The translations under genes were made by a program, and so were the position numbers. Under the pieces are notes generated by a model, which was not told the DNA's origin, ran no database searches, and saw only the letters and a list, made by a program, of their open reading frames with translations. This document shows, one piece after another, positions 1 to 64,000 of a stretch of 64,000 nt of DNA. The stretch covers positions 37,449-101,448 of the forward strand of contig JBAYWF010000001.1 of assembly GCA_041674205.1 (NCBI GenBank). The letters are read 5' to 3'. Origin of the DNA: Parcubacteria group bacterium (lineage in GTDB: Bacteria; Patescibacteriota; Minisyncoccia; Moranbacterales; UBA2206). The number at the start of each line of letters is the position of its first letter. Within the stretch, counting starts at the first letter, position 1.

Positions 1-743
1 AATCCCTTTTTTTCCATATATCGCTGCTGCAAAATCATAAATACCGTTGAAACCAGCCAATAGAGCGCCAGCCCGGCCGGGAATTTGATTCCGATAAAAA
101 GCGTCAGCAATGGCCCAAGAAACAACATCTGTTTTGTCATTATCTCGGAAAAATCAGGTTCGCCCTGGGATGCCTCTTTTACTGGCTGCTTAGCCATCAT
201 CATTTTTGTCTGTATGAATTGCGCTCCGGCAGCCATTATAACCAACAGGATATGCGGAAAACTACTCCAAGTGATCTGGCTGAATTCGATAGCGGAAGCC
301 AAATCCACGATACCGACGAACATTTTATTGATTTGTCCCGGATTGGCGATGAAAGAATATAAATCAGCCTGGTTGATGATGAGCCCGGCTTGGGAAATAT
401 TGAACAAAACCCGGTAAATAGCGATTAAAAAGACCAATTGGGCTATCATCGGCAAGCATCCGGAGAATGGATTAGAGCCGCTTTCCTTGTATAGTTCCAT
501 CATAGCCCGGCTTTGCTTCTCCTTGTCATTTTTATGTTTACCCTGGATCGCCTTTATCTTAGGCTGCAATTCTTGCATTTTTTTTTGCGATTCGATCTGT
601 TTCTTGCTTAGCGGAAACAGTAAAAACTTGATCAATACCGTCAAAATAATGATAGCTACGCCAAAATCAGGGACTATATTGTAAATAAAAATCAGCAGGT
701 TATAAATCGGGTAATAAACGAATGTATCGAATAAAAATGACAT
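1..743 (-). CDS. yidC: Membrane protein insertase YidC/Oxa1 family, short form; 3-prime end of gene runs past window start
   Basis: Minus-strand translation from ATG (complement of 741-743) gives MSFLFDTFVYYPIYNLL...multi-TM protein with YidC-like conserved core (CLPMIAQLVFLIAIY..., FPAGLALYWLVST). Start overlaps the rnpA stop (TAATG). Canonical rpmH-rnpA-yidC synteny. Not in the ORF track because the ORF is open at the window edge. Confidence 0.8.
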   Translation of the reverse strand, partial: MSFLFDTFVYYPIYNLLIFIYNIVPDFGVAIIILTVLIKFLLFPLSKKQIESQKKMQELQPKIKAIQGKHKNDKEKQSRAMMELYKESGSNPFSGCLPMIAQLVFLIAIYRVLFNISQAGLIINQADLYSFIANPGQINKMFVGIVDLASAIEFSQITWSSFPHILLVIMAAGAQFIQTKMMMAKQPVKEASQGEPDFSEIMTKQMLFLGPLLTLFIGIKFPAGLALYWLVSTVFMILQQRYMEKKG

Positions 744-1123
744 TATTTTATTTTTATTGAAGATTTCTCTTCTTTTATATTTGTTATCAATTGCCCTAGA
801 GCCAAAACCTCCATTATATTCTTCTTGAAATCGATGCTTCTGGTTTTTTCTTCTTCCCGCTTACGGGCCATAATGACTATATCCAAGCCTTTTTTGATGT
901 TTTTCAGCTCAGGTTGGATGATTCCTCGGATTTCTTTCTTAACCTGGTTCCTTTCAATCGCTTTTTTTGAATATTTGAGACCCACCACTATCCCTATCCG
1001 CGTGTCCCGCGTGCCATTTTCCATAATTTTGATAGCAATATTCTTTGCAGAAACAAAAGTCCCGAATTTTTGGACCTTTTCGTGATCTTTTTTTCTAGTT
1101 AACCGGTTTTTGAATGGGAGCAT
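743..1123 (-). CDS. rnpA: Ribonuclease P protein component
   Basis: 126 aa basic protein (MLPFKNRLTRKKDHEKVQKFG...) placed between rpmH and yidC as in most bacteria. Confidence 0.8.
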   Translation of the reverse strand: MLPFKNRLTRKKDHEKVQKFGTFVSAKNIAIKIMENGTRDTRIGIVVGLKYSKKAIERNQVKKEIRGIIQPELKNIKKGLDIVIMARKREEEKTRSIDFKKNIMEVLALGQLITNIKEEKSSIKIK

Positions 1124-1142
1124 CTTGGAAATATTAGGCTAA

Positions 1143-1280
1143 TTAAGCCGTTGTAAGCCGTTTCCTGCCCTTAGTCCGCCGTCTTTTCAATACGGCTTGC
1201 CCGGTGGCGGTTTCATTCCTTTTGCGAAAACCGTGCCTGTTTTTTCTTCTTGTGCTGGATGGTTGGTATGTCTGGCTCAT
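1143..1280 (-). CDS. rpmH: 50S ribosomal protein L34
   Basis: Own translation of the minus strand: [45 protein letters not shown] (45 aa), matching the L34 consensus. Too short for the ORF track. Confidence 0.8.
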
Positions 1281-1589
1281 AAGATTAGATTTTTATATAT
1301 ATTATCCTTTAATTAGTCGATATTGACTGATTCCAAGTTTATCAACTATCCTAGTTAAAGTCAACCTAATAGCCCTTTTGCCAAGCGTCGATCGGTCCGC
1401 TTGCGGCGGCACTGAGGAAGCGCAGGCTCTTGATTTATTTATAATTTCATAATATACAGTAATTAGGGTTTTTTATGACTTGCCAACAACTTATCAACAG
1501 ACTTATCCCCACTCTTTCCTTAGACATTCGATTTTCGGCGTGATATACTTCAGTTTACACAATTCTTATTTTTAATCTCAACCTTCCAT
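1281..1589. promoter_or_regulatory. Divergent rpmH / dnaA promoter region with degenerate DnaA boxes (origin region, part 1)
   Basis: AT-rich spacer between divergent rpmH and dnaA. TTATCAACA and TTATCCCCA near 1489-1510 are each one mismatch from TTATCCACA. Confidence 0.45.
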
Positions 1590-2966
1590 ATGACCAATGA
1601 GGAACTTTGGCGGGCCGCTTTAGGGGAAATAGAGCTTTCGATTTCGAAGGCGAATTTCATCACGTGGTTTAAAAACACCTCTATTCTGTCAAATAATGAC
1701 GGCCGCGTCATAATCGGCGTCCCCAACGGATTTGCCAAAGAATGGCTTGAAAACAAATACAATCTCTACATACTCAAGGCGTTGCGAAATATCCAGCCTT
1801 CTATAAAAGAGGTTTCCTGCGCCATAGGCTCCGAAAAAGAAAATGCCTTCCGGGAAAACCAAGTTGACGCGATTATCCCTCCAAAAAGAGTGGTTTTTGA
1901 AAAACCACCGGTCGAAAAAAGCTTTCAAATAAGCCAAGAAAATAACTTGAATTCTAAATATATTTTTGAGAACTTTATCGTAGGTTCCAGTAATGAATTA
2001 GCTCGAGCGGCGTGTTATGCCGTATCGCAAAATTTAGGCCGTATTTATAATCCGCTTTTCATTTATGGCGGCGTAGGTCTAGGAAAGACCCACCTATTAC
2101 AATCCATCGGCAATGAGATTCTTAAAAAAAATCCCTCTAAGAAAGTAAAATACATCACTTCCGAACGCTTCACTAACGAATTGATCGATTCTATCCGGAC
2201 CCAAAAAATAAACGAATTTAAAGAACATTACCAAAAAATCGACCTCTTAATAATCGATGATGTACAATTCCTGTCCGGCAAAGAAAAGACGCAGGAGGAA
2301 TTTTTCCATATATTCAACTATTTATACCAACTAAACAAGCAGATCGTTTTAAGCAGCGACCGCGCACCGAAAGCTATTCCAACCTTGGAAGAGAGGCTTC
2401 GTTCACGTTTTGAGGGCGGAATGATCGCGGATGTTTCAAAAGCTGATTTTGAGACAAGAATGGCTATCTTAAGCAAAAAAGCGGTTGACGAGGGCTTGGC
2501 AATCTCCACTACCGCCCTTGATTTTATCGCCCAAAACATCACTAATAATATCCGCGAATTGGAAGGTGCCTTAAATCGTGTCATTGTGTCATCACAACTT
2601 ACTAATCGGGAACCCACTTTGGATTATGTTTCCGCCCTCTTGTCGGATATCATCGCCAGTGGCAAAAAAAAGGGCATAACCCATAAACACATCATTGACG
2701 CCGTTTCCTCCTTCTATGACATAGACACTGCCGACCTTATTATGAAGAATAGAAAAAAAGAGGTCGTAAAGCCCCGACAGGTGGCGATGTATCTTATGCG
2801 CACCGAGCTCCAATACTCCTACCCGGGGATCGGGGAAAAATTAGGTGGCAGAGATCACACCACCGCCATCCATGCTTATGATAAAATATCTAAAGAATTA
2901 GAATCCAATAAGAAGCTGCTTGAAGAAGTCGCTTCTATTAAGGAGCAACTTTACAATATATCCTAA
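1590..2966 (+). CDS. dnaA: Chromosomal replication initiator protein DnaA
   Basis: 458 aa, AAA+ Walker A GGVGLGKTHLL, and C-terminal DnaA-box-binding domain (RTELQYSYPGIGEKLGGRDHTTAIHAYDKI). Confidence 0.95.
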   Translation: MTNEELWRAALGEIELSISKANFITWFKNTSILSNNDGRVIIGVPNGFAKEWLENKYNLYILKALRNIQPSIKEVSCAIGSEKENAFRENQVDAIIPPKRVVFEKPPVEKSFQISQENNLNSKYIFENFIVGSSNELARAACYAVSQNLGRIYNPLFIYGGVGLGKTHLLQSIGNEILKKNPSKKVKYITSERFTNELIDSIRTQKINEFKEHYQKIDLLIIDDVQFLSGKEKTQEEFFHIFNYLYQLNKQIVLSSDRAPKAIPTLEERLRSRFEGGMIADVSKADFETRMAILSKKAVDEGLAISTTALDFIAQNITNNIRELEGALNRVIVSSQLTNREPTLDYVSALLSDIIASGKKKGITHKHIIDAVSSFYDIDTADLIMKNRKKEVVKPRQVAMYLMRTELQYSYPGIGEKLGGRDHTTAIHAYDKISKELESNKKLLEEVASIKEQLYNIS

Positions 2967-3241
2967 TAACCTGTGGATAAGTTGTATTCCAACCCTTATT
3001 TATCCCTGTGCATATCCTTGGAATTACCCATACCCAGTATGTGCATCTAAAAACAAATGATCAAACCTATTGACTTATTCCACAGACATAAAATTCAGTG
3101 ATAAAATATCAACCTATCAACTTATCCACAGAAAATTTACTTTATATAAGCCCTAAATAACACATATCCCCAGAAATCTAATCCCTATATAATAAACAAT
3201 AAACTTATAAATATTTAAAGATAAATTATTATATTAATACT
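2967..3241. promoter_or_regulatory. DnaA-box cluster plus AT-rich unwinding element (candidate oriC, part 2)
   Basis: Perfect TTATCCACA at 3123-3131 (+) and its reverse complement TGTGGATAA at 2972-2980. Additional near-boxes at 3000-3008 and 3077-3085. Extremely AT-rich stretch 3180-3240 immediately upstream of dnaN. Confidence 0.6.
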
Positions 3242-4396
3242 ATGAAACTAACTTGTACCCAAGAAAATTTTAAAAAAGCTGTCTTTAATTCAGAACGGAT
3301 GGTTTCTAGACAAAATACCCTACCGATTTTAAATAACATCTTATTTGAAACTGAAAATGGAGGATTGAAACTTTCCGCCACTAATTTGGAAATTGGGGTT
3401 TCCGTCCAAATTGGGGCAAAAATAGAAAAAGAGGGAAAAATAACTATTCCAGCTAAGTTTATCAGTAATTTTGTGAATAATCTACCAGCTGGAGAAAATA
3501 TATCATTGGAGGTTATCGATCAAAGCCTTAAAATAAAGAGCGGCTCCTCTAAAGCGATGATAAAAGGCTTATCGGCGGATGATTTTCCTTTAATACCTAA
3601 AAAACAAACTGATTTCGTATTGAATATACCGAGTTTGAAGTTGAAAAATATGATTTCCAAGGTCATCACTTGCGTGGCTTTTAATGAAACTAGACAGGAA
3701 TTGACCGGGGTTAATCTTGTTTTAAAAGAAAAAGAGATTTTATTCGCCTCTACGGATAGTTTTCGTTTGGTCGAAGGCAGTTTGAAATTAAATGAGAATA
3801 ATGTAAGTACTAATTATAAAGATTTTTTAGAAAAAAAAGACACCTTTATTATTCCGGCGAATACTTTTGTCGAATTGGCACGGATTATTTCAAATGACAC
3901 CGAGGATGATATTAAAATCGCCTTTGAAGAGGGGCAAGCCTTTTTTGAAATAGATGGGACAAATGTGGTTTCTCGATTGATTAATGGTAAATATCCGGAT
4001 TACAAACATATCATACCGGTAGAATTTAAGACCAGGGTAGTGGGGGAGAAAAATATCTTCCAAGGAGCGCTTAAAATGTCGAGTGTTTTTTCAAGCGGGA
4101 AGACGAATGAAGTGGCGCTTAAAATTGACGCAGAGGAAAATAAATTCCTAATTGAAGCCAGGAGTGTCGAAGTGGGAGAAAACTCTTCAGAACTCGCTGT
4201 GGATATCACAGGGCTGTCTCAAGAAGTGGTTTTTAATTCCAAATATCTTTTAGATGGGATAAATACGGTCGCGACATCAAAAATCGCTATTCTTGTGAAT
4301 AATGCGTCCTCGCCGGTGGCAATCAAAGAGATTGATGAAAAAACCGGCGAAGTATTGGAAGGATATGTCTATATCGTGATGCCGATAAAAAATTAA
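3242..4396 (+). CDS. dnaN: DNA polymerase III beta sliding clamp
   Basis: 384 aa directly after dnaA with typical DnaN N-terminus (MKLTCTQENFKKAV...) and three-domain length. Confidence 0.95.
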   Translation: MKLTCTQENFKKAVFNSERMVSRQNTLPILNNILFETENGGLKLSATNLEIGVSVQIGAKIEKEGKITIPAKFISNFVNNLPAGENISLEVIDQSLKIKSGSSKAMIKGLSADDFPLIPKKQTDFVLNIPSLKLKNMISKVITCVAFNETRQELTGVNLVLKEKEILFASTDSFRLVEGSLKLNENNVSTNYKDFLEKKDTFIIPANTFVELARIISNDTEDDIKIAFEEGQAFFEIDGTNVVSRLINGKYPDYKHIIPVEFKTRVVGEKNIFQGALKMSSVFSSGKTNEVALKIDAEENKFLIEARSVEVGENSSELAVDITGLSQEVVFNSKYLLDGINTVATSKIAILVNNASSPVAIKEIDEKTGEVLEGYVYIVMPIKN

Positions 4397-4406
4397 AAAC
4401 ATTTTT

Positions 4407-5642
4407 ATGGAAAACGCTTATGGAAACTTTTTGAATTCGCTGAAAATAGTGCGAAATTTAATTTCACTGGAAGATAATATTTATAACCAATTATTGGAGC
4501 CCAAGAGGCTTTTGGAAGTCAATATCCCAGTTAAAATGGATAATGGCAAGATAAAAGTGTTCAAGGGGTTCAGGTCTCACTTTAATGATGCCCGGGGTCC
4601 GTTCAAGGGCGGTATCCGGTTCCATCCCGATGTTTCGTATGATGAAGTGCGGGCGCTTTCCGCTTGGATGTCTATTAAAACCGCCGTAGTCAATATTCCA
4701 TTAGGAGGTGGCAAAGGAGGAGTTATTGTTGATCCAAAAGAGTTATCAGAAAATGAACTGGAAAAACTTTCCCGGGGATATATCAGTGCGATTTATAAAT
4801 TTGTCGGACCGGAATTGGACATCCCGGCGCCGGATATGTATACTGATCCGCGCATAATGGGTTGGATGCTGGATGAATATGAAAAATTGGCCGGACGCCA
4901 TTTGCCCGGAGTGATTACAGGTAAGCCGCTAAGTATCGGCGGTTCGGCGGCGCGTTCATATTCCACGGCGCAAGGCGGATTATATGTTTTGTGGGAAGCG
5001 GTTAAAAAGCTTGGTTTGCCGGATCAGTCTACCGTGGCAATCCAAGGCTTTGGCAATGCCGGATATAATATGGCACAGATTCTTCAAACCAACGGCTATA
5101 AGATTGTCGCAGTCAGTGACTCAAAAGGCACCGTGGTTAATCGTATGGGACTGGATGTGGATGAATTATATAAACATAAACAGAAAACCGGCTCCGTGGC
5201 GAATTATATGGGCGCCGAAGAAGTGGGAATCGCGCATTGTTTCGAGCAGGAAGTGGATATTTTGATTCCGGCGGCTTTGGAAAATTCGATTCACAAGGAC
5301 AATGCCCGCGAAATAAAAGCCAAGCTTATAGTGGAATTGGCTAATGGTCCGATCACGCCCGAGGCGGATGAGATATTAGTTGATATGGGTGTTTTGGTGG
5401 TGCCGGATATTTTGGCGAATGCCGGCGGGGTGACGGTCAGTTATTTCGAGCAAGTGCAGAATGCGTACGGATATTATTGGAGCGAAGAAGATGTTTTGCA
5501 AAAATTGGAAAAGACGATGAGAATCGCCTTTGATGAAATTTGGGCTAAAAAAGAAGAATACAAAACCGATATGCGCATAGCAGCCTACATTTTGGCGGTT
5601 GAACGGATCGCGCAGGCGATGAAAGATCGGGGGATGGCGTAA
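4407..5642 (+). CDS. gdhA: Glutamate dehydrogenase (Glu/Leu/Phe/Val dehydrogenase family)
   Basis: 411 aa with the glycine-rich catalytic motif NIPLGGGKGGV and an NAD(P)-binding Rossmann segment GFGNAG. Confidence 0.9.
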   Translation: MENAYGNFLNSLKIVRNLISLEDNIYNQLLEPKRLLEVNIPVKMDNGKIKVFKGFRSHFNDARGPFKGGIRFHPDVSYDEVRALSAWMSIKTAVVNIPLGGGKGGVIVDPKELSENELEKLSRGYISAIYKFVGPELDIPAPDMYTDPRIMGWMLDEYEKLAGRHLPGVITGKPLSIGGSAARSYSTAQGGLYVLWEAVKKLGLPDQSTVAIQGFGNAGYNMAQILQTNGYKIVAVSDSKGTVVNRMGLDVDELYKHKQKTGSVANYMGAEEVGIAHCFEQEVDILIPAALENSIHKDNAREIKAKLIVELANGPITPEADEILVDMGVLVVPDILANAGGVTVSYFEQVQNAYGYYWSEEDVLQKLEKTMRIAFDEIWAKKEEYKTDMRIAAYILAVERIAQAMKDRGMA

Positions 5643-5662
5643 AACTGACATTTTTAATAAAA

Positions 5663-5696
5663 AATTCCGGTTAAAAAACAGCCGGAATTTTTTTAT
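5663..5696 (+). terminator. Rho-independent terminator after gdh
   Basis: AATTCCGG-loop-CCGGAATT hairpin followed by a T7 run. Confidence 0.7.
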
Positions 5697-5838
5697 CACT
5701 ACAAAATATTAAAAAAGTGCGCGGAATTAAATTTTCGGTAAATTATTCCATAAATTTATATCTTTCTTTATCCATTTGATTTGTTATATAATATAAACAT
5801 ACTGGAAAATTGGATAATTTTAAAGTATATTTTTTAAA

Positions 5839-6567
5839 ATGCTCGCAAAGACTTTGCAAAAACTCGGTCTGAATGAAAAAGAAGCCAAGGCGTATCTGGC
5901 AGCTTTGGAATTGGGTGAAACCACCTTGCAACGGATAGTTGCGAAATCTGGCATCAGCCGCACCACTATATATGATGTTCTCGAGTCATTAAAACAGCGA
6001 GGCTTGGTCAGTACCGTGAAAAAAAGTAAAAAACTTTATTATTATGCCGAAGAGCCTGATTCTTTGCAGAATGAATTGGACGAAAAACAGGATCTTTTGA
6101 AAAAAGCGATGCCGCAACTTTTGGCGATGGCTAATCTGATCGATTGCAAGCCGAAAATAAAATATTACGAAGGATTGGAAGGACTCAAGGAGGTGTATAT
6201 GGATTCTTTGCATTATCCGGAAAAAGAAATTTTGTCCTGGGTGGCGGAGGAGGCTTTCTATGAATTTGACAAGGACTTTTTATTGAATTTTTATCATCCG
6301 CGCCGCATCAAGCAAAAAATATGGTCGCGTGAAATCGCCTCCGACCATCCTTTGACGCGCGAATATCAGCAAGAGGAAATCAGCGGTTTGCGCAAAACCA
6401 AGATTTTACCCGCGAAGGAATTTCCGATGGATGTCAGCATCAATCTTTATGGCAAAAACAAAATCGGTATTATGTCATTCGAGGAGGAAATCGGTTTGAC
6501 TATGGAAAGTGAAAAAATCCACATTACGCTCAAAAGCTTATTCGAATTTATGTGGGGGAAAATCTAA
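5839..6567 (+). CDS. TrmB-family HTH transcriptional regulator (paralog 1 of 3)
   Basis: N-terminal LGLNEKEAKAYLAALELGETTLQRIVAKSGISRTTIYDVLESLKQRGLV winged-helix. Same architecture as the ORFs at 21366-22109 and 38053-38802. Confidence 0.75.
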   Translation: MLAKTLQKLGLNEKEAKAYLAALELGETTLQRIVAKSGISRTTIYDVLESLKQRGLVSTVKKSKKLYYYAEEPDSLQNELDEKQDLLKKAMPQLLAMANLIDCKPKIKYYEGLEGLKEVYMDSLHYPEKEILSWVAEEAFYEFDKDFLLNFYHPRRIKQKIWSREIASDHPLTREYQQEEISGLRKTKILPAKEFPMDVSINLYGKNKIGIMSFEEEIGLTMESEKIHITLKSLFEFMWGKI

Positions 6568-6592
6568 ATCAATGCGTTATTTGCAAAATAAA

Positions 6593-6621
6593 AATAATTG
6601 ACGGCTAAAAGGCCGTTTTTT
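6593..6621 (+). terminator. Terminator hairpin, copy 1 of an identical 29-nt repeat
   Basis: AATAATTGACGGCTAAAAGGCCGTTTTTT (stem ACGGC/GCCGT, T6). An identical 29-mer recurs at 10750-10778. Confidence 0.7.
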
Positions 6622-6634
6622 ATTAACCAGAAAA

Positions 6635-7200
6635 ACCACCGGCGCTAGCCGGTGTGTCCGTTTAGAACGTAGCTCTTGGGTTACAATAAAATCACCAATC
6701 TAGAAAGGAGGTGATTTTTATTATGGTAACTCACAAAGTCTACCAACTTAGTCACTGCACATATATTTGCCAATATCACATAGTTTGAGCTTCGCGATAC
6801 CGGGGCAAAGTACTGGGTGACAATTACACTAAACAAGAACTTAAAAGAATATTCAAGTTCATTGCCAATTAGAAAGGCCTAATGCTTGTCCAGTGGCACA
6901 TAGGAGACGAGCATAGGCATCTGTATTTGATAATACCTCCAAAATATTCAGTTTCATATATCATTTGTATTCTCAAAACTAAGTCGTCCACTTGGATAAA
7001 GAAAAAGATTAAGAAGTTTCCCAAAGGCTTTCTTTGGGGCAGAGGATACTTCGTTTCTACGATCGGTATCAATGAATTTGCCATCCGAGCGTATATCTAA
7101 AACCAAGATCATCGAAAAGTAGAGTTGGATAACCTTCAATTGTTTTAGCCGTCGTTAGACGGCAGGACAGAAACCACTAGTGGTTGAGCTGGCGGTTTTC
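6635..7200 (+). mobile_element. Decayed IS200/IS605-family insertion sequence (tnpA-only type)
   Basis: Subterminal hairpins at both ends: CCGGCGCTAGCCGG at 6639-6652, GCCGTCGTTAGACGGC at 7148-7163, and the palindrome AACCACTAGTGGTT at 7172-7185. RBS AAAGGAGGTGAT (6704-6715) lies inside an ATCACC...GGTGAT inverted repeat, as in the RBS-occluding hairpin of IS200. Internal tnpA is disrupted. Confidence 0.6.
6723..7100 (+). pseudogene. tnpA: IS200-like TnpA (HuH Y1 transposase) pseudogene with stop and frameshifts
   Basis: Fragments in three frames match IS200 TnpA in order: HCTYICQYHIV(stop), RYRGKVL...LKRIFKFIAN(stop), then MLVQWHIGDEHRHLYLIIPPKYSVS...KTKSS...GRGYFVSTIG. These cover the HuH and catalytic-Tyr regions but are not in one reading frame. 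Confidence 0.65.
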
Positions 7201-7236
7201 ATTTTGTATTTGCTATAATGAAATTAACAAGCGTAA

Positions 7237-8877
7237 ATGGAACTTATGAAAGAAAAAATACAATCATATAATCTAGAGAAAGCAGAAAATGAGGCCGCAG
7301 AAATACATGGTCTTATTAATGATGATTTGGCGGTGGATTATGAAAATGCTGGTGCGGTGATTGAAATTAATAAAGATATTCAGGCAGAGGTTGTTGAGGC
7401 ATCTCGGGAAAATCTTGGGGTGACTAAAAAAGAGACGTCGCCGAAGAGCTATTTGGTAATTCAAGAAAAACCTGCACAAAAGCATAATTATTCACCAGAA
7501 GCATTAAATGAGATAGTTAATATTCAAAGAGAAGACATTAGCAAGAAGTATAGTAGTCAATTAAAACAGAGCGAGGATCTTTATGCGGAACTTTTATTTC
7601 AAGCAGAGAACATGAGTGAATGGCAAAAAAGGCAAGAAAAAAAGACTATTCATAAATTAAAAAAAATATTCAGAATAAGGAGTGCTGATACTACTAAAAT
7701 CAAAGAAGAGTTAATTCAAATTAATAATAAGATTAAAGAGGCTTATATTGAAATCGAAATTATTAAAATAAAAATAAAAGCCGAAGAGGTTCTGGGGGAT
7801 ATTTTGAAAATTAGAGCAGACTTACCGGTTTTGTCAGAACAAGATTTTAGATATAATCCATATAAGGCAAAAAAATATACCGATTTTAACGTGTTTGAGC
7901 ATAATATGGAAATAATAAATAGAATGAGTAAAATAATATTGGCAATGAAGCAACTTGACGTCAGTACTGATGAAATAGAAGCAGAATATAATTCGTTTCA
8001 AAATTATTACCAGAAAATAAATATTATAAGCGAAGCTGTAAAATTAGCAATTGCTCAAATCGAACGTGAGTTGTGGAATTGTGAAATTTCACCCGAAAGA
8101 AATATATCTGTAGATGAAACAAGACAGAATATGCTAAGTATCTGCAGGAAATCTGAGCAGTATGCAGACGGACTGTGGAATTTGGATGAAATTGCCAAGA
8201 GCACAGCTGATGAATTAGTAGTACATATTAACACAAATGGATCAGGGCGGTGCTTTTTACACAGTTTTCCGGAGATCAGTATTGAAAATGGTTACATAAC
8301 GACTAGCATGGGTGCTGGTGAAAATTTTAAACATGTTAGGGGTGACTCACGCTGCTGGATAAATTTTTCGTGCGAATCAAGCGTTTCAGGGTATGATAAA
8401 TCGTTTTATGGCACTTTAAATACAAAACTGTCCGGAGGGGTTTATTATCCAGCTGAGGTGATTTTGGAAAACTACCCTTTTATAAATTTGCCGTATGATG
8501 ATGGAAAAGATCATGCAAAAATTTGGACATCTTCGGAATGGCGATCTTATGCGCCACGTGATAATGCAAAGAGTAAATTTCACCGTATACCATTGAATTT
8601 GGGCATATGTTTTTTTTCGTTAGACGATAGGGATACAGTCGAAAAATACATTAATGCCTTGCCCGATAGTCAAAAACCAAATAAAATAATTTGGTATAGC
8701 GGTCAGGAGGAAGTGGAAGCTTTGACGAGCTTGTTGAAAAAAATTAAGACCCCGGATGACTTGCCACATCTCACAAGTCCAATTAAAATAATTCAAGTTG
8801 ATGATGGCTTGACGATGTTTGGTACCGATAAAACAAAACGAATTTTTGACGAAGAAATGGCGGAAGTTAAAGCATAA
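7237..8877 (+). CDS. Large hypothetical protein, coiled-coil N-terminal half plus Cys/His-containing C-terminal globular domain (paralog A)
   Basis: 546 aa ORF, no recognisable family. C-terminal region shares short motifs with the next ORF (KPNKIIWYSG vs KPNKIVYYEGS; ELVVHINTNGSG vs EMVTHVTRQG). Confidence 0.6.
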   Translation: MELMKEKIQSYNLEKAENEAAEIHGLINDDLAVDYENAGAVIEINKDIQAEVVEASRENLGVTKKETSPKSYLVIQEKPAQKHNYSPEALNEIVNIQREDISKKYSSQLKQSEDLYAELLFQAENMSEWQKRQEKKTIHKLKKIFRIRSADTTKIKEELIQINNKIKEAYIEIEIIKIKIKAEEVLGDILKIRADLPVLSEQDFRYNPYKAKKYTDFNVFEHNMEIINRMSKIILAMKQLDVSTDEIEAEYNSFQNYYQKINIISEAVKLAIAQIERELWNCEISPERNISVDETRQNMLSICRKSEQYADGLWNLDEIAKSTADELVVHINTNGSGRCFLHSFPEISIENGYITTSMGAGENFKHVRGDSRCWINFSCESSVSGYDKSFYGTLNTKLSGGVYYPAEVILENYPFINLPYDDGKDHAKIWTSSEWRSYAPRDNAKSKFHRIPLNLGICFFSLDDRDTVEKYINALPDSQKPNKIIWYSGQEEVEALTSLLKKIKTPDDLPHLTSPIKIIQVDDGLTMFGTDKTKRIFDEEMAEVKA

Positions 8878-8953
8878 AAAGGATTTACCGGATTTTGAAT
8901 AATAGTCGCTCAATCTCCCTAAAATTAGCATAAGTTAATAAAGCAGACTTAGT

Positions 8954-10732
8954 ATGGAGAAAATACCCCGATTTATAAAAGAATTTTCTAAAAAAGAATC
9001 TTCAGAAGAAAGAAATGAAGCTGCTCGCGCGATAAAAGAAAAGCGAGCCAATCATTTTGATAAAAAAAATGCTCTGACTGACGAGTCTAAAAAAATAAAG
9101 GAAGTTGTAGGTATTAATGATCAAAAAATGAGTGAGCAACTTGAATTAATTCAGGGCTTAGAAAACACACTTGTCGAATTATCAAATTCTGGACTGAAAA
9201 AATTGATGAATTATTTTCATCTCAAGAAATTGCAGGCCGACATTGCTGTTGGAGAGAAAACATTTGAAGAACTAAAACAAAGACAGGAGGTGGTGAATTT
9301 GCAACTGCAAAAAACATACGTCGAAGTTGAATCGCAAAAAAGGGCACCGGAGCTAGAGGAGTCAAAGGTAATACTACAAAGCTTTTATAAAGGACAAAAT
9401 GAAAAATGGGCGGAAAGTGATTATTTAAAAGAGGATATAAAAAAATATTTCTCTGAAGAACATCTTGCCTCTCTCTCTATCGAGGACTATGCTTTGTTGT
9501 TGCGACGGTTTCCAGGTGAGATGGTGACACATGTGACTCGTCAGGGTATTCGAGATCATGTTGGACATATATATCACACTGCGGGCGATGGCGCTTATTC
9601 TAATGGTTTTATGAGAATGGTTGATGATGGAAGACTTCGTTCGCCACTGGGTCTATGCTTGACAGAAGTCGAGAAGGAACAATCTATTGCCAAATATTTG
9701 AATCTCGCTAAATATAAAGACAAAAACGAAGCACTTGATGTTTTAAATACAATAACGACTGAGAAACAAGGCGAGCCCGGAAGTTTTTCAGATAGAATGG
9801 CAATTCATTTTGCTACCGAAGAAGTAGCTGACTGTTATTATGGTTCTGAGAAGGGTAACGAAATCTTTATTATATTTCCTTCGGCACATGTGGCCTCTCA
9901 ATATTATTTTAGTGGACAAAGTGGAAGCTTGAATCGTTCGGGTGGAGGATATTGGAACGATCAGTGGGTTTGGGCAAATGAAGAGAGAGGGATGGATTTA
10001 AATGCTGGGCTAGTGTTTATACCCAAAGAAGTGCGGGTAAATAGAATAACTGGCTCGAGATACGAACTTGATGAAAATAAAACACCCAAACAAAATCGAT
10101 TATTCCATTCTATTATTGAAAAATTTACGTGCCTACCTGATTTTCATTTAATTGCGAGGCAAATAATGGAAATCACAGGAAAGTTTACTCAAGAATTAAA
10201 TATATCTGATATTTCGCCAAGTGATCAAGAATTATATAAAAAATTAAAACCGTTAATTGATTCACTTGAAAAATGCGGTATTCTAGATACCAGGATGCAA
10301 CTTTTATTACTCGACTATCGCAATATTTGTTCACTTGATATATACAAAGATGTGGAAGAGCGAGGCATAAGAGAGCCAATTCATACGATGGATGTCGTAA
10401 TAGGTAGTGTTCTTAAAAAGGGCGGCATTTTATTGTCGGAAGCGAAAGATACTTGTAGCTCTAAAGAATTCTGGGAGTCCTATTTTGCCAAAAATGTAGG
10501 GAAAAAACCAAATAAAATTGTGTACTATGAAGGTAGTAGTCCGACATATGCTTTCTTGAAATGGAGGAAGGAGCAAAATATAACTAAAAAAACTAAAGAC
10601 GAAAATATTGGTTTTCCAGATCATCATATTCAACGTGATCATGCGCAAGCTATTGCTGGGATGGATCGATTTAGGTTGCTTGCTGAGGAAGTGATTGAAA
10701 AATATTTTGCAAAAAAGAAGAGAAAAAAATAA
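8954..10732 (+). CDS. Large hypothetical protein, coiled-coil N-terminal half plus C-terminal globular domain (paralog B)
   Basis: 592 aa ORF in tandem with paralog A, K/E-rich coiled-coil N-terminus, lysine-rich tail, no recognisable domain. Confidence 0.6.
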   Translation: MEKIPRFIKEFSKKESSEERNEAARAIKEKRANHFDKKNALTDESKKIKEVVGINDQKMSEQLELIQGLENTLVELSNSGLKKLMNYFHLKKLQADIAVGEKTFEELKQRQEVVNLQLQKTYVEVESQKRAPELEESKVILQSFYKGQNEKWAESDYLKEDIKKYFSEEHLASLSIEDYALLLRRFPGEMVTHVTRQGIRDHVGHIYHTAGDGAYSNGFMRMVDDGRLRSPLGLCLTEVEKEQSIAKYLNLAKYKDKNEALDVLNTITTEKQGEPGSFSDRMAIHFATEEVADCYYGSEKGNEIFIIFPSAHVASQYYFSGQSGSLNRSGGGYWNDQWVWANEERGMDLNAGLVFIPKEVRVNRITGSRYELDENKTPKQNRLFHSIIEKFTCLPDFHLIARQIMEITGKFTQELNISDISPSDQELYKKLKPLIDSLEKCGILDTRMQLLLLDYRNICSLDIYKDVEERGIREPIHTMDVVIGSVLKKGGILLSEAKDTCSSKEFWESYFAKNVGKKPNKIVYYEGSSPTYAFLKWRKEQNITKKTKDENIGFPDHHIQRDHAQAIAGMDRFRLLAEEVIEKYFAKKKRKK

Positions 10733-10749
10733 AAAAATTATGCAAATCC

Positions 10750-10778
10750 AATAATTGACGGCTAAAAGGCCGTTTTTT
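10750..10778 (+). terminator. Terminator hairpin, copy 2 of the identical 29-nt repeat
   Basis: Identical to 6593-6621, also preceded by TGCAAA. Confidence 0.7.
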
Positions 10779-10935
10779 GCTATTGAAAATAATGCCTATG
10801 ATTAGCCAAATAATAGTAATATGAAACCTGTAATTAACTTAATTTACATAATTTAGGACTTTTTATTCGGATTGTGCTAGTATGCACTGTTGCGATGGAG
10901 ACGAAAGTTCTTTAAAAACACAACGAGGTGCTGGT

Positions 10936-11109
10936 ATGCCAAATAAATGCCGTTTTTCCGATCAGGAATGTGTGGGTGTTGCAAGCGAACGCGGCGAGAT
11001 GATTTGCAAGGATTGTAAAATATTGCGAGTGAAAGCGCGGAAGGTAGAAGTCTTTATTCGGCAATGGAAACCGAGTAATCTCGCAATCGCGGCGGCGAAA
11101 GAGAAATAA
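10936..11109 (+). CDS. Small Cys-containing hypothetical protein (possible zinc-ribbon)
   Basis: ATG at 10936 preceded by GAGGTG. MPNKCRFSDQECVGV...ICKDCKILRV has a Cys-x7-Cys...Cys-x2-Cys arrangement. Weak evidence. Confidence 0.3.
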   Translation: MPNKCRFSDQECVGVASERGEMICKDCKILRVKARKVEVFIRQWKPSNLAIAAAKEK

Positions 11110-11249
11110 ATCAAATACTGACCACCTCATGTCATAAAACGGAGTCGTAATATCACGGGGTAGCTCCGTGACGCCATTTCAGAGCGGACACCTGAAAACT
11201 TGCGTTGGAGGCCGATAAGACGCGAGATAATGTTTCGGCGAGGAGGAAG

Positions 11250-11580
11250 TATGAGAAAAATAGCCACTATTATTGGGTTAGCAGTGCTTACGGGCTGGCT
11301 GATGGTTATGGTGTCGAGTTATTTGATTAACATGTCGGCGGATGATATGCAAAAATGTGAGAATTTTGTAAGCGGTAGGAGGTGGGTAATTGTGTCCAAA
11401 GATTTTGTTGGACACAAGTATAGCACCTCGGTCGTATTCGTAATGAAGGAAGGGGCTGACAGTATCTCAGTTGAAACGAGTTCAGAAAAAGACTTCGTCT
11501 TCTTTCCAGGAGAATATGTCCAGCTTGAAATGAAGAAGGGTATGAAGGAATCATGCGTGTATGAAATAACGCATGAATAG
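11250..11580 (+). CDS. Small membrane-anchored hypothetical protein
   Basis: MRKIATIIGLAVLTGWLMVMVSS N-terminal TM/signal segment, strong RBS GAGGAGGAAGT upstream, terminator downstream. Confidence 0.45.
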
Positions 11581-11590
11581 TATTTAGCAA

Positions 11591-11624
11591 AGCGGGAAGC
11601 TCATTGCAGTTCCCGCTTTTTTTA
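11591..11624 (+). terminator. Rho-independent terminator
   Basis: AGCGGGAA-loop-TTCCCGCT followed by a T7 run. Confidence 0.7.
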
Positions 11625-11804
11625 TTTGTCGAAAAGGGATTTTTAGAGAGTAAGTAGTAATCGGTGAGTATTTCACCCTATGATATTGGCTTGCGGATAA
11701 AAAGTAGAGAGATAATAAAAATTATCAGATATGCAGTTATTGGCAGCTTCAAAGGATCTGATATTGTCAGTGAGGTTTAATATGTCAGCAAAGGAGCATT
11801 ACTT

Positions 11805-12143
11805 TTGTTCGAACGGAATTTTGGCTTGCTTAAACCTCGGTTTTTTACTATGCTAGATAGCATGAAATCCCTCAAAAACTATCTGGCTAAAAGGAACGTT
11901 TTCCAACCCAAGACGCTGGATGACCAGACGGTTTTTTATGTTTTCCGCAAGGTCATCAAGGAGGAATTCGGCAATGTGGGGATCGAGAAGCTGATCCCGG
12001 ATTATTACAATAACAAAACTATCTTTATTAAATCGGACAGCTCGGCTTGGTCCGCCGAGATGTGGTTGCAAAAGGATCGGATCGTCCGCAAGATGAACGT
12101 CGAATTGGGCGAAGGATCAATCGAGAAGATAAAAGTCAAATAA
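11805..12143 (+). CDS. DUF721 / DciA-like protein (replication-associated family)
   Basis: TTG start with AAGGAG RBS 8 nt upstream. C-terminal SDSSAWSAEMWLQKDRIVRKMNVELGEGSIEKIKV matches the DUF721 pattern (SSxWxxEL...LGxxxIxxIxF). The family is typically found near dnaA/dnaN. Confidence 0.55.
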   Translation: MFERNFGLLKPRFFTMLDSMKSLKNYLAKRNVFQPKTLDDQTVFYVFRKVIKEEFGNVGIEKLIPDYYNNKTIFIKSDSSAWSAEMWLQKDRIVRKMNVELGEGSIEKIKVK

Positions 12144-12175
12144 AAAAAGCCTTGGACAATCCAAGGCTTTTTTTG
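12143..12175. terminator. Bidirectional terminator between convergent genes
   Basis: GCCTTGGA-loop-TCCAAGGC flanked by an A-run upstream and a T-run downstream. Confidence 0.7.
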
Positions 12176-12181
12176 GGCATA

Positions 12182-14761
12182 TCAGGGAATTGAAACGATG
12201 TTGGTATGGATCGTGATGTTCGTACTTTTTGACTTGTCGTTTTTATCGACGGCGACAGCCTTGATTTCCAGGTCGGACGTCTTTTTGTCATCAGGTATGG
12301 AATAAGTGTAGCTTAAAGATGAGTCATCCTTGGAAGATACTTCGTCACCGTCGATATAGAGGGTTATCTTGTCTATATCGAAGGCGGAGGAAGCTGCGGC
12401 TTTGATCGTGACAGTGTTGGAAGTTACGGTTGCTCCGTTGGAGGGAGAGGTTATTTTTACTTTCGGAGTGATGTCGGAAAAATCATCAGATTCGCATTTT
12501 TTGGTAGGCGCGGGGTCATTGGAAAGGTCCTTGTCTTTCTCGGCATATTTTTGGACGGCCTTTTCCCAATTTTTAAATTGCGGATCGTCTTCCGGGTCTT
12601 TAGGGTAGTCTCCGCGCGGGTCATCCTTTTTGACATACCACAGGATGGAATGGGCAGAAAAGAATTTTTTCTTAGTTTTAAGACTGTCCGGGCAAGCGTC
12701 GGTGGCTAGGCAGTAATCATCGTTTTTATCAGGTATTTCGCAGACCTCGATTTTTTCTTCCGGGTCGAGTTTGCCGTTCAAGATCGGCTTGCCGGCATCT
12801 TCCGGTTCGTATTTCGGAAATTGCTCCACATTGTAGTTTTTTAAGGCGCCATCCATAAATTTCCGCCAAATCGGAGCGGCTACGAAAATTCCATCCGCAC
12901 CTTTGGCCATCGTGGAATTGTCGTTGTTGCCCGCCCAAACACCGACTACGAGAGACGGGGTATATCCCATCGCCCAACCGTCACGCCATTCATTGGTAGT
13001 TCCGGTTTTGGCGGCTACGGATCGGTCGGTGAAATTGAAGGGATTGTTGGTTCCAAAAACCGGAGCGCGCAATGAGTTGGTGGACATCACGTAATCAAGC
13101 ATAGACACATATTTTTCGTCGATGACTCTTTGGCCCGGGTCATTTTGGTATTCCTCGAGGATTTTTCCGGAGGAATCGGTTATTTTCAGGATGGCGGTCT
13201 TGTCATGGTGGATTCCTCCGGTTGCCAGGGAACCATAGGCATTCGTATGGTCAAGTAGTGTCACTTCGCCGCCGCCCAATACCAATGAGAGTCCATAATC
13301 GAAAGACTTGTCCAGAGTGGTTATGCCAAGAGCCTTGGCGGTCGTGATGGAATCCTGGACTCCGGCTAGATAGAGCGTTTGGACAGCGGGAACGTTCAGT
13401 GACATCGCCAGCGCATCTTTCATTTGGAGTAGCCCGTGGTTTTTCCCGTCATAGTTTTTCGGATTATAGCTTTTTCCCGAATCGGTTGAAAAATCGGTGT
13501 CTACGTCCCACATCTGGGTTTCTGGAGTGTAGCCTTTTTTGAAAGCTGTCAGATAGACATATGGCTTGAAAGATGATCCAGGCTGGCGGTTCCGGATAGT
13601 GACATTGACTTGGCCGTCGATGGATTTGTCGAAATAATCCTTGCTGCCTACCATCGCCAATATTTGTCCGGTACGCGGATCCATCGCGACCATCGCGGCA
13701 TTCTCAGCTCCGTATTTTGCCGTATTGGACGTCGCGCCTTCTTTGACCGCTTGTTCGGCTAATTGTTGTTTATCCCAATCGAGAGTGGTGTAAACCTTGA
13801 GGCCACCCTGTTCCAATGCTTGCTGGCCATAGGTTTTTTCCAGATATTCCTTGATGTACATCACGAAGTGCGGTGCGGAAATATTTTCCGAAGAGGGCCG
13901 TATTTTTGCCAGGATGTCGACCTCTTTGGCCGCCGCGGCTTGTTCCTGGGAAATATAGCCTAATTTTTCCATTTGGGTCAGCGCATACACCTGTCTGCCT
14001 CGCAAGGCGTCGGAGTTATTCCCATAAGGGGAATAGTAAGAGGGTGCTTGGGGCAGGGCAGCTAAAAGGGCCGCTTCGTCAAGGGAAAGTTCTGAGGCGT
14101 GTTTGCCGAAAAAAGTTTGCGCGGCCGCTTCGATGCCATAGGCGTTGGAGCCGTAGGGGATTTCATTGAGGTACATTGCTAATATTTCATCCTTGGAAAA
14201 TTTAAGCTCTATTTCGATAGCCAGAATCAGTTCCTTGATCTTGCGGGAAAGCGATCTTTCGTCGGTAAGGATGGAATTTTTAACGAATTGCTGGGTAATC
14301 GTCGAGCCGCCCCGTCCGCCTCCTCGGCGCAAGACGTTTGAAATTACGGCATTGGCCAAACCGCGCACATCAAATCCAGGATGGTGGTAGAAGTTCTGGT
14401 CTTCCAGGGAGATGGTGGCATATTTGATGGCGTCCGGCATATCCGTGAATTGGATTTGCGTTCTCTTTTCTTCGCCGTGGATGTCATAGAGCAGGTGGTC
14501 GCCGGTGCGGTCGTAAATCTTGGTTGATTCCGTCACGACCCGTTTGCTGATTCCGTTGGCACTGGGCAAGTCTTTGGCGAAATAGGCGAAAATGCCTAAA
14601 ACCAGAAGCGCGGAAAAGCCCGCCGCATAGGCGCTGATTTTGCCAGCCATCCGCCAGCGGTTTTTGCTGGAGGCATATTTGAAATTTCTTAGGGGGGAGA
14701 ATATCTTGTCCATAAAATATGATATTTTAAAATATGGCCAAATAAGGCCTTTTGCAACCAT
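12182..14761 (-). CDS. Bifunctional class A penicillin-binding protein (PBP1A; transglycosylase + transpeptidase) with C-terminal Ig-like extension
   Basis: GT51 motif EDQNFYHHPGFDVRG, transpeptidase SSFKP and KTGT motifs, N-terminal TM anchor. True start may be the internal ATG (MDKIFSPL, about 14713). Confidence 0.9.
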   Translation of the reverse strand: MVAKGLIWPYFKISYFMDKIFSPLRNFKYASSKNRWRMAGKISAYAAGFSALLVLGIFAYFAKDLPSANGISKRVVTESTKIYDRTGDHLLYDIHGEEKRTQIQFTDMPDAIKYATISLEDQNFYHHPGFDVRGLANAVISNVLRRGGGRGGSTITQQFVKNSILTDERSLSRKIKELILAIEIELKFSKDEILAMYLNEIPYGSNAYGIEAAAQTFFGKHASELSLDEAALLAALPQAPSYYSPYGNNSDALRGRQVYALTQMEKLGYISQEQAAAAKEVDILAKIRPSSENISAPHFVMYIKEYLEKTYGQQALEQGGLKVYTTLDWDKQQLAEQAVKEGATSNTAKYGAENAAMVAMDPRTGQILAMVGSKDYFDKSIDGQVNVTIRNRQPGSSFKPYVYLTAFKKGYTPETQMWDVDTDFSTDSGKSYNPKNYDGKNHGLLQMKDALAMSLNVPAVQTLYLAGVQDSITTAKALGITTLDKSFDYGLSLVLGGGEVTLLDHTNAYGSLATGGIHHDKTAILKITDSSGKILEEYQNDPGQRVIDEKYVSMLDYVMSTNSLRAPVFGTNNPFNFTDRSVAAKTGTTNEWRDGWAMGYTPSLVVGVWAGNNDNSTMAKGADGIFVAAPIWRKFMDGALKNYNVEQFPKYEPEDAGKPILNGKLDPEEKIEVCEIPDKNDDYCLATDACPDSLKTKKKFFSAHSILWYVKKDDPRGDYPKDPEDDPQFKNWEKAVQKYAEKDKDLSNDPAPTKKCESDDFSDITPKVKITSPSNGATVTSNTVTIKAAASSAFDIDKITLYIDGDEVSSKDDSSLSYTYSIPDDKKTSDLEIKAVAVDKNDKSKSTNITIHTNIVSIP

Positions 14762-14992
14762 AAGCTGGATGCTGTGAAGTCAGTTAGTATTCTACGATAA
14801 TTCCGGGTTTTTATCAAGCCCGCCGGCAGGGATGTTTTCTGGTGTCTGAATCTTGCAGGCATCTTTGATTTTATCCAAAAACTTCAAAGTTTATGAGGTT
14901 CAGACTAAAATCAAGCAATTAAAGCGATATATTTTTCCAATAAAAAATGAGCTTGTGAAAGCCCATTGATATTGCGGATAAAAAAACTAACA

Positions 14993-15937
14993 CTAAGCGT
15001 CCGCCAAACGCTCAAGGGAATCGAGCACTGACTCTATGAAAATGGGAGAATTTTTCATTTTTTCCGACGGGAAACCGATTTGGTCATTCAACTCAAAAAC
15101 AAAAAGTTCGCTCTTGTTCTGGATGCCAAGGTCGATGGAATAGATTGGACGGTTGAATTTTTTATCGATGCGCGCTTGTATTTTTTTCACGCTATCAAGG
15201 ATGGATGCCGGGATATTTTCAAGTGGGATTTCCCTGATCGATCCGCCTTGGGCGACGTTGGCCAGAAGCGATCCTTCTTTGGGCGCGCGTACATGGCTCA
15301 AGACGATTTTGCCGTCCACGATTATTATCCGCAGATCATGGTGTCCGTCGATGATTCCGGGGATTCCGGCGGACGTGTCGACGAATTCTTGCAAAATATA
15401 TTCGCGGCCGTTTTTGATTTCCTCGCGCATTATTTTTTCCGGATAATCAATCACGATTCCTTGGCCACACATCCCGTTGGCAGGCTTGAGCACGGTCAGT
15501 GCGGACGGAGAAAACGATTCCAATTGCCGCGATAGGCTGGCCTTATCTTTGATCCGTGCGCTTTTAGGCATAAAATCGCCGATAAATTCCTGGGTCGCGT
15601 TCTTATTGTTGCACAATCTTTTGAAACGGATGTTGTTTAAAACTTTGGAGCTGATGTCTTCAATCGGGAAAGACATCCCGCCGCTCCGATCGAAAACGGC
15701 GTCCGCTTGTATGTCTTCCTTTTCCGGTTCAAAGAACTCCCCGGTGTAGTGATAGGCGCCGGAAAAAGTCAGCAGTCCCGTTTGTGTGTTTTTCCCGCTG
15801 GCGATATACATATCGAAACCTCTTTTCAGACCGCGTTTAAAAAAGTCGTGATAGACGGCTCTTTTTGGGCCGAAGGTGGAAAAAGGATCGCTTTCCATCT
15901 TGCGCCTGCTGAAATACATGACTATTTTTTTTCGCAT
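14993..15937 (-). CDS. ATP-grasp superfamily amidoligase (RimK / glutathione-synthetase-like), paralog 4 of the cluster
   Basis: 314 aa. ATP-grasp C-terminal half: LKPANGMCGQGIVI, ILQEFVD, HDLRIIIVDGKIV, FVFELNDQIGFP. 16-nt overlap with the upstream gene. Confidence 0.7.
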   Translation of the reverse strand: MRKKIVMYFSRRKMESDPFSTFGPKRAVYHDFFKRGLKRGFDMYIASGKNTQTGLLTFSGAYHYTGEFFEPEKEDIQADAVFDRSGGMSFPIEDISSKVLNNIRFKRLCNNKNATQEFIGDFMPKSARIKDKASLSRQLESFSPSALTVLKPANGMCGQGIVIDYPEKIMREEIKNGREYILQEFVDTSAGIPGIIDGHHDLRIIIVDGKIVLSHVRAPKEGSLLANVAQGGSIREIPLENIPASILDSVKKIQARIDKKFNRPIYSIDLGIQNKSELFVFELNDQIGFPSEKMKNSPIFIESVLDSLERLADA

Positions 15938-16833
15938 CCGGTTAAATATTCAGCTAATTTTTTAATTTCAGGTGAGATCTTGGTATCTAGCGTGAGAGTC
16001 GGACAGCTATTAACCTCGAATATTACGGGACTTCCATCCGGCCGTTCGATGATGTCCACGCCGGCGACTTGGATATGCGTCGTTCGGGCTGCCAAAACAG
16101 CTTCTTTTTTAAGGTGGCTGCCGACCGTGGAGATATCTACGAATTCTTCAGTCGCTCCCAGATGCACGTTGTTCCGGAAAGCTTCTTTTTCAGAGCGGAT
16201 TTTTTTCTCAGTTACGGCCACTTTGCTTCCGGTCACAAGGATCCGATATTCAAAATCATTGGGGATGAATTCTTGCAGGAAAATTTCCTTGCGGTCATCC
16301 TGGCTGGATCTTTCCAAAATGATTTTTTCCAGCTCGCTGATATTCTTGGCCAAAAAAACGCCCGCCCCTTGCGAAGAGTTGCATTCCTTGATCACGATCG
16401 GCAGCTTCAGATATGCTATGGCATTGCGCAGATGTTTTTTCGGATAGGAGCCCGCGAAATAAGTTTTAGGGATGGAGATTCCTGCCGATGCCAGACGGAA
16501 CATCTGGATTATCTTGGCGGCATCGGACGCGTCCTTGTTTTGTTCATGGTAGCGGTCGATCAGATTGACTCCGGACTCTTTCGATACGTGGGCCAGCATA
16601 TGGGCGACACCTCGGTTCCTGCCAACCTTCCTGATATAAATAGTGCTCCAAGCCGTCACCGGTTTCCCGCAAATCGACAATCCGATCTTGTTTTTTTCTA
16701 TTTGAATTTCGGTCTCTTCCAAACTGGAAACGGAAAAATCCACTCCTTTCCGGGCGAGTTCGGCGCCGGTCAGGCGTAAAAATTTTTTCATTTTCGGTCC
16801 GGTCTTCTTCTTGTTTTTTAATATCAGTAACAT
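15922..16833 (-). CDS. RimK-like ATP-grasp (alpha-L-glutamate ligase family)
   Basis: 303 aa. LPIVIKECNSSQGAGVFL, LQEFIPNDFEYRILVTGSKV, EVNSCPTL, typical of the RimK/LysX group. Confidence 0.75.
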   Translation of the reverse strand: MLLILKNKKKTGPKMKKFLRLTGAELARKGVDFSVSSLEETEIQIEKNKIGLSICGKPVTAWSTIYIRKVGRNRGVAHMLAHVSKESGVNLIDRYHEQNKDASDAAKIIQMFRLASAGISIPKTYFAGSYPKKHLRNAIAYLKLPIVIKECNSSQGAGVFLAKNISELEKIILERSSQDDRKEIFLQEFIPNDFEYRILVTGSKVAVTEKKIRSEKEAFRNNVHLGATEEFVDISTVGSHLKKEAVLAARTTHIQVAGVDIIERPDGSPVIFEVNSCPTLTLDTKISPEIKKLAEYLTGCEKK

Positions 16834-16926
16834 AAGCGTTTCCGGTTACTTATTATAAATTATAAAAACGGCTGGCAAATGGGGCGCTTGGCAAAATATC
16901 CGATGGATTTTTCAGGGTGGCAGCGT

Positions 16927-17904
16927 TTATGGGATCTGCTTGTCATCGGAAACCGTCGTATTCAATTTCAGGATGAAATTTATGATATCCTTGATGACAT
17001 TCCTGGATCTTCCGTGAGTCGGGTTGTAGTGGATATAAATGTCGGGCTTCCCGTTTATTTCCAGGATTCCGAATGTTTGGTCGGCGGGGTCCTTGGATAT
17101 ATTTTCGCAGATTATATCGATGCCGGCAAGATAATAGCCGACCGCATCCGCGGCCTTGACGCAAATGGAAATAATCGCCTCATTGACTGAATCCGTGGCA
17201 TCCCGGGTTTCTCCGCCTTCAGCTAAGGAAGAGCTTTTTTTAATGGAAACGATTTTTCCGGTATCCAGCACTGAATCAAGTGAAAACCCTTGTTCTGCTA
17301 AAATCCTTATCAGGGCCTGGTCAATCGGGGTTTTCCGGCGGGTATGCTTCTGTTTTTCCTGGATAAGGGCGGCTATCGTGGACTTCCCGTCGCCGATGAT
17401 TCTTGGCGGAATCATTTCCAACGCCCCGATAACCTTTTTATCCAGGATGAGGACGCGGTATTCTTTGCCAAAAATCATTTCTTGGGCGATAAGCGACCTG
17501 AAATTTAAAATCTCTTTGGTTATGATGGCCTTGGCTTCCTGCGCGTTTTTTATGTAAGGGAAAATGCCTTGGCTGTTTGAACCGGCGGAATCCTTGATGA
17601 TTATGGGAAATTTGAGGTTGCTTAATTTTTTTTCAACCTCTTCGGGTGTGAAATTTTTTCTGAAAAAAAAGACCGTGGTCGGCGTGGGAAGCGACTGGCG
17701 CCGGAGTAGCGTATAAGTTAAGTCTTTATAGGCCGTTGCGCCAGCGATGCTGATAAAATTTTTGGCGATTCTGAATTTTCTCGTGATAAGAAAAGTCTTG
17801 CCACGCACGTGGATATAATAACAGCGCCTTTCAGGGATGACTTCCTCGAATGTCCCTCCCATTTCTTCGACGACCTTCCGGATCAATAAAGTGTTTTTTA
17901 TCAT
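16927..17904 (-). CDS. ATP-grasp enzyme resembling the N-terminal ATP-grasp domain of cyanophycin synthetase
   Basis: 325 aa. GKEYRVLILDKKVIGALEMIPPRIIGDGKSTIAALI, then SLAEGGETRDATDSV and ILEINGKPDIYIH, the pattern of CphA-type ATP-grasp domains. 4-nt start/stop overlap with the upstream gene. Confidence 0.7.
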   Translation of the reverse strand: MIKNTLLIRKVVEEMGGTFEEVIPERRCYYIHVRGKTFLITRKFRIAKNFISIAGATAYKDLTYTLLRRQSLPTPTTVFFFRKNFTPEEVEKKLSNLKFPIIIKDSAGSNSQGIFPYIKNAQEAKAIITKEILNFRSLIAQEMIFGKEYRVLILDKKVIGALEMIPPRIIGDGKSTIAALIQEKQKHTRRKTPIDQALIRILAEQGFSLDSVLDTGKIVSIKKSSSLAEGGETRDATDSVNEAIISICVKAADAVGYYLAGIDIICENISKDPADQTFGILEINGKPDIYIHYNPTHGRSRNVIKDIINFILKLNTTVSDDKQIP

Positions 17905-19295
17905 TTTTTCACGTCGATTAAGAATTTGTTCAAATTTATTTTCCCGATAATCACCGGATATTTCATATGCGACCGGTCGACCAGCGTTATTTTTGTGGGA
18001 ATGGTTATCGTGTCCATCGTAAATTCGATGTTGATCATCGGGCGGTAAGTGTAGCCGTTGGATGATTTTACGGGAATGGTGGAGATGATATCGGGAACGT
18101 CCTTGTAAATTTCCCAGCGTTCTTTTTTATCCAATTTTTTCAAATTTTCATAAGGCATTTTTAATTTTTCAAATTCCTCGATTGTTTTTTCAAAGCCCAG
18201 CGCTTTAGCCAGACCATCATCGATGGACGACCAATCGGCGCCCGTGTCAATCTTGGCCTCCACTTCTATCGTCTTGCCGTCTTTTCCGACCAATTTGATT
18301 TTTTCCACGGTGCCGATGACTTTACGGCCGGAAATTTCCTCGACTTCTTCTTCGATTTCCCCTCCAAACAGATCCATACCCATCCGCACTCCCCGGGCGA
18401 TCGTTTTTATTTTGAGTCCGGAAACGCGCCTGAGCCTTTCCGCCAAGCCGGCCAGGTTGGCGACTTGGATGGAAAGTCCCGGGCGGGCATTGAGTTCCAA
18501 GATGACCGGTCCGTGGTTTTTATCGATAGCCACATCCACACCTAGGAATCCCAGGTTGGAAATTTCTTGTGATTTCGAAGCCAGGAGCAGGATATCTTTC
18601 CAATGAGGGATGCGGATGCCGCTAACAGGGAAATTCGTGCCGGGAATTTTTTCAATAAACTTATTTTTCCCCTGGATGGCTGTCGTAGTCACTCCGGTGG
18701 CCATATCGATTCCGACGCCGACGGCGCCTTGTTGCAAATTGGCTTTGCCTCCGGATTCCCGGGTGGGTAGGCGCAGCATCGCCATCACCGGAACCTTGTT
18801 GAAGACGATGACGCGGATATCAGGGATGCCTTTGTAGGAATAGGGTTTGAATAATTTCAAAAGTTGCAGACGCTCTTCAAAAAAAGCGATATCCGGCGTA
18901 TTGGACAAGGAAAAAGAGCCGTCCAAGATGTTGCGGATGTGGCTGCGCAAATCTTCAATAGTGATGAGCGAGCGGTCGGCTTTGACCCACGCGTCATCCC
19001 GTCCTTTCTTTTTCCCATAAACCACGACAATGCCTTCGCCGCCAAAACCGCGGTTGGGTTTCAGGGCGAAACTTGAAGGCAGGGATTGCCAATCAAAATT
19101 TTCTAAATCTTCAACCGTTTTTATTTTAGCGATCAAGCTCGGCACCGCTATGGCGTTTTTTTTAAGGACTCTTTTGCTGAGCAGTTTGTCGTCAGCCAGC
19201 CGTTTGGCCCGGAGCCGATTGTATGGGCGAATGAACTCAAGATTCCTTGAGTTCATACCGAGAAGCTTTTGGCTGTTTTTGAAAAATTCAAACAT
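17901..19295 (-). CDS. Fusion protein: alpha-L-glutamate-ligase-related ATP-grasp (sugar-transfer-associated type) + C-terminal retropepsin-like aspartic peptidase (DUF785, so-called ATP-dependent zinc protease)
   Basis: 464 aa. N-terminal 300 aa resemble RimK-related ATP-grasp (GFGGEGIVVV, GFLGVDVAIDKNHGPVILELNARPGL). C-terminal about 130 aa carry the aspartic peptidase signature KIDTGADWSSID. Confidence 0.75.
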   Translation of the reverse strand: MFEFFKNSQKLLGMNSRNLEFIRPYNRLRAKRLADDKLLSKRVLKKNAIAVPSLIAKIKTVEDLENFDWQSLPSSFALKPNRGFGGEGIVVVYGKKKGRDDAWVKADRSLITIEDLRSHIRNILDGSFSLSNTPDIAFFEERLQLLKLFKPYSYKGIPDIRVIVFNKVPVMAMLRLPTRESGGKANLQQGAVGVGIDMATGVTTTAIQGKNKFIEKIPGTNFPVSGIRIPHWKDILLLASKSQEISNLGFLGVDVAIDKNHGPVILELNARPGLSIQVANLAGLAERLRRVSGLKIKTIARGVRMGMDLFGGEIEEEVEEISGRKVIGTVEKIKLVGKDGKTIEVEAKIDTGADWSSIDDGLAKALGFEKTIEEFEKLKMPYENLKKLDKKERWEIYKDVPDIISTIPVKSSNGYTYRPMINIEFTMDTITIPTKITLVDRSHMKYPVIIGKINLNKFLIDVKK

Positions 19296-19298
19296 CGG

Positions 19299-19955
19299 CT
19301 AGATTTTTTTAATAATATCTTTGAAACGGATATATTCGCTTACCCGCAATCCTGTCCAGCGGCCGATTATGACATTGAAAGGAATGGTAAGCAGGATGAC
19401 CCAAGGGTAGGCGACCAAAAGCCGTATCAGCGCTTCCCAGCTGGCGATATAGAAACCTGCTACGGAAATGACCAAGGTTTCAAACGCCAAGATGAGAGCG
19501 GTCTTATTTCCTTTTTCAATTTGCACGGCGACGAATTTCTCTACCAGCGTGATCATAATGAGAATCGGGAAGATTGAGACGGAAGCCAGTCCGGTCCTGT
19601 GCAGGTTGCCGCCAAAAACAAGCAATAGCAAGATTAAAACGGCAACGATGGTTAGCATTATGGCTACGCGCGGCAAATAGAGGAGCCGGAAGGGTTTCAA
19701 AATGAAGCGCATCAGCATCCCGATGAAAATGACCGCCAAAAAAATCGCCACGCCGTAGCGTAGGCCGTTGGTAGCCAGAAAGGCGAAAGTGATGATAAGC
19801 GGCGTGTAGATGCCAAAGGCTTTGATGCCGACGACCTGGCGCAAGAAAGCGATCAGTGTCGCGATGATCGGCAGCATCAGGATTAGGATGATTGTTTCAA
19901 AAGGCACGCCCTCAATAAGGAAAAAACGGATTATGGGGCTGATATTGAGATCCAT
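19299..19955 (-). CDS. Polytopic (about 7TM) membrane protein of the type found with RimK-like ATP-grasp operons
   Basis: 218 aa almost entirely hydrophobic helices. First gene of the minus-strand operon, 3 nt from the next gene. Confidence 0.65.
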   Translation of the reverse strand: MDLNISPIIRFFLIEGVPFETIILILMLPIIATLIAFLRQVVGIKAFGIYTPLIITFAFLATNGLRYGVAIFLAVIFIGMLMRFILKPFRLLYLPRVAIMLTIVAVLILLLLVFGGNLHRTGLASVSIFPILIMITLVEKFVAVQIEKGNKTALILAFETLVISVAGFYIASWEALIRLLVAYPWVILLTIPFNVIIGRWTGLRVSEYIRFKDIIKKI

Positions 19956-19958
19956 TGA

Positions 19959-19986
19959 ATTTCTAATTTCTAATTTCTAATTTCTA
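19959..19986 (-). repeat. Tandem heptamer repeat (ATTTCTA x4 on plus; TAGAAAT x4 on the coding strand) abutting the start codon of the 7TM gene
   Basis: Four perfect 7-nt units, 3 nt upstream of the ATG at 19955. A 16-nt direct repeat TTAAAAATTATAAAAC x2 lies at about 20010-20051. Confidence 0.9.
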
Positions 19987-20043
19987 ACCAATGTCGGGAT
20001 GACAAAAAATTTAAAAATTATAAAACAAAAACGTATTTAAAAA

Positions 20044-20577
20044 TTATAAAACCCGGTTTAACTTCCGGCTATTGATATGGCAAATGGCGATTGCTAGGGC
20101 ATCGGCCGTATCATCCGGCTTAGGCACGGCTTTTAGGCCTAAAATGCTTTTGACCATCAGTTGGACTTGCTTTTTCTCCGCTTTGCCATAACCCGTAACG
20201 GCTTGCTTCACTTGCAGGGGTGTGTAGCTAGCTATCTTGACACCTTTTTGCTCCAGTGTCAAGAGGATGCCCCCTCTGGATTGGCCGACGCTGATTATAG
20301 TCTTTTTGTTTTTAAAGAAGAAGAGCTGTTCCACGGCCGCTTCGCTGGGATGGTACTTTTCAATGATGCTGGCAAGGTCTTGGGATATCTCAGCTAATCG
20401 ATTTTCTTCTGAGTTGCCTTTGTCGGTGCTGATATGTCCAAAAGCCACCGGAACAAGCGTTCCGGCATTTTCTTCAAGAATGGCCCAGCCTACGGTCGCC
20501 GTGCCGGGATCGATTCCGAGCACCCGCAACCCGGCATCGGCAGGTCGTGATTTGATTTCCCCCATTTTTAATTTCAC
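20044..20577 (-). CDS. ruvC: Holliday junction resolvase RuvC
   Basis: VLGIDPGTATVGWAIL N-terminal catalytic Asp, C-terminal DTADALAIAICH. Confidence 0.85.
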   Translation of the reverse strand: MKLKMGEIKSRPADAGLRVLGIDPGTATVGWAILEENAGTLVPVAFGHISTDKGNSEENRLAEISQDLASIIEKYHPSEAAVEQLFFFKNKKTIISVGQSRGGILLTLEQKGVKIASYTPLQVKQAVTGYGKAEKKQVQLMVKSILGLKAVPKPDDTADALAIAICHINSRKLNRVL

Positions 20578-21296
20578 TCTAAATTATCGAAAATTTCTTG
20601 GACATCGTCTTGGTCATCCAAGGTTTCCAGAAGTTTTTCATAATCAAGCTGGTCATCGGCCGAAAGCGCGGTTTTTTGCAGGGAAATATAGGATAGGCCG
20701 GCGTCCTCTATCTTGAGGCCCGCCTTTTCCAAGTTTTCCTGTACGGTTTTCAGATTTTCCGGCGCCGTATAGACAGTCAAGGTGTTGTCGGAATAGACCG
20801 TATCTTCCGCTCCGGCATCGATAGCTTTTTCTTCCAGCGCGTAGGGATCGGCACCTTCGGCAACGGCCAGATTGATGTTACCGACTTTTTTGAAATTCCA
20901 CATCACGCTGCCCATCTCGCCCAGTTTGCCGCCGTTCTTAGTAAAGATACTTTTGACTTCGCTGACGGTGCGATTCCGATTGTCAGTGGCGGTTTTGACT
21001 AACATCATCACATTGCCCGGTCCCATGCCTTCATAGATGATTTCGACGATTTCCGCGCCGTCTTTAAGCTCTCCGGTGCCTTTTTTGATGGCACGTTCGA
21101 TATTTTCCCGCGGCATATTGTCCAGGCGGGCCCGGTCGATCGCCAAACGCAACTGGAAGTTGGTTTCCGGATTGCCGCCGCCATCGCGCGCCATAATGGT
21201 GATCATCGTCGCGTGCTTGGTGAATACCTTGCCTTTTTTAGCGTCGTTAAGTCCTTTTCTGTGTTTGATTCCGGCCCAATGCGAATGTCCTGACAT
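20574..21296 (-). CDS. yebC: YebC/PmpR-family transcriptional regulatory protein
   Basis: MSGHSHWAGIKHRKG...NFQLRLAIDRAR canonical YebC N-terminus, upstream of ruvC as in many bacteria. Confidence 0.9.
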   Translation of the reverse strand: MSGHSHWAGIKHRKGLNDAKKGKVFTKHATMITIMARDGGGNPETNFQLRLAIDRARLDNMPRENIERAIKKGTGELKDGAEIVEIIYEGMGPGNVMMLVKTATDNRNRTVSEVKSIFTKNGGKLGEMGSVMWNFKKVGNINLAVAEGADPYALEEKAIDAGAEDTVYSDNTLTVYTAPENLKTVQENLEKAGLKIEDAGLSYISLQKTALSADDQLDYEKLLETLDDQDDVQEIFDNLE

Positions 21297-21365
21297 ATGT
21301 TTATCTTAAGAGTTAATATCCTATTATATTACAATGGTAGCACTCTGAAATTTTAATTTCAAGAA

Positions 21366-22109
21366 TTATCTGACTTCTTTCCCGTTATCCCAAGCTATTT
21401 CAAATAGCGGGCGGATGGATCGGGCCAGCTCTTCCGATTCGATGACGACAATGAACGGCTCATCTTCGAGGGAAGTGATGGCCAGTTTATTTTCACATAG
21501 GGAAAAATCCATATTGAAAGCGGGGATTCCCGGCAGATAGCGCGCTTGCTGGCCATTGGCGGAAAGTTGTTTGGCGACTTGCAATTCAAATGGGTTATGG
21601 GGGACCAAATGTTTGCCCCTGATTGGAATCAGTTTTTTGCGGTAATCTTCCAGCCATTTTTCGATAGCGCCAGGAAAATGCTTGCCGATTCTTTCATAGG
21701 ATGAAATAAAAAACGCTTCAGACGACAGATTGAATGATTCATATGTTTTCCAGATGCCTTCCTTCGTTTCATGGTAGGTTATTTTCGGCCGCTTCTTGCC
21801 TTTATTGCACAAGGTGCGAAAAATCGGGAGCATCTCGGAGAAATTTTTCGTGGTGGTTTTGAGTTGGAATAAAATAAGGGAAGGATCAATGGCTTGGAAA
21901 ACGCTGATTTTTTTGTCCGGCAACTCGCTGGCATAGCCTCGCTTGATCAATCCTTCCAAAAGCACATAAATAATCGAGCGTTTCAGTGCGGTTGTTTTGG
22001 CGATTTCCGTCACCGTGCCCCGGCCCAATTCTAAAAGTGCCAAATATACCTCGGCCTCTTTTTGGGTGAAGCCGGTTTGTTCCAAAAGTTTTACTAAATC
22101 AGTGTCCAT
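21366..22109 (-). CDS. TrmB-family HTH transcriptional regulator (paralog 2 of 3)
   Basis: TQKEAEVYLALLELGRGTVTEIAKTTALKRSIIYVLLEGLIKRGY winged-helix. Confidence 0.75.
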   Translation of the reverse strand: MDTDLVKLLEQTGFTQKEAEVYLALLELGRGTVTEIAKTTALKRSIIYVLLEGLIKRGYASELPDKKISVFQAIDPSLILFQLKTTTKNFSEMLPIFRTLCNKGKKRPKITYHETKEGIWKTYESFNLSSEAFFISSYERIGKHFPGAIEKWLEDYRKKLIPIRGKHLVPHNPFELQVAKQLSANGQQARYLPGIPAFNMDFSLCENKLAITSLEDEPFIVVIESEELARSIRPLFEIAWDNGKEVR

Positions 22110-22260
22110 ATAAAAAAGCGTAGCATAACGGCATAATTTGTCAATATTTTTGATAAAAAAATAATAAAAGCGGTAAATTCAAGCCAAAAAATAGGCAAAT
22201 ATAAATACAAATATCTTGATAAATTTTTAATAATATGTCAGTATCAAGCGTTGTTTTGAT

Positions 22261-22524
22261 GTGAAGTTGTTTAAAAACTTAACCGAGGACAGTACTATGC
22301 CAAAACTAAAAAGATATCTAAAAAATTTTGCAAACACTTTGGTGGTAATAGGCGGTTTGTTGGTAGTTGCAGTGTGTTTTTCAAGAATATTTTTAGGTGA
22401 GTTAACTGTCTTGGCTTTTGTAGCATTGTTTTTTGCCGCATGTTGTCCAGTGGCATGGATATGGGCTGTGTTTTCGCAAGGCACATACTTAGCGGGACAA
22501 ATGGAGGAGAAAGATGAACAATAA
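22261..22524 (+). CDS. Small integral membrane protein, hypothetical
   Basis: 87 aa with two predicted TM helices. Confidence 0.4.
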   Translation: MKLFKNLTEDSTMPKLKRYLKNFANTLVVIGGLLVVAVCFSRIFLGELTVLAFVALFFAACCPVAWIWAVFSQGTYLAGQMEEKDEQ

Positions 22525-22930
22525 TTGCAATCACCAAAATGAGCCGGGCAATTTTTGCAACCGATGCGGTATCGCACTGTTGATGTTTTTGATCGTTAGT
22601 TGCTCGGACGTGCCAAAAGAAAAAACAATCAATGAACAATTGGATTACTTCCAGAAAAATAAGATATATTTTCTGGAGAAAAGTGAGCGAGAAACAAAAA
22701 AAATCTTCGTTCGTTCCGAGCCACAAACAATTCCTGAGTTAGGCGTGCAGATCGTTTTATTGGAACGCGAGAAGGGAGGGTTGTTATTCAGTGCTTTTGT
22801 TGCAGCTGATGCCAAAATTAAACTGGGAGATGAGGTCGAACTCTATAATTTTATTCAAAGACTGAATAAATATCAGTATGGTCAAATGTTTCTTGTGGCT
22901 AGGTCTAAACGAAGCGAGCTTTTAAAATAA
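22514..22930 (+). CDS. Putative lipoprotein, hypothetical
   Basis: Signal peptide with lipobox-like LIVSCSD. Overlaps the previous ORF by 11 nt. Confidence 0.5.
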   Translation: MNNNCNHQNEPGNFCNRCGIALLMFLIVSCSDVPKEKTINEQLDYFQKNKIYFLEKSERETKKIFVRSEPQTIPELGVQIVLLEREKGGLLFSAFVAADAKIKLGDEVELYNFIQRLNKYQYGQMFLVARSKRSELLK

Positions 22931-22936
22931 ACGAAA

Positions 22937-22972
22937 ATGCCCCAATCCTGAAACAGGAGCGGGGCATTTAAT
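22937..22972 (+). terminator. Terminator-like hairpin
   Basis: ATGCCCC-loop-GGGGCAT with a weak T-run. Confidence 0.5.
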
Positions 22973-23061
22973 TTCTGCCAAATTAAAAATACAAAGTACT
23001 CAGCATATGGCAATTGCAATTATATTAAGTATGTTGGGCTGATATTTGAATCGGGACTAGA

Positions 23062-25116
23062 CTAGAAAGGTTTATTTAAAAAATAATTTATTTTCACATT
23101 TAGATTTTCCAATAAAACAAGGAACCAATGTTTTTGGGCTGGAAAATTCTGCGCGGAAAAATAATTTTTAACGGATGGATGGTTTTCTTCGGAAAATGCT
23201 TGCGCGGTTTTGATGCCGAGGCCGAAATTCAAAAGTGAAAAGCGGGTTTCTTTCTTGCTTTGCCAGGTGGGCGAGGGTGTGGAGCGGCCGAGATCCTTTT
23301 CGCTGAGGACCGGAGCCGGTTTTGGTTGCGCGGGCGTATTTTCTTGCGGCAAGATTACGGCTGTGATTTCCGTCGCATCCGCCGGCTTTTCAGTGGCCGC
23401 GGTTTTTACAAACGGAAGATTCCATTTCCAGCCGGACTTGGTTTTCTCATAAGTTGCGCCTTCGGCGATGGATTTTTTCTTGTTGCCGTAGCTGACATGC
23501 GAGGCGACCTTGCCGTTGGGATAGCGCAATTCGATTTTGCCTTTGGTGTTGGGCAAAGTGAATTTGGAAACCGCGTAAGTGATCCTGGCGGTTTTGCCGG
23601 GCTTGATGAAAAAATCTTCCGTGATCGGATGGTTGGCTAATTTTTTGGTGCCACTCCCGACACTCCAATTTTTAAGGTTGATTTTTTTCTTGGTAGCGTT
23701 TTTGATTTCCAGATATTCCTTGCCGGTATCGGCGCCTGCCGGATTGGGCGAAAGGCCGGTTATTTTGACGGATAATTCGGGAAACTTTTCCACTTCGATT
23801 TTGAAAGTTTCCAATTTATCCTCGCTGCCGTCATCCACTTTCAAGGTTACGGTATATTCTCCGGTTTTCAGATATTTGTGGCGGGTTTTTTGCAGGTAGC
23901 TTTTATGTCCGTCGCCGAAATCCCAGGTGTATTTCAATTTATCCTTGTCTTTATCGGAACCTTTGGCGGAAAAATCAGCGTAAGTGCCGACGTAAATTTT
24001 TTCAGGCACATCATTTTTGACTTGAGGCAAGTTGTTAAAAACATTTTCCGCGCCAGGCGTCAGGAATTTGCTCCAGCGCCAATTTTTGCCAGCGAAGCTA
24101 TAGGATAATCCCTTTTTGGCACTGCCGTCATAACCGGCCGTAGATATCGGCTCAGCGTTTCCGGGGTTATAGAGACTCAGGAGTTCCCCCTGCGTATCAT
24201 TGAGAGCCAGGGTGCATTTTTCAGCCGTATTATTTTTGACAACCAAGAAGCTTTCCGGCCCGATGGTTTTTCCTGAAAGATCACAGACTTTGCCGGAGCG
24301 GTCCTGCAGGAACCATTTATCAAGTTTTTCCGATTCATCGCTCGGATTGTATAATTCAACGAATTCATTTTTGTCTTCGCTATTTTCCGTATCAGGCTTG
24401 GGCAGGAGCTCACTGATCCATATTTTATTCGAATAAACGGTGGGAGGTGGCGGAGGCGGTTCTTTTGAATTTTGCGCTCCTGGCGTGGCGCAATCAGGCG
24501 CATCGGCATCTAAATTCATTGGTGAAAAACAGCTATGCCAATTTTCCTTGGCGGTTCCGTCCCCGGGAGCGTCATTCCGTTCCATTGATTTTTTGGTCGT
24601 CCCATTTTCACCGGCCAATGGCGTTCCGGTTCCATCGTCTGCCACATCGATCAAGCCGCCCGTATCCAGGGGCATATCATAAAGTTTATATCGGGCTGAG
24701 GAATTGGAAAGGGAGATGTCGGTATTCGCGATATCCGGATCGGTATCCAGGATCGATTTTCCGCCAGTGAAGGAATGGTCTTTAGAATTGTTGGAAATTA
24801 AAAAGTAACCGTTTTTTGCTAGGATGCCTTTATCTATGACAATCATCAAAGAATCGTTTTTATACAAGGACCAAGGAGTAAGGTTGAAATCGATAGAATC
24901 GGAAGTTAAGTTTTTCAGCTCTATCCATTCATCGGCAGTGGAAGCGGAGGAACCCATCCACATCAGTTCATTTATGATCACTTTGGGTTTTTCCGCATAA
25001 ATATTTTTTGAAAAAACAAAAAGCCCTGCCAATAAACAGGGTAAAAATGCGCAAAAATAAAATTTGTGCTTGTTTTTCACCCGGATTTTTAATTTCCTGT
25101 TTTTGTTAAAAACCAA
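23062..25116 (-). CDS. Secreted multi-domain surface protein with lamin-tail domains (LTD) and a PKD domain
   Basis: Signal/TM, then LTD signatures (VIINELMWMG...DEWIELKN; WISELLPKPD...EFVELYN; LEIKNAT) and PKD motif YTWDFGDGHKSYLQ...GEYTVTLKVDDG. Confidence 0.75.
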   Translation of the reverse strand: MVFNKNRKLKIRVKNKHKFYFCAFLPCLLAGLFVFSKNIYAEKPKVIINELMWMGSSASTADEWIELKNLTSDSIDFNLTPWSLYKNDSLMIVIDKGILAKNGYFLISNNSKDHSFTGGKSILDTDPDIANTDISLSNSSARYKLYDMPLDTGGLIDVADDGTGTPLAGENGTTKKSMERNDAPGDGTAKENWHSCFSPMNLDADAPDCATPGAQNSKEPPPPPPTVYSNKIWISELLPKPDTENSEDKNEFVELYNPSDESEKLDKWFLQDRSGKVCDLSGKTIGPESFLVVKNNTAEKCTLALNDTQGELLSLYNPGNAEPISTAGYDGSAKKGLSYSFAGKNWRWSKFLTPGAENVFNNLPQVKNDVPEKIYVGTYADFSAKGSDKDKDKLKYTWDFGDGHKSYLQKTRHKYLKTGEYTVTLKVDDGSEDKLETFKIEVEKFPELSVKITGLSPNPAGADTGKEYLEIKNATKKKINLKNWSVGSGTKKLANHPITEDFFIKPGKTARITYAVSKFTLPNTKGKIELRYPNGKVASHVSYGNKKKSIAEGATYEKTKSGWKWNLPFVKTAATEKPADATEITAVILPQENTPAQPKPAPVLSEKDLGRSTPSPTWQSKKETRFSLLNFGLGIKTAQAFSEENHPSVKNYFSAQNFPAQKHWFLVLLENLNVKINYFLNKPF

Positions 25117-25128
25117 TAAAAAAAGGGA

Positions 25129-25740
25129 CTATTGGGAGTCCCTTTTTTCAAGCGCGGATTTGATTGCGGCAGCCTCCGCTTCGGCCTTCTCTCCCTCAGC
25201 CCGTTTCTCGCCGGATTTTTCCAAATTCATAATGATATTTTTCAAAGCATATGGGTCGGCTACTTTTTCAAAAAGGAATTTTTCCTGTTCAGCCGCGGTC
25301 TGGATCTGGACGTCGCCGTAATTGAGGAATGTCGGGATGATGCCCAGGACCTCGGCCGAAACATCCTGGATTTTGTCTAATTCGACTTCGCTGACTTCGC
25401 GCGAAAAAAGTCCGCGCTGGGTGATATTGACAATCCTTTTGCTGGTGATGATCCAGACGTCGAAATAATAATCGATCCAAACCAGGAAAAACAGGACCCA
25501 GATGAGCATCGCGAAAAGGCTTTCAGAAAAAACAAGCAGGAGCTGGTAATCCGAGTCCGCCAAGATGGGGAATAAGGCTGGTAAAACGGCATAACTGCCG
25601 AACAGCAGCAGGAGCATCGTGAAAATCAAAAATAAATTTTGCAGGATGTTGAACCAATGTCGGTGGATGACGGTAATTATTTCCTCGTCCTCGCGCTTAT
25701 CGGCAAAATGGTAGGGGTTTGAATTGAGCATGGGTTTCAA
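25129..25740 (-). CDS. Membrane protein with bacterial PH (bPH_2 / YdbT-like) domain
   Basis: Two TM helices followed by a PH-like segment (DVWIITSKRIV...) and an acidic/Ala-rich tail. Confidence 0.6.
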   Translation of the reverse strand: MKPMLNSNPYHFADKREDEEIITVIHRHWFNILQNLFLIFTMLLLLFGSYAVLPALFPILADSDYQLLLVFSESLFAMLIWVLFFLVWIDYYFDVWIITSKRIVNITQRGLFSREVSEVELDKIQDVSAEVLGIIPTFLNYGDVQIQTAAEQEKFLFEKVADPYALKNIIMNLEKSGEKRAEGEKAEAEAAAIKSALEKRDSQ

Positions 25741-25965
25741 TTAGAAGGTTAGTTTGTAAAACAAGGAACTCCAGTCAATCGAGAAAAAAAGCAGCAGATT
25801 GGAGAATAATAGCCCGGCAGACACGGTTATGAATAGGATCAAGATGACGGTTTTTATTTCCGAAGCCGCCGAATATTTGACCAAATGGTACGCGATAAAA
25901 AGAGAGGCGAGCGTATAAATGGATATTATGGCCAGATATAGGATTAAAATAAGAAGAGAAAGCAT
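25741..25965 (-). CDS. Small hydrophobic membrane protein, hypothetical
   Basis: 74 aa, two TM helices, abuts the neighbouring genes. Confidence 0.4.
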   Translation of the reverse strand: MLSLLILILYLAIISIYTLASLFIAYHLVKYSAASEIKTVILILFITVSAGLLFSNLLLFFSIDWSSLFYKLTF

Positions 25966-25973
25966 CGTAGTGG

Positions 25974-27020
25974 TCAGATTAGTTTGTTATTATTCGAATA
26001 TTTTATGCCTAGGTGGTTGTAAGCGTGTTCGGTCACCATCCGGCCGCGCGGAGTCCTGGTCATAAAGCCGATTTGCAAGAGATATGGTTCATAGACATCC
26101 TCGATGGTTTTGATTTCTTCGCTGGTCGCCGCGGCAATCGTGCTGAGTCCGACCGGTCCGCCGTTGAATTTTTCGATGATGGTGCGCAGGATGTGGCGAT
26201 CGGCCGGTTCCAATCCGATCGGGTCGACATCGATCATTTCCAGGGCTTCCTCGGCGATGGCGCTATCTACGAATGGATGGTTTTTGATTTGTGAGAAGTC
26301 GCGCACGCGTTTCAGAAGGCGGTTGGCGACGCGGGGGGTTTGGCGGGCGCAACTGGCGATTTTGGCCAGTCCGGTGTCGTGGATATCCACGCCTAAAATC
26401 CGGCTGGATCTTTTGATGATATCCTTCACTTCTTCGTTCCCATAGAATTCCAGCCGGTAGGTGGCGCCGAAACGGTTGCGCAAGGGATTGGTGAGCGATC
26501 CGAGTTTGGTCGTTGCGCCGATAAGGGTGAATTTAGGCAGATCCAGTTGGATGGTACGGGCCGAGGGGCCTTTGCCGATGATGATGTCCAATTTGAAATC
26601 TTCCATCGCCGGATAGAGGATTTCTTCGATGGATTTGTTGAGGCGATGGATCTCATCGATAAACAGGATGTCTCCGTCTTGCAGATTGGTCAGGATCGAA
26701 CCGAAGTCGCCGACGCGTTCGATAGCCGGACCGGACGTGGTTTTGATATTGACGCCCATTTCTTTAGCGATTATATTGGCCAGGGTCGTTTTGCCGAGTC
26801 CTGCGGGTCCGTAGAGAAGGATATGTTCGATAGGTTCTTGGCGTTTTTTGGCGGCGCGAAGCAGGAAGTCCAGATTTTTTTTGACTTTCTCCTGGCCGAT
26901 ATATTCGGAAAAGCTCTGGGGACGCAAGGTATTGTCCAAATTATTATCTTCGGAGGTCGCCTTGGGCTGGGTAGCGGAGGCCGCCAGATCGGTGAATTGT
27001 TCGGAAGAATCGACTAACAT
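25974..27020 (-). CDS. ruvB: Holliday junction branch-migration helicase RuvB
   Basis: [22 protein letters not shown]alker A, FIDEIHRL Walker B, RuvB C-terminal winged helix. Confidence 0.95.
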
Positions 27021-27078
27021 CTGGTAATTTTAAAATTTATAATTTAAAATTAGGTACCTTAGCCCAGTATAGCATTGC

Positions 27079-27107
27079 TTGACAAAAAATAAAAGGTATG
27101 CTAAGAT
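27079..27107 (+). promoter_or_regulatory. Sigma70-like promoter TTGACA-17-TAAGAT
   Basis: Consensus -35 with 17-nt spacer. Faces a 230-nt ORF-poor stretch that ends at a terminator. Confidence 0.4.
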
Positions 27108-27112
27108 GCCTA

Positions 27113-27345
27113 GTCATATGATTTTGGCTGGAATATGCCTTTCGTATGGCTAGCAGTAAGCTGTAGGCAATTGGTGATTTCTATCTTTTGTCATCAATTT
27201 TGGGAACTTTTTATCAAGATATGGGCGGATTGGTGCAAGCTGGGCCGTGCCTCGATACTGTTCCTTCCCCGGGGGCCTAGCTCTTGGGACTTGCCTGCAG
27301 ATTATTGATTGATAGAAAAAAGCTCGGTTTATCCCGAGTTTTTTG
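27113..27345 (+). ncRNA. Candidate small non-coding RNA (unclassified)
   Basis: Bounded by the promoter above and the terminator AGCTCGG-TTTAT-CCGAGTTTTTTG (27320-27345). GC-rich structured core (GGGCCGUGCCUCG...CCCCGGGGGCCUAGCUCUUGGG). Only an 83-aa antisense ORF without features. Confidence 0.25.
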
Positions 27346-27404
27346 TTTGGGAAAAAAGAAAGGGCGGAAGCTCCAATGTGATGGAATTTCCGCCCCGGCA
27401 AAGG

Positions 27405-28526
27405 TTATTTTTTGTGGCGAGAGCATAACAATGCCCTGATCTCATAATCGAGAGCGAGGACGCTGCTTCTCAGGAACGAAGCGCACTCGTCGATCTCCGT
27501 GATTTCCGCGATCTCAAACTGGAAATCATCATGCGATGCGGCTATGTCACAAGAATGCAACAAGCTGTATTTTTTGATTATCATCCGGTATAGTTCGCTG
27601 GAAATGTTCGATCTTAGGCGGTTTATCCGTTCCGCTTCATGCAGGCGGATGGCGGATTCCTGGTCCGCCGTTCCGCGTGTTATCAGTAAGGCCTGCAAAT
27701 TATTTGCGGGACAGGCCGATTCCCAAAGTTTTTCTTTGAGGATGATTTTCCTTTGGGTGACTAGGTCTCCGGAGATATTTTCCACCATCCCCATCAACGT
27801 ATCTCCCAGGGTTTTTTTTGAAAAAACTTTGTTTTTTTCGTTTAGGAACGGAGTGATGATATCCCAGAAAACGCATTCCCCGGCCGTAACGGACGGAGTG
27901 AAATGGAATTTCCCCAATGATCGTTCCGCTTTTTCCAATAGGCGCTGGCCATATTCCCCAAGCCGATCGTTTATTTCCGGATTATGGAAATCCAAATTGG
28001 GAAAAGGAACTTTTGAGACTTCGGAAATGACCAGGTCCCTTAAACCGAGATGCAATGGTCGGCAGGCCGATCCGCCAATCGCGCAAGGCATCATCTCATC
28101 GACGCTGCCAATACTTCTTTTAACCAGTACATCGAATTCGTCTCCGCCTGCCCGATCGATTTCCATAGTCAGCGAATGCTTTTTGCAAAAAGCATAGACC
28201 GCTTGATTATGGAGAACTCCGGCGACCAGATCGAGCAAAGCATCTCCCAGCCTATGGTTGCCGATATCATTGACCGTTTTCAGACCATCCAGATCGAAAC
28301 GGATCTTGGCGACCTGTTTCAGTCGCGTTTTGATTTCGGCTATCGGGTAGCCGTTGAAAAGAGTTTGGATAAAAATGTTGCGAATCTCGTTTTTTATCCA
28401 AGCTCCGCCCTCGTGGAAGCCATGTTTGGCTGCCAAATTCTCGTAATTTTGAGGGGGGTGAATCTTCCCATCGTCATTTAGCGCTACGTTACTTATCAAT
28501 TCTTGTAATTCGCTTTCCGCAGACAT
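27405..28526 (-). CDS. GGDEF-domain protein (putative diguanylate cyclase) with unknown C-terminal domain
   Basis: RFDLDGLKTVNDIGNHRLGDALL and intact active-site RAGGDEFDVLV. Two hairpin terminators downstream (27363-27395 and 27320-27345). Confidence 0.75.
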   Translation of the reverse strand: MSAESELQELISNVALNDDGKIHPPQNYENLAAKHGFHEGGAWIKNEIRNIFIQTLFNGYPIAEIKTRLKQVAKIRFDLDGLKTVNDIGNHRLGDALLDLVAGVLHNQAVYAFCKKHSLTMEIDRAGGDEFDVLVKRSIGSVDEMMPCAIGGSACRPLHLGLRDLVISEVSKVPFPNLDFHNPEINDRLGEYGQRLLEKAERSLGKFHFTPSVTAGECVFWDIITPFLNEKNKVFSKKTLGDTLMGMVENISGDLVTQRKIILKEKLWESACPANNLQALLITRGTADQESAIRLHEAERINRLRSNISSELYRMIIKKYSLLHSCDIAASHDDFQFEIAEITEIDECASFLRSSVLALDYEIRALLCSRHKK

Positions 28527-28653
28527 ACGTTATTTCTCCTGTCGAATTTTAAGATTGATACTTAAGTCCACCTAGCTGTCGGCCAAAGTGCGGCCTTTGG
28601 TTTCCAAATAGGCGGACTTAAATTTTTAAAAGAATCCGCGTTGCTGAAGGATA

Positions 28654-31600
28654 TTATAAATCAGTCACCCGTTCGATTTCTTCGAGGGTGGTTTCGCCCT
28701 CCAGGACTTTCAATACGCCGTCTTGGGCCATAGTGAGCATTCCGTTTTCAATGGCCTTGTCGGCGAGTTCGGAAGTGATGGCGCCCTGCGTGATGAGAGC
28801 CTGGATGTCCTTATCGATGACGAACACCTCGCTGACCGTAGTGCGGCCCTTATAGCCGAGATAGTTGCATTTCTCGCAGCCTTTAGGTTTGCATATTTTT
28901 TCAATCGGCGGAATTTCCACTCCTGATTTCGGCGAAATCGTTTTGATGACCATGGTGATTTTTTCTTTCTCTTCGAATGTCGGCACGTTTTTTTCTTTGC
29001 AGCTACATAGTTTGCGCACCAGGCGTTGCGCCATAAAGGCATTCACGCCGGATGCGATGTCAGAAGGCGAGACGTCCATATTGAGCATCCTTTGGACCGC
29101 TCCAGCCGCGTTGTTGGTATGGATGGTCGAAAGCACCAGGTGTCCGGTAAGCGCGGCCTGCACGGCGACCTCGGCGGTTTCATTGTCACGGATTTCGCCT
29201 ATCATCATAATGTCCGGATTCTGGCGCAAGAGTGAGCGCAGGGCGGTCGGGAAAGTGTAGCCTTCCTTGTCGTTCACGGGAGTTTGCAACAGGCCTTCGA
29301 TTTGGTATTCGATTGGATCTTCCACGGTGATGATTTTCACTTCGGGTTTATTGAGGATATTCAAGAGACTGTAGAGAGTGGTGGTTTTTCCGGAGCCGGT
29401 CGGTCCGGTATTGAGGAAAACCCCATTCGGTTTGGAAATTTCATGCAGGATTTTTTTCTTATTCTGTTCGCGGATGCCGAGCTTGTTGATATCCAATTCT
29501 TGCGAGGCTTTGCTCAGGAGCCGCATTACCACGGTTTCTCCGTAGCCGCCAAGGATGATGGAGATGCGTACGTCAAGCGATTTTTCCTTGATGTCGGCGA
29601 TCTCGTCGGCGAAACGGATTGTAAAACGGCTGTCGACGACGCCTTCGCGTACTTGGGATTTGACGCCGCTCAGGATCTTTATTTCACCGAGGATCGCCGG
29701 ATATTCGTTGAGCGGCAAAGCCACGACGGTTTGTAGGATGCCGTCGATGCGGAACCGGAATTTGACATCGCTTTGTCCCGGCTCGATATGGATGTCGCCG
29801 ACACCGAGCAATGAGGCGGCCGCGAAGATGATTTTGTTGATGTCGGTGACTTTGGCGAGATAGATGGCGGCTTGGAGTTTTTTGAAATCACTGATGTTTT
29901 CTTGGGCTTTGGCGAAGGAGTCTTCATCGACTAGGATATTGCGGCCGAGCGATTGTGACATCAGTTTTTCATAGACACCTTCCAAGAAATCACCTTCGCC
30001 CGTGACACGCTTCACTTCATCGATGGAGGTTATGCCGCTTAACGCTTTTAAAATCCCGTCTTGCAACATCGTGATCATCCCGGCTTCCAGCGCGGCCACG
30101 GTCAATTCGGTTTCTCCGGCTAAATTGAGAATCAGACCCTCCAAATCTTCATTGAGGGTGAGTACTTCAAAGATGCCGATGCGACCCTTATAACCGAGGT
30201 TGTTGCACTTAGGGCAGCCTTTCGGCCGGTAGAGCTTGGTGATTTCTTTGGGCACTTCGACTTTGGCCTTAGGGGATATGATGGATAATATTTTTTTAAT
30301 GGAAGCGAGGGATTCGTTGGCCGGCACATATTCCTCCTTGCAATCGCACAATTTGCGCACCAATCTTTGGCCGATGATCGCGTTGACGGCGGGAACAATG
30401 AGCGAGGGTTTTACGCCCATCTCGATGAGGCGGGGGATGGTTCCGATAGCATTGTTGGTATGGATGGTGGAAAGGACTAAATGCCCGGTCAGCGCCGAGT
30501 TGACGGCGATGTCGGCCGTTTCCTCATCGCGGATTTCTCCTACTAGGATGACATCCGGATCTTGCCTGACGATGGCGCGCAAGCCGTTGGCGAAAGTATA
30601 GCCGCGGGATCTTTCGATTTGGGTCTGGGAAATGCCGGCGACTTCATATTCGATCGGATCTTCGATAGTGATGATTTTCGTTTCCGGATCATTGAGCTTG
30701 TTGATGAAGGAATAGAGGGTGGTGGTTTTGCCGGAACCGGTCGGCCCGGTCGTAAGGATCATCCCATTAGGCGCGGAAATCTGTTTTTGTAATTCCTCAT
30801 ATGCCAGGCCTTGCAATCCCAGGCTTTCCACATCGGTTTGGATGGATGAAGGATCAAGAAGGCGCATAACCACGCTTTCTCCGAAACTGCCTGGAATGAT
30901 GGAAACGCGGATGGCGATTTTTTTAGCCTCGATGTTGACTTCGAAAGTCCCATCCTGGGCGATGTCGCGCAGGTTTATTTTCATACCGGACATCATCTTT
31001 ATCCTGGAAATGATGGTCTTGAAGATGTTCAGGGGCAAAAAAGCTACGTCATGCAGGACGCCGTCGATCCGATAGCGCAGGCGGAACTCTTTTTCCTGCG
31101 GTTCGATGTGGATATCGCTCGCGCCAAGTTTGTAGGCGCCGCCCATGACGATGTTCAAGACCTGGGTGGTCGGCAGTTCATTGATCCGTTGCTTCAGGGT
31201 GATAAGGTCTTTCAGATATTCATCGAATTTTTCCAGATCGTCCCCGGTAAGGTTGACGCTCAGTTGGGAGAGGATATCGGTGAAGACGATTTTCTTATAT
31301 TTCTCCAAGACCTTGCCCATATTGTATTGGGAAATCACGAAAATCTGGGTATCCCAACCTCTGGTTTCGGAAAGATTTTTCAAATACCCGATAGTTTTCA
31401 ATTGTATCGGATCGGGCGAAACTATCGTAGCTTTCTTGCCGACTTTCTGGATGATGGCGACATTATAGAGTCTCGCGTCTTCCTCGGATAGCAACTTTAG
31501 GCTTTCGGTGCTAATCGGTACGAGGTTGGTGTCAAGATAGGGAAGTCCGAGCGCTGCTGCGAAAGCCGCCGCTTGCTCTTCCTCGGATTGATGGCGCAAG

Positions 31601-31689
31601 TTGGACAGGACTTTGGCGGTGTCGGTTTCTTTTTGGGAAGCCCCGACGGTTCCCAGGGAAGATGAATGGTCTCTTAATATTTTTATCAT
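28654..31689 (-). CDS. Tandem-duplicated, fused type II/IV secretion-system ATPase (two complete GspE/PilB modules in one 1011-aa protein)
   Basis: N-terminal T2SE_Nter-like domain, then two full modules each with Walker A GPTGSGKTTTLYS, Asp box, Walker B VGEIRD, His box GHLVLSTIHTN and a tetra-Cys motif (CxC...CxKC). The two halves are also similar at DNA level (about 29100-29240 vs 30440-30580). Confidence 0.85.
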   Translation of the reverse strand: MIKILRDHSSSLGTVGASQKETDTAKVLSNLRHQSEEEQAAAFAAALGLPYLDTNLVPISTESLKLLSEEDARLYNVAIIQKVGKKATIVSPDPIQLKTIGYLKNLSETRGWDTQIFVISQYNMGKVLEKYKKIVFTDILSQLSVNLTGDDLEKFDEYLKDLITLKQRINELPTTQVLNIVMGGAYKLGASDIHIEPQEKEFRLRYRIDGVLHDVAFLPLNIFKTIISRIKMMSGMKINLRDIAQDGTFEVNIEAKKIAIRVSIIPGSFGESVVMRLLDPSSIQTDVESLGLQGLAYEELQKQISAPNGMILTTGPTGSGKTTTLYSFINKLNDPETKIITIEDPIEYEVAGISQTQIERSRGYTFANGLRAIVRQDPDVILVGEIRDEETADIAVNSALTGHLVLSTIHTNNAIGTIPRLIEMGVKPSLIVPAVNAIIGQRLVRKLCDCKEEYVPANESLASIKKILSIISPKAKVEVPKEITKLYRPKGCPKCNNLGYKGRIGIFEVLTLNEDLEGLILNLAGETELTVAALEAGMITMLQDGILKALSGITSIDEVKRVTGEGDFLEGVYEKLMSQSLGRNILVDEDSFAKAQENISDFKKLQAAIYLAKVTDINKIIFAAASLLGVGDIHIEPGQSDVKFRFRIDGILQTVVALPLNEYPAILGEIKILSGVKSQVREGVVDSRFTIRFADEIADIKEKSLDVRISIILGGYGETVVMRLLSKASQELDINKLGIREQNKKKILHEISKPNGVFLNTGPTGSGKTTTLYSLLNILNKPEVKIITVEDPIEYQIEGLLQTPVNDKEGYTFPTALRSLLRQNPDIMMIGEIRDNETAEVAVQAALTGHLVLSTIHTNNAAGAVQRMLNMDVSPSDIASGVNAFMAQRLVRKLCSCKEKNVPTFEEKEKITMVIKTISPKSGVEIPPIEKICKPKGCEKCNYLGYKGRTTVSEVFVIDKDIQALITQGAITSELADKAIENGMLTMAQDGVLKVLEGETTLEEIERVTDL

Positions 31690-31763
31690 AAGGATGCGGC
31701 TTCAGTTTTTGTTTATTTTACTTCATTTTACTTCATTTTCCGCTATCCTACAAATCGCAGGCA

Positions 31764-31789
31764 CAAAAAAACTCCCATTGCAGGAGTTT
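31764..31789 (-). terminator. Terminator downstream of the DHH gene (minus strand)
   Basis: AACTCC-CATTGC-AGGAGTT hairpin with an A-run on plus (T-run on minus). Confidence 0.6.
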
Positions 31790-31852
31790 ATCCGGGGGAT
31801 GTTTTTCAAAGCCGGTTTCTGATAATTTTCCAAGGCCGGGTCCGGAGGAAAA

Positions 31853-32983
31853 TCAATGGCTGATTTCTTTCATTTTCTTGGCGATGGATTCTCCGGCTTC
31901 CGCCAAGTTCGGCGTCGCCAGCCGTATTTCAAGCGTATCGCGCTTGAGTGTGCCGTTGAAAAAAGGATTTATTTTTTTGAGCAAATTTTGGTCGGGTGAT
32001 TTCAATTTTGCCACGGTCGAAGCGGTCGTGTCGTTGTAGAGGGCCATAAAAATCTTGCCGTCGCTGTAATTTTCCTGCAGTTTTTCCAAAATCAGCGAAA
32101 CATCGGTCGGATTGGAGCGGCTTTGCACGAAATCTTCCACGCTGAGGATCGTCCAGACCAGCTTGGTCTGTTCGTCCAGGTTAAGGTTGGACATCGCGCG
32201 TCCCCAGAGCTTCAGGATATGGAGCGGCTGGGTTTTGTATAGCCAGCGAATGATGGTTTGCTGATCGGCTTGTTTATCCATCAGGGCGGCGGCGGTCAGG
32301 AGAGCCCGGGGCGTGGTATTTTTCTTCTGGAAGCTTTCGGTGGCGCTGATGATACCGGTCAGGAGACAGTTGGCGATATTTTTGTCGATGAGATCCGCTC
32401 CCATATCATTGAGGGCGGCGCCCAAGATCTCGCTGCAGGAGGAGGCGGTGATGTCGACCAGGTTGATTTGGCCGAAATTGTCATTGTCGCTCCGGTGGTC
32501 AATGTTGACGATTGGCACTTCGAAAAACAGATCGGGATTGTTCTCATAGATTTTGCCGAGCCTTTCCAGGTCCGGGCTGTCGATGATCACGATCAGATCA
32601 TATTTGAATTTGGCCAGGATGAAAGAAAAATCTTTCGGATTAAGGGCGCCTTTTTCCGGAGTGAGATAGACATTGAATTTATCATCGGTTTTTTCGGTGC
32701 GGACATTTTGGATTTTGTTGTAAGTCGTATTGAAAGAAAGCACGAAATCCCGGGCGCCGGAAATTTCCGTCAGGATTTTTTCCGGTTTGGGTAGGAAGTC
32801 ATATTTGGCGGAAAGATGGTTGGAAAAAGCGATTGAAGCCTGGACATTTTTTTTCTGCAGGAAAAAATAGAGCGCCCAGGCGCTGCCGACCGCGTCCCCG
32901 CTGGGATTTTCTGGAATCAAAATCAGGACATCTTGCGCTTTGTCCAAAAATTGCTTGAATTGTTCTTGTGGGGTGAGACTCAT
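31853..32983 (-). CDS. DHH-family phosphoesterase (NrnA-like oligoribonuclease / pAp phosphatase)
   Basis: DHH motif (IVNIDHRSDN), DHHA1-like C-terminal region (GGGH-type). Confidence 0.75.
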   Translation of the reverse strand: MSLTPQEQFKQFLDKAQDVLILIPENPSGDAVGSAWALYFFLQKKNVQASIAFSNHLSAKYDFLPKPEKILTEISGARDFVLSFNTTYNKIQNVRTEKTDDKFNVYLTPEKGALNPKDFSFILAKFKYDLIVIIDSPDLERLGKIYENNPDLFFEVPIVNIDHRSDNDNFGQINLVDITASSCSEILGAALNDMGADLIDKNIANCLLTGIISATESFQKKNTTPRALLTAAALMDKQADQQTIIRWLYKTQPLHILKLWGRAMSNLNLDEQTKLVWTILSVEDFVQSRSNPTDVSLILEKLQENYSDGKIFMALYNDTTASTVAKLKSPDQNLLKKINPFFNGTLKRDTLEIRLATPNLAEAGESIAKKMKEISH

Positions 32984-33119
32984 AATTTAAAAACCGTTGA
33001 TTTTAAGGCAGTATTACAAGATAACAGGATGGAAAGCGCGTGTCAAATGAAATGAAAAAACAGCGGATGGAAGCATGCAACCCCTTTTCTTTTTGGCAAA
33101 TTGTAGCTAACATAGATAT

Positions 33120-33593
33120 ATGACACCAAAAGAATCCATCACCGATAATTTCCAAGAAACGCGCAAGCTGGGCGGGCTTTTGGCTTTGGAGATTGAAAGC
33201 GGACGCCAACAAAATCCGGCATCTGGGAAAGCCCAAATATTTTGTCTGGAAGGGGATTTGGGCGCCGGCAAGACCACTTTCACCCAAGGGCTTTTGGAGG
33301 GCTTGGGCGCCGAAGGGCCGTACACTAGTCCGACTTTTTTGATAATGAAACACTACGAAGTAAAAATCCAAAATCCAAAAACAAAAGTTCAAAATATATA
33401 CCACCTTGACGCATACCGGGTGGGCGAGGAGGATATTTTGAGTTTGGGTTGGGAGGAACTGGTTTCCGATCCGAAAAACGTCATAATCGTGGAATGGCCG
33501 GAACGCATCGAAAAAATCCTGCCGGAGCAAGCGGTCAGGATGCGATTCGAATGGCTGGATGAAAATCGGAGGAAAATAACTTTTGGAAAATAA
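33120..33593 (+). CDS. tsaE: tRNA threonylcarbamoyladenosine biosynthesis protein TsaE (YjeE)
   Basis: P-loop GDLGAGKTTFTQGLL and overall 157-aa TsaE architecture. Confidence 0.85.
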   Translation: MTPKESITDNFQETRKLGGLLALEIESGRQQNPASGKAQIFCLEGDLGAGKTTFTQGLLEGLGAEGPYTSPTFLIMKHYEVKIQNPKTKVQNIYHLDAYRVGEEDILSLGWEELVSDPKNVIIVEWPERIEKILPEQAVRMRFEWLDENRRKITFGK

Positions 33594-33630
33594 AAAAAAT
33601 CTTGCCGATGCGGCAAGATTTTTTTAACGG

Positions 33631-34635
33631 TCAGTTTATTTCAATGTCCACGTGGATGATTTCCGGCACTTTTTGCTGGATCTTTTTTTCAATCTTGTCG
33701 ATTTTATTGCCGATGAGACGCGGCACCCGGTCGATGTAGTCTACGCAAAAACGCAAGAATTCCTCATAATCATCTTTGATGTATTCGTATTCATCCTTCA
33801 GCACACCATCGCGGTAGGCTTCTTTCATAAGCGCCGGGCCGTTGAATTCGACTTCGCACTTGATGCGGTATTTGCCATAATCCAAAACCGATGATTTGAA
33901 ATCGATGACTTTTTCAATAGCGGGCTCCTTGGCAAGGATTTTCAATACGGCTTTTTTGAGTTCTTCCGGGATGGCCTTGCCCATCAGATATTGATGGTTT
34001 TTGCTGATAAGCAGGATCGCTACGACACCCAACAAGACGCCGATTATGATTGATCCGATGGCATCCCAATAATAATTTCCGGTCACTTCAGCCATGATAA
34101 TGCTGACGAAAGCCACGAGGATTCCTAAGACCGCTACGCCATCCTCATAGAGCACGGCGACTGAGGACGGGTCGCTATCTTCCAATGATTCGAATAATCC
34201 TTTGTCTTTCTTTTTTATTTCCCGTAGGGCTATGAAAAAAGTGGCTGTTTCAATCAGCAGGGAAATGAGCAGGATGATGAAAATCACGGGTGAGATGTGG
34301 GATTCTTGTTTATGCAATAGGCTGTCGACGCCTTTGTATATCGTGACTCCGGCACCTAAAAAGAAAATCCCACAAGCGGAAATGAGCGCCCAAAAAAATC
34401 TTTCATTGCCGTAACCATAGGAAAATTCATCGTTAGCCTTTTTGGTGGAGCGGCTGATGCCGACTAGAAGCAATCCTTGGTTGGCGGTGTCAGCCAGGCT
34501 GTGGACCGCTTCGGAAAAAAGCGCGCCGGATCCGGATAGGAAAAACCCCGTGAATTTTAAAATCGTTATTATGAAATTGCCGCCCAAAGCGGATGCGACT
34601 GGCCAAAAACCGGAGATTTTTTCAGGATGAACCAT
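33631..34635 (-). CDS. Cation diffusion facilitator (CDF) family metal efflux transporter
   Basis: Six TM helices, HSLADTANQ and AILLIS signature region, cytoplasmic C-terminal domain. Confidence 0.85.
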   Translation of the reverse strand: MVHPEKISGFWPVASALGGNFIITILKFTGFFLSGSGALFSEAVHSLADTANQGLLLVGISRSTKKANDEFSYGYGNERFFWALISACGIFFLGAGVTIYKGVDSLLHKQESHISPVIFIILLISLLIETATFFIALREIKKKDKGLFESLEDSDPSSVAVLYEDGVAVLGILVAFVSIIMAEVTGNYYWDAIGSIIIGVLLGVVAILLISKNHQYLMGKAIPEELKKAVLKILAKEPAIEKVIDFKSSVLDYGKYRIKCEVEFNGPALMKEAYRDGVLKDEYEYIKDDYEEFLRFCVDYIDRVPRLIGNKIDKIEKKIQQKVPEIIHVDIEIN

Positions 34636-34792
34636 CGGATGAAATAGTGATTATAACTACGATTATAGCTTAAAAAGCGGGAATTGACGAGGGATGTTTC
34701 AATGGAAAAGAAAACAAAAAAAATGGAAAGCAATGATGAGTAGTGCGGCACGTAACAGCGATTATGTGCCGTTTTTTTGTTCCCAGAAAACC

Positions 34793-34933
34793 GAAAACCG
34801 CCCCGTTTCCGCAGAACATCAAGAGAATCTGAGTTGATTCCCAAGAGAGAGATTTGGGTAAATCGCTCAAATTCTCTCTTTTTGTCCGTCTGATAAAACA
34901 GGCGGATCGCTCTGCGGAAGCGGGGCGGTTTTT
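34793..34933 (-). other. Highly structured element: 22-nt inverted repeat (1 mismatch) enclosing three internal hairpins. Candidate riboswitch-like leader, compound terminator, or miniature inverted-repeat element
   Basis: GAAAACCGCCCCGTTTCCGCAGA (34793-34815) pairs with TCTGCGGAAGCGGGGCGGTTTTT (34911-34933). The loop contains hairpins ATCAAGAGAATCTGAGTTGAT, GAGAGAGATTTGG...CAAATTCTCTC and CCGTCTG...CAGGCGG. Sits between an unknown gene and the CDF transporter start. Confidence 0.35.
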
Positions 34934-35036
34934 CGGGAAAGCTTCCGTCTAAAACTACTATCGGAAAAGAATAATAATTTTGGAAGAAGCGGGAATCGCG
35001 CCGGCATTGCCAGGCGATTCCCAATCCAGGTGAGTT

Positions 35037-35660
35037 TTATTGGGTGTGGTCTCCCACGCCGATAACCAAGCCATCTTGGGTATCGGACTCGATCAGGAGC
35101 AATCTCTTGGATGAGGCCAAATCGCCCAGGACCCGGTTAAAAATCTCGTCTTCTGACTCTCCATTTTCGGCGATGTAGGTTTTATTAAGAAACTTTATGG
35201 GCCTGTTTTCCTGGATTGCGTATGCGACTCGGGCTTCGAATTCGAAGCTGAACGCATAGTTCATCTCCTCTTCCGAAGCCAGCGAATAGTCGCATTCCCA
35301 GTGCCATCCGTGCTCGATGATGCTGGCGAAAAGTTCATCCAGTTCGAGTTCTCCTGGCCAAATCAGCCGCTCTGATCCCGTATACGGGCCGTCAAGCAGG
35401 GTCATATACACTCCCCGGCCTGCCCTTTGCCAATGTCCAGCCGGAACCCCCAATTTAGCCAGCAGGCCTTCTTGGTTTTGCGGACGTTCAATTCTGATAT
35501 GGACAACTAGATCGCCGCTTTCCTCTTCCTCGGCCCAAATCTCCGGTTCGCCTAGGTCTAGAGTTTCCGAGGTCATTTTGATTTTTTCAAGCAAATCGCT
35601 CAATATTCCTAATGCTTCGGTGGTGAATATCAAGCTTTCCAACTGGATTTTTTCTCCCAT
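35037..35660 (-). CDS. Acidic hypothetical protein
   Basis: 207 aa ORF, no recognisable motif. Confidence 0.5.
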   Translation of the reverse strand: MGEKIQLESLIFTTEALGILSDLLEKIKMTSETLDLGEPEIWAEEEESGDLVVHIRIERPQNQEGLLAKLGVPAGHWQRAGRGVYMTLLDGPYTGSERLIWPGELELDELFASIIEHGWHWECDYSLASEEEMNYAFSFEFEARVAYAIQENRPIKFLNKTYIAENGESEDEIFNRVLGDLASSKRLLLIESDTQDGLVIGVGDHTQ

Positions 35661-35858
35661 TTCCCTTTCCTCCCCTGCGAAATTTATTTTGCGGAACGAT
35701 TTCCGCTTTTTTAAAGAGTGCGTTCTTTTGAGTCCGGCAGTCTCCTGCTGAACTTACTATTCTAGCGTAAATAATAAATTCGGCAAGAGGGGGTTTTGCA
35801 TTATGACTTCTTGGGATATAATGGACGAAGCGGAATAATTTTTTTAAAAATAAGGAAT

Positions 35859-36614
35859 ATGCGCAAAACCAAAATAATCCTGCTTTCGCTGGGCGTGCTG
35901 GTGCTGACTGGGTGTTCCCAGGAGGAGGTCAGGCAAAATACGGTGGACAATCCGGTTTTGAATCCGGCGGCCAACACGAAAGAGATGCTGGATTTGAAAA
36001 ATCAGGCCCAGAAGAATATCCAAGACTCGGTTAATAAGGGAAATGAGAAATTAAATAACGCACTTAATGAAAACGGTATGAATGACGCACAAAACGCGCT
36101 CGGGGACAACTCGGCCCTGGTGAAACAATATGCTTTCGCGACGGTCAAAACCAGCTTGGGAGACATCAAGGTGAAGCTCAACAGCGACAAGACGCCGGTG
36201 ACGGCGGGCAATTTTTTGAAATTGTCCAAGGCTGGGTTTTATGACGGCACCAAATTCCACCGCGTGATCAAAGGATTTATGATCCAGGGCGGCGACCCGA
36301 ATTCCAAAGGGACGAACAAGGCGACCTGGGGAACAGGTGGACCGAATTATCGCTTTGATGACGAACTGACCGGCCAGGAAAAATATCCGCAAGGGACCCT
36401 GGCGATGGCCAACGCCGGACCGGACACCAACGGATCGCAGTTTTTCATCGTGACGGCCAGCCCTGAGGCGCCGTTGCCGCCAAGCTACACCGTTTTCGGT
36501 TCCGTGGTATCCGGCCTGGATACCGCGCTCAAGATCGAGAACGTCAAAACCGGAGCCAATGATCGGCCGGTGGAGGACGTGGTCATCAAGAGCATCGAAC
36601 CGTTAGAAAAATAG
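35859..36614 (+). CDS. Cyclophilin-type peptidyl-prolyl cis-trans isomerase, lipoprotein form
   Basis: Lipoprotein signal MRKTKIILLSLGVLVLTGCS, cyclophilin core FHRVIKGFMIQGGDP...GTLAMANAGPDTNGSQFFI. The ORF track extends to 35796, but the signal peptide favours the 35859 start. Confidence 0.85.
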   Translation: MRKTKIILLSLGVLVLTGCSQEEVRQNTVDNPVLNPAANTKEMLDLKNQAQKNIQDSVNKGNEKLNNALNENGMNDAQNALGDNSALVKQYAFATVKTSLGDIKVKLNSDKTPVTAGNFLKLSKAGFYDGTKFHRVIKGFMIQGGDPNSKGTNKATWGTGGPNYRFDDELTGQEKYPQGTLAMANAGPDTNGSQFFIVTASPEAPLPPSYTVFGSVVSGLDTALKIENVKTGANDRPVEDVVIKSIEPLEK

Positions 36615-36668
36615 TAAAGATATACTTTTGCAAGAGCCCGCTGTATGGCGGGTTTTTGTTTGAGAGAA

Positions 36669-36698
36669 TTGACGGGGGAGTAATTATAGTGATATAAT
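36669..36698 (+). promoter_or_regulatory. Sigma70-like promoter TTGACG-18-TATAAT
   Basis: 30 nt upstream of the ORF6N gene, just after the cyclophilin terminator (GCCCGC-TGTATG-GCGGGTTTTT). Confidence 0.5.
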
Positions 36699-36727
36699 AA
36701 CACTGTAAGTTATTAAAACAAAAACAA

Positions 36728-37237
36728 ATGGAAAAAATAATGCCTATTTCTCCGGAAATAATCCAACAAAAGATTTATTTTATCCGCGGCGAGAAAGTGA
36801 TGTTTGACCGCGATTTAGCGGAACTTTATGGCGTAGAAACAAAAGCTTTGAATAGGGCGGTCAGAAGGAATGTCGATCGATTTCCTGCGGATTTTATGTT
36901 TCAAGTGAATGAGAAAGAAGCGAAAATTCTAAGGTACCAATTTGGCACCTTAGAAATGGGAAAATATTCAAAATATTTACCATATGTTTTTACAGAGCAG
37001 GGCGTAGCGATGCTTTCGAGCGTGTTGAAAAGCGAGCGGGCCATCAAAGTCAATATCCAAATCATCCGCACATTCACGCAAATCAGAAAAATGTTGGTTT
37101 CGCACAAGGATTTGCGGGGAAAATTGGAAATTATGGAGCAAAAATATGACAAACAATTTCGAGTCGTCTTTGAAACTTTGAAATTGCTACTCAAAGAAGA
37201 TGAAAAACCCAAGAAACGCATTGGTTTTGGCGGATAG
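36728..37237 (+). CDS. ORF6N-domain protein (KilA-N-related, often phage/mobile-element associated)
   Basis: IRGEKVMFDRDLAELYGVETKALNRAVRRNVDRFPADFMFQ matches the ORF6N domain pattern. Confidence 0.7.
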   Translation: MEKIMPISPEIIQQKIYFIRGEKVMFDRDLAELYGVETKALNRAVRRNVDRFPADFMFQVNEKEAKILRYQFGTLEMGKYSKYLPYVFTEQGVAMLSSVLKSERAIKVNIQIIRTFTQIRKMLVSHKDLRGKLEIMEQKYDKQFRVVFETLKLLLKEDEKPKKRIGFGG

Positions 37238-37299
37238 GATAAGGGAAAGAAAAAATAAGAATTTGAGGTTCCAAATTGGAACTTCAAGTTGCGGATAAA

Positions 37300-37342
37300 A
37301 AAGAAAAAAGCCACGCAAAGTCCGATATCGGACCGCGTGGCT
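37300..37342. terminator. Nested-palindrome hairpin, probable terminator for the minus-strand gene (and possibly ORF6N)
   Basis: AGCCACGC...GCGTGGCT stem enclosing the perfect palindrome GTCCGATATCGGAC. A-run on plus (T-run on minus). Confidence 0.5.
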
Positions 37343-37452
37343 CGGCCAGGAACCGCGATGGGTTGCTGGCTTTTGGATTGTTTCGTCAGCTTTTTTAATG
37401 TGGGCTTTCTCCACTTTAAAGTTGGTGATGTAATCAAATTCCGACTCGAAGC

Positions 37453-37761
37453 TCAAATTTGTTCTATTTTTTCAAGCAAACTATTTGCTTCTTTTTTCAT
37501 CTCTTCATAATGCTCAGAGAGAATTTTCCTGTTTTCTTTCATTACCAGAAAGGGGAATTCTTCAAAGTTGTGTAAATAGAGACCCTCTATTCGCCCACTC
37601 TTGGTAATGCATGAGAGAAATCCTCCACCACAGCTACCATTTGAGAGGCTAATACCAATCTCAATACGATGCTGATGATAATAATGTTCGTGAGTCGTTA
37701 CTCTCACGCGCAGAGAGATTTTGACATTTGACGGTTGATTTTTTAGGGTTATGTTTCTCAT
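37453..37761 (-). CDS. Hypothetical protein
   Basis: 102 aa ORF with His-rich segment HEHYYHQH. No recognisable domain. Confidence 0.4.
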   Translation of the reverse strand: MRNITLKNQPSNVKISLRVRVTTHEHYYHQHRIEIGISLSNGSCGGGFLSCITKSGRIEGLYLHNFEEFPFLVMKENRKILSEHYEEMKKEANSLLEKIEQI

Positions 37762-37983
37762 CGCGTCCTCCTTCCAAGGGTTTTTTTTGTTAAGTTTCTA
37801 GTTATGCTTTCGACTGGAGAGCATAACTTTTAACCTCAGAAAACTTATCAAGTTGTTAAAGATCTGGCGTTAAGCGAGTATCTCAGCTTAACAACACAGT
37901 ATATCGCAAATTTGGCTAAATGTCAATAATTACGATAGTGCTTGCAAGTAAATTTATAATACAACCTAAATTAAGGCTTATTA

Positions 37984-38018
37984 TTGACAAAATATCCCAC
38001 AAATGCTATACTGATACT
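37984..38018 (+). promoter_or_regulatory. Sigma70 promoter TTGACA-17-TATACT
   Basis: Consensus -35 and near-consensus -10, about 35 nt upstream of the TrmB-paralog start codon. Confidence 0.55.
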
Positions 38019-38052
38019 AGTGACGCAATCCGCGTCAGTAAGTGTAAAAACT

Positions 38053-38802
38053 ATGATTTTACCTAAACTATTACAAGTTGGATTGAGCGAACGGGAAGCG
38101 AAAATATATATCGCTATTTTGGAGTTGGGCGAGGCGACGATTGCGGATATCGTCAAAAAAGCCCAAATCAAACGCTCGACGGTCTATGACATGCTCGAGC
38201 TTTTGAAGCAGAAAGGTTTGATCAGCCGGTTCTATCGCCAGAAGCGACAGGTTTTTTGTGCGGAAGATCCGAAAAAAATCATCGAGGATTTGGAAAAAAA
38301 GAAAAAAGGTATGGAGGAAGTGATGCCGGAATTGGTTTCTATTATGAATGTGCTGGATAAAAAGCCGAAATTGCGCTATTTCGAAGGGGCCAGCGGGGTG
38401 CAAGAGATTTTTGAAGACACCTTGCGCTATCCGGACAGTGAAATTCTGACTTGGATTCCGTTTCCCTATCTGAATTTGGGTGAAGACTATTTTTGGGAGC
38501 AGTATAATCCGGAAAGAACCAAGAAAAAGATTTGGATGCGGGCTTTGCTGCCGCAAACGGCAGAAAACAGGGTTCTGGCCGACAGAATGAAATCATATCT
38601 GGTCACCAGCAAAATGTTGGCCGGCAAGGCTTTTGCTGATTTTGACATTGAAATCAAAATTTATGGCAAAACTAAAATCGGCATTATTTCATATTCGGAA
38701 GACCTGGGTGTGATAATCGAAAGCAAAAAAATATTTAATGGCTTTAAAGCGATATTTGAAGGGATGTGGGAAATGGCGAATAACGAAAAAACTAATTTGT
38801 AA
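38053..38802 (+). CDS. TrmB-family HTH transcriptional regulator (paralog 3 of 3)
   Basis: MILPKLLQVGLSEREAKIYIAILELGEATIADIVKKAQIKRSTVYDMLELLKQKGLI. The ORF track starts at 37984, but that region is the promoter, so ATG 38053 is chosen. Confidence 0.75.
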   Translation: MILPKLLQVGLSEREAKIYIAILELGEATIADIVKKAQIKRSTVYDMLELLKQKGLISRFYRQKRQVFCAEDPKKIIEDLEKKKKGMEEVMPELVSIMNVLDKKPKLRYFEGASGVQEIFEDTLRYPDSEILTWIPFPYLNLGEDYFWEQYNPERTKKKIWMRALLPQTAENRVLADRMKSYLVTSKMLAGKAFADFDIEIKIYGKTKIGIISYSEDLGVIIESKKIFNGFKAIFEGMWEMANNEKTNL

Positions 38803-38831
38803 TATGCATATCTTCTCGATATACTAAATAT

Positions 38832-41546
38832 ATGAGTGAAAAAGCTAAAAAACTGGTAGTTATCGACGGGAACGCGATCATCCACCGCTCGTTCCACGCG
38901 CTTCCGCCGCTTTCGACCAAATCGGGGGAGTTGGTGAACGCGGTCTATGGCTTTGCTTCGACTTTGCTTTCGGTGATTGAGAAATTCCAGCCGGACTATA
39001 TCCTGGCGACTTTTGATTTGAAAGAGCCGACTTTCCGGCACAAGGAATATGCGGAATACAAAGCGACGCGCGTGAAAGCGCCGGATGAATTGTACGCGCA
39101 GATTGAGCGGGTCAAAGAGCTGGTGCGGGCTTTCAATATTCCGATTTATGAGAAAGAGGGATTCGAAGCGGATGATGTTATTGGCACGATTGTCACGCAG
39201 TCAGAAAAGCTAGGAGTGGACATTGAAAATATCATCGTCACAGGCGATTTGGATACATTGCAATTGGTGACGGACAAAACCAAAGTTTATGCTTTGCGCC
39301 GGGGAATTACGGATACGGTTTTGTACGGTTATCCGGAAGTGATGGAGCGCTTCGGCCTCAGGCCGGACCAGATGATCGATTATAAAAGTTTGCGCGGGGA
39401 CGCGTCGGACAATATCCCCGGCGTCAAAGGCATCGGCGAAAAAACTGCCACCGAACTTTTGAAAAAATACGACACCGTGGAGAAGGTCTATGAAAACATC
39501 GCGGAAATCAAAGGGGCGGTGAAAGACAAATTGGAAAAAGATAAGGCCCAGGCTTTCAAAAGTAAATGGCTGGCGACGATCGTGATCGACGCGCCGGTAG
39601 AATTGGATTTGGACAAAGCCGTTACGCGGGAATTCGATCGGCAAGCCGTGGTGAAATTTTTTCAAGAAATGAATTTCTTTTCATTGATTAAGAGGCTTCC
39701 CGGGCAGGATGGGCTCAAAGGTCAGACCTCTGATGCGCTTTCAGGATCTTCGAGGTCGGACCTTGGCGGAGTCAAGGATTTCAAATTCGAATTGATAGCT
39801 CCGGAAAAATTGGATGGGTTTGTGGAAAATTTGAAAAACCAAGAAGAGATCTCAATTGCTTTGAAAACCATCGGGGAAAAATATTTCGATAGCACTATTA
39901 AAGGCGTGGCAATCTGCTACAAAACCGGGCGCGCGGGCTATATGGAATATTCCGAAAAGAATTTTGAAAAGTTGAAAGTGGTTTTCGAGCAGGACGGCAT
40001 CAAAAAAACCGGCTACGATTTGAAATATGATTTGGAAGTTTTGGAAAAATACGGCATCAAGCTCAAAGGCATCGATTGGGACGTGATGATTTCCGCGTAT
40101 GCTTTGAATCCGGGTGGAAAAGTCGGGCTTGAGAACCTTGTTTTGGAAGAATTGGGCGAAGAATTGGAAGGAGCGGATAAGAAAGGCCAATTGGGTTTGG
40201 AAATCGAATCAGCCGAGGATATCGCGCGGAAAATATGCCGCCGGGCGGACTATGTTTTCAAGTTGAAAAATATCCATCAGAAAAAAATCCAGGAAATCAG
40301 CGGACAACAGCAAAGCGGACATAACTTGGAAAATGTTTTTTCAAAAATCGAAATGCCCTTGGTCGGAATCTTAGCTGGCATCGAAATGAACGGCATCCGT
40401 TTGAACAAGATTATTTTCGCGGGTATTTCCGCCAAAATCGAAAAGCGCATCGAGAGTTTGGAAAAAAGCATCTTCGGGCTGGCGGGAACGGATTTCAATA
40501 TCAATTCCCCTAGGCAAGTGGCGGAAATCCTTTTCGACACGCTGAAGATCCCAGCGGGCAACATCAAAAAATTGAAAACCGGCTATTCGACCGCTTCTTC
40601 CGAATTGGAAAAATTGCGCGGGGAGCATAAGATTATTGAAAAAATCGAGGAATATCGCGAAATTTTCAAATTGAAAACCACGTATTTAGATACGCTTCCG
40701 AAATTGGCGGATGAAAATTCCCGGATCCACACGACCTTTAATCAGGCTGTGGCGGCGACCGGACGGTTGTCATCATCAGATCCGAATTTGCAAAACATCC
40801 CGATCAGGACGGACGTCGGTCAATTGTTGCGCACGGCTTTTGAAGCGGAAAAGGGTTTCCGTCTGGTGAGCGCCGACTATTCCCAGATCGACTTGCGGGT
40901 GGTGGCCCATGTTTCGGGCGACAAAAATATGATTGAGGCTTTCACCAAAGGGGAAGATATCCACCGGGCGACGGCGGCCATCATCAACAAGGTCGCGCCC
41001 TCGCAAGTGACGGAGAAGATGCGCAGCAAGGCTAAGGCTTTGAATTTCGGCATTATCTACGGGATGGGCGCATTCGGTTTTGCCGCTTCGGCCGGCATCG
41101 ACCGTGAAGAAGCTAAGAAATTCATCGCGGAATATATGGAAAAGTTTTCCGGCGTGGCGGAATATATGCGTAAGACCAAGGAAGAAGCTAAAAAGAACTT
41201 GTTTGTGGAAACGCCGTTAGGCAGAAGGCGCTATATTCCCGAAATAAATTCAGCCAATTTCCAAGTGCAGTCCGGCGCCGAGCGGATGGCCATCAATATG
41301 CCGATCCAGGGGATGGCAGCGGACATTATGAAATTAGCGATGATAGAGGCGGAAAAAGTGGTGGCGGAATATGCGGATCAAGCCCGCACGGTCCTGCAGG
41401 TGCATGATGAACTTTTGTTCGAAGTCAGGGAGGAAGTCGCGGAAGATTTTATGCGGAAAATAAAAACCGCGATGGAGCAGGTCTATAGGCTCAAAGTCCC
41501 GCTGGTGGTGGATGTGGAAGCGGGGGATAATTGGGGGGAGATATAA
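38832..41546 (+). CDS. polA: DNA polymerase I
   Basis: 904 aa. 5-prime nuclease N-domain (VIDGNAIIHRSFHA), polymerase motifs A (LVSADYSQIDLRV), B (RSKAKALNFGIIYG) and C (VHDELLFEV). Confidence 0.95.
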   Translation: MSEKAKKLVVIDGNAIIHRSFHALPPLSTKSGELVNAVYGFASTLLSVIEKFQPDYILATFDLKEPTFRHKEYAEYKATRVKAPDELYAQIERVKELVRAFNIPIYEKEGFEADDVIGTIVTQSEKLGVDIENIIVTGDLDTLQLVTDKTKVYALRRGITDTVLYGYPEVMERFGLRPDQMIDYKSLRGDASDNIPGVKGIGEKTATELLKKYDTVEKVYENIAEIKGAVKDKLEKDKAQAFKSKWLATIVIDAPVELDLDKAVTREFDRQAVVKFFQEMNFFSLIKRLPGQDGLKGQTSDALSGSSRSDLGGVKDFKFELIAPEKLDGFVENLKNQEEISIALKTIGEKYFDSTIKGVAICYKTGRAGYMEYSEKNFEKLKVVFEQDGIKKTGYDLKYDLEVLEKYGIKLKGIDWDVMISAYALNPGGKVGLENLVLEELGEELEGADKKGQLGLEIESAEDIARKICRRADYVFKLKNIHQKKIQEISGQQQSGHNLENVFSKIEMPLVGILAGIEMNGIRLNKIIFAGISAKIEKRIESLEKSIFGLAGTDFNINSPRQVAEILFDTLKIPAGNIKKLKTGYSTASSELEKLRGEHKIIEKIEEYREIFKLKTTYLDTLPKLADENSRIHTTFNQAVAATGRLSSSDPNLQNIPIRTDVGQLLRTAFEAEKGFRLVSADYSQIDLRVVAHVSGDKNMIEAFTKGEDIHRATAAIINKVAPSQVTEKMRSKAKALNFGIIYGMGAFGFAASAGIDREEAKKFIAEYMEKFSGVAEYMRKTKEEAKKNLFVETPLGRRRYIPEINSANFQVQSGAERMAINMPIQGMAADIMKLAMIEAEKVVAEYADQARTVLQVHDELLFEVREEVAEDFMRKIKTAMEQVYRLKVPLVVDVEAGDNWGEI

Positions 41547-41770
41547 AAAAATAAGAACTAAAAATGGGAGAAAATTAATCCTTGGATTGAATTTATGTTT
41601 ATTTGAAAACCGGCTAAATCCGGTTTTTGTGTTTGCTGGTTCCTTTTGACTTTTCGGCCGGGATATGTTACCGTCCTCTGATGTGTCGAACATCGCGTTT
41701 TTGGGAAAATTCCCGAAAAACGGGGTTATTTTCCAATTAAATACCAATCAATAAGAAAGGAGACGGGAAG

Positions 41771-42928
41771 ATGAAAAGGATCGAGTCTTTTCTAAATGAA
41801 TATTCCTGGCTCTTCAAGTCAGGAATCTGGGTACTGCTCATTCTGTGGGCGGCGCAGGCGAATTTTGTTTTTGTCGACGCTTATAATGACATTAAAAACC
41901 AACCTCCGCGGAATTTTGAGCTGGAGAAGAAATTGACGAAGGAATTGTCCACTTTGTATGAGCAGCAGCTCAGAGAAGCGAAGGAAATGGGCAAATTGTA
42001 CGGCCCATATGATTACTTCGAGGATTACAAAGAAAGGGAATCGATAGGATACAGGGCGGGAATGAAGTATCCATTCAGTCTTCCGCTGGATAATACCCTG
42101 AATGAACTGCAAGCTCTGGCCCGGAACAATACAGGTGACGGGAAAAGGTTTAGCTATGAAGACTTTAACAATGCGGCTGGAATCTTCCGGGAGTGGATCG
42201 ATAGGGGAGGCTCTTGCCGGGATGAATTCTATTCGCATTTGGAAGATATGGGATTGGAAGCGGTTCTTCTGAAGATTTGTGGCTGGGTGTCATCCTTATA
42301 TTTTCGAGGCTTCGGATTGGCATTGTTCCTCTATTTGGTCAGGATGTCTGACTACCTGTCGAAAGGAATCCTGGAAACCGTCCTGGCGGATAAGAAGAGG
42401 TTTCTGGCAGCCGTCTTCCTTTGGCCGTTTTTCTTGATGAAGTATCCAAGTAACGTGGTCAGGGAAATCGTGGTCGAAGCCGAATTGCGGCGGATGGGGA
42501 ATCTTTTTCGGAAATTTACCTTCGAGGAAAGGAAGCTTGTCCGTAGCGTGGCGGAAAGTGCGGATTTCTGGAGTTGGATATTCAGATTCCACTCTGAAAA
42601 TCGAGGCAAATTCCAAAGGTCGCTCGTGGCGGCGCTGGCTGTTACGATATTCATCAATCTTATCCCGTTTCAAGCCAAAGCCGGAGAACTTGACCGGCAA
42701 GAACTGACAAGAGACGGTCCGGAAATCGTGTCGGTTGCTGATTATCATCACCAAGATTCCCATCAGGAACACATTACAGAAGCGATTGCTCCTAATGTTT
42801 CCTCTGGAATTATCGTGATATTCTCGACAATCCCATCATTTTTCCGCCAGATTCTTTCCATGGCGAAAGGAGCGGTCAGAAGCATCGACCATGTTCCGAT
42901 TACGACTGTTTGTTTGAGCGTGATTTGA
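41771..42928 (+). CDS. Hypothetical integral membrane protein
   Basis: 385 aa with several TM segments and a Trp-rich region. Strong RBS AAGGAGACGGGAAG. Confidence 0.5.
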   Translation: MKRIESFLNEYSWLFKSGIWVLLILWAAQANFVFVDAYNDIKNQPPRNFELEKKLTKELSTLYEQQLREAKEMGKLYGPYDYFEDYKERESIGYRAGMKYPFSLPLDNTLNELQALARNNTGDGKRFSYEDFNNAAGIFREWIDRGGSCRDEFYSHLEDMGLEAVLLKICGWVSSLYFRGFGLALFLYLVRMSDYLSKGILETVLADKKRFLAAVFLWPFFLMKYPSNVVREIVVEAELRRMGNLFRKFTFEERKLVRSVAESADFWSWIFRFHSENRGKFQRSLVAALAVTIFINLIPFQAKAGELDRQELTRDGPEIVSVADYHHQDSHQEHITEAIAPNVSSGIIVIFSTIPSFFRQILSMAKGAVRSIDHVPITTVCLSVI

Positions 42929-42990
42929 CCAGCAAAAACAAATAGTCGGAGAAAAGAAGTTCTCCGGCAATAACACAACGGAGAATAGCC

Positions 42991-43650
42991 ATGAAAAGAA
43001 TAGTTCTGTCAGTTATCGTAGTCATCTCCTTGTCCTTATCCTCAATGGTCTGGGCAGGGGATCAAGGTGTTGAGACCAATGTTGATGGTCTCGTCATCTA
43101 CCGGGCGAATTTTATCCATCTGGATGGCGGGGAAAGCTTCGTGTCATATGACTTGAATTCGTATTTTCTTGTCAACAAGAAATATGGATTAGGTCTGGAC
43201 GCGACTTCCTGCCCCGAGGATGACTATGCTAAACTGAAGCCTTTCGCGACCATCCGGGTCGCTGAAGGGCTGGATCTGGTCAGTGGTCTCTCGACCAACA
43301 GCGCCGGTGCGGATTATGTCCATGCCGGAGTCTGGTATTTCGGTCCGGTGGCCGGGCAGGTGAAGGTCTTCCTTGACCCGAGGTTTTATTTTAAGGCCAG
43401 TGATGAAGCGAGCAACTATTTTGACGGGCTCGCTGAAATCAGCTATCCGCTGGACGAGAGATTTACGCTGGCTTTCGACCTGGTATACGACCATTGGTGG
43501 GAGAACGGCGCAGATTGGGTGCTCGCCGGCCCGGTCCTTTACTACAAGGTCAATGAATCGACTTCAATCTTTGTCCGCGCTGCACGCGAGACAAATTTTG
43601 AGGGCGAGGAAGGGACCGACATAAGATTAGCCGTCCGGTGGACGTTCTGA
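42991..43650 (+). CDS. Secreted hypothetical protein with beta-barrel-like (outer-membrane-protein-like) features
   Basis: Signal peptide MKRIVLSVIVVISLSLSSMVWA, alternating hydrophobic beta-strand pattern, C-terminal ...RLAVRWTF ending in Phe. Confidence 0.55.
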   Translation: MKRIVLSVIVVISLSLSSMVWAGDQGVETNVDGLVIYRANFIHLDGGESFVSYDLNSYFLVNKKYGLGLDATSCPEDDYAKLKPFATIRVAEGLDLVSGLSTNSAGADYVHAGVWYFGPVAGQVKVFLDPRFYFKASDEASNYFDGLAEISYPLDERFTLAFDLVYDHWWENGADWVLAGPVLYYKVNESTSIFVRAARETNFEGEEGTDIRLAVRWTF

Positions 43651-43673
43651 TCGTCGGTTGATATCAATCATTC

Positions 43674-43713
43674 CAGGCGGATCGCAATTGCGATCCGCCT
43701 GCTTTTATTTTTT
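43674..43713 (+). terminator. Strong rho-independent terminator
   Basis: CAGGCGGATCGCAATTGCGATCCGCCTG perfect hairpin followed by CTTTTATTTTTT. Confidence 0.75.
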
Positions 43714-43847
43714 GCTTCCTTGTAAGAATATGGATTTTTCGCAAGCCGTTCTTGAATTGGGATAAATTCGAACCGAAAAGACCATTTTTTGGGAGCGATC
43801 CGGCATCCGATGGGGCGGAAACGGAATCTGAATCGCGGACAGTAAAA

Positions 43848-43876
43848 TTGACAGGAAATATTTTTCGTGCTAGAAT
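43848..43876 (+). promoter_or_regulatory. Sigma70 promoter TTGACA-17-TAGAAT
   Basis: Consensus -35, 17-nt spacer, -10 TAGAAT. A 5-prime hairpin CCGCCAAAAATTTGGCGG (43909-43928) follows. Confidence 0.55.
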
Positions 43877-43921
43877 TTCTTGATTACGAAGTTGTTTTTT
43901 TAAAAAAGGCCCGCCAAAAAT

Positions 43922-44263
43922 TTGGCGGAAAGAATAATTTTACCTAGGGGAATCCATATGCCCGAAGATAGCTTGCGCTGGTTCAAGGCTAAACGGACGA
44001 GCGGAAATTGTAGCAGGCCGGACAGGGATGTAGCATTGTCCCAGTCATTCACGAATGGAATGCTTATAACCAAGCAGATGAACAAAAGCGCCAAAAGGCG
44101 CTTAGCGGATATTGAATCAAGGGGGATATCGGAGGGTTGTTTAGTTCGTATGAATAATACGGACAGGCTAAGAAAAGTAAAAAATATTACGGCAGATGGC
44201 AGGATATTAATGGAAGGCGCTGAAAGGGTTTGCAGTCCCAGTGATTGCACGCTAGCTGAATGA
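43922..44263 (+). CDS. Hypothetical small protein (TTG start) or alternatively a non-coding transcript of about 440 nt
   Basis: 113-codon ORF with non-ATG start and no SD. Bounded by the strong promoter and a terminator-like hairpin AAGGGCTTG...CAAGCCCTT (about 44277-44306). No family resemblance. Confidence 0.25.
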   Translation: MAERIILPRGIHMPEDSLRWFKAKRTSGNCSRPDRDVALSQSFTNGMLITKQMNKSAKRRLADIESRGISEGCLVRMNNTDRLRKVKNITADGRILMEGAERVCSPSDCTLAE

Positions 44264-44384
44264 TATAGGAGGACAAAGGGCTTGCGCGTATTCCGCCAAG
44301 CCCTTTAAAAATGTCAGACTTTATTTTTTATGGAAAAATCACTATACTCGATACAGCGTTAAATATTTTTTTAAGATCAATTTT

Positions 44385-45242
44385 ATGCCGGAATTGCCCG
44401 AAGTCCAAACGGTCGTCAACGACCTGGATAAAAAGATCAAAGGTGATACCATCACCGATTTTTGGAGTGAGTGGCCGAAAGCCATCAAAGGCAAATCTTT
44501 AGCGGTTTTCAAGAAAGAGATCGTAGGACGGAAAATCATGGGCGCGCGCCGCATCGGGAAAAACATTTTCATCGATTTGTCAGGCGGGAAAACTTTATAT
44601 CTGCATCTAAAAATGACGGGGCACCTATTGGTGAAATCACAAAATTCAAAATTAAAAACACAAAATTATTTTGAAGATAGGGTCAACCAATACATCAGGC
44701 ACAAATTTTTTCTAGGCCAAGACAAAGTTATGGAGTTTTCCGATGTGCGGAAGTTCGCCAAGATTATGCTGGTGGATACGGACAAGGTTGGGGAATTGCC
44801 GGAAATCAAGGCGTTGGGAATCGATGCGATGAGCCCGGAATTCACCTCGCAAAAATTCAATGAAATTCTGGACAGGAAAAAAAATACGCCTGTAGGGATT
44901 TTATTGATGGACCAAAATTTAATTGCAGGTATCGGCAATATCTACCGCAGTGAAATTTTGTTTGAGGCCCGGATTTTGCCGACCCGGAAAGCGCAGGATT
45001 TGTCAGCGGAAGAAAGAAAAAAGCTTTTTCAGGCAATCAAAAAGATCCTAAAAAAAGCCATCAAAATGCGCGGGACATCCGATTCGGATTATCGCGACAC
45101 TTCGGGAGCGCCGGGCGGATTCCAAAAAGTCCTGCAAGTCTACCGGAAGGCCGGGGCAAAATGTCTGGAATGTGATACAATGGTGGTGCGTGGCCGGATG
45201 GGACAGAGGAGCGTTTTCTATTGTCCGGGTTGCCAGAAATGA
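44385..45242 (+). CDS. mutM: Formamidopyrimidine-DNA glycosylase (Fpg/MutM)
   Basis: N-terminal MPELPEV catalytic Pro, H2TH region, C-terminal zinc finger CLECDTMVVRGRMGQRSVFYCPGCQ. Confidence 0.9.
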   Translation: MPELPEVQTVVNDLDKKIKGDTITDFWSEWPKAIKGKSLAVFKKEIVGRKIMGARRIGKNIFIDLSGGKTLYLHLKMTGHLLVKSQNSKLKTQNYFEDRVNQYIRHKFFLGQDKVMEFSDVRKFAKIMLVDTDKVGELPEIKALGIDAMSPEFTSQKFNEILDRKKNTPVGILLMDQNLIAGIGNIYRSEILFEARILPTRKAQDLSAEERKKLFQAIKKILKKAIKMRGTSDSDYRDTSGAPGGFQKVLQVYRKAGAKCLECDTMVVRGRMGQRSVFYCPGCQK

Positions 45243-45292
45243 AGAAGGCTTAAAAAACTGAAATCGTAATTTTTTAAATAAAGACAATAAGT

Positions 45293-46444
45293 ATGAAACA
45301 AAAAGTCATTATTGCCATCGTCGCAATAATCATCGTAGGCGGGGGATTTTATTTTTTCTCAGGCCCGGAAAAGGCCACCAAGCAGATCGATCTGGATACT
45401 AAGGAGAAATCGCAGAGCTATCCGATCGTCAATGACGGTCCGGTCAGTCCGGTTTCAGGGCTTTCTTGTGAAAATTGGAACCGGCGGGCAGTGGCGGTTA
45501 TGCAGCCGTCCGATGTCCAGGCCCGACCGGCGGCCGGATTTTCCGAAGCGGATATGGTGATCGAGATGCCGGCCTACACCGGATCGGTAACCCGCTTGAT
45601 GGGAGTTTATATCTGCAATATTCCTGAGGAAATCGGCGCCATCAGAAGTTCCAGGCATGATTATATCGCTTTGGCCAAGGGGTTGGATGCGATTTTCATC
45701 TACTGGGGAGGTTCACATTTTTCCCTGGATCTATTGAAGGATAAGATTATCGACAACTATGATTGTATGACCGGATCATATTGCGAGCGTTGGGCGGTAA
45801 GCGGGAAAATGCGCCTGGAAGACACCGGACACATCACGAAAGCGAACGTGCTTAAGATGATCGAGAATTTCAAATACCGCACGGAAAACAAATTCGCCGG
45901 CTATGCGCATCAAGGCGAGGCACCGCTAGACCAGCGGCCGGAAAAGGGGCATTTGCGGGTGTCCTTCAAGGATCCATATGACGTTTCATTCGACTATGAC
46001 AAACAGACAAATACGTATCTGAGGACTTGGAATAACGAAGCGGATACGGACCGTAATAACAAGCAACGGATAGCGCCGAAAAACGTAGTTGTCCTGACGG
46101 CCCAGTCGGAGCAGATCACGCTGGATCAGAATTATGTCGGACAAGGCTTGCAGGATCCTTGGAAAAATGTCGAGGAAATCAAGAAGACCGGAGTCGAAAG
46201 CATAAGCGGCCGTTATAACAATATGCAAATCGGAGACCCGTGGTATGATTCGGTCGATTCCGGCGAAGCGCACTATTATATGAACGGCCAGGAAACCATC
46301 GGCACTTGGAAGAAAGATAAGTCCAGCTTGGACAGTAAGTTGTTCTTCTATGACCAGTCCGGACAAGAGATCAAATTCGTACCTGGACAAATCTGGGTGG
46401 ACATACTGCAACCAGGGCAGGTGTTGCGTTGGACGGTTGAATAG
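45293..46444 (+). CDS. DUF3048-domain protein (YerB-like), membrane-anchored
   Basis: N-terminal TM anchor. RRAVAVMQPSDVQARPAAGFSEADMVIEMPAYTGSVTRLMGVY matches the DUF3048 N-domain pattern. Confidence 0.6.
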   Translation: MKQKVIIAIVAIIIVGGGFYFFSGPEKATKQIDLDTKEKSQSYPIVNDGPVSPVSGLSCENWNRRAVAVMQPSDVQARPAAGFSEADMVIEMPAYTGSVTRLMGVYICNIPEEIGAIRSSRHDYIALAKGLDAIFIYWGGSHFSLDLLKDKIIDNYDCMTGSYCERWAVSGKMRLEDTGHITKANVLKMIENFKYRTENKFAGYAHQGEAPLDQRPEKGHLRVSFKDPYDVSFDYDKQTNTYLRTWNNEADTDRNNKQRIAPKNVVVLTAQSEQITLDQNYVGQGLQDPWKNVEEIKKTGVESISGRYNNMQIGDPWYDSVDSGEAHYYMNGQETIGTWKKDKSSLDSKLFFYDQSGQEIKFVPGQIWVDILQPGQVLRWTVE

Positions 46445-46509
46445 GAATCTTCAAAAAATCCCCTTTTTAGGGGATTTTTTTATTTCCAGGGGTATGCTAG
46501 AATGGTCCT

Positions 46510-47478
46510 ATGATACTTTTTCTTTATGGCGAGGACTCTTTCCGGTCGCGCCAAAAAATAGCGGAAATAAAAAAAAGGCTCCTGGCTTTCGACGCGGTCG
46601 GATCGGGACTTTCCATTTTTAATTGGATGGAAAAAAATCCTAAACGTCGCTTGTTGGATGTGCTGGGCACTTCCAATCTTTTGGCACCCAAAAGATTGGT
46701 CATCGTGCGGGATATGTTGGAAGTCGCGACGGACGGCGAGAAGGACGAGCTGATTGATTATCTGAAAAAATATGAAAAACAGATCCAGGCCGATCAGGAC
46801 TTGGTGGTTATTTTTTGGGAAGACGGCCAGCCGAAGAAAAACGGCAAACTGTACAAAGCACTCTTTAAGATGGCCAAATCCCAGAATTTTGAAAGATTGT
46901 CCGGAAGCAAATTGAATCAGTGGCTCGTGCAGCGGACAAAGGAGTTGGATCCGGTCGGCAGTATTTCAGGGGCGGCTTTGGAAAAACTGATCCTGTTCGC
47001 GGGCAGCGATACGGAATATCTGGACAAGGAATTGCGCAAGCTTGTCGATTTTGCCGACGGACGGATCATCCAAGCGGATGATGTGGAAATTTTGGTGCGG
47101 GCGAATTCGGATGCTAATATCTTCGATACGATCGACGCGTTAAGCGCGAATAATAAGAAAAAAGCTTTATATCTGGTGCAAGAACATCTTAAAAAAGGCG
47201 ATGATCCTTTTTATGTTTTTTCGATGTATGTCTACCAATTCAGGAATATTTTGAAGGTGGCCGATCTGGACGGGCAATATCGCGGCAATGATTATGCGAT
47301 TGCCAAGGCCAGCGGTTTGCATCCTTTCGTAGTGAAAAAAAGCCTGAGTCAAGTGCGGAATTTTCCTATGGCGAAGCTCAAGGCGGTCTATCAGAAATTA
47401 AGCGCTTTGGATACCCAGATCAAAACCGGCCAAATCGATATCCGGGTGGCGCTGGATAAGTTTATTGTGGAATTGTAA
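46510..47478 (+). CDS. holA: DNA polymerase III delta subunit
   Basis: MILFLYGEDSFRSRQKIAEIKKR N-terminus and about 320 aa length typical of HolA. Confidence 0.75.
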   Translation: MILFLYGEDSFRSRQKIAEIKKRLLAFDAVGSGLSIFNWMEKNPKRRLLDVLGTSNLLAPKRLVIVRDMLEVATDGEKDELIDYLKKYEKQIQADQDLVVIFWEDGQPKKNGKLYKALFKMAKSQNFERLSGSKLNQWLVQRTKELDPVGSISGAALEKLILFAGSDTEYLDKELRKLVDFADGRIIQADDVEILVRANSDANIFDTIDALSANNKKKALYLVQEHLKKGDDPFYVFSMYVYQFRNILKVADLDGQYRGNDYAIAKASGLHPFVVKKSLSQVRNFPMAKLKAVYQKLSALDTQIKTGQIDIRVALDKFIVEL

Positions 47479-47676
47479 GCGTGTTACTTTCTTTTGGCAG
47501 CAAAAGAAAGTAACCAAAGAAAACTGCCGACACCGGGCTTGTGCTGTCTAAATTCTCAGCGTACTCGCTAAAATTCCCGAAAAGTCTAAAAAGATTGTTA
47601 GCAGGTAATTTTTTAACGCTCGTGTGCTGGAATTTAGAAACGCACTACGCCAAGGTGCGGATTTATTTTAAACAAA

Positions 47677-47709
47677 TCAAAAAGAACGCCTCATAGGACG
47701 TTCTTTTTA
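47677..47709. terminator. Bidirectional terminator between holA and rpsT
   Basis: AAGAACG-CCTCATAGGA-CGTTCTT flanked by A/T runs. A second perfect 14-bp hairpin GTTACTTTCTTTTG...CAAAAGAAAGTAAC lies at 47483-47514. Confidence 0.65.
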
Positions 47710-47720
47710 GATATTGAAGC

Positions 47721-47993
47721 TTATTTCTTTATCGCGATAGCTTTAACTCTCTTGTTAAGCCTGGATTTCTTGCGGGCGGCCGTATTTTTGCTGATAACTT
47801 CCTTTTGGGCGGCCTTATCCAATGTTTGGAAAGCTTTTTTAGCCCATTCCTGAGCCGTCTTGGCGTCATTTTTGGCTATGGCTTCGGTGGCTTTTTTGAT
47901 AGCGCTCCGGAAAAGGCCCTTGATCCGTTTGTTTATCTCGGTTTTCCTGTCGGTGACGCGCATGTATTTCTTGGCTGATGCTTTGATTGGCAT
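47721..47993 (-). CDS. rpsT: 30S ribosomal protein S20
   Basis: MPIKASAKKYMRVTDRKTEINKRIKG...typical S20, 90 aa. Confidence 0.9.
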   Translation of the reverse strand: MPIKASAKKYMRVTDRKTEINKRIKGLFRSAIKKATEAIAKNDAKTAQEWAKKAFQTLDKAAQKEVISKNTAARKKSRLNKRVKAIAIKK

Positions 47994-48108
47994 ATTGTTT
48001 TCTTAAGTTAATTCCTTTTAGTTACCTAGTATTTTTAGCACAGTCTGGAAATTTATGCAAGGATTTATTGGAAAAACCGCGCGGAGATGTTAGAATGGCA
48101 ACATACAT

Positions 48109-48681
48109 ATGATAGCTAAAATCAAAGGCAAAATAGAATACAGCAAAGACCGGTTCGTAGTGGTGGATGTCAATGGCGTGGGTTATAAGGTCCATTTGAC
48201 GAGTTATGCGCTGGGCAAGGTCGCCGGGATGGGGCAGGTCGACTTTTTCATACATACTTCCGTCCGGGAAGATGCCTTGGATTTGTACGGCTTCCTGACT
48301 TTGGATGAGTTGGATATGTTCGAGCTGCTAATTTCCATTTCAGGCATCGGACCTAAAGCCGGTTTAGGCATCCTTTCCATCGCTACGCCCAAAACTATCA
48401 AAACAGCTATCCTGAATGAGGATTCATCCATATTGACCAAAGTGTCGGGGGTGGGCAAAAAAACCGCCGAGAGGGTCATTTTGGAGCTCAGGAACAAAGT
48501 GGCTGATCTGGCGGTCGGGGAAAAAGAAGAGGCGGTTTCCGATTCGGACGCGATCGAAGCCTTGATTTCGATGGGATATTCCGTGACCGAGGCGCGCGAC
48601 GCCTTGAAGCTGGTGCCGAAGGATATCTCGGATATCGGCCTGAGGGTCAGCTCGGCCTTGAGGAGCTTGGGTAAGAAATAA
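48109..48681 (+). CDS. ruvA: Holliday junction branch-migration complex subunit RuvA
   Basis: MIAKIKGKIEYSKDRFVVVDVNGVGYKV, HhH motifs (ISGIGPKAG, VSGVGKKTAERV). Confidence 0.9.
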   Translation: MIAKIKGKIEYSKDRFVVVDVNGVGYKVHLTSYALGKVAGMGQVDFFIHTSVREDALDLYGFLTLDELDMFELLISISGIGPKAGLGILSIATPKTIKTAILNEDSSILTKVSGVGKKTAERVILELRNKVADLAVGEKEEAVSDSDAIEALISMGYSVTEARDALKLVPKDISDIGLRVSSALRSLGKK

Positions 48682-48707
48682 AATAAATCGTAAAAACAAA
48701 CCATATT

Positions 48708-49685
48708 ATGCGGGATGATAAAGGCAGTTTCATAGCTAAGAATTCTCCGGATGGGGGATTTTTGCAATCGGATTGGTGGAAAAATTTCCAATCGGCGGTC
48801 GGCAGGAAAAATTTGAATATCAAAGGCGAGACATTTTGGAATAATATTTTCGAACACAAACTTCCCATCGTCGGTAAATATTTTTATATACCGCGCGGGA
48901 ACATATTGAAAATCAGGGATAAAAACGTCAAGAATTATTTCGATAATCTGATCGGTTTGGCTAGGGATAATGGCGCCGGTTGGATACGCATCGAACCGGC
49001 TTCGCAGGAAATTTTGGAATTGACCAGGAAAAACGTGGACCTGCCGATAGTGAAAGCGCCTCATGAGATGCAGCCTAAGGAGCTTTTTATCATCGATTGC
49101 ACCAAGAGTGAGGCGGAATTGCTGACACTGATGAAACCGAAAACGCGCTATAACATCAAGGTGGCTGAAAAGAAAGGCGTCAAAGTCTTCGTTTCCAATG
49201 GGAAAGAATGTATGGACCGGTTTTGCGATTTGGTTGAAATCACGAGCAAACGGCAGGGGATCAGGCCGCATCCGCGGGACTACTACCAGAAGATGCTTGA
49301 AATCATTCCGGGCGAAAATATAAAATTATATTGCGCGGAGCTTGAGGGTGAAGTGATCGCGGCTAATATCGTCATATTCTTCGGCAATACGGTGACTTAT
49401 CTGCATGGCGCGTCGGATGATCGGTTCCGCAATGTGATGGCGCCCTATCTTCTGCAATGGCGGCAGATCCAGGACGCGAAAAAAGCCGGAGCTGCCGGTT
49501 ATGACTTCGGCGGCGTAAAGACAGGATCGGACGATAATGATTGGGCCGGTATCACCAGATTCAAACAGGGTTTTTCACCGGCTACGGAAACTAGCAAATT
49601 CCCGGGAAATTATGACATCATCCTGAATCCACTCAAATACCGGACCTATAACTTAATTCGGAAAATTAAAAGTTTTTTGCGGTGA
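48708..49685 (+). CDS. FemAB-family peptidoglycan interpeptide-bridge aminoacyltransferase
   Basis: 325 aa with FemAB/GNAT-fold pattern (FLQSDWW...YLHGASDD...). Adjacent to a Mur ligase. Confidence 0.7.
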   Translation: MRDDKGSFIAKNSPDGGFLQSDWWKNFQSAVGRKNLNIKGETFWNNIFEHKLPIVGKYFYIPRGNILKIRDKNVKNYFDNLIGLARDNGAGWIRIEPASQEILELTRKNVDLPIVKAPHEMQPKELFIIDCTKSEAELLTLMKPKTRYNIKVAEKKGVKVFVSNGKECMDRFCDLVEITSKRQGIRPHPRDYYQKMLEIIPGENIKLYCAELEGEVIAANIVIFFGNTVTYLHGASDDRFRNVMAPYLLQWRQIQDAKKAGAAGYDFGGVKTGSDDNDWAGITRFKQGFSPATETSKFPGNYDIILNPLKYRTYNLIRKIKSFLR

Positions 49686-49779
49686 GTGGAGTGTGTGGAT
49701 CAACCTTAGGAAGGGTTGATTTTTCCCATAGCTTGACATAGACTAGATCTCAATAAAAAATAGCGTTTACCGCAAAGAT

Positions 49780-51072
49780 ATGAAAAAACTTATTCCCCAG
49801 CCGATCAAGAATATCTACCATCTGCTCCAAGCCGTCTTGGCGAATTTGCGGTTCGGTTTCCCGACCAGAAGATTGAAAGTCATCGGTGTCACCGGCACGG
49901 ACGGCAAAACCACCACCTGCCAGATGGTCACTAGAGTTTTGGAGGAGGCGGGAAAAAAAGTCGCAATGGCTTCGACCATCAATTTCCGCATCGATGGCGA
50001 AGAGGAAAAAAACTTGTCCCATTTCACGACCCTTTCGGCTTTTGCGGTGCAGCGGTTCGCAAAAAAAGCAGCGGCTGCCGGTTGCGAGTATCTGGTTCTG
50101 GAAACATCTTCCCATTCCCTTGATCAATACCGGGTGTGGGGAATAAATTATAAGACGGCAGTCATCACGAATGTGACGCGCGAACATTTGGACTATCACA
50201 AGACGATGGAAAGATACCGCCGGGCGAAAGCGAAGCTTTTTCAAAACGCTGGAATCGCGATCGTGAATCTGGATATGGAAAAACCGGAAGAGTATCTTGA
50301 TTGCAAAGCGGAAAATATTTTCGGATACGGTCTAAAAATCCTAAATCCTAAATTTCAAATCCTAAATAAATTCAAAATTCAAAATCAAAATTTCAAAACT
50401 ATTATTGCGGAAAATGTCGAGTTGGGAATTGATAAGTCTGCATTCGCAGTTGATGGACAAAATTTAACTTTAAATTTAATCGGGGATTTCAATATTGAAA
50501 ATGCGCTGGCGGCGATCAGCGTGGGAGTTTCGGAAAATATTTCTCTCGATATTTGCGCCAGGGCTTTGGCAAAAATCATGGGCGTGCCGGGAAGGATGGA
50601 ATATGTGCCGAACGATAAAAATCTGAATATTTTGGTGGATTTCGCGTTGACGCCGATCGCTTTGGAAAAATTGTATTCGTTGCTGGTAAGAATAAAGAAA
50701 CCGCAGGCGCGCGTCATCGCCGTCTTCGGTTCCTGCGGCGAGCGGGATCGCGGCAAACGGCCGATCATCGGGGAAATAGTTTCCCGTTACGCGGATTTCG
50801 TGATCATTACTAATGACGAGCCCTATCACGAAGAGCCGATGCAAATTATCAATGAGATCGTGGCAGGCATTGAAGATAAAAAAGAAAACGAAAACTTTTG
50901 GATAATTCCCGATCGTCGCGCGGCCATCGCCAAGGCGCTGCAACTCGCCCAGCCTGATGACATAATCGCTGTGACCGGCATGGGGGCGGAAGAATCGATG
51001 ATAGTGGGGGATGAAAAAATTCCGTGGAACGACCGGCAGGTGATTTTGGAGGAGCTGGGAAGGATACAATAA
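49780..51072 (+). CDS. Mur ligase family protein (MurE-like) with an in-frame low-complexity insertion
   Basis: VIGVTGTDGKTTT P-loop, Mur ligase middle and C-terminal domains. Insertion LKILNPKFQILNKFKIQNQNFK is encoded by the AT-rich repeats at 50337-50405. Confidence 0.8.
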   Translation: MKKLIPQPIKNIYHLLQAVLANLRFGFPTRRLKVIGVTGTDGKTTTCQMVTRVLEEAGKKVAMASTINFRIDGEEEKNLSHFTTLSAFAVQRFAKKAAAAGCEYLVLETSSHSLDQYRVWGINYKTAVITNVTREHLDYHKTMERYRRAKAKLFQNAGIAIVNLDMEKPEEYLDCKAENIFGYGLKILNPKFQILNKFKIQNQNFKTIIAENVELGIDKSAFAVDGQNLTLNLIGDFNIENALAAISVGVSENISLDICARALAKIMGVPGRMEYVPNDKNLNILVDFALTPIALEKLYSLLVRIKKPQARVIAVFGSCGERDRGKRPIIGEIVSRYADFVIITNDEPYHEEPMQIINEIVAGIEDKKENENFWIIPDRRAAIAKALQLAQPDDIIAVTGMGAEESMIVGDEKIPWNDRQVILEELGRIQ

Positions 51073-51216
51073 AATAATTTCTGCAAAAATAAAAAAAACG
51101 GTGCCAGTTAGCGCTGTTTTTTGTTTAAAGTCACCAATTTGAGCCAAAAAATCCGGTATTGACTCATTCACCAAAATGATATATAATTAGGATAGTTAAT
51201 TCACCAAAATAATAAT

Positions 51217-52347
51217 ATGTTGATACAAAGAATAATCCAAAAAAAAGTAGAAAAAGCTTTATTTAAGGGTAAAATAATCATAATTTATGGACCTCGCCAG
51301 GTAGGCAAGACGACTTTGGTCAAACAAGTCAGGGAGAAATATTCAGGAAAGTCTGCTTATTTCAATTGTGACGAACCGGATATCCGTGAAGCGTTAACCA
51401 GCAAAACCTCGACCGAGCTGGATAATTTCCTGGGCTTAGCCCAGAAAAAATTGATTATTTTGGATGAGGCTCAAAGAGTGAAAAATATCGGGGTGACACT
51501 GAAATTGATCGTGGATAATTTCCCCGATACGCAAGTCATAGCCACCGGTTCATCATCTTTTGATTTGGCCAATGAAATTTCCGAGCCGCTCACTGGAAGA
51601 AAGAATGAGTTTTTTCTTTATCCCTTTTCATTGGAAGAGCTTAAGCAAATTTATTCCGAGATTGAGAGCGATAGGCTTTTGGAAAATCGGATGGTTTTTG
51701 GAATGTATCCGGAAATAATTTTAAAAAAAGATGACTTGGAGAAGAGTTTGAAAAGCTTGGCGCAAAGTTATTTGTATAAAGACGTTTTGCAATACCAGAA
51801 TATAAAAAATCCGGAAATTTTGGAAAAACTGTTGCAGGCCCTGGCTTTGCAAGTCGGATCGGAAGTTTCTTACAATGAATTGGCTGGAATGACAGGGGTG
51901 GATAAGAATACGGTTTCCAATTACATCCAGCTCCTAGAAAAAGCCTTTGTCATTTTCCGCTTGAATCCATATAGCCGGAACTTGCGCAAAGAAATAAAAA
52001 AAATGCGTAAGATTTATTTTTATGATAACGGAGTCCGCAATGCGCTGATCAATAATCTGAATCCATTGAATTTGCGACAGGACAAAGGTGCTCTTTGGGA
52101 AAATTTTATGCTTAGCGAAAGAGTGAAATATAACAATAACCATGCGCTGGATAAAAATTTATATTTTTGGAGAACGCAACAAAAACAAGAGATAGATTTT
52201 TTGGAAGAAAGTGGCGGTAAAATCGCAGCTTTTGAATTCAAGTGGCAAAAGGACAAGTTTAATATCCCGAAAGCCTTTGCGGATGCGTATCCGGAAGCCG
52301 AAGCGGAATTGGTCAATAGGAAAAATTATAGGAAATTCGTAATGTAG
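51217..52347 (+). CDS. AAA-family ATPase (AAA_14 + DUF4143-type architecture)
   Basis: Walker A IYGPRQVGKTTLV, Walker B LIILDEAQ, C-terminal DUF4143-like region. Confidence 0.75.
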   Translation: MLIQRIIQKKVEKALFKGKIIIIYGPRQVGKTTLVKQVREKYSGKSAYFNCDEPDIREALTSKTSTELDNFLGLAQKKLIILDEAQRVKNIGVTLKLIVDNFPDTQVIATGSSSFDLANEISEPLTGRKNEFFLYPFSLEELKQIYSEIESDRLLENRMVFGMYPEIILKKDDLEKSLKSLAQSYLYKDVLQYQNIKNPEILEKLLQALALQVGSEVSYNELAGMTGVDKNTVSNYIQLLEKAFVIFRLNPYSRNLRKEIKKMRKIYFYDNGVRNALINNLNPLNLRQDKGALWENFMLSERVKYNNNHALDKNLYFWRTQQKQEIDFLEESGGKIAAFEFKWQKDKFNIPKAFADAYPEAEAELVNRKNYRKFVM

Positions 52348-52411
52348 TTTTCTGCCAGAATATAAAAAAAGAGGCAGTGCCATCGGGCGCCGCCTTTGTC
52401 AGTTGTCAGAT

Positions 52412-52861
52412 TCAGAGAAGCGCGATCAGGAAAACCGTCAGGGCGAAACCGAGGATGCCGCCGGCCAGGGCTTCGGAAGGTTTGTGGCCCATCCTTTCTT
52501 TGAGGCGCGGATAGTCCGCTTCAGCCGCGTCTATTTTGTGGACGATCATATTGATGTAGCGGCTGTGCTCGCCCATATAGACGCGCAGCCGCGTGGCGTC
52601 GTCGATAATCAGGATCGCCATCGTGAGGGCGATGGCGAAGGCTCCGGAAGAGAGGCCTTCGAAATAGCCGACCGAAGTCACCAGGGAAGCCATCAGGGCG
52701 GAGTGGACGCTCGGCATATGGCCATAGGTCATTCCGTGGCGGAGGGTGTATTTGAAATCGCGGTTATGCCGGAAATAGAAAATGACGAATTTAAAAATTC
52801 TGACCAGGATAAGGACGATAAGCGGAATCAGGACGACATAATAGGCGGATAGGTTTGCCAT
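52412..52861 (-). CDS. Divergent PAP2 / acid-phosphatase-related membrane protein
   Basis: 149 aa, TM helices, conserved PSxHSA-like motif (MPSVHSALMASL). Confidence 0.65.
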   Translation of the reverse strand: MANLSAYYVVLIPLIVLILVRIFKFVIFYFRHNRDFKYTLRHGMTYGHMPSVHSALMASLVTSVGYFEGLSSGAFAIALTMAILIIDDATRLRVYMGEHSRYINMIVHKIDAAEADYPRLKERMGHKPSEALAGGILGFALTVFLIALL

Positions 52862-52924
52862 AGTTTTTTATTAGGGGTTTATTATCTGAATTATAGCATA
52901 TCCGGGGGAAATCCGCTGACGCCC

Positions 52925-52953
52925 TTGACCGGGAAAAGGTTTTGCTGTAGAGT
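52925..52953 (+). promoter_or_regulatory. Sigma70-like promoter TTGACC-17-TAGAGT
   Basis: Near-consensus -35, 17-nt spacer. Drives a short transcript that ends at the terminator at 53061-53088. Confidence 0.4.
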
Positions 52954-52959
52954 GGAAAT

Positions 52960-53088
52960 ATGAAAATGATAGCGCAAAGAAATTTCTGGTTTTATTTTTA
53001 CGGCTTTAGTCGGAGGTCGTTTCTTTGTGGATTTTAGGAAATAGTCAAAAATCACAAGAAAACGGCCTCGGAAGAAGGCCGCTTTTTA
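52960..53088 (+). ncRNA. Candidate small RNA, or mRNA for a 25-aa hydrophobic peptide
   Basis: About 130-nt unit between the promoter and terminator CGGCCTCGGAAGAAGGCCG + T-run. Contains the tiny ORF MKMIAQRNFWFYFYGFSRRSFLCGF. Confidence 0.25.
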
Positions 53089-53145
53089 TTTCGGTTTTTT
53101 TATCAAATCAAGGGCACAATGTGCCAAAACTAAAGAGGAGATAGT

Positions 53146-53331
53146 ATGTCCAGTCAAGAAGCTTGCAGTAAAAAGGATGAAACGGGTTGCTCCGTGCAGA
53201 GTCACGATCAGCTCGACGAAAGCGGAAGAAGTAAGATGCAAAGTTATCCGACAACGGTGCTGGATAGTCGCGGGAAACCAACTGGCAGAATCGTGCAGGT
53301 GGTTCCCGGCATCAATGATGCTGACTTTTAA
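53146..53331 (+). CDS. Small hypothetical protein (61 aa)
   Basis: Strong RBS AAAGAGGAG 6 nt upstream of the ATG. Followed by a terminator-like hairpin and T-run (53352-53395). Confidence 0.45.
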   Translation: MSSQEACSKKDETGCSVQSHDQLDESGRSKMQSYPTTVLDSRGKPTGRIVQVVPGINDADF

Positions 53332-53444
53332 AAACTACCCTTTCGGGTCAAAGGTGGCGTTGGGAGAATTTTCTCTTGGCGCCACTTTTATTTTCCTCTG
53401 AAAAATGCTAAAATACGGATATTAATTACTTAAGTGAAAATATT

Positions 53445-53996
53445 ATGGGAAGCGGATTGATATTATTAATTATCCTGGCGGTAATCGCCCTGTGGGTGAT
53501 CGCGGTCTATAACGGCCTGATCAAGCTGAAAAACCGGGTGGATGAGGCTTGGAGCGACATCGACGTGCAACTGAAACGGCGTTATGACTTGATTCCGAAC
53601 CTGATCAATACGGTCAAGGGTTATGCGGCGCACGAGAAAGACGTTTTTGAAAAAGTGACTGAGGCGCGCACCCGCGCGATGGGAGCCGATTCGGCCCATG
53701 ACAAAGCGGAAGCGGAAAATATGCTGAGCGGGACTTTGAAGACGTTGTTCGCCGTGTCGGAAAATTATCCGGATTTGAAGGCTAATCAGAATTTCTTGGA
53801 ATTGCAACGGGAATTGACCGACACCGAAGACAAGATCCAGGCTTCCCGCCGGTTCTACAACGGCAATGCGCGGGATTTCAACATCAAAATCGAAGTCTTC
53901 CCGAACAACCTGATTGCCGGAATGCTGCATTTCACCAAGCGGGAATTTTTCGAAGCCGATGAAGCAGAAAAGGAAAATGTACAGGTGTCGTTCTAG
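53445..53996 (+). CDS. lemA: LemA-family membrane protein
   Basis: N-terminal TM then YNGLIKLKNRVDEAWSDIDVQLKRRYDLIPNL, canonical LemA. Confidence 0.85.
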   Translation: MGSGLILLIILAVIALWVIAVYNGLIKLKNRVDEAWSDIDVQLKRRYDLIPNLINTVKGYAAHEKDVFEKVTEARTRAMGADSAHDKAEAENMLSGTLKTLFAVSENYPDLKANQNFLELQRELTDTEDKIQASRRFYNGNARDFNIKIEVFPNNLIAGMLHFTKREFFEADEAEKENVQVSF

Positions 53997-54029
53997 TTGT
54001 CTTAATCGTTCAAATGTTCTAAATGATTT

Positions 54030-54401
54030 ATGGGCAAAGTTGAGTTCGGTTTTTATAGGTTGGATGTTTGGAAGTTGGGAATGGAACTTGTTAATGAAAT
54101 CTATATAGTCACAAAAAAACTTCCCCCTGAAGAAAAATTTTCTTTAGTATCGCAAATCAGGAGAGCTGCCGTTTCTATCCCCTTGAATATTGCCGAAGGC
54201 AGCGCTAAAAGAACAAAAAAGGATTTCGCGTCTTTTGTGAGGATCGCGTTGGGGTCGTTGATGGAAACGATGACCTGTTTGGAAATATCCTTAAATCAAA
54301 AATACATAAGCGATATTGAACATGAAAAATTTAAAAAATTAATCCAGGAATTATATTTTAAATTGATTTCTTTGGATAAATTCTTAACAAAAAACAATTG
54401 A
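54030..54401 (+). CDS. Four-helix-bundle protein (23S rRNA intervening-sequence protein family)
   Basis: FYRLDVWKLGMELVNEIY...LVSQIRRAAVSIPLNIAEGSAKRTKKDF matches that family. Confidence 0.7.
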   Translation: MGKVEFGFYRLDVWKLGMELVNEIYIVTKKLPPEEKFSLVSQIRRAAVSIPLNIAEGSAKRTKKDFASFVRIALGSLMETMTCLEISLNQKYISDIEHEKFKKLIQELYFKLISLDKFLTKNN

Positions 54402-54451
54402 TCATTTATGGTGTTTAGAACAGTTATAACACTTAGAACAAATAGAACATT

Positions 54452-55354
54452 ATGACAATCTATACGCAAGCGGATAAAAATACGCGCCTGACTTGGGTTT
54501 ATATCACGGGTTTTTTGGTTTTCGTAATAGGGGTGGGTTATGTCTTCGCGGGAGCGATGCGGAACAGCCTGATTCTCTATATCGCAGTGGCTTTTTCCAT
54601 CGGGATGAGCTTCGTTTCCTATTGGTGGAGTGACAAGATCGTCCTGGCGATGAGCAACGCCAAGGAAGTGACGCACGACAACGCCCGTGAAATCTACCAT
54701 CTGGTGGAAAACCTTTGCATCACCGCAGGATTGCCGGTGCCCAAGATTTATATTATTGAAGATAGCGCGCCTAACGCTTTCGCGACCGGTCGCGATCCGG
54801 AACACGGAGTGATTTGTTTGACGACCGGCATCATCGCAAAATTAGAAAAAACTGAATTGGAAGGCGTGATCGCCCATGAATTGTCGCATATCGGCAATCG
54901 GGATATCTTGCTTTCAACGGTCGTGGTGGTTTTGGTGGGCTTTGTCACTCTATTGGCGGACTGGTTCCGCAATTGGACGTTTTGGGGCGGCGGCCGGAAT
55001 CGCGACAATAACAATGAGGGTGGCGGGCAATTGCAACTTATCTTGTTCATCTTGGCGATCGTGCTTTCTATCTTGGCGCCGATTGCCGCCATCTTGATGC
55101 AGATGGCGATTTCCCGGAAAAGGGAATTTTTAGCTGATGCTTCCGCGGCACTTCTGACGCGCTATCCGGAAGGCCTGGCACGGGCGTTGGAAAAAATTTC
55201 TGCCGATAAAGAACCGCTGGAAGCCGCCAATCGGGCGACGGCGCATCTCTACATCACCAATCCTTTCAAGGGCAAAAAAGTCTCGTCGCTTTTTATGACC
55301 CATCCGCCGATTGAAGAAAGAATCGCGGCTTTGCGGGGGATAAATATCAAATAG
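54452..55354 (+). CDS. htpX: Zinc metalloprotease HtpX (M48 family)
   Basis: HEXXH as HELSHIGNRD, four TM helices, C-terminal MTHPPIEERI. Confidence 0.9.
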   Translation: MTIYTQADKNTRLTWVYITGFLVFVIGVGYVFAGAMRNSLILYIAVAFSIGMSFVSYWWSDKIVLAMSNAKEVTHDNAREIYHLVENLCITAGLPVPKIYIIEDSAPNAFATGRDPEHGVICLTTGIIAKLEKTELEGVIAHELSHIGNRDILLSTVVVVLVGFVTLLADWFRNWTFWGGGRNRDNNNEGGGQLQLILFILAIVLSILAPIAAILMQMAISRKREFLADASAALLTRYPEGLARALEKISADKEPLEAANRATAHLYITNPFKGKKVSSLFMTHPPIEERIAALRGINIK

Positions 55355-55438
55355 TTTCCCGGAAATAACCAGGCGGGATATCCGTCCTCTGTTGAAGGAC
55401 GGATCAAAAAATTTACGGAATTAAATTTCTAACAAAGT

Positions 55439-55834
55439 ATGAAAAATAATTTGGAAAAAGTCCATATCCCGGACGCGGGCCGCTACGTTCTCGGCGGCTA
55501 TTTCGGCAGCGCCCAAGAATTCGGTTCATTGGTATTGAAAAAAATCAGGAACAAGGAGTTGGATCCGGAGGAGATGGAGCGGAACCGGTCGCGGTTTTTG
55601 GGCGGACTGATCGGAGCGGACAGGGCGGATAGGCTATCCGCGGAAGAAACGGAAGTTTTTTTGACTGAAGCGAGGCGGGTGATTTTGGAAAACAAAAAAA
55701 TTATAGATGGCGCGAAGGAACACTGGCAAGAAGAAGCCAAGCGGGTGGGATTTGTCGGCGTGTCCCGCGATAAAGAGGGGAAATCGATTTTGGAGGGGGA
55801 CCTTGAGGCTGTTATAGACGATATAAACGATTAG
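55439..55834 (+). CDS. Hypothetical protein
   Basis: 131 aa ORF with no recognisable domain. Co-directional with and 13 nt from the next ORF. Confidence 0.45.
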   Translation: MKNNLEKVHIPDAGRYVLGGYFGSAQEFGSLVLKKIRNKELDPEEMERNRSRFLGGLIGADRADRLSAEETEVFLTEARRVILENKKIIDGAKEHWQEEAKRVGFVGVSRDKEGKSILEGDLEAVIDDIND

Positions 55835-55847
55835 CCTGTTTTTCAAT

Positions 55848-56249
55848 ATGATGCAATTCAAACTTCCGAAAAATAATGAGCGCTATCAATGGACACTTCA
55901 TTCGATCGAGAAGATGAAGTTTTATGGCTTGAGCGAACAAAAAATTTTAGGCATCATCAAAAGGCCCCAGCGGAAAGAGGAGGGTATCGTGAAAAACACG
56001 ATCGCGGTGATGCAGCCGGTTTCTCCGAAGCTCGATGCGGGAGGCAAGCCGGTTTGGAAGACTGAAATCTGGGCGATGTACCAAATTAAGAAGAATAAGA
56101 ACAGGAAAAATTTATCCGAACTTCAAAAATTGCTTTTCAGGGATCAGAAAAAAATCATCAGCGCTTGGCGATATCCGGGCGTCAGTCCGGAGCATAATCC
56201 GATTCCGGAAGATATCTTGCGGGAAATCTCTGAAAGTGGCTTGAAATAG
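55848..56249 (+). CDS. Hypothetical protein, weak DUF4258-like N-terminal pattern
   Basis: 133 aa. YQWTLHSIEKMKFYGLSEQKILGIIKRP resembles DUF4258 N-termini. Weak evidence. Confidence 0.4.
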   Translation: MMQFKLPKNNERYQWTLHSIEKMKFYGLSEQKILGIIKRPQRKEEGIVKNTIAVMQPVSPKLDAGGKPVWKTEIWAMYQIKKNKNRKNLSELQKLLFRDQKKIISAWRYPGVSPEHNPIPEDILREISESGLK

Positions 56250-56345
56250 CTGGTTTTAGTAATTGTACTATATGCACATAAAATAAATGTGTGGTATAAT
56301 GCAATAAAGGAAATTAAATATTTCAACTAGAAGGGCAGGTGTAAT

Positions 56346-56708
56346 ATGGAAGAACAAAAAAACACGCAGCCGGCCGTTGAACCGAGCGCTGGCAATAAGG
56401 ACGTGGAATCCAACAAGGCGATGGCGATCGTGGGCTACATCATACCGATTCTTTTCTTCGTGCCATTGTTGTCCGATGCTAAAAACAGTCCGTTTGCCAA
56501 ATTCCATGCCAACCAGCAGTTGAACCTGCTTTTGGCGGCTATCGCCGTCAATATCGTCGGATCGATCATTCCGTTCCTGGGTTGGTTCATAATTTTGCCG
56601 TTTGGATCGATAGCGTTGATCGTAATCGCTATTATGGGAATCATCAATGCCGTCAAGGGAGAGATGAAAGCTTTGCCGTTGATCGGAGGATTTTCTTTGA
56701 TCAAATAA
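56346..56708 (+). CDS. DUF4870-family membrane protein
   Basis: KAMAIVGYIIPILFFVPLL...FAKFHANQQLNLLL, the typical DUF4870 pattern. Confidence 0.65.
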   Translation: MEEQKNTQPAVEPSAGNKDVESNKAMAIVGYIIPILFFVPLLSDAKNSPFAKFHANQQLNLLLAAIAVNIVGSIIPFLGWFIILPFGSIALIVIAIMGIINAVKGEMKALPLIGGFSLIK

Positions 56709-56803
56709 ACCTTCGTTTTAGGAAAAACAAAACAGGCGCCTCCGGGTTGCCTGTTTTGTTTTTTTGTGAGATTATAAGGATTGTTAAAGTGTAAGAAAAC
56801 TAT

Positions 56804-58213
56804 ATGAAAAAAACAAGGATAGTGGCTACTGTCGGTCCGGCTTCGGATAGCAAGGAAAATATGAAAAAGCTTGTGGAGGCGGGAGTGAACGTTTTCCGTT
56901 TGAATTTTTCCCATGGCACGCACGGATCGCATCAGGAAATAATCAATAAGGCCAAGGAGGTCAGGGAGGAAATCAAACGGCCTTTGGGAATCTTAGCTGA
57001 TTTGCAAGGTCCGCGTATCAGAGTAGGCAATGCCGAACCTTTTGAGATTGAAAAGGGCGAAATGATTTTTGTCAGTGATAGGAAAACGATGGATAATAAG
57101 GAATTAATCATCGATTCGGACGGCGTAGCCTCCGCGTTGCAGGTCGGAGAACGGATTTTAGTGGAGGATGGCGTGATGCGTTTGGAAGTCGTGGAAAAAT
57201 CGGAAGGCTTGGTGAAGGCTAGGGTGATAAACGGCGGTACGATCAAACCGCGCAAGGGGATAAACGTGCCGGATACCAAATTAGCTTTCGGTGCGGTTAC
57301 GGAAAAGGACAGGACGGATTTGGAATTCGTCTTGGGCAACGAAGTTGATTTTGTGGCTTTGTCATTCGTGAGCAATGCGCAGGAAGTGATTGAGACGCGC
57401 GACGCCATAAGGAAGATATTGGGCCGGAAAGACAGTCTGCCGCAAATCGTGGTCAAAATCGAGAGGAAAGAAGCGATTGACAATATCGATGAGATAATCG
57501 AGGCGGCGGATGTCGTGATGGTGGCGCGTGGCGACCTTGGCATCGAGTTGGCGGAAAGCAAAGTCATCATCTATCAGAAAGAAATCATCGCCAAATGTTT
57601 GCGCTCGGCTAAAACGGTCATCGTAGCTACCCAGATGCTGGATTCGATGATCAATAATCCGATTCCGACCCGGGCGGAGGTGTCGGACGTGACCAATGCC
57701 GTCATCGACCATACGGACGCGGTGATGCTTTCCGGAGAAAGCGCCAATGGGAAATATCCGGTTGAAGCGGTGGAAACGATGACGCAAATCATCAAGGATA
57801 CGGAAGAATCACCTTTTGATGATGTCAATGAACATTTCGAAGGATGTTGCGTCTATAGCGACTACGCCTCAATTATGCATAGCGCCCATGAGATGGCGAT
57901 AAATGCCGAGGCTAAAGCTATCGTGCTGTTCAGTGAGTCGGGAATTTCAGCCCGGATGCTGGCGCACCATCGGCCGGAACAGCTGATATTGGTAGGCACG
58001 CATAATCCTAAGACCTACCAACAGATGTCCATCGTTTGGGGGGCTAGGGCATATCTGCTGGAAAAACAGAACCGTGAGGAATTGATAGATGAGATGATCA
58101 GCATCAATAAGAATGCTGGGCGGCTGGCAACCGGGGATAAAGTTATCGTCATTTTGGGACGGGTTCCGGGCGGAAAGGATATCGCTTTGACGGGAATCCG
58201 GATAGTTGAATAA
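56804..58213 (+). CDS. pyk: Pyruvate kinase
   Basis: MKKTRIVATVGPAS...VFRLNFSHGTH, MVARGDLGIE, 469 aa. Confidence 0.9.
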   Translation: MKKTRIVATVGPASDSKENMKKLVEAGVNVFRLNFSHGTHGSHQEIINKAKEVREEIKRPLGILADLQGPRIRVGNAEPFEIEKGEMIFVSDRKTMDNKELIIDSDGVASALQVGERILVEDGVMRLEVVEKSEGLVKARVINGGTIKPRKGINVPDTKLAFGAVTEKDRTDLEFVLGNEVDFVALSFVSNAQEVIETRDAIRKILGRKDSLPQIVVKIERKEAIDNIDEIIEAADVVMVARGDLGIELAESKVIIYQKEIIAKCLRSAKTVIVATQMLDSMINNPIPTRAEVSDVTNAVIDHTDAVMLSGESANGKYPVEAVETMTQIIKDTEESPFDDVNEHFEGCCVYSDYASIMHSAHEMAINAEAKAIVLFSESGISARMLAHHRPEQLILVGTHNPKTYQQMSIVWGARAYLLEKQNREELIDEMISINKNAGRLATGDKVIVILGRVPGGKDIALTGIRIVE

Positions 58214-58240
58214 ATCCTGGTTACTTGCTAGGATTAAAGC

Positions 58241-58262
58241 GAGGCTGGTTTGCCTCATTTTT
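58241..58262 (+). terminator. Terminator after pyk
   Basis: GAGGC-TGGTTT-GCCTC followed by ATTTTT, ending at the tRNA 5-prime end. Confidence 0.55.
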
Positions 58263-58349
58263 GGAAGGATCGCATAGTGGTCGAGTGCGCCGCCTTGGAA
58301 AGGCGGTAAGTCTTAACGGGCTTCGAGGGTTCAAATCCCTCTCCTTCCG
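58263..58349 (+). tRNA. tRNA-Ser (anticodon GGA), class II with long variable arm
   Basis: Acceptor stem GGAAGGA/TCCTTCC, anticodon stem CCGCC/GGCGG with loop TTGGAAA, long variable arm, T-arm GAGGG-TTCAAAT-CCCTC, discriminator G. No encoded CCA. Confidence 0.8.
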
Positions 58350-58492
58350 CCCTTGATCCGCTGAAGCACCGTTTCGGCGTGACGCATCCGTAAAAAAAGA
58401 CAGCGATGGCTGTATTTTGCTGAAGCAGGTTTTTTAGCGTGATTTTGATACTTTTTGCCTTATCTTGTGTAGTAATATAGTATATACATACT

Positions 58493-60307
58493 ATGGGGAC
58501 AGATTTAGAGGAAATCAAAGCGAAATTGAATATCGTGGATGTGCTTGGGGAGTATATCCGGTTGGAAAGGGCAGGCGCCAATTATCGCGCCAGATGCCCT
58601 TTTCATAATGAAAAAAGCCCCTCTTTTATGGTCAGTGAGGATAAACAGATCTGGCATTGTTTCGGATGTCAGAAAGGCGGGGATATTTTCGGGTTCGTGA
58701 TGGAGATGGAGGGCTTGGAATTCCGCGATGCCTTGAAATTGCTAGCCGAAAAAGCTGGAATAGAGCTCAAAAAAACAGATCCAAGGCGGGCGGAACAAAA
58801 AAACAAAACCTCGGATATTTTGGAAATGGCTACGAAATTCTATCAAGCCCATTTGTTGCAAACCGCCGGAGGTAAGAAGATTCTGGACTATTTGCGCGAG
58901 AGAGGCATAAATGACCAATCGATCAAGGATTTCCGCTTGGGCTATGCCCCGGATGGCTGGAAGAATGTGTTGGGTTTTTTGGTCAAGCACGGTTTCGCGC
59001 CAGATGAGATCGCTAAGACCGGTTTGTTGGTGGAGAGCCAAAAAAATCCAGCGGATAAATATTATGATCGCTTCCGCGATCGGATAATGTTTCCGATTGC
59101 GGATACTAACGGAAAGGTCGTAGGCTATAGCGCACGGGTGGCGCCGGGCGGAGACGAGTCGCAAGCCAAATACGTGAATACGCCGGAAACCGAAGTTTAC
59201 CATAAAAGCCGGATTTTATACGGTATCAACCGGGCTAAGGGCGAAATCAGGCAGTCTGGCGACGTGCTTCTGGTAGAGGGTAATATGGACGTGATTGCGG
59301 CGCACCAAGCCGGATTGAAAAATACCGTCGCGGTGTCCGGCACCGCGCTGACTCCGGAACACCTCGCCATCATCAAACGGTATACGGATAATATAAGGAT
59401 GTGTTTCGATATGGATAATGCCGGGGAATTGGCGACGAAAAAAAGCATCAAACTGTGTTTTGAAAAAGAAGCCAATGTGCAAGTAGTGCAATTGCCTGGC
59501 GAAAAGGATGCAGCCGATTTGGCCAAAAACAGCCCGGAAGTTCTACGCGGGGCGGTGGAAGAGGCTAAGCCGGCGATGGAATATTTTTTCAATAATATCT
59601 TCGCTAAATATGACAAGGAAAAAGTGGAGGATAAAAAAATAATCACGGAAGAGTTGTTGGATATGATCGGTTGCCTGGCAAACGATATTGAGAAAAACCA
59701 CTGGCTGAAAAAATTGGCGAATGAGCTTGATATCGAAGACAGTATATTGACGGATATGTTAAAAAAAGCTAGTCTTAGGGAAAGAGCGATGAAAACTTCA
59801 CGAGACTTGCTGCCTGAACGCCAAGTCTTCGCCCCTTTGGGGAAAATTGAAACTCTTACGAGAGACCTGACCGGATTGATGCTTATCTATGGCGATGTTT
59901 GGAAGGAACTGGTAGAAACGGAAGATTTATCATATCTTCCGAAAGATAGCCTTCTAAATACTATGATCCAAAAGGGTCCGGATTTTAATTTTAGCTTTGA
60001 CGGATTGGTTAAAGATATCGATTCGCGGTCTGACGCGGTCAGTGCTGAGAAGATATATTTTGAAAACCGCTACCGGGTCGGATTGGACAATGGATTGGAA
60101 GAAGTCGTTTTTGAAAAGCCGGCAGTGGAAGCGAGAAACAGGCTGCGCAAGATCAAATACGAAATCAATAAGGATTGGCTGGACAAGATTTCCAAAAATC
60201 TGGATATCGCCAAAAAAAATAATGACGCGGGCGCGGTAAAATTTTTAACGGAAGAATATTCCAAAATCAATGTCGAACAGTCCGCGCTAAACAAGGAACT
60301 AAATTAA
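58493..60307 (+). CDS. dnaG: DNA primase DnaG
   Basis: Zinc-binding [11 protein letters not shown]...HCFGC, TOPRIM region ([11 protein letters not shown]). Confidence 0.9.
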
Positions 60308-60317
60308 TATTTATAAT

Positions 60318-61769
60318 ATGGCCAATAAGAAAAACAGCAAAAAACTCGTGACTAGTAAAATAAAAAAAATGACGGTCAAGAAAACCGCCAAGTCCGTCCA
60401 TCCGGTAAAAAATGCCAAATCAGTCCGTGTGGTAAAAACTTCGTCCAAAAAACAAACCGCCAATCATAAGCCGGTCCGGATTAAAAAAGCTGTTAAGAAA
60501 TCCGTCAAAAAGGAAGTGAAACCGGTGCATATCAAAAAGCCGGCCGCGGCCAAAAAAACCGTCAGCTCCGCCACGCCGGTCCATTCGGGAAAAGCCAAAG
60601 TCGGGATGAGCCGTGCCGAGAAAAAAATCAGCCAGGGCGGTAAAGTCGTGCCGTTCAAGCCGAAAGAAGAAAAGAAAAAAAGCGTCGTCGAGGAATTGGT
60701 TTATCGGGGCAAGCAAAGGGGATTCATAACTGAAGACGAGATTTTGCATGCTTTCCCGGACGCGGAAAAAAATATCGAAGAGCTGGGAAGTTTGTATGAA
60801 AAATTGGAGGAAGTCGGCGTGCGGGTCTTGGGATCGGACGATATGCTGAAGATGGAAACCGACAAGATCGTCGAGGATATTGAAGAAGAAAAGGCTGGCA
60901 AGAAAAAGAAGCGGAGGGAAATCGACGTGCCGGAGGAGGCCTCTTCCGATTTGGTGCAGATGTATCTGCGCGAAATCGGCCGGGTGGAACTTTTGAAGTC
61001 GGAAGAAGAAATCGCCCTGGCCAAGAGGATCGAAAAAGGCGACCCGGTAGCCAAACAGAAATTGACCGAAGCCAACTTGCGTCTGGTGGTGAGCATCGCC
61101 AAGAAATATGTCGGCCGCTCGCACAACCTTTCCCTGCTCGATCTGATCCAGGAAGGCAATATCGGTTTGTTCCGCGCCGTGGAGAAATTTGACTATACCA
61201 AGGGTTATAAGTTTTCCACCTACGCGACCTGGTGGATCCGCCAGGCTATCACGCGGGCTTTGGCCGACCAGTCCCGCACGATCCGCATCCCGGTGCATAT
61301 GGTGGAAACGATCAATAAATATACGCAAATAACCCGGCGGCTGGTCCAGGATCTGGGACGCGAGCCGTTGCCGGAAGAGGTGGCGGTGGAAATGGGCATC
61401 GAAGTGGACAAAATCCGCCACATTATGAAAATCTCGCAGGAAACGGTGTCGCTGGAAACTTCGGTCGGCGACAGCGATGACGACAGCGTGCTGGGGGATT
61501 TCATCGAAGATACGGAAACGGTGATGCCGCACCATGTCGCTTCGCGGAAACTTCTGCGCGACCACGTGACGGAAATCCTGGATTCCTTGACGCCGCGCGA
61601 ACAGAAAATCTTGAAAATCCGGTTCGGCTTGGAAGACGGGGTGGTGCACACATTGGAAGAAGTGGGGCAGGAATTTGGTGTGACGCGCGAGCGTATCCGC
61701 CAGATCGAATCGAAAGCCTTGGAAAAAATCCGGGAGCACAAAGGTGTCAAAAAACTGAAGGATTATTAA
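60318..61769 (+). CDS. rpoD: RNA polymerase sigma-70 factor RpoD with about 120-aa lysine/alanine-rich histone-H1-like N-terminal extension
   Basis: Regions 1.2-4 ([56 protein letters not shown]). N-terminal KKxVKK repeats. Confidence 0.9.
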
Positions 61770-61785
61770 AATCCCTTAAATATAC

Positions 61786-61817
61786 TAAAAAAGCCCTGAT
61801 TCGCAGGGCTTTTTTCG
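61786..61817 (+). terminator. Rho-independent terminator after rpoD
   Basis: AGCCCTG-ATTCG-CAGGGCT followed by a T6 run. Confidence 0.75.
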
Positions 61818-61903
61818 TGCCTGCGAGCCCTTGCCAGTCGAAAAAATACTTGCTATACTGGTTTTGTTGCTTGTTTCAGGCAATTTTTAAAAACTGAATA
61901 CAT

Positions 61904-61975
61904 TCCGCGATAGCTCAATGGTAGAGCAGTTGACTGTTAATCAATTGGTTCCAGGTTCGAATCCTGGTCGCGGAG
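61904..61975 (+). tRNA. tRNA-Asn (anticodon GTT)
   Basis: Acceptor TCCGCGA/TCGCGGA, D-arm GCTC-AATGGTA-GAGC, anticodon loop CTGTTAA, T-arm CCAGG-TTCGAAT-CCTGG, discriminator G. Confidence 0.85.
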
Positions 61976-61986
61976 CTTTGACATAA

Positions 61987-62013
61987 AACCACCTTCACAA
62001 TAGGTGGTTTTTG
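61987..62013 (+). terminator. Terminator hairpin after tRNA-Asn
   Basis: ACCACCT-TCACAAT-AGGTGGT followed by TTTTT. Confidence 0.6.
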
Positions 62014-62036
62014 CTTTATATAAGCACAATTCAGGA

Positions 62037-62139
62037 GGTTCGAACCTACTGAAAAATGGGGTAGACCCGAATTGGAATGATAACGACTCAAAAGTGCATT
62101 TACCCCTGTGTTTATGGGCTTTGAGAGAGGTTCGAACCT
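62037..62139. repeat. Two copies of GAGGTTCGAACCTA with a perfect 10-bp palindrome GGTTCGAACC, 92 nt apart, between tRNA-Asn and the serine recombinase
   Basis: Copies at 62033-62047 and 62125-62139. Candidate recombinase-site-like palindromes or tRNA-fragment relics. Confidence 0.5.
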
Positions 62140-62157
62140 AAATCTTGAAAGACCAAT

Positions 62158-62197
62158 AAAAAAACTCCTCGCTGTTTTTTTGCGAGGAGCTATTTTA
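62158..62197. terminator. Bidirectional terminator at the 3-prime end of the recombinase gene
   Basis: ACTCCTCGC-TGTTTTTTT-GCGAGGAG with A/T runs on both sides. Confidence 0.6.
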
Positions 62198-63854
62198 TTT
62201 TGGCTAGTTCTTTTAGTCCTGCTTGAAGTTTCGGAGAAGTGGAGTATGCAATCTCTAATTTTTTCTTATCCGGCTTCAAGGGTTCCATTTTCTTGTAAAT
62301 CGCGCTAGATACCTCGGCTACTTTTTTGATGCGTAGTATTGGGTTTTCGGTTCCGATTGTGAATTGGCTATTCTTCAGTATCAGATCTGTTCCTAAACTT
62401 GCGACTACTTGCTTTTTATTTCGCAGGTCGCCACCCTTAAATCTTTTGCAAATCTCCTCGGCAACATTTAGTGTTTTTTCTAACTTTTCCAGCCAAGTTT
62501 CTTGAGGAGTTTTTTCACTAGTTAAGGCTCTAGTCAGGAGTTCTTGTTCTTTGTGTAGTTCTGCCTGCTTAAAGCTGAAATCTGCTTCAGAAAGCTCGCC
62601 GTTGAGCTTCATGTCTATAAGTCGGCTAAGCTTCTTCTTGCTGGACTCAAGGGCTCTGCTTTGGCCTTCACGAATCCTATTGTCAGATTCGAGTTCCTCA
62701 GAGTAGTTTTGTCTGAGATGGTGGATTGCGAAATCCTTGAACCCAGGTGGTATATCGATTGTTTTCATAAGTTGCTGAATTTGGTCTTCTAGCACCTTCT
62801 CTTCTACATTTTTTCTTTCTGGGCAATTCGGATCTCTTCTTTTTGTACAATGATAGTAGATGTAATGGTGTTTATTACCATTTAAATTCTTTTTAGTTTT
62901 ATTTTCAGCTGTGATCATTGCGCCACAATTTGCACATTGTATTATTCCGGTATAGGCGAAGGTGTAACTCTTTGGGCGAGTGGTTCCTTTTTTGCTCAGC
63001 AAGTCTTGAATTTTTTCAAAATCTTCTCGACTGATCATGGCTTCATGTTTGCCTTGAATCCAATTGCTGCTACCCTTAGGAAATTCAAACCATCCGTAGT
63101 AAAAGGGGTTGTGAAGCATTGCATACCAGGAAGCAATCGCAACTTTGCCACCATTTTTATTCGTGAGCCCCCATTCTTTTGTCGCTAGGTCGTAAGTTTC
63201 TTTGACTGAGTATTTTCCTGATAAAACCATCTGCCACATTTTTTTGACCAGGTCGAAGCTTGCCGGATCGTTCATTATCTCTTTTTCTCCTTTGCGCTTC
63301 ATTGGGTTATATGTGTAGCCTAAGGCGCCCATATTAGGGCACCATCCCATCTGAGCTTTTTGTGCTAAGCCTCTTTTTACATTGACACCCTTGTGGTCAT
63401 TCTCAAGTTTAGCTTGGCTAAAAAAGAGGTTGAGCATGAACTTATCATTAGGTGTGTTTCTGAATATTTGCCCAGGCGTTGCAATCTCTTGAAGCTTCCC
63501 GGAGTCCACAAGATGTATTATTCTTCCTGAGTCTATGGAATTTCTTGATAATCGATCAATATTCCACACGAGAAGTTTCTGAATTCGTCCGCTTTCTATA
63601 TCAAGAAGAATCTGATTAAATATGGGACGCCCTTCCGGATTTTTGGCAGAGTGTGATTCCTCTCTAATTTCTCCAATTTCAAATCCACTCCTATCCGCTA
63701 CCGCCTTCATTTCACGGATTTGAGATTCAATAGAAAGAGCCTGCCTCTCCGCGCTCTCACTTGATTTGCGTGCATAAAGCAGATAGTTATTCAATTGTGC
63801 AATTTTTTGATTCATTTCTTTTTGTTTGGGTTTTGTAACAACACAATACCCCAA
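62190..63854 (-). CDS. Large serine recombinase (phage-integrase-type resolvase/invertase N-domain + recombinase domain + zinc ribbon + coiled coil)
   Basis: Catalytic region YARKSSESAERQALSIESQ with LLVWNIDRLSRN, recombinase domain, Cys cluster CANCGAMITA...YYHCTKRRDPNCPE, 554 aa. Confidence 0.85.
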   Translation of the reverse strand: MGYCVVTKPKQKEMNQKIAQLNNYLLYARKSSESAERQALSIESQIREMKAVADRSGFEIGEIREESHSAKNPEGRPIFNQILLDIESGRIQKLLVWNIDRLSRNSIDSGRIIHLVDSGKLQEIATPGQIFRNTPNDKFMLNLFFSQAKLENDHKGVNVKRGLAQKAQMGWCPNMGALGYTYNPMKRKGEKEIMNDPASFDLVKKMWQMVLSGKYSVKETYDLATKEWGLTNKNGGKVAIASWYAMLHNPFYYGWFEFPKGSSNWIQGKHEAMISREDFEKIQDLLSKKGTTRPKSYTFAYTGIIQCANCGAMITAENKTKKNLNGNKHHYIYYHCTKRRDPNCPERKNVEEKVLEDQIQQLMKTIDIPPGFKDFAIHHLRQNYSEELESDNRIREGQSRALESSKKKLSRLIDMKLNGELSEADFSFKQAELHKEQELLTRALTSEKTPQETWLEKLEKTLNVAEEICKRFKGGDLRNKKQVVASLGTDLILKNSQFTIGTENPILRIKKVAEVSSAIYKKMEPLKPDKKKLEIAYSTSPKLQAGLKELAKIK

Positions 63855-63867
63855 ACGCTAATAATAG

Positions 63868-64000
63868 CTAGTGCCTAATTTTGTCGAGCCCTCGATCTCT
63901 ACGAGCCTTTGCAATATCGGCACTCAAGTTGGCGATATTGTAGATGGTCCCTATATTTATGCTAGCGTCTGGCTTATCTTTTGGATCATAATATCCCGCC
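63868..64000 (-). CDS. 3-prime end of an unknown gene continuing beyond the window
   Basis: Own translation of the minus strand gives an open frame ...DPKDKPDASINIGTIYNIANLSADIAKARRDRGLDKIRH-stop, ending 13 nt before the recombinase start. Too short for the ORF track. Confidence 0.25.
   Translation of the reverse strand, partial: AGYYDPKDKPDASINIGTIYNIANLSADIAKARRDRGLDKIRH

Follow-up and report, generated by a model that had tools for sequence, protein, structure and literature searches.

The locus considered here raises two questions: how two large adjacent genes came to lie in an islet that starts ~2.6 kb downstream of dnaA-dnaN, close to the origin of replication in a very small Parcubacteria genome, and what the proteins that they encode might do. 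The stretch of DNA analysed, hereafter the window, is 64 kb long. An original prediction from the sequence described the genes as a duplicated, highly diverged and rapidly evolving accessory pair without catalytic signature, in an AT-rich, terminator-bounded islet with an IS200 relic, and offered effector or toxin, surface protein, or mobile-element cargo as candidate roles. The two reading frames, the pair of identical 29-nt terminator hairpins and the relic are all present as described, laid out as follows:

5839..6567, forward strand: trmB-family regulator gene, the left flank (Pfam TrmB, E 1e-18)
6593..6621, forward strand: left 29-nt direct repeat, with a hairpin at 6600-6617 and a T-run; terminator of trmB
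6622..10749, forward strand: inserted AT-rich islet of 4128 bp, missing from the syntenic relative
6637..6654, no strand assigned: GC-rich hairpin upstream of the IS200 relic (-9.3 kcal/mol, z -4.0)
6723..7100, forward strand: IS200-type Y1 transposase pseudogene (Pfam Y1_Tnp PF01797, E 4.5e-26), with two in-frame stops
7149..7185, no strand assigned: two small hairpins, GCCGTCGTTAGACGGC and AACCACTAGTGGTT, downstream of the relic
7237..8877, forward strand: ORF-A, 546 aa, member of a rare family (~10 clusters at 50% identity)
8954..10732, forward strand: ORF-B, 592 aa, member of a large unnamed family found throughout Patescibacteria
10750..10778, forward strand: right 29-nt repeat, the ancestral terminator hairpin, whose orthologue occurs once in the relative

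The repeat, AATAATTGACGGCTAAAAGGCCGTTTTTT, has exactly two copies in the 64 kb (0 expected), each made of a hairpin and a T-run, and their identity ends sharply on both edges. Between them GC content is ~0.35 compared to 0.445 for the window, and the AT-rich codon usage noted earlier is evident in a GC3 of 0.29-0.30 (0.298 for ORF-A, 0.288 for ORF-B) versus 0.55±0.07 for the 28 other window genes. A syntenic relative, L095, was reached via an 87%-identical TrmB orthologue, an exact TrmB look-up having returned only the same contig; its nucleotide identity to the window is ~83%, and window positions 5835-6567 match its positions 7997-8729 at 81%. Colinearity stops at the trmB stop codon (6567/8) and restarts at the right repeat (10750/10751), with unrelated genes between the breakpoints and the hairpin present once. 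The islet at 6622-10749 is therefore an insertion at a hotspot, where the cargo differs in two relatives. This bears out ‘accessory’ and ‘mobile-element cargo’ as descriptions of the segment, which is absent from L095, foreign in composition and in possession of an IS200 relic. A 591-aa gene at the same site in L095 was considered as an orthologue of ORF-B and rejected, and a search of metagenome contigs for the hairpin gave no match. We envisage that the islet was acquired horizontally, entering between trmB and the trmB terminator, a spot that is variable, and that the insertion itself, or perhaps a later event, duplicated the 29-nt terminator hairpin to both sides. In such genomes, accessory genes are found as repeat-bounded cassettes at gene 3' ends.

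Could the IS200 element have been the vehicle? IS200 elements are ~0.7 kb long and are not known to produce 29-nt target duplications. As in the IS200/IS605 family, the islet holds a Y1 transposase gene flanked by hairpins; the one at 6637-6654 is possibly an end structure of the element, and those at 7149-7185 a possible right end. An IS200/IS605 element carrying cargo would have an intact Y1 transposase and ends without long target duplication. Here, unlike in such an element, the transposase gene is dead, and of the 29-nt direct repeats at the two borders of the islet, the right one is ancestral host sequence. The repeats are neither IS200 ends nor a common genome-wide repeat, because only two copies exist in the 64 kb and the right one is orthologous to host sequence. 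The relic probably came as a secondary passenger and was not the vehicle. The cargo, then, would be a dead IS200 transposase gene plus two intact soluble proteins of cytoplasmic type. The suggestion of a surface protein does not fit either of them: the maximum KD19 is 0.68 for ORF-A and 1.17 for ORF-B, with no hydrophobic stretch in either, and both N-termini are highly charged and not signal-peptide-like.

The relationship between the two proteins is more distant than a duplicated pair would imply, and is best followed on the parts of each chain, all on the forward strand:

7237..7836, forward strand: ORF-A N-terminal K/E-rich extension, ~residues 1-200, without counterpart in any relative
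8353..8628, forward strand: ORF-A core block, residues 373-464, homologous to the ADP-ribosyltransferase-like core of ORF-B by hhalign and shuffles
8638..8745, forward strand: ORF-A tail block, residues 468-503, homologous to ORF-B 507-541, with the motif ..P..KPNKII.Y.G
8954..9415, forward strand: ORF-B residues 1-154, antiparallel coiled-coil hairpin with helices at 17-77, 87-130 and 132-154, following a conserved P.FIKEFSKE
9509..10078, forward strand: ORF-B residues 186-375, ADP-ribosyltransferase-like core with a helical insertion at ~231-282
10097..10420, forward strand: ORF-B residues 382-489, helical domain with no ORF-A counterpart
10421..10729, forward strand: ORF-B residues 490-592, C-terminal alpha/beta part with the motif KRP[SN]KIVYY.G and a final helix

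BLASTP aligns ORF-A and ORF-B at the C-terminus only (27 bits, E 0.001), whole-length hhalign gives a probability of 29-38%, and the ORF-B family was not reached when the ORF-A family was used for an exhaustive HMM search. The claimed paralogy thus lacks whole-length support, and what stands is a pair of colinear blocks, judged by profile alignment (hhalign) against 200 column shuffles. The core block (ORF-A 373-464 / ORF-B 283-360) scores 25.8 versus 13.5±2.5 for the shuffles, and the tail block (468-503 / 507-541) 38.1 versus 12.2±2.4 with 85% probability; in each case 0/200 shuffles reach the score. Within the core, the ORF-A motifs matching ORF-B are INFSCE, FYG, YYPAEVILENYPF, SSEW and LNLGICFF. 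One of the two motif pairs proposed earlier, KPNKIIWYSG / KPNKIVYYEGS, is real and lies in the tail block; the other, ELVVHINTNGSG / EMVTHVTRQG, has to be given up, as members of the ORF-A family do not conserve His330 and the two segments are paired in no profile alignment. The N-terminal parts are K/E-rich as had been noted (27% K+E in ORF-A residues 1-200, 30.5% in ORF-B residues 1-154) and show no similarity to each other. Recent tandem duplication was rejected on the 27-bit BLASTP score, on the far closer relatives that each gene has elsewhere, and on the finding that the two are side by side in no other locus examined. By profile comparison, ORF-A and ORF-B are distant homologues from two long-separated families, which would have in common a catalytic core of ancient origin and, at the C-terminus, a beta-alpha-beta unit.

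ORF-A belongs to a sister family that is much rarer than that of ORF-B. Its nearest relatives are 33-46% identical, and the relatives are ~390-410 aa long. The column equivalent to ORF-B E303 holds no acidic residue in ORF-A, so the chemistry of ORF-A may differ from that of ORF-B. The ORF-A-type domain also occurs inside giant proteins of 1439-3085 aa (hhalign probability 97.9%), which show ORF-B-like ‘VHFS’ and ‘D[DN]W’ motifs and two of which also bear methyltransferase domains. This recalls the polyvalent proteins of phages and conjugative elements, for which solo effector domains next to genes of type IV secretion have been noted (Iyer, Burroughs & Aravind 2017, PMC5512222), and a subset of ORF-B genes likewise adjoins type IV secretion coupling proteins (within ~3 kb of a family member in 8/81 loci). 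The comparison fails in other respects: one of the giant proteins, P0133, is surrounded by chromosomal-type genes, there is no PHROG match, the methyltransferases belong to generic class I, and the 64-kb window contains no type IV secretion gene.

The ORF-B family is large and well conserved. It extends across the candidate phyla radiation with >400 clusters at 90% identity, is restricted to Patescibacteria and has no domain model; the nearest relatives of ORF-B are 57-58% identical, identity across classes is 45-58%, and length is uniform at ~590 aa. Among 73 homologues, down to ~30% identity, 20 residues are invariant, including H193, V194, T195, R196, R200, D201, H202, H208, H285, Y296, G297, E299, N302 and E303; for the segments HVTRQG.RD and YGSE.GNEI this invariance was partly built in by the search patterns, a bias of which an earlier alignment is free. 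At least for ORF-B, such conservation contradicts both the absence of a catalytic signature and the rapid divergence that had been proposed. In its genomic setting the family is a stand-alone accessory gene, AT-biased relative to its hosts, sometimes multi-copy and often repeat-bracketed. Its GC3 is below that of the flanking genes in 60/70 loci, a second, likewise AT-rich copy exists in this genome, and three MAGs have two loci with a copy. Direct repeats, differing from locus to locus, flank family members in 7/64 loci versus 0/139 control genes (Fisher p 2.4e-4); the repeat-bounded unit at these 7 loci measures 1.67-2.26 kb and contains only the ORF-B-family gene, with 0-60 nt of non-coding sequence per side in 5/7. 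No neighbour is conserved, the commonest neighbour family occurring in <=8/81 loci. A functional link with trmB was considered and rejected, a TrmB gene lying near an ORF-B copy in only 5/89 loci and the window itself holding three TrmB paralogues; a 242-aa TrmB accompanies ORF-B copies in three contexts.

What, then, might ORF-B do? Sequence methods connected neither protein to any ADP-ribosyltransferase family or solved structure: scans of both against Pfam, NCBIfam, PADLOC and PHROGs gave no match, Pfam scans of their sub-domains gave nothing (for the isolated core, not even at E <= 10), and PDB sequence searches with the profile or the isolated core returned keratin coiled-coil noise or no match. 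In the predicted structure, residues 6-154 form a long helical hairpin (pLDDT ~90), and the model of a truncated ORF-B reached pLDDT 87.4 and pTM 0.85, with core strands at 190-196 (H193-V-T195-R196), 284-288 (H285), 303-309 (E303), 336-340, 353-357 and 361-363. In a structural search of 48,164 chains the top four matches were all DarT, from four different organisms, with Tpt1 and an ADP-ribosyltransferase effector next; the best 60 of the chains include DarT1, DarT2, M. tuberculosis DarT, three chains of Tpt1 and the Salmonella effector 7dn9. The predicted fold is accordingly of the ADP-ribosyltransferase type, with a central split beta-sheet, and closest to DarT. The earlier suggestion of an effector or toxin thus survives in a more specific form, the modelled fold being closest to that of a toxin.

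DarT is the toxin of the DarTG toxin-antitoxin system, an ADP-ribosyltransferase specific for thymidine or guanosine in ssDNA, and Tpt1/KptA is an NAD+-dependent RNA 2'-phosphotransferase of the same fold. ORF-B resembles DarT in the H-x-T on its first strand (H17-F18-T19 in DarT1), in an acidic/Arg loop ~32-36 residues further on (D49/R52) and in an invariant Glu that opens a hydrophobic strand. The residues used by DarT1 are H17 and T19 of strand 1 and, within its NAD+ loop, N48/D49/R52/D54 (PMC11543638); at a constant offset of 176, DarT1 residues map to ORF-B H193, T195, D225 and R227/R229, the R227/R229 loop being 60-70% Arg with Lys as the commonest alternative. The differences are considerable. 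ORF-B lacks detectable sequence similarity to the DarT family (Pfam DUF4433) or to its solved chains, and its 592 aa form four structural parts compared to a single domain of ~200-220 aa, the extras being a 150-aa coiled-coil hairpin, a ~50-aa helical insertion in the core and ~210 C-terminal residues; the family is confined to Patescibacteria. At ORF-B loci there is no DarG macrodomain or NADAR partner, the neighbours in the window being ORF-A and small ORFs without Pfam match. The Tyr of the canonical H-Y-E is apparently replaced by His (H285), with H285 or Y296 as candidates for the middle position, and E303, although invariant, has atypical spacing. Tpt1/KptA is further removed, with another domain architecture, scores much below those of DarT, and a Pfam model that, like all others, did not match.

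We favour, with a probability of about 0.55, the view that the islet is a horizontal insertion with ORF-B as a mobile, accessory, DarT-like NAD+-dependent transferase, whose chemistry and target we infer. ORF-B would bind NAD+ via the strand with the invariant H193-x-T195 and via the D225-G-R-L-R-S loop. It would transfer ADP-ribose with an invariant acidic residue, most probably E303, or else D336 or E343. Since DarT and Tpt1, its best structural matches, act on nucleic acids, the likeliest target is DNA, RNA or a molecule bound to either; the arm formed by the coiled coil might dock the target or mediate oligomerisation. The family would serve a horizontally moving conflict or effector function, neither housekeeping nor a two-gene toxin-antitoxin. 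Against a DarT-type enzyme speak the lack of any sequence match, the His at the Tyr position and the lack of an acid at the E303 column in ORF-A; in addition, the putative catalytic acid is ambiguous, E303 being only 18 residues past H285 versus ~89 between the equivalent positions in DarT1, and a constitutively active DarT-like enzyme without antitoxin should be toxic to its own cell. A literature search on ADP-ribosyltransferases in Patescibacteria found nothing relevant.

Alternatively, the fold may be right and the chemistry different, NAD+-independent or not that of a transferase, as in a Tpt1-like 2'-phosphotransferase, an NADase, a pseudo-enzyme that binds nucleotides or nucleic acids, or a structural or regulatory factor in which the cleft serves for binding only. 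Tpt1 does appear among the structural matches, and the His at the Tyr position, the spacing to the candidate Glu, the lack of an E303-type Glu in the sister family and the missing antitoxin or hydrolase partner would all suit such a protein; yet NAD+ binding is suggested by the invariant H-x-T and by an Arg-rich loop spaced as in DarT, and the 20 invariant residues, polar or aromatic in character, fit an enzyme better than a scaffold, so that we consider it unlikely while taking it seriously. Improbable, in our estimation, is that the likeness to DarT is a coincidence of a small alpha/beta sandwich and ORF-B a new enzyme or something unrelated, such as a His/Asp/Glu hydrolase or nuclease. Foldseek against the PDB found nothing at E <= 0.001, no profile matched any family, and many His residues are invariant (H193, H202, H208, H285); chance, however, would not repeat one superfamily through the four best of 48,164 chains and the matches next to them, and the H-x-T lies on the first core strand as in DarT1. 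A housekeeping factor specific to the candidate phyla radiation and inherited vertically, with an arm that perhaps docks on the ribosome, tRNA or RNA polymerase and a meaningful site beside dnaA/dnaN/dciA, would account for the identity across classes, the uniform length, the frequent housekeeping neighbours and a hairpin like the arms of seryl-tRNA synthetase and prefoldin. We hold it very improbable: ORF-B is missing from L095 at this locus, its position is not conserved, its GC3 is far under that of host genes in most genomes, some genomes have two copies, and copies are repeat-flanked.

The bracketing repeats invite a bolder thought, to which we give little weight, that ORF-B, perhaps also ORF-A, are autonomous single-gene cassettes or, in a milder version, antitoxin-less nucleic-acid ADP-ribosyltransferases sent into hosts. 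In the former case an ssDNA-directed DarT-like enzyme with a ~9-nm coiled-coil arm would promote the insertion or homing of its own gene at terminators and at the 3' ends of genes, duplicating 25-60 nt of target; in the latter, epibiotic bacteria of the candidate phyla radiation would deliver ORF-B-family enzymes into host cells via type IV secretion. Self-promoted cassette insertion by a DarT-like enzyme would be a mobility mechanism without precedent known to us. That ORF-B is the mobility protein of a compact element of this kind is the explanation we credit least. It would agree with the seven single-gene units, with repeats that differ between loci and with the action of DarT-type enzymes on ssDNA. 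Nevertheless, unrelated cargo is bracketed likewise (the 591-aa gene in L095, the first insert in L065 and an array in L053, whose repeat resembles a reused promoter), the units have no terminal inverted repeats or conserved ends, the unit in the window also contains IS200 and ORF-A, and no recombinase is known to have an ADP-ribosyltransferase fold.

Much of bacterial diversity lies in the Patescibacteria, and no function has been assigned to most of the protein families specific to this lineage. A large, well-conserved family without a domain model can now be tied, through its predicted fold, to a testable chemistry, DarT-type NAD+-dependent ADP-ribosylation, and it behaves as mobile accessory DNA, not as core machinery. 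Repeat-bounded cassettes at gene 3' ends may bear on gene gain in small, integrase-poor genomes. If true, an antitoxin-less DarT-like enzyme with a long coiled-coil arm would be a new nucleic-acid ADP-ribosyltransferase architecture, and for an epibiotic way of life the ORF-B family is a candidate weapon or means of defence.

The window is part of a Parcubacteria-group MAG. The islet, the inserted segment at 6622-10749 that carries ORF-A and ORF-B, the two large unnamed proteins of the window, lies among the following genes.

1590-2966, dnaA
3242-4396, dnaN
4407-5642, glutamate dehydrogenase gene
5839-6567, TrmB-family regulator gene (trmB)
6723-7100, IS200-type Y1 transposase, broken (Pfam E 4.5e-26; two in-frame stops)
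7237-8877, ORF-A, 546 aa, intact (NCBI tags of the pair: WC120_00205, WC120_00210)
8954-10732, ORF-B, 592 aa, intact
between the islet and dciA, two small ORFs
11805-12143, dciA
12182-14761, minus strand, class A penicillin-binding protein gene

The window has exactly two copies of the 29-nt sequence AATAATTGACGGCTAAAAGGCCGTTTTTT, at 6593-6621 and 10750-10778, both in the same orientation (chance expectation 0); each forms a hairpin of 7 pairs with a T-run behind it, and similarity between the copies breaks off sharply at both edges. The IS200 relic has small hairpins on both sides. The GC3 values of ORF-A (0.298) and ORF-B (0.288) compare with a mean of 0.55±0.07 for the 28 other window genes. 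Both proteins have highly charged N-termini (Lys+Glu of the N-terminal parts 27% in ORF-A and 30.5% in ORF-B), and maximum KD19 values of 0.68 and 1.17, respectively, indicate no hydrophobic stretch in either. The GC3 of dnaN (3242-4396), 0.35, is also unusually low for the genome; because the orthologue in the relative described next is low too (0.39), the bias probably belongs to the gene itself rather than signalling transfer.

The closest TrmB orthologue (87% identical) lies on L095, a contig from a relative that aligns colinearly to the window, with ~83% nucleotide identity, in the following blocks.

window 7-5753, L095 1411-7162
trmB of the window, trmB of L095
window 10751-11195, L095 12142-12591
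window 11826-14889, L095 13241-16313

Homology ends at the trmB stop codon and restarts with base 1 of the right repeat, which makes the islet an insertion. L095 has one copy of the orthologous hairpin (GATAGTTGACGGCCAAAGGGCCGTTTTTT), past which its sequence matches that of the window again, and its trmB-to-hairpin interval holds two unrelated genes of 591 and 463 aa, AT-rich too (GC3 0.31 and 0.36) and without similarity to ORF-A or ORF-B. Of the two 29-nt copies, the right one is therefore ancestral and the left one its duplicate, and the site is a hotspot with different cargo in the two relatives. ORF-A and ORF-B are accessory genes on the inserted segment, and the original prediction was right to see the pair as related to each other, accessory and associated with a mobile element.

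Several other features of the two contigs deserve mention. The L095 463-aa gene (10678-12069, minus strand) has no Pfam match and encodes the strings ‘FCHGFS’ and ‘LYNELVI’, by eye like ADP-ribosyltransferase motifs. Directly downstream of the islet, a 75-aa Cys-rich ORF (10882-11109; CC, C..C, C..C) falls in a stretch conserved with the relative and has no Pfam match. A 104-nt direct repeat (78% identical, 29306-29409 and 30647-30750) within a 1011-aa ORF (28654-31689, minus strand) is probably an internal protein repeat. Three TrmB-family paralogues are found in the 64 kb, at 5839-6567, 21390-22097 (minus strand) and 38053-38769, of which the second and third are 40% and 27% identical to the one at 5839-6567; it is because such paralogues are so abundant that TrmB genes appear to lie near ORF-B copies.

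How ORF-A and ORF-B are related to each other requires more careful consideration. BLASTP between them gives only 27 bits, in the C-terminal part, and whole-length profile-profile comparison gives 29-38% probability; these values rule out recent paralogues. The original prediction of a duplicated, fast-evolving pair was wrong. Members of the ORF-B family are 45-58% identical over the full length with uniform lengths of ~590 aa. An exhaustive HMM search with the ORF-A family against 1.84 billion representatives recovered nine family members and three giant proteins, and no ORF-B relatives. Nevertheless, two colinear blocks each rise above chance when compared separately. The core block (ORF-A 373-464, ORF-B 283-360) scores 25.8 vs 13.5±2.5 in 200 column shuffles (maximum 24.2) and pairs the motifs INFSCE/IHFATEE, FYG/YYG, YYPAEVILENYPF/IIFPSAHVASQYYF, SSEW/NDQW and LNLGICFF/LNAGLVFI; the tail block (ORF-A 468-503, ORF-B 507-541) scores 38.1 vs 12.2±2.4 (shuffle maximum 21.1), with 85% probability. 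Two helical insertions in ORF-B, at ~231-282 and ~366-495, are absent from ORF-A. The KPNKI motif previously noted as common to both proteins is real, while the proposed pairing of ELVVHINTNGSG with EMVTHVTRQG fails, as the His in question is not conserved across the ORF-A family.

The ORF-A family is tiny (5 matches in 5.8 billion proteins; 9 clusters at 50% identity), and its members are ~390-410 aa long, leaving the first ~150-200 residues of ORF-A as an orphan extension. In the two loci with long flanks, the ORF-A relative is a stand-alone gene amid housekeeping genes. One of the three ORF-A-family loci, L090:351-1541, is likewise bounded by a direct repeat (33 nt, 88% identical). In L007:7827-9171 a frameshift breaks the homologue P0005 in two, probably a long-read assembly error rather than a pseudogene; several other genes on that contig are fragmented too. 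The three giant proteins, P0131, P0132 and P0133 (1439-3085 aa), contain an ORF-A-type domain in full (hhalign probability 97.9%, E 4e-13), and in P0131 and P0132 also SAM-methyltransferase domains. They are nearer ORF-B than ORF-A is at two positions (VHFS, D[DN]W, RPNKIFYY.G) and in this way bridge the two families. Two genes upstream of the P0133 gene (L092:8001-12320) is a nicotinate phosphoribosyltransferase gene (NAD+ salvage), and an MNT/HepT toxin-antitoxin pair follows just downstream of P0133.

The ORF-B family is far more widespread, with >400 clusters at 90% identity, every one unnamed or ‘hypothetical’. The eighty genome loci retrieved are mostly titled as Patescibacteria lineages, including Jorgensen-, Taylor-, Nomura-, Kaiser-, Moran-, Wolfe-, Falkow-, Magasanik-, Uhr-, Davies- and Berkelbacteria. 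In 60 of 70 loci the family member has a lower GC3 than the genes on either side (median difference -0.06; z < -2 in 23). A direct repeat (>=37 bits, 25-63 nt, 82-100% identical) brackets the homologue in 7 of 64 loci, compared to 0 of 139 comparably long control genes (Fisher p 2.4e-4), a count in which true target duplications and reused regulatory repeats are lumped together. The repeats vary by locus and are host sequences, namely the rodA 3' end (L065), the 3' part of an MGMT-like gene (L008), and terminator-like hairpins (L084 and the window). The repeat-bounded unit is often the ORF alone, with 0-60 nt on either side. Such bracketing is not specific to ORF-B, since unrelated cargo is bracketed alike in L065 and in L095, where two 88%-identical copies of a 155-nt stretch from the trmB 3' end (8563-8717 and 10483-10637) surround the 591-aa gene. 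Across 81 loci no neighbor is conserved; the commonest, a type IV secretion coupling protein (Pfam T4SS-DNA_transf, TrwB_AAD_bind, TraG-D_C), lies within ~3 kb in eight, an apparent enrichment that uses an assumed background rate, and is directly adjacent in four. These adjoining proteins are VirD4/TraG/TrwB-like (L036:3105-5987, L011:4675-7404, L032:11798-14572, L018:9860-11668); the window contains no such coupling protein.

Individual loci illustrate the variety of these arrangements. L065:6845-10284 has three copies, all in the same orientation, of the last ~40 nt of a rodA/ftsW gene (6910-6949, 8389-8428, 10237-10276), dividing two inserted segments, one with small unknown ORFs and the other with the ORF-B homologue alone; copies 2 and 3 are 100% identical, the differences of copy 1 are mostly synonymous, and where the ORF-B insert joins on the left, the stop codon closing the reading frame comes from the insert. 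L008 carries the second ORF-B copy of the window's own genome (52% identical) between 50-nt, 84%-identical direct repeats (7698-7747 and 9960-10009), the right one inside the 3' part of the MGMT-like gene; this paralogue is AT-rich (GC3 0.31 vs ~0.53 for its neighbors). In L053:9752-19951, the repeat is a 62-nt element (CTTGCCTTTTCGGCCCGGAGGGGTATGGTGGAGGTG...AAAAAGGTACCTGA) with six copies in a 10-kb stretch, where mostly unknown genes and an IS3-type transposase lie between them; it is found again at L051:246-308 and 2342-2404. It contains a promoter-like pair, TTGCC(T/C)-N17-TATGGT, and could be either a promoter put to repeated use or the edge of a cassette.

All structural statements here are based on AlphaFold models of ORF-B built with 43 homologues (pLDDT 86.0 full length; pLDDT 87.4 and pTM 0.85 for residues 155-592), which predict the following parts.

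6-154, long antiparallel helical hairpin
186-375, alpha/beta core
382-489, helical domain
490-592, alpha/beta tail

The full model as structure-search query matched coiled coils only; the closest fold match to the predicted core is DarT, an ADP-ribosyltransferase toxin. The original prediction recognized no catalytic signature, a view corrected by the residues invariant across 73 homologues down to ~30% identity: H193, V194, T195, R196, R200, D201, H202, H208, H285, Y296, G297, E299, N302, E303, F355, P357, G367, S368, W507 and Y525. In the same set D336 is conserved in 93% and E343 in 70%. Two of the invariant motifs doubled as search patterns for retrieving loci; a separate protein-based alignment is free of that bias. 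The ORF-B strings ‘AIHFATEE...YYGS’ and ‘GNEIFII’ resemble the PARP motifs ‘GIYFAD...Y’ and ‘YNEYIVY’. The candidates for the catalytic acid are E303, D336 and E343; ORF-A has no acid at the column equivalent to E303. DarT1 grips the adenosine ribose with H17 and T19 of strand 1 and builds its NAD+ loop from N48, D49, R52 and D54; S63 stands at the Tyr position, and the catalytic Glu is E152 (PMC11543638). We infer that H17, T19 and D49 would correspond to ORF-B H193, T195 and D225 at a constant offset of 176, with R52 falling between R227 and R229.

Membership of ORF-B in the DarT family itself is rejected: it lacks sequence membership and, unlike DarT, it is three times as long, with extra domains and without an antitoxin partner. 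We read ORF-A and ORF-B as sharing an ancient core of predicted ADP-ribosyltransferase fold, and ORF-B as most likely an NAD+-using transferase of DarT-related fold, acting on nucleic acid or a nucleic-acid-bound target. The cell could tolerate such an enzyme if its coiled coil or its C-terminal domains made it auto-inhibited, or if its target were foreign or its chemistry different.

Follow-up and report, generated by a model that had tools for sequence, protein, structure and literature searches.

The 64,000-nucleotide stretch of DNA analyzed here (the window) carries a Moranbacteria locus (candidate phylum; CPR/Patescibacteria) that is a compact, fused form of the Rlo/Rim glutamate-ligase and protease system. 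The main new result comes from its relatives, in which a constant core is followed by a cassette that differs from species to species. The first-pass annotation had described five co-directional genes on the minus strand, and this observation as a whole is real, with some details corrected below. All five open reading frames were present between 14993 and 19955: g1 (19299-19955, 218 aa), g2 (17901-19295, 464 aa), g3 (16927-17904, 325 aa), g4 (15922-16833, 303 aa) and g5 (14993-15937, 314 aa, or 308 aa from M7 at position 15919, the start chosen by independent gene prediction in the source contig). YebC and RuvC are encoded immediately upstream of g1 in the source contig, as had been noted. Adjacent genes are separated by 3 nt (g1/g2), overlap by 4 nt, with the g3 start over the g2 stop (g2/g3), or overlap by 16 nt (g4/g5; a 2-nt gap if g5 starts at M7). 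However, g3 and g4 lie 93 nt apart, and therefore the earlier description of the genes as overlapping or abutting, correct for the other three pairs, does not hold throughout. This gap contains a TATAAT-like sequence, and together these features weaken the case for co-transcription of g4 and g5 with g1 to g3; we consider the five genes a candidate operon. Two terminator-like hairpins found by consensus scan at and just past the g5 stop (14946-15015, minus strand) likely mark its end.

The second gene encodes a ligase fused to a peptidase. Its N-terminal domain (residues 9 to 293; 18417-19271, minus strand) matched PF14397 (232.9 bits) and TIGR02291 (295.9 bits, just below the cut-off of 314.2), while the RimK-family model TIGR00768 gave 44 bits against a cut-off of 143. 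On these profile matches, it is predicted to be an alpha-L-glutamate-ligase-like ATP-grasp of the RloC type and not of the RimK family. The best PDB match of the g2 AF2 model by Foldseek was RimK 5zct, a poly-alpha-L-glutamate synthetase. A Glu-rich linker predicted to be disordered (FGGEIEEEVEEISG; residues 310 to 323; 18327-18368, minus strand; pLDDT < 50 at residues 313 to 328) joins the two domains. Its motif is kept in Moranbacteria and gone in more distant fused relatives, and no run of at least 8 consecutive Glu was found in g2-type linkers of either group. The C-terminal domain (residues 322 to 461; 17913-18332, minus strand) matched PF05618 over residues 327 to 461 (43.6 bits; cut-off 27), the RloA3 model NF052264 (45 bits) and the RloA structure (PDB 9g58; E = 2e-6), which places it in the RimB/RloA family of retropepsin-like aspartic peptidases. 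The predicted fusion of an ATP-grasp to an aspartic peptidase bearing IDTGAD was thus borne out, with the motif at residues 349 to 354, D350 as the predicted catalytic residue and DTGA kept without exception in the 36 orthologs and the 80 database homologs compared. Residues K348, D350, R418 and R441, each invariant or at least 90% conserved, align with RloA K46, D48, R114 and R137, which coordinate polyglutamate (PMC12239564), suggesting that the g2 peptidase keeps the RloA-type polyglutamate-coordinating residues. No signal peptide was detected on the fused peptidase; given this and its position at the C terminus of a ligase, it would be cytoplasmic.

Upstream of this fusion, g1 matched PF14402 (7TM_transglut; 109 bits, cut-off 25) and the RloB model NF052267 (90 bits), the latter confined to model positions 313 to 507 of 508; g1 therefore appears to be a homolog of the C-terminal 7TM half of RloB, and profile searches detected no transglutaminase domain in it. 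Seven hydrophobic transmembrane helices with a charge bias for an N-out/C-in orientation, an all-helical AF2 model (pLDDT 75) and 58 of 218 residues invariant across 36 orthologs are consistent with the polytopic membrane protein originally proposed.

The three remaining genes encode accessory ligases. The product of g3 is a stand-alone ATP-grasp resembling the CphA G domain and the related C-terminal ATP-grasp domain of GshAB. It scored 179 bits against the cyanophycin synthetase model TIGR02068 (model positions 212 to 474 only; cut-off 850), 125 bits against GshAB and 91 bits against N-acetylglutaminylglutamine synthetase. Comparison with the CphA1 structure (PDB 7wac; E = 4e-31) aligned IIGDGKSTI with HVVGNGKSTI of CphA1, and the alignment spans the whole G domain (CphA1 residues ~212 to 474), GxGKSTI included. 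The first-pass assignment of g3 as cyanophycin synthetase-like with this motif is therefore retained, but the N-domain likeness is not, since the G domain is what matched and the N domain is missing. Unlike CphA1, g3 also lacks the Mur-ligase-like M domain and should therefore be unable alone to make an Asp-Arg polymer. The g4 protein is RimK-like, as annotated (PF08443, 92 bits; PDB RimK 7qys, E = 2e-14); RimK orthology was considered and rejected (TIGR00768, 95 bits versus a cut-off of 143). The g5 protein, correctly called as a fourth ATP-grasp, is a divergent member of the GshB/RimK/YheCD type (PF08443, 41.5 bits; GSH-S_ATP, 33 bits) with no sequence match in PDB. Its family has a narrow distribution: the database search yielded only 231 homologs at E ≤ 1e-5, whereas g2 had more than 6,000 at E ≤ 1e-10. 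All four ligase ORFs of the window were ATP-grasps in profile searches, with conserved E-x-N and Lys motifs kept across orthologs. However, identity among them is at most 30% and covers only parts of the sequences; they represent distant subfamilies rather than the recent paralogs implied by the first reading.

Neighborhoods of related genomes were then compared. The gene order yebC-ruvC-7TM-fusion-cassette-PBP1A was conserved in 37 Moranbacteria loci, which were collected via g2 itself so that this synteny covers only genomes having g2, and in two more distant CPR loci. In all of these, where the contig allows, g1 and g2 are adjacent and co-directional. What follows them is variable: 25 gene architectures were found among 33 complete loci, each with at least one further ATP-grasp (33/33). 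ATP-grasps made up 68 of 93 cassette genes, the others including MATCAP-like peptidases, GNAT, YdjC and glycosyltransferases. Expansion to four ligases is thus real in this genome but is not a fixed set: the cassette has at least 25 variants, of which this is one. In other lineages, g2 homologs carry C-terminal MATCAP, YdjC or second ATP-grasp domains; as these proteins join cassette-type domains to the core, they are Rosetta-stone fusions. This variation of the ligase set by species suggests that a variable acidic peptide is built at the membrane. The cassette is followed directly by a class A penicillin-binding protein gene, PBP1A (12182-14761, minus strand; Pfam Transgly, Transpeptidase and Big_7 in the source contig), in 33/33 loci whose contig extends that far, and PBP1A is also nearby in the two distant CPR loci. 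This gene has an apparent promoter of its own (TTGATA-17-TAGAAT, a 10/12 pattern match at 14817-14789, minus strand) beyond the terminator-like hairpins, is inverted in one locus (L019) and is separated by a tyrosyl-tRNA synthetase gene (tyrS) in two others (L040 and L042). For these reasons we regard the link as synteny rather than operon membership; PBP1A is a conserved context of the system, and membership is not implied.

Comparative genomics by Iyer et al. (2009, Mol Biosyst 5:1636) reportedly described a neighborhood of an ATP-grasp, a 7TM-transglutaminase protein and a DUF785 peptidase, predicted to make or modify peptides at the membrane; the locus studied here shares these three components and the general prediction. 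The earlier view that such a pathway is not characterized is partly outdated, given the 2025 descriptions of the retropepsin-like osmotic stress tolerance system RloABC of Pseudomonas aeruginosa (PMC12239564) and of a RimB-RimK hybrid (PMC11957791). Shared with RloABC are clustered, co-directional genes, the TIGR02291/PF14397 ATP-grasp, the PF14402 7TM protein and the PF05618 retropepsin with its DTG and polyglutamate K/R residues. In contrast, RloB is ~508 aa long with an inactive N-terminal transglutaminase domain, which is lacking from g1 and replaced by a PKD domain in other CPR lineages. The Rlo peptidase is secreted to the periplasm, whereas the Moranbacteria peptidase is cytoplasmic, making export less well supported here than in Pseudomonas. 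Moreover, the Moranbacteria core is trailed by one to five additional genes for ligases or modifying enzymes and resides in a CPR bacterium, while Proteobacteria account for 96% of the reported RloB hits (PMC12239564). With RimB-RimK and the Desulfotalea psychrophila RimBK hybrid (PMC11957791), the locus shares the physical linkage of a cytoplasmic retropepsin with an ATP-grasp glutamate ligase; in the hybrid and in g2, a single polypeptide carries both. However, the domains come in the opposite order (RimB at the N terminus of the hybrid, the peptidase at the C terminus of g2), the ligases belong to different ATP-grasp subfamilies (RimK and RloC type), the g2-type fusion always has a 7TM partner, and nothing evident connects it with ribosomal protein S6.

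Taken together, we estimate a probability of about 55% that the locus is the Moranbacteria member of the Rlo/Rim class, in which an ATP-grasp ligase is paired with a retropepsin, and that it acts by the mechanism proposed here. Its most likely function is to make and trim, in association with the membrane, an acidic peptide bearing strain-specific additions. Because the domain and neighborhood comparisons agreed with it, the membrane-coupled, multistep amidoligase pathway originally suggested fits, supported by domain identities, catalytic motifs and the constant g1-g2 pair with a further ATP-grasp. In the order of steps that we infer, the RloC-type domain of g2 would spend ATP on extending a peptide C-terminal carboxylate or a free amino acid with acidic residues (most likely glutamate in alpha linkage), and a short acidic chain would grow on the cytoplasmic side of the membrane. 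The retropepsin domain, acting as a homodimer with the chain held in a Lys/Arg-lined channel, would trim the chain or determine how long it becomes, and would probably stimulate the ligase in the way that RimB stimulates RimK. RimB cleaves polyGlu and raises RimK ATPase fourfold, polyGlu is seen only with both proteins present, and the hybrid is proteolytically active (PMC11957791). In P. aeruginosa, deletions of rloB and rloC act as suppressors of the rloA1-3 triple mutant (PMC12239564), suggesting that the Rlo ligase and 7TM protein make what the peptidase removes. As obligatory membrane partner, g1 would anchor the enzyme and probably move product or acceptor across the membrane. Each of g3, g4 and g5 may add, or prime with, another residue to give a lineage-specific product; other ligases, MATCAP-type carboxypeptidases, GNAT, YdjC or glycosyltransferases fill this slot in other species.

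Alternatively, the ligases could tag the C terminus of a cytoplasmic protein with glutamate and other residues, like RimK on S6, with the retropepsin and the relatives' MATCAP peptidases as erasers and the 7TM protein only regulating or localizing the enzyme. Fusion of the peptidase to a cytoplasmic ligase is reminiscent of the RimB-RimK pair, and MATCAP carboxypeptidases and TTL-like ATP-grasp matches recall writer/eraser pairs of tubulin tails. Nevertheless, we consider this unlikely: g2 is of the RloC type, the strict 7TM pairing and occasional glycosyltransferases or YdjC better suit an envelope product, there is no evident target protein, and the last residue of g1 is not conserved among 36 orthologs. 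A soluble osmolyte or storage peptide made in the cytoplasm (a dipeptide like N-acetylglutaminylglutamine, a glutathione-like tripeptide or a cyanophycin-like polymer), with the 7TM protein as sensor or release valve, is quite improbable. It would accord with the role of Rlo in osmotic stress tolerance, with the matches of g3 and two relatives (C1 and C8) to the cyanophycin synthetase, GshAB and N-acetylglutaminylglutamine synthetase models, and with GNAT in some cassettes, in one protein fused to a g5-type ligase. However, the cyanophycin synthetase domains missing from g3, the absence of an amidotransferase or gamma-glutamylcysteine ligase partner and an extreme variation in ligase sets that is unusual for a housekeeping osmolyte argue against it.

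Peptidoglycan precursors might instead be the substrate: at the membrane, the ligases would extend the stem peptide or cross-bridge with amino acids, and wall chemistry would then be specific to each species. Such a role would explain the conserved adjacency of PBP1A, and ATP-grasp ligases that build cross-bridges, such as the enterococcal D-aspartate ligase, offer a precedent. P. aeruginosa Rlo mutants also show cell-shape, beta-lactam-sensitivity and hypo-osmotic phenotypes, for which the authors discuss a peptidoglycan link (PMC12239564). We judge this reading improbable given the apparent independence of PBP1A transcription, the L019 inversion and intervening tyrS described above, and small CPR genomes can keep synteny without a functional link. 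In addition, the peptidase keeps polyGlu-type channel residues, and we know of no wall-precursor pathway that needs them. Maturation of a ribosomal peptide by ATP-grasp macrocyclases (a graspetide-type RiPP) is very improbable: g4 matched the ribosomal peptide maturase model TIGR04187 weakly (20.6 bits, far under the cut-off of 350), RimK, CphA or GshB carboxylate-amine ligase families match all four enzymes much better, and no conserved small precursor ORF was found in or beside the operon.

Upstream of g1, an 18-nt perfect direct repeat, GTTTTATAATTTTTAAAT, forms a promoter-like region (20009-20052, minus strand). A DNA pattern search placed its copies at 20052-20035 and 20026-20009, spaced by 26 nt; the hexamer TATAAT is present in both, and the first copy shares nucleotides with the ruvC stop codon. 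TATAAT also occurs ~10 nt upstream of the g1 start in several related loci. The perfect heptamer array reported at the g1 start was recovered in the 5' leader as 4.3 copies of TTAGAAA (19958-19987, minus strand; TRF score 60, 100% matches), ending 2 nt from the ATG. The doubled unit was commoner than in any of 100 shuffles, and the g1 leader folded more poorly than 200/200 shuffles (z = +2.13). Among the 42 genes of the window, a Shine-Dalgarno-like GGAG, GAGG or AGGA lies upstream of just 5, so its absence at g1, although correctly observed, is the norm in this genome and not a noteworthy trait. Arrays of other repeat units occupy the equivalent position in three related loci (L009, L023 and L008), and comparable arrays lie upstream of two other genes within the window.

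The first-pass annotation described an operon of five minus-strand genes, in which a 7TM protein (g1, 19299 to 19955) is followed by an ATP-grasp ligase fused to a C-terminal retropepsin-like peptidase (g2, 17901 to 19295) and by three further ATP-grasp ligases (g3, 16927 to 17904; g4, 15922 to 16833; g5, 14993 to 15937). All five ORFs were recovered at these coordinates, and both the observation and its interpretation were borne out overall, the ORFs, the ATP-grasp, 7TM, and retropepsin identities, and the neighborhood survey being in agreement. The genes had been said to overlap or abut. This held for g1/g2 (3 nt apart), g2/g3 (4-nt overlap), and g4/g5 (16-nt overlap, or a 2-nt gap if g5 begins at M7, the start in an independent gene call) but not for g3 and g4, which lie 93 nt apart. 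The window is part of a 322-kb ENA metagenome contig. Upstream, the operon directly follows yebC and ruvC, as proposed, and the gene downstream of it encodes a class A PBP. Two terminator-like hairpins were found at and after the g5 stop codon, with a promoter-like site ahead of the next gene. An Rfam scan of 14500 to 20400 (E ≤ 1) returned no known RNA element, and a search of the operon gaps for small precursor-peptide ORFs yielded none that was credible or conserved.

The N-terminal ATP-grasp domain of g2 matched PF14397 (232.9 bits; cut-off, 31.4) and scored 295.9 bits against TIGR02291, slightly short of the cut-off (314.2). The peptidase proposed for the C terminus (residues 322 to 461 of the 464-amino-acid protein) was supported by a PF05618 match above the cut-off (43.6 bits; cut-off, 27) and by retention of the DTGA motif and the basic channel residues; the NCBIfam RloA3, RloA, RloA2, and RimB models matched this domain as well. 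D350-T-G-A was invariant in 36 genome orthologs and 80 database homologs. Alignment to 9g58, one of two RloA structures deposited with a 2025 study (PMC12239564), paired g2 K348, D350, R418, and R441 with chain residues K26, D28, R94, and R117, which become RloA K46, D48, R114, and R137 once the mature-chain numbering is shifted by 20 residues. These four RloA residues coordinate polyglutamate, and activity requires R114 and R137 both in vitro and in vivo (PMC12239564). Their g2 counterparts were invariant or at least 90% conserved. Judged from its sequence, the g2 peptidase shares with the RloA/RimB family the D-T-G motif and basic residues predicted to coordinate polyglutamate. As a member of this family, it would be expected to form a homodimer with the active site at the interface and to cleave polyglutamate. 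The AF2 monomer model of g2 (pLDDT, 81.5) comprised two well-folded domains separated by a disordered Glu-rich linker; its structural matches included RimK, Ddl, LysX, and CphA1, the best PDB match being RimK, a poly-alpha-L-glutamate synthetase. Because ATP-grasp structures took up the match list when Foldseek was run with the whole model, the peptidase assignment rests on the sequence profiles and the 9g58 alignment. Autoprocessing of g2 at the linker was also considered and has a low probability: FGGEIEEEVEEISG was kept only in closer relatives and never included 8 or more consecutive Glu residues, the run length on which RloA depends.

Pfam ATP-grasp families scored above the cut-off for each of g2 to g5, confirming four ATP-grasp ORFs, and the E-x-N motif (ELN, EIN, EVN, ELN), the Lys motif, and other hallmark positions of metal and ATP binding were conserved in the orthologs of all four ligases. 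The suggested likeness of g3 (325 amino acids [aa]) to cyanophycin synthetase stood in part. The ATP-grasp G domain was matched (PDB CphA1, E = 4 × 10−31), but the match covered model positions 212 to 474 only (179 bits versus a cut-off of 850); CphA1 carries N, G, and M domains in one protein, whereas g3 showed the G-domain match only. g3 also matched GshAB and N-acetylglutaminylglutamine synthetase. The RimK-like assignment of g4 was upheld (PF08443, 92 bits; PDB RimK, E = 2 × 10−14), and the fourth ligase, g5, proved to be a divergent GshB/RimK/YheCD-like ATP-grasp that had no match in a PDB sequence search. Both g2 (43.8 bits) and g4 (95.4 bits) differed from RimK in falling below the RimK-family cut-off of TIGR00768 (143.4 bits). 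The four ligases had been presented as paralogs. However, they shared at most ∼30% identity over partial stretches only, and they are therefore four distinct subfamilies, not recent paralogs.

g1 matched PF14402 (109 bits). Against the RloB model, the match was limited to positions 313 to 507 of 508, the last 195 (90 bits versus a cut-off of 900): at 218 aa, g1 consists of the 7TM half alone and lacks the transglutaminase domain. It has seven hydrophobic helices, with a positive-charge distribution that places the N terminus outside and an Arg/Lys-rich tail inside. The C terminus of g1 was rejected as a ligation acceptor: despite a conserved tail motif (GKWTGLR..EY.RF), the final residues are variable and not acidic. 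In two distant CPR loci, the 7TM partners (L040, 1870 to 3420; L042, 6418 to 8001) are 516 to 527 aa long with N-terminal PKD domains, where the proteobacterial proteins carry a transglutaminase-like domain. With PKD, transglutaminase-like, or no domain at this position, the extracellular module of the 7TM family is interchangeable or dispensable.

A neighborhood of ATP-grasp, 7TM-transglutaminase, and DUF785 genes was reportedly predicted by Iyer and colleagues in 2009. Two systems of direct relevance were described in 2025. In Pseudomonas aeruginosa, the rloA product is a retropepsin that is secreted and cuts stretches of at least 8 Glu, rloB specifies an inactive-transglutaminase/7TM protein, and rloC specifies an ATP-grasp located in the cytoplasm. 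A triple peptidase mutant is relieved of its defects when rloB or rloC is lost (PMC12239564). In Pseudomonas fluorescens, the cytoplasmic retropepsin RimB trims RimK-made polyGlu tails and boosts synthesis of free poly-alpha-Glu (PMC11957791). In pathogens, Rlo and Rim influence the shape of the cell and the formation of biofilms, as well as osmotic tolerance and sensitivity to antibiotics. The present locus resembles RloABC in its 7TM partner and probably in its type of ligase but differs in that the 7TM protein has no transglutaminase domain. RloA is a stand-alone secreted protein with a signal peptide, whereas here the peptidase has no gene of its own and no signal peptide, the N terminus of g2 being occupied by the ATP-grasp domain. 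Like RimB with RimK, it is cytoplasmic and physically coupled to the ligase; however, in the RimBK hybrid, RimB lies N-terminal to the ligase (PMC11957791), while here the peptidase is C-terminal. As predicted from sequence, the locus joins features of both systems, pairing a probable Rlo-type ligase and a 7TM partner with a Rim-like cytoplasmic coupled peptidase, yet in the opposite fusion order. The accessory genes that follow g2 have no counterpart in either the RloABC (PMC12239564) or the RimB-RimK (PMC11957791) paper. Literature searches on ATP-grasp or RimK in Moranbacteria or Patescibacteria, and on MATCAP with ATP-grasp, found no earlier description of a CPR system. What makes the locus of interest is chiefly the variable ligase cassette, but also the fused minimal core of g1 and g2 and the conserved position of the locus in CPR genomes.

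Scanning species-representative genomes with g2 yielded 37 loci, all in Moranbacteria-type metagenome-assembled genomes (MAGs). Homologs of g2 carry the annotations Candidatus Moranbacteria, Moraniibacteriota, or Parcubacteria. The order yebC-ruvC-g1-g2 was retained wherever the contig reached, at identities to the window proteins of 57 to 97% for g1 and 61 to 98% for g2. Several MAGs, those of loci L008, L020, L022, L025 to L027, L029, L034, and L037 (g2 identity, 61 to 76%), are titled "uncultured Bdellovibrionales bacterium"; given their Moranbacteria-type locus, these titles are probably wrong. Between g2 and the class A PBP gene lay a cassette of 1 to 5 genes (1.1 to 5.5 kb), and all credible cassette ORFs were on the operon strand; the sole opposite-strand ORF, in L021, was rejected as an ORF-calling artifact. 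Cassette genes fell into ∼35 clusters at 38% identity, and 25 different architectures were seen among the 33 loci reaching the PBP gene. At least one further ATP-grasp gene was present in every complete locus (33/33), and such genes made up 68 of the 93 in the cassettes. The cassettes also encoded MATCAP/DUF1704-type metallopeptidases (TIGR02421 related), DUF3541, GNAT, and YdjC proteins, and GT2, GT4, and GT8 glycosyltransferases. A set of the g3, g4, and g5 types recurred in L009 and L016, in part in L032, and in another order in L006. Of all genome loci, L009 is the closest to the window and aligns colinearly with it at 85 to 87% nucleotide identity, but in L009 an insertion of 1.9 kb separates g5 from the PBP gene (L009, 12307 to 14198; window, 14887 to 14931). 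This insertion encodes a 651-aa HExxH protein with a zinc-peptidase-like GHEIAH motif and weak similarity to MATCAP-like cassette proteins (pairwise E = 3 × 10−4); the ORF had no match in Pfam or NCBIfam.

When 1.8 billion representatives were searched exhaustively, without profiles, for relatives outside Moranbacteria as well, 435 clusters were obtained at E ≤ 10−30, with ∼800 aa a common length among the matches. In three of ten long relatives scanned, the ligase-retropepsin fusion continued into a C-terminal MATCAP domain (∼790 to 920 aa), and other C-terminal extensions among the ten were YdjC and a second ATP-grasp. Fusion of cassette-type domains to the core protein provides a link between cassette functions and core that does not depend on gene order. 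Both distant loci, in an unclassified CPR bacterium (L040) and a Kerfeldbacteria MAG (L042), have the order yebC-ruvC-7TM-fusion-accessory genes-tyrS-PBP1A. In L042, the precomputed Pfam table gave no PF05618 match for the fused protein; a separate small gene after it (9407 to 9883) showed a faint RimB-like match and was followed by a GalT-like gene.

The best-supported reading, to which we assign a probability of roughly 0.55, is a membrane-associated machine for synthesis and trimming of an acidic peptide, to which extra residues or sugars are added in a lineage-specific manner. The most likely rival is that the ligases tag intracellular proteins. Next in likelihood is modification of peptidoglycan precursors, for which the PBP1A neighbor is suggestive given the cell-wall-like phenotypes of rlo mutants (PMC12239564). 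However, the PBP gene is seemingly transcribed separately and is inverted in one locus, and in the distant loci tyrS stands between it and the cassette, so this neighbor is weak evidence. A soluble osmolyte or storage peptide is less probable again, and a RiPP (graspetide) pathway is the least likely: the graspetide maturase model TIGR04187 gave 20.6 bits (cut-off, 350), and no conserved small ORF lies beside the ligases as a precursor peptide gene.

A further reading, which we think unlikely, is that the variable cassette encodes a peptide or glycopeptide particular to each species, either exposed at the cell surface or incorporated into the wall. Stand-alone ATP-grasp ligases would then add residues singly on a Rlo-type membrane core, and the product would be passed to the envelope next to PBP1A, forming a peptide-based parallel to the diversity of O-antigens or teichoic acids in ultra-small, probably host-attached bacteria. 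If true, this would also point to the RloBC product in Pseudomonas and Vibrio. 

The presence of 25 architectures in 33 species is a pattern usual at surface-structure loci, and cassette diversity offers a lead on surface differences among these uncultivated bacteria. Moranbacteria belong to a group with very small genomes, and the retention of 3 to 7 genes at one conserved locus in a small genome argues for an important role. With ligase and peptidase in one chain and a 7TM protein without an extracellular domain, the CPR version is minimal and hence a simpler system in which to search for the product and the 7TM function.

The perfect heptamer array reported ahead of g1 is present as TTAGAAA × 4.3 at 19958 to 19987, ending 2 nt before the ATG. 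The doubled heptamer unit was commoner than in any of 100 shuffles, and the leader containing the array was unusually unstructured, folding worse than 200/200 shuffles. Farther upstream, the ruvC-g1 interval holds two copies, 26 nt apart, of an 18-nt perfect direct repeat, GTTTTATAATTTTTAAAT (20009 to 20052), with one TATAAT per copy and the first copy overlapping the ruvC stop codon. Lack of a Shine-Dalgarno sequence before g1 had been singled out, but 37 of the 42 long ORFs of the window likewise lack one, with GGAG, GAGG, or AGGA within ∼20 nt upstream of the start in only 5. Shine-Dalgarno use thus appears rare in this organism, and its absence at g1 carries no meaning. Short tandem arrays also precede two unrelated window genes: a TTAGAACAC-like unit × 3.9 at 54415 to 54449 abuts the ATG at 54452, and ATTTTACTTC × 2.5 at 31715 to 31739 lies ∼25 nt ahead of the start (31689) of a minus-strand gene. 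These two arrays and that of g1 suggest that leaders built from repeats and lacking structure recur in this genome. In L009, L023, and L008, the corresponding place ahead of the g1 ortholog is taken by arrays of different short A/T-rich units, so that the array looks like a general style of translation initiation region in these genomes and not an operon-specific feature. In L024, L026 to L029, L036, and L037, a conserved GAGTATAAT sits only ∼5 to 10 nt ahead of the predicted 7TM gene start, so close that transcripts of the gene in these species would have little or no leader. The contig of L039, an independent assembly of another sequencing run (Logan SRR6484325) whose g2 protein is identical to that of the window, starts inside the heptamer array (positions 1 to 32), and the assembly may have broken at the repeat. 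Elsewhere in the window, a degenerate 7/21-nt tandem repeat (AAATCCT and AAATTCA units; TRF score, 66) lies at 50335 to 50398 within a long ORF (49780 to 51072).

Follow-up and report, generated by a model that had tools for sequence, protein, structure and literature searches.

A conserved PilB/GspE-family ATPase with two complete motor modules in one chain, present in 80 or more species and probably forming a ring of three chains

The window (the whole 64-kb stretch of DNA that was analysed, from an uncultured, ultra-small bacterium of Candidatus Moraniibacteriota within the Parcubacteria/CPR) contains on its minus strand an ORF of 1011 aa, which encodes one N1 domain and two complete PilB/GspE motor modules, each consisting of an N2D and a CTD. 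The initial annotation had read the gene as one continuous frame with two full modules and a single N1, and this was confirmed by the ORF call, by the Pfam search, which found T2SSE (PF00437) in two stretches (E=2.9e-228 for the whole protein), and by a self-BLASTP comparison. The protein is 97% identical to a protein of a Ca. Moraniibacteriota MAG and, with two modules per chain, it departs from the size expected of the family, namely a homohexamer of single-module subunits of ~550-600 aa. The genes and features of the locus, from the upstream neighbor to the downstream one, are the following.

31853..32983, minus strand: DHH-fold protein, 376 aa (Pfam DHH; weak NrnA match), conserved upstream neighbor
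28654..31689, minus strand: double-module PilB/GspE-family ATPase gene, ATG start, 1011 aa, stop codon 28654-28656
31309..31689, minus strand: N1 domain, aa 1-127 (weak Pfam MshEN match; PilB N1D alignment; AF2)
31174..31308, minus strand: N1-N2 connector, aa 128-172 (AF2 secondary structure)
30835..31173, minus strand: N2D of module 1, aa 173-285 (Geobacter PilB alignment)
30946-30948, minus strand: T248 of module 1, where PilB has the QDGR arginine
30907-30909 and 30862-30864, minus strand: Arg fingers R261 and R276 of module 1 (Geobacter PilB alignment; roles per PMC5424180)
30001..30834, minus strand: CTD of module 1, aa 286-563 (motifs; Foldseek match to PilB core)
30724-30747, 30646-30672 and 30526-30552, minus strand: Walker A, Asp box and Walker B of module 1
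30454-30489 and 30205-30348, minus strand: His box and tetra-Cys of module 1
29854..30000, minus strand: inter-module linker, aa 564-612 (AF2 helices 567-580, 589-598 and 602-611)
29494..29853, minus strand: N2D of module 2, aa 613-732 (conservation and residue mapping)
29626-29628, minus strand: R688 of module 2, the QDGR-equivalent arginine, kept
29566-29568 and 29521-29523, minus strand: Arg fingers R708 and R723 of module 2
28657..29493, minus strand: CTD of module 2, aa 733-1011 (motifs and conservation)
29383-29406, 29305-29331 and 29185-29211, minus strand: Walker A, Asp box and Walker B of module 2
29113-29148 and 28867-29007, minus strand: His box and tetra-Cys of module 2
27405..28526, minus strand: divergent GGDEF-like protein, 373 aa (RAGGDEFDV), between the ATPase and RuvB
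25974..27020, minus strand: RuvB, conserved downstream neighbor

The two halves of the protein (aa 154-563 and aa 594-1009) align with 48% identity over 417 columns (E=2e-141), and the two full sets of Walker A, Asp box, Walker B, His box and tetra-Cys motifs announced by the initial annotation were all located as described. In particular, the Walker A motif GPTGSGKTTTLYS occurs at aa 315 and aa 762, with GPTGSGKT at both, and the His box GHLVLSTIHTN at aa 402 and aa 849; the Asp boxes read ITIEDPIEY and ITVEDPIEY and the Walker B motifs VGEIRD and IGEIRD, in modules 1 and 2, respectively, while the CxC...CxxC cysteines lie at 448/450/492/495 in module 1 and at 895/897/938/941 in module 2. The connector ahead of module 1 also has a counterpart, since its helix-strand-helix-helix pattern, as given by the AF2 secondary structure, recurs in the inter-module linker, which carries the conserved helix GDFLEGVYEKLMSQSLGR with Y573 conserved at 95%.

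The Asp-box Glu, an atypical Walker B with the catalytic Glu, the His box and the two Arg fingers of the N2D are family-wide features (PMC5424180). Across an alignment of 103 double-module homologues (38-97% identity), the Walker A lysines K321 and K768 are unchanged, and the same holds for the Asp-box E343/E347, Walker B E385, His-box H403/H410 and fingers R261/R276 of module 1, for E790/E794, E832, H850/H857 and R708/R723 in the corresponding places of module 2, and for all eight tetra-Cys residues (C448, C450, C492, C495, C895, C897, C938 and C941). The inter-chain arginine, R455 of Geobacter PilB, falls within QRLVRKLC in both modules, as the invariant R445 in module 1 and as R892, with a conservation of 90% or more, in module 2. 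A loss of catalytic motifs in one half, which the initial annotation had held to speak against a tandem motor, was found in none of these homologues. Thus, the idea of a degenerate or regulatory module is ruled out for the family by the invariance of the catalytic residues in both modules, and both ATP sites are, to judge from their residues, catalytically competent.

The similarity of the halves at the nucleotide level, also claimed by the initial annotation, held for a core of 333 nt (70.6% identity, E=2e-40) and not overall, with 57% identity over all aligned codons, 40% at third positions and a longest exact match of 17 nt. It follows from the latter values that the duplication took place long ago and that no assembler could have been confused by it. 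That an error of sequencing or assembly fused two adjacent PilB genes, or that a tandem repeat was collapsed, is therefore practically excluded, and the distribution of the gene speaks to the same effect: both Walker A motifs lie in a single frame in 80 of 80 GTDB species loci, in 74 of which the two motifs share a frame that runs without interruption for 980 aa or more, whereas five of the other six, which hold both in one frame too, end at contig ends. The stop or frameshift between the modules that had been named as the alternative occurs in none of these 80 independent species genomes, which derive from numerous separate metagenomes and include a single-cell genome. Proteins of 1004-1024 aa make up more than 200 clusters at 90% identity. 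The two-module fusion is thus an old one, kept in no fewer than 80 species. Literature searches and a PilB review yielded no description of tandem PilB/GspE modules, and the architecture is apparently undescribed.

As for the family, a PF00437 match and the Walker A consensus GxxxxGK[ST] place the protein in the superfamily, and each module is nearest to solved PilB/GspE cores (45-46% identity), with a target-normalised TM-score of up to 0.94 and an rmsd of 1.9-2.4 A in Foldseek. The tetra-Cys zinc motif, specific to the PilB/GspE clade (PMC5424180), is present in the CTD of both modules; together with the putative N1D it assigns the protein to the PilB/GspE extension clade and not to PilT. 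The PilT/PilU retraction ATPases have neither feature, and the scores of the modules on their family TIGR01420 are 181.7 and 162.5 bits, below the 319.1-bit cut-off. On TIGR02538 (PilB), N1 plus module 1 scored 488.7 and module 2 405.6 bits, both below the cut-off of 675.65, and the 882 bits of the whole protein are reached because the two modules add up. Taken singly, the modules scored 487.8 and 421.5 bits on TIGR02533 (GspE), below its cut-off of 630.25, GspE being the best NCBIfam match for module 2; ComGA is among the NCBIfam matches as well (252.6 and 221 bits).

In the PilB/GspE clade, the N1D anchors to GspL/PilM. The putative N1 domain of the double, present in one copy only and modeled by AF2 with a pLDDT of 82-90, aligns to the N1D of PilB (5zfr/6olj) from aa 36-44 onward, and its MshEN/T2SSE_N match (aa 47-109) has 19.1 bits, below the Pfam gathering score of 23.1. 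The MshEN motif was reportedly defined by Wang et al. in 2016 as RLGxx(L/V/I)(L/V/I)xxG..., and this c-di-GMP core pattern has no match in aa 1-150, while it matches the controls P0242 and P0159. The GGDEF-like gene next to the ATPase (Pfam GGDEF E=0.0068; NCBIfam GGDEF/diguanylate cyclase 1e-5 to 1e-6, below cut-offs) occurs in only 4 of the 80 loci, being missing, for example, from L001, and is an accessory insertion outside the conserved unit. We therefore rejected regulation by c-di-GMP through MshEN and this neighbor.

The DHH-like gene lies upstream on the same strand in 62 of 68 species loci, and beside single-module orthologues too, and its product has degenerate catalytic motifs, SGD for DxD and DHR for DHH. 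RuvB lies downstream on the same strand in 62 of 69 species loci, with synteny in L001 and L004-L010. Moreover, the order TsaE (opposite strand)/DHH/ATPase/RuvB/bPH_2/YebC/RuvC is kept from 97% down to ~40% identity, single-module orthologues included, and in L010 the DHH slot is taken by a gene of 366 aa, with no recorded Pfam match, whose end coincides with the start codon of the ATPase. In the window, the DHH gene is separated from the ATPase by a terminator-like hairpin, a kind of site whose number does not exceed that expected from shuffled sequence.

The absence of pilin genes, stated by the initial annotation for the window, is confirmed, as no class-III signal-peptide motif was found in its six frames and no T4P Pfam family among the ORFs scanned. 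Furthermore, the window holds no third T2SSE homologue, and pilin, PilC, PilM, PilN/O and prepilin peptidase were found neither in its 64 kb nor within 10 kb in nine related loci (L001, L003-L010). With no pil genes at any of these places, the type IV pilus assignment is one made by homology.

The initial annotation had also raised the possibility of an asymmetric specialization of the halves, which has little support, since the two modules agree in their residue at every one of the 84 positions with a conservation of at least 85% in both. With 0 type-II sites among these 84, a strong functional divergence of the modules is ruled out. Positions conserved in just one of the modules are few, and a clade-specific change in module 1 places T248 where PilB has the arginine of QDGR, while module 2 keeps R688. 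Mean residue conservation is 0.81 in module 1 and 0.75 in module 2, and the N2Ds stand at 0.60 (N2a) and 0.58 (N2b).

In the module phylogeny, the first and second modules fall into separate clades, which indicates one old duplication. Single-module relatives sit in the same genomic slot, between a DHH-like gene and RuvB. The ancestor was thus probably a single-module gene in this slot, whose motor module (connector, N2D and CTD) was duplicated in situ, in tandem and in frame, to give N1-[N2a-CTDa]-[N2b-CTDb]. Duplications of this kind took place independently at least three more times, in P0130, with modules 74% identical to each other, in P0131 and in P0137, which in 1047 aa has two cytoplasmic domains of PilC type fused with two modules of the ATPase (T2SSF x2 and T2SSE x2); P0024 is a triple-module protein (T2SSE x3). 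Among candidate stand-alone genes resembling module 2, P0124, P0136 and P0149 proved to be fragments of doubles, and P0156 and P0187, on visual inspection, ordinary single-module PilB-like proteins.

We consider it fairly probable that the protein is a PilB-type extension motor with catalytically competent sites, in which three two-module chains make up a hexameric ring matching the trimeric PilC. The three chains would close into a pseudo-hexamer, (ab)3, lying in one plane and corresponding to the PilB6 ring, in which each chain would contribute one intramolecular and one intermolecular N2D:CTD packing unit. The platform, a PilC-type trimer with six cytoplasmic domains, would be contacted through these by the six N2Ds at a motor:platform ratio of 3:3, with only three N1 anchoring domains per ring, and the driven filament system would be encoded elsewhere in the genome. 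If the ring went through the rotary cycle of PilB (C2, closed-closed-open), every pair of opposite sites would consist of one 'a' and one 'b', so that both module types would have to run the full cycle; this could be why neither has degenerated or specialized. A ring in one plane would also be consistent with the numbers of modules found, 2 and 3, the latter in the triple P0024, both of which divide 6, and the recurrent independent duplication in P0130, P0131 and P0137 may be counted in its favor. In the PulE6:PulF3 model, the PulF trimer has six cytoplasmic domains, each binding one N2D (PMC10790770), and by analogy the two Cyto domains and two modules of P0137 would reproduce this pairing as 2:2.

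It is also possible to hypothesize, although we deem it unlikely, that six chains form a stacked motor of two tiers, a dodecamer of modules, in which the ring of first modules, with N1, would face the membrane platform on top of a ring of second modules adding power or regulation. Tandem P-loop ring ATPases such as KaiC (CI/CII), EccC and p97 (D1/D2) have their modules stacked in tiers, and the precedents are mostly of this sort. The C terminus of GspE tolerates fusion to an Hcp1 ring in the 4ksr construct, where the ring presumably lies under the CTD face, so that a C-terminal linker could lead into a second tier. Moreover, the AF2 monomer (domain pLDDT 86) leaves the relative placement of the modules undefined (pTM 0.51) and thus shows no defined in-plane packing, and the second modules, a clade of their own, evolve slightly faster, as the lower conservation reported above suggests. 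However, a lower tier would cost the second modules their contact with the platform, yet N2b is conserved like N2a; in P0137, two modules come together with two Cyto domains of the platform; a fresh duplicate such as P0130 would have needed a new ring-ring interface immediately; and the multi-module proteins found have 2 or 3 modules only. Covariation, computed by mean-field DCA (308 doubles, Neff 142) to tell an in-plane ring from stacked rings by N2a-CTDb couplings, gave no signal for the N2D-CTD blocks and favored neither arrangement, in an underpowered analysis whose weak positive control, 3 top-100 intra-module pairs common to both modules against 0.27 expected, was barely passed.

A role outside pili, to which the question of an in-plane or stacked ring would apply equally, seems to us a rather improbable reading: the DHH-like protein and the ATPase would together power another process, for example DNA uptake of the ComGA kind, or else secretion or attachment in a form specific to CPR bacteria. 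It draws on the surroundings of the gene, which are those of DNA repair and recombination (PolA, Fpg, HolA, RuvA/B/C), with no adjoining pil genes in any locus examined, on the long-kept gene order shared with single-module orthologues, on the DHH-slot gene that abuts the ATPase in L010 and on the ComGA matches. CPR T4P ATPases are reported to co-localise with PilC/M/N/O in numerous genomes (Mehéust et al., PMC6744442), which the double does not. On the other hand, both modules match PilB and GspE best and not ComGA, N1D and tetra-Cys are typical of PilB/GspE, a gene order conserved in reduced CPR genomes need not imply functional linkage, and the hairpin mentioned above, of a kind no more frequent than shuffling predicts, separates the DHH gene from the ATPase.

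Should the three-chain ring be correct, its consequences would concern a hexamer whose mechanism is still argued, as regards C2 versus C3/C6 symmetry, co-firing sites and the engagement of the platform by six subunits. Doubles and triples forming single-tier rings would be natural 'covalently linked' motors, whose fixed a-b (or a-b-c) order would allow the C2 rotary model, and likewise the 6:3 motor:platform stoichiometry, to be tested directly by site-specific mutations. Covalently linked ClpX is such a reagent for AAA+ unfoldases; here, modules that are naturally non-identical, in fixed order and, on sequence, fully active would similarly permit one class of sites to be mutated with the others intact. 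The two-module architecture would also halve the N1 anchoring domains per ring and, were the ring trimeric, match the trimeric PilC one to one. More tentatively, and with some doubt, the DHH-fold pseudo-phosphoesterase and the orphan PilB-clade motor may represent a Parcubacteria two-gene unit apart from pil clusters, whose ring has been repeatedly rebuilt from fewer and longer chains, going from 6x1 to 3x2 to 2x3 modules. From the conserved DNA-recombination neighborhood one might suspect that the motor serves DNA uptake and not adhesion or twitching. For the biology of CPR bacteria, which are believed to rely on type IV pili in their way of life, this is a widespread, conserved and unstudied orphan motor, found in no fewer than 80 species and in over 200 clusters at 90% identity.

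Compared with known systems, each module shares with PilB of Geobacter metallireducens (PDB 5TSG/5TSH/6OLJ) the N2D and CTD fold, the catalytic motifs, the tetra-Cys, the two Arg fingers and the R455-equivalent inter-chain arginine, and a putative N1D likewise precedes them; different from PilB, the double has two motor modules per chain for a single N1D, no pil cluster around its gene and, in its clade, a threonine in module 1 in place of R257 (QDGR). GspE/PulE belong to the same clade and have the same motifs, but no Gsp genes lie near the double-module gene, and CPR bacteria are reported to be without a secretin (PilQ) and a Gram-negative-type envelope (PMC6744442). The P0137-type fusion has independently duplicated the same motor module in tandem; it differs from the Moraniibacteriota double in having two PilC-type cytoplasmic domains where the latter has N1, in a module 1 without the Walker A lysine (GPTGSGTTT, K to T), which the double keeps in both modules, and in its location, which is outside the CPR and within an operon of ECF sigma/anti-sigma genes. 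PilF of Thermus thermophilus (PDB 6F8L, 5IT5) is, like the double, a PilB-family motor enlarged by internal duplication; we take PilF to have multiplied N-terminal GSPII/N1-type domains around one motor module, whereas in the double the motor module is duplicated and N1 is single. KaiC, EccC and p97/NSF also form rings from chains with two or three P-loop modules, but they belong to other ATPase families and their modules stack. The PilC/GspF platform, a membrane protein of unrelated fold and thus a partner and no homologue of the ATPase, is itself internally duplicated (Cyto1-TM/Cyto2-TM), a logic that the proposed (ab)3 motor would follow, and the trimeric platform of the PulE6:PulF3 model, binding six N2Ds, provides the rationale for a motor of three chains and six modules.

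The ATPase is read from an ATG start in a single frame:
28654-31689, minus strand: double-module ATPase ORF, 1011 aa.
Pfam finds the T2SSE domain twice in it (E=2.9e-228), with a weak T2SSE_N/MshEN match at aa 47-109. When the protein is compared with itself, aa 154-563 pair with aa 594-1009 at 48% identity (E=2e-141). These results confirm the two motor modules in one ORF described in the initial annotation, each of the motifs that it named occurring twice. The likeness of the halves that it had seen at the nucleotide level holds over a 333-nt core (70.6% identity) but falls to only 57% over all aligned codons. Since this overall identity is low, third codon positions are near saturation (40% identity), and the longest exact nucleotide match is 17 nt, the duplication is, on sequence grounds, old. 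The AF2 model built from A1, an alignment of 103 double-module homologues (mean pLDDT 86.1, pTM 0.51), predicts each domain confidently, although the inter-domain arrangement is not confident. The linker between the modules (aa 564-612) echoes the helix-strand-helix-helix pattern of the connector between N1, the N-terminal domain, and N2 (aa 128-172); it follows that the duplicated unit comprises connector, N2D, and CTD. Furthermore, Foldseek matched PilB cores in the PDB, e.g., 5tsg_B (target-normalised TM 0.94, rmsd 1.9 A); solved chains cover at most about 37% of the query, which indicates that the PDB holds no double-module structure.

Residue roles were transferred from the Geobacter PilB structures (PMC5424180), to whose chains the query was aligned. 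Across the 103 doubles (38-97% identity), we found no variation at K321 and K768 (Walker A lysines), E343/E347 in module 1 and E790/E794 in module 2 (Asp-box glutamates), E385 and E832 (Walker B glutamates), H403/H410 and H850/H857 (His-box histidines), R261/R276 and R708/R723 (arginine fingers), or any of the eight cysteines of the two modules. The inter-chain arginine never varies in module 1 (R445), and its module 2 counterpart (R892) is conserved at 90% or more. None of the doubles has lost motifs from one half, which had been put forward as a refuting observation, and both modules look catalytically competent from their residues. Of 428 alignable module positions, 84 are conserved at 85% or more in both modules, with the same residue at 84/84; only N239, Q245, P266, S472, and P473 are conserved in module 1 alone and only Y573, G675, G715, and Y716 in module 2 alone. 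In the Moraniibacteriota subclade, Thr248 of module 1 replaces the arginine of the PilB "QDGR" motif, a position that keeps Arg or His in module 2 and in more distant doubles. Given this identity, the few one-module sites, and the restriction of Thr248 to one subclade, the asymmetric specialisation of the halves that had been proposed is marginal at best.

A search of 5.8 billion proteins, clustered at 90% identity, returned more than 120 clusters of 1004-1024 aa that span the entire query (68-97% identity); their names read GspE/PulE family protein, with Candidatus Moranbacteria or Parcubacteria as the organism; seeding with P0125, a double 44% identical to the query, added about 100 clusters labelled "Patescibacteria group". 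Among 1.84 billion 50%-identity representatives, scanned exhaustively with HMMER, about 15 of double length were listed, with identity down to 38%, followed by singles of about 550 aa. In GTDB contigs, with one genome per species, 454 stretches encode relatives. The best 80 of these, mostly labelled Moraniibacteriota and including one single-cell genome, almost all span the full length (57-97% identity, JAUXSK010000018.1 being the top relative at 97%), the remainder being cut by contig ends. At 74 of the 80 loci, two Walker A motifs share a frame that is uninterrupted over 980 aa or more, and the other six, five of them cut by contig ends, also have both motifs in one frame. Thus, the stop or frameshift between the modules that the initial annotation had named as a test is found at none of the 80 species loci, and an assembly artefact is ruled out. 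Many GTDB records with a Moraniibacteriota-type gene at 57-78% identity (L023, L026, L028, L031, and others) are titled "uncultured Bdellovibrionales bacterium", and two more bear the titles "Candidatus Bathyarchaeia archaeon" (L082) and "Candidatus Peregrinibacteria" (L027); all of them probably stem from bins that are contaminated or wrongly labelled.

In a neighbour-joining tree of modules, the first modules of the main family form one clade and the second modules another, which points to one ancient duplication older than the diversification of the family. Each of P0130, P0131, and P0137 has a pair of modules that are mutual closest relatives (74%, 58%, and 44% identity, respectively), indicating independent duplications. 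P0024 (1460 aa; three T2SSE stretches by Pfam) has a third module that is sister to its own second, at 59% identity, and arose through duplication of it. This triple (N1 followed by three N2D-CTD units; L003, 10001-14383) occupies the same TsaE/DHH slot and is known from one 77-kb JGI contig.

The full conserved gene order, of which single loci retain only part, is TsaE (opposite strand), a DHH-like gene, the ATPase, RuvB, bPH_2, an LTD/PKD protein, YebC, and RuvC, and replication and repair genes are abundant around the ATPase (PolA, Fpg, HolA, RuvA, RuvB, RuvC). The order is kept around doubles at 72% and about 40-44% identity (L001, L004, L005, L006), the triple, the closest single-module relatives (P0135, P0427), and more distant singles, one of them a Niyogibacteria protein. 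It follows that the singles are positional orthologues and that the module was duplicated in situ. RuvB lies downstream of the ATPase in 62 of 69 cases among the 80 species loci; it is missing there at the P0494 locus, and at the triple's locus RuvB and its followers lie upstream. The neighbours in the window are:
31853-32983, minus strand: DHH-fold protein, conserved upstream neighbour (also in L001, L003-L005, L007-L009, and, on the same strand, in 62 of 68 informative loci among L011-L090).
27405-28526, minus strand: 373-aa divergent GGDEF-like protein between ATPase and RuvB, core FDLDGLKTVND...RAGGDEFDV.
25129-25740, minus strand: bPH_2 protein.
23062-25116, minus strand: 684-aa LTD (lamin-tail) and PKD protein; like bPH_2, conserved just downstream of RuvB in L001, L003, L005, and L006.
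The catalytic signatures of the DHH-fold neighbour are degenerate, motif I DxD being mostly SGD and motif III DHH becoming D[HNY][HRK] (DHR in the window), and the motifs TPEKG..P.DFSF..AKFKYD, FGQINL, SFQKKNTTP, KTQPL..LKLWGR.M, and EDFVQSRS are near-invariant; it is possibly a pseudo-enzyme with a functional tie to the orphan ATPase. In L010, this slot holds a 366-aa gene with no Pfam match on record, which stops at the ATPase start codon. The GGDEF-like protein scores under all curated cut-offs. Since it is inserted in just 4 of the 80 loci (the closest relatives of the source organism and two others), and the MshEN c-di-GMP core motif is absent from N1, a c-di-GMP link appears unlikely. 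The LTD/PKD and bPH_2 proteins are possible cell-surface components; a weak "T4SS_pilin" family protein lies near their genes in L006 and L008.

Elsewhere in the window we could notice the following features:
1590-2966: DnaA-like ORF (N-terminal sequence).
3242-4396: DnaN-like ORF (N-terminal sequence).
4407-5642: Glu/Leu/Phe/Val dehydrogenase.
51217-52347, plus strand: AAA_14 and DUF4143 ATPase amid housekeeping genes, an architecture common in mobile or defence contexts.
61904-61976, plus strand: tRNA-Asn, directly followed by the recombinase.
62190-63854, minus strand: large serine recombinase (Resolvase, Recombinase, Zn_ribbon_recom).
With DnaA-like and DnaN-like ORFs in the first 12 kb or so, the replication origin is probably close to the window start; G+C over 1-12000 is 36-42% versus 41-50% over most of the remainder, and the large ORFs at 7237-8877 and 8954-10732 have no Pfam match at E<=0.1. 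An element integrated at tRNA-Asn likely has its edge at 61904-63854; over the last 2 kb of the window, GC content shifts, as do GC skew and AT skew.

By its motifs, the ATPase belongs to the PilB/GspE clade, but it is the equivalog of no characterised subfamily, each module singly scoring under the NCBIfam equivalog cut-offs for PilB, GspE, ComGA, and PilT. The reported lack of pilin genes was borne out, with no class-III signal-peptide motif in any frame of the 64-kb window, no T2SSF, PilM, PilN, PilO, or PilT family in its scanned ORFs, no further T2SSE homologue, and no pil genes in nine 20-kb related loci. That the process driven is something other than a classical pilus seems to us unlikely; we take function and architecture as partly independent questions. 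As to architecture, the modules of KaiC, EccC, and p97 are stacked in tiers, and a similar stacking here is a somewhat unlikely reading, while a single-tier pseudo-hexameric PilB-type motor is the one we lean towards. Direct coupling analysis (308 sequences, Neff 142) had too little power to tell the two arrangements apart.

In PilB, the N2D of one chain joins the CTD of the adjacent chain in a packing unit, the rigid building block, and ATP sits between packing units, whose interfaces cycle through closed-ATP, closed-ADP, and open states with C2 symmetry (PMC5424180). For the single-tier motor, three chains would form an (ab)3 ring with one packing unit per chain intramolecular, in which every "b" site would face an "a" site across the ring, so that both module types would run the complete cycle; such whole-cycle duty fits the absence of degeneration or divergence. 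A two-chain (abc)2 ring, if built from the triple, would have exact C2 symmetry. In the PulE6:PulF3 model, a trimeric platform offers six cytoplasmic domains, each holding one N2D (PMC10790770), and a three-chain motor would thus pair 3:3 with its platform. P0137, an independent soluble protein in which two PilC/GspF-type cytoplasmic domains (T2SSF x2) are fused to two ATPase modules, offers a Rosetta-stone-type hint of 2:2 pairing between platform domains and modules. Its module 1 has lost the Walker A lysine (GPTGSGTTT). The gene, present in two independent assemblies from a non-CPR organism (L091, 8001-11144; L092, 3275-6418), begins where a zf-HC2 anti-sigma-like gene stops, and that gene comes after an ECF sigma factor.

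Full-text literature searches, which took in few subscription journals, and a recent PilB review gave no mention of tandem PilB/GspE motor modules, and public double-module sequences bear generic annotation; the architecture may have been described before. We regard the ATPase as belonging to a known motor family, with a covalent architecture that appears undescribed and is old, conserved, and recurrent.
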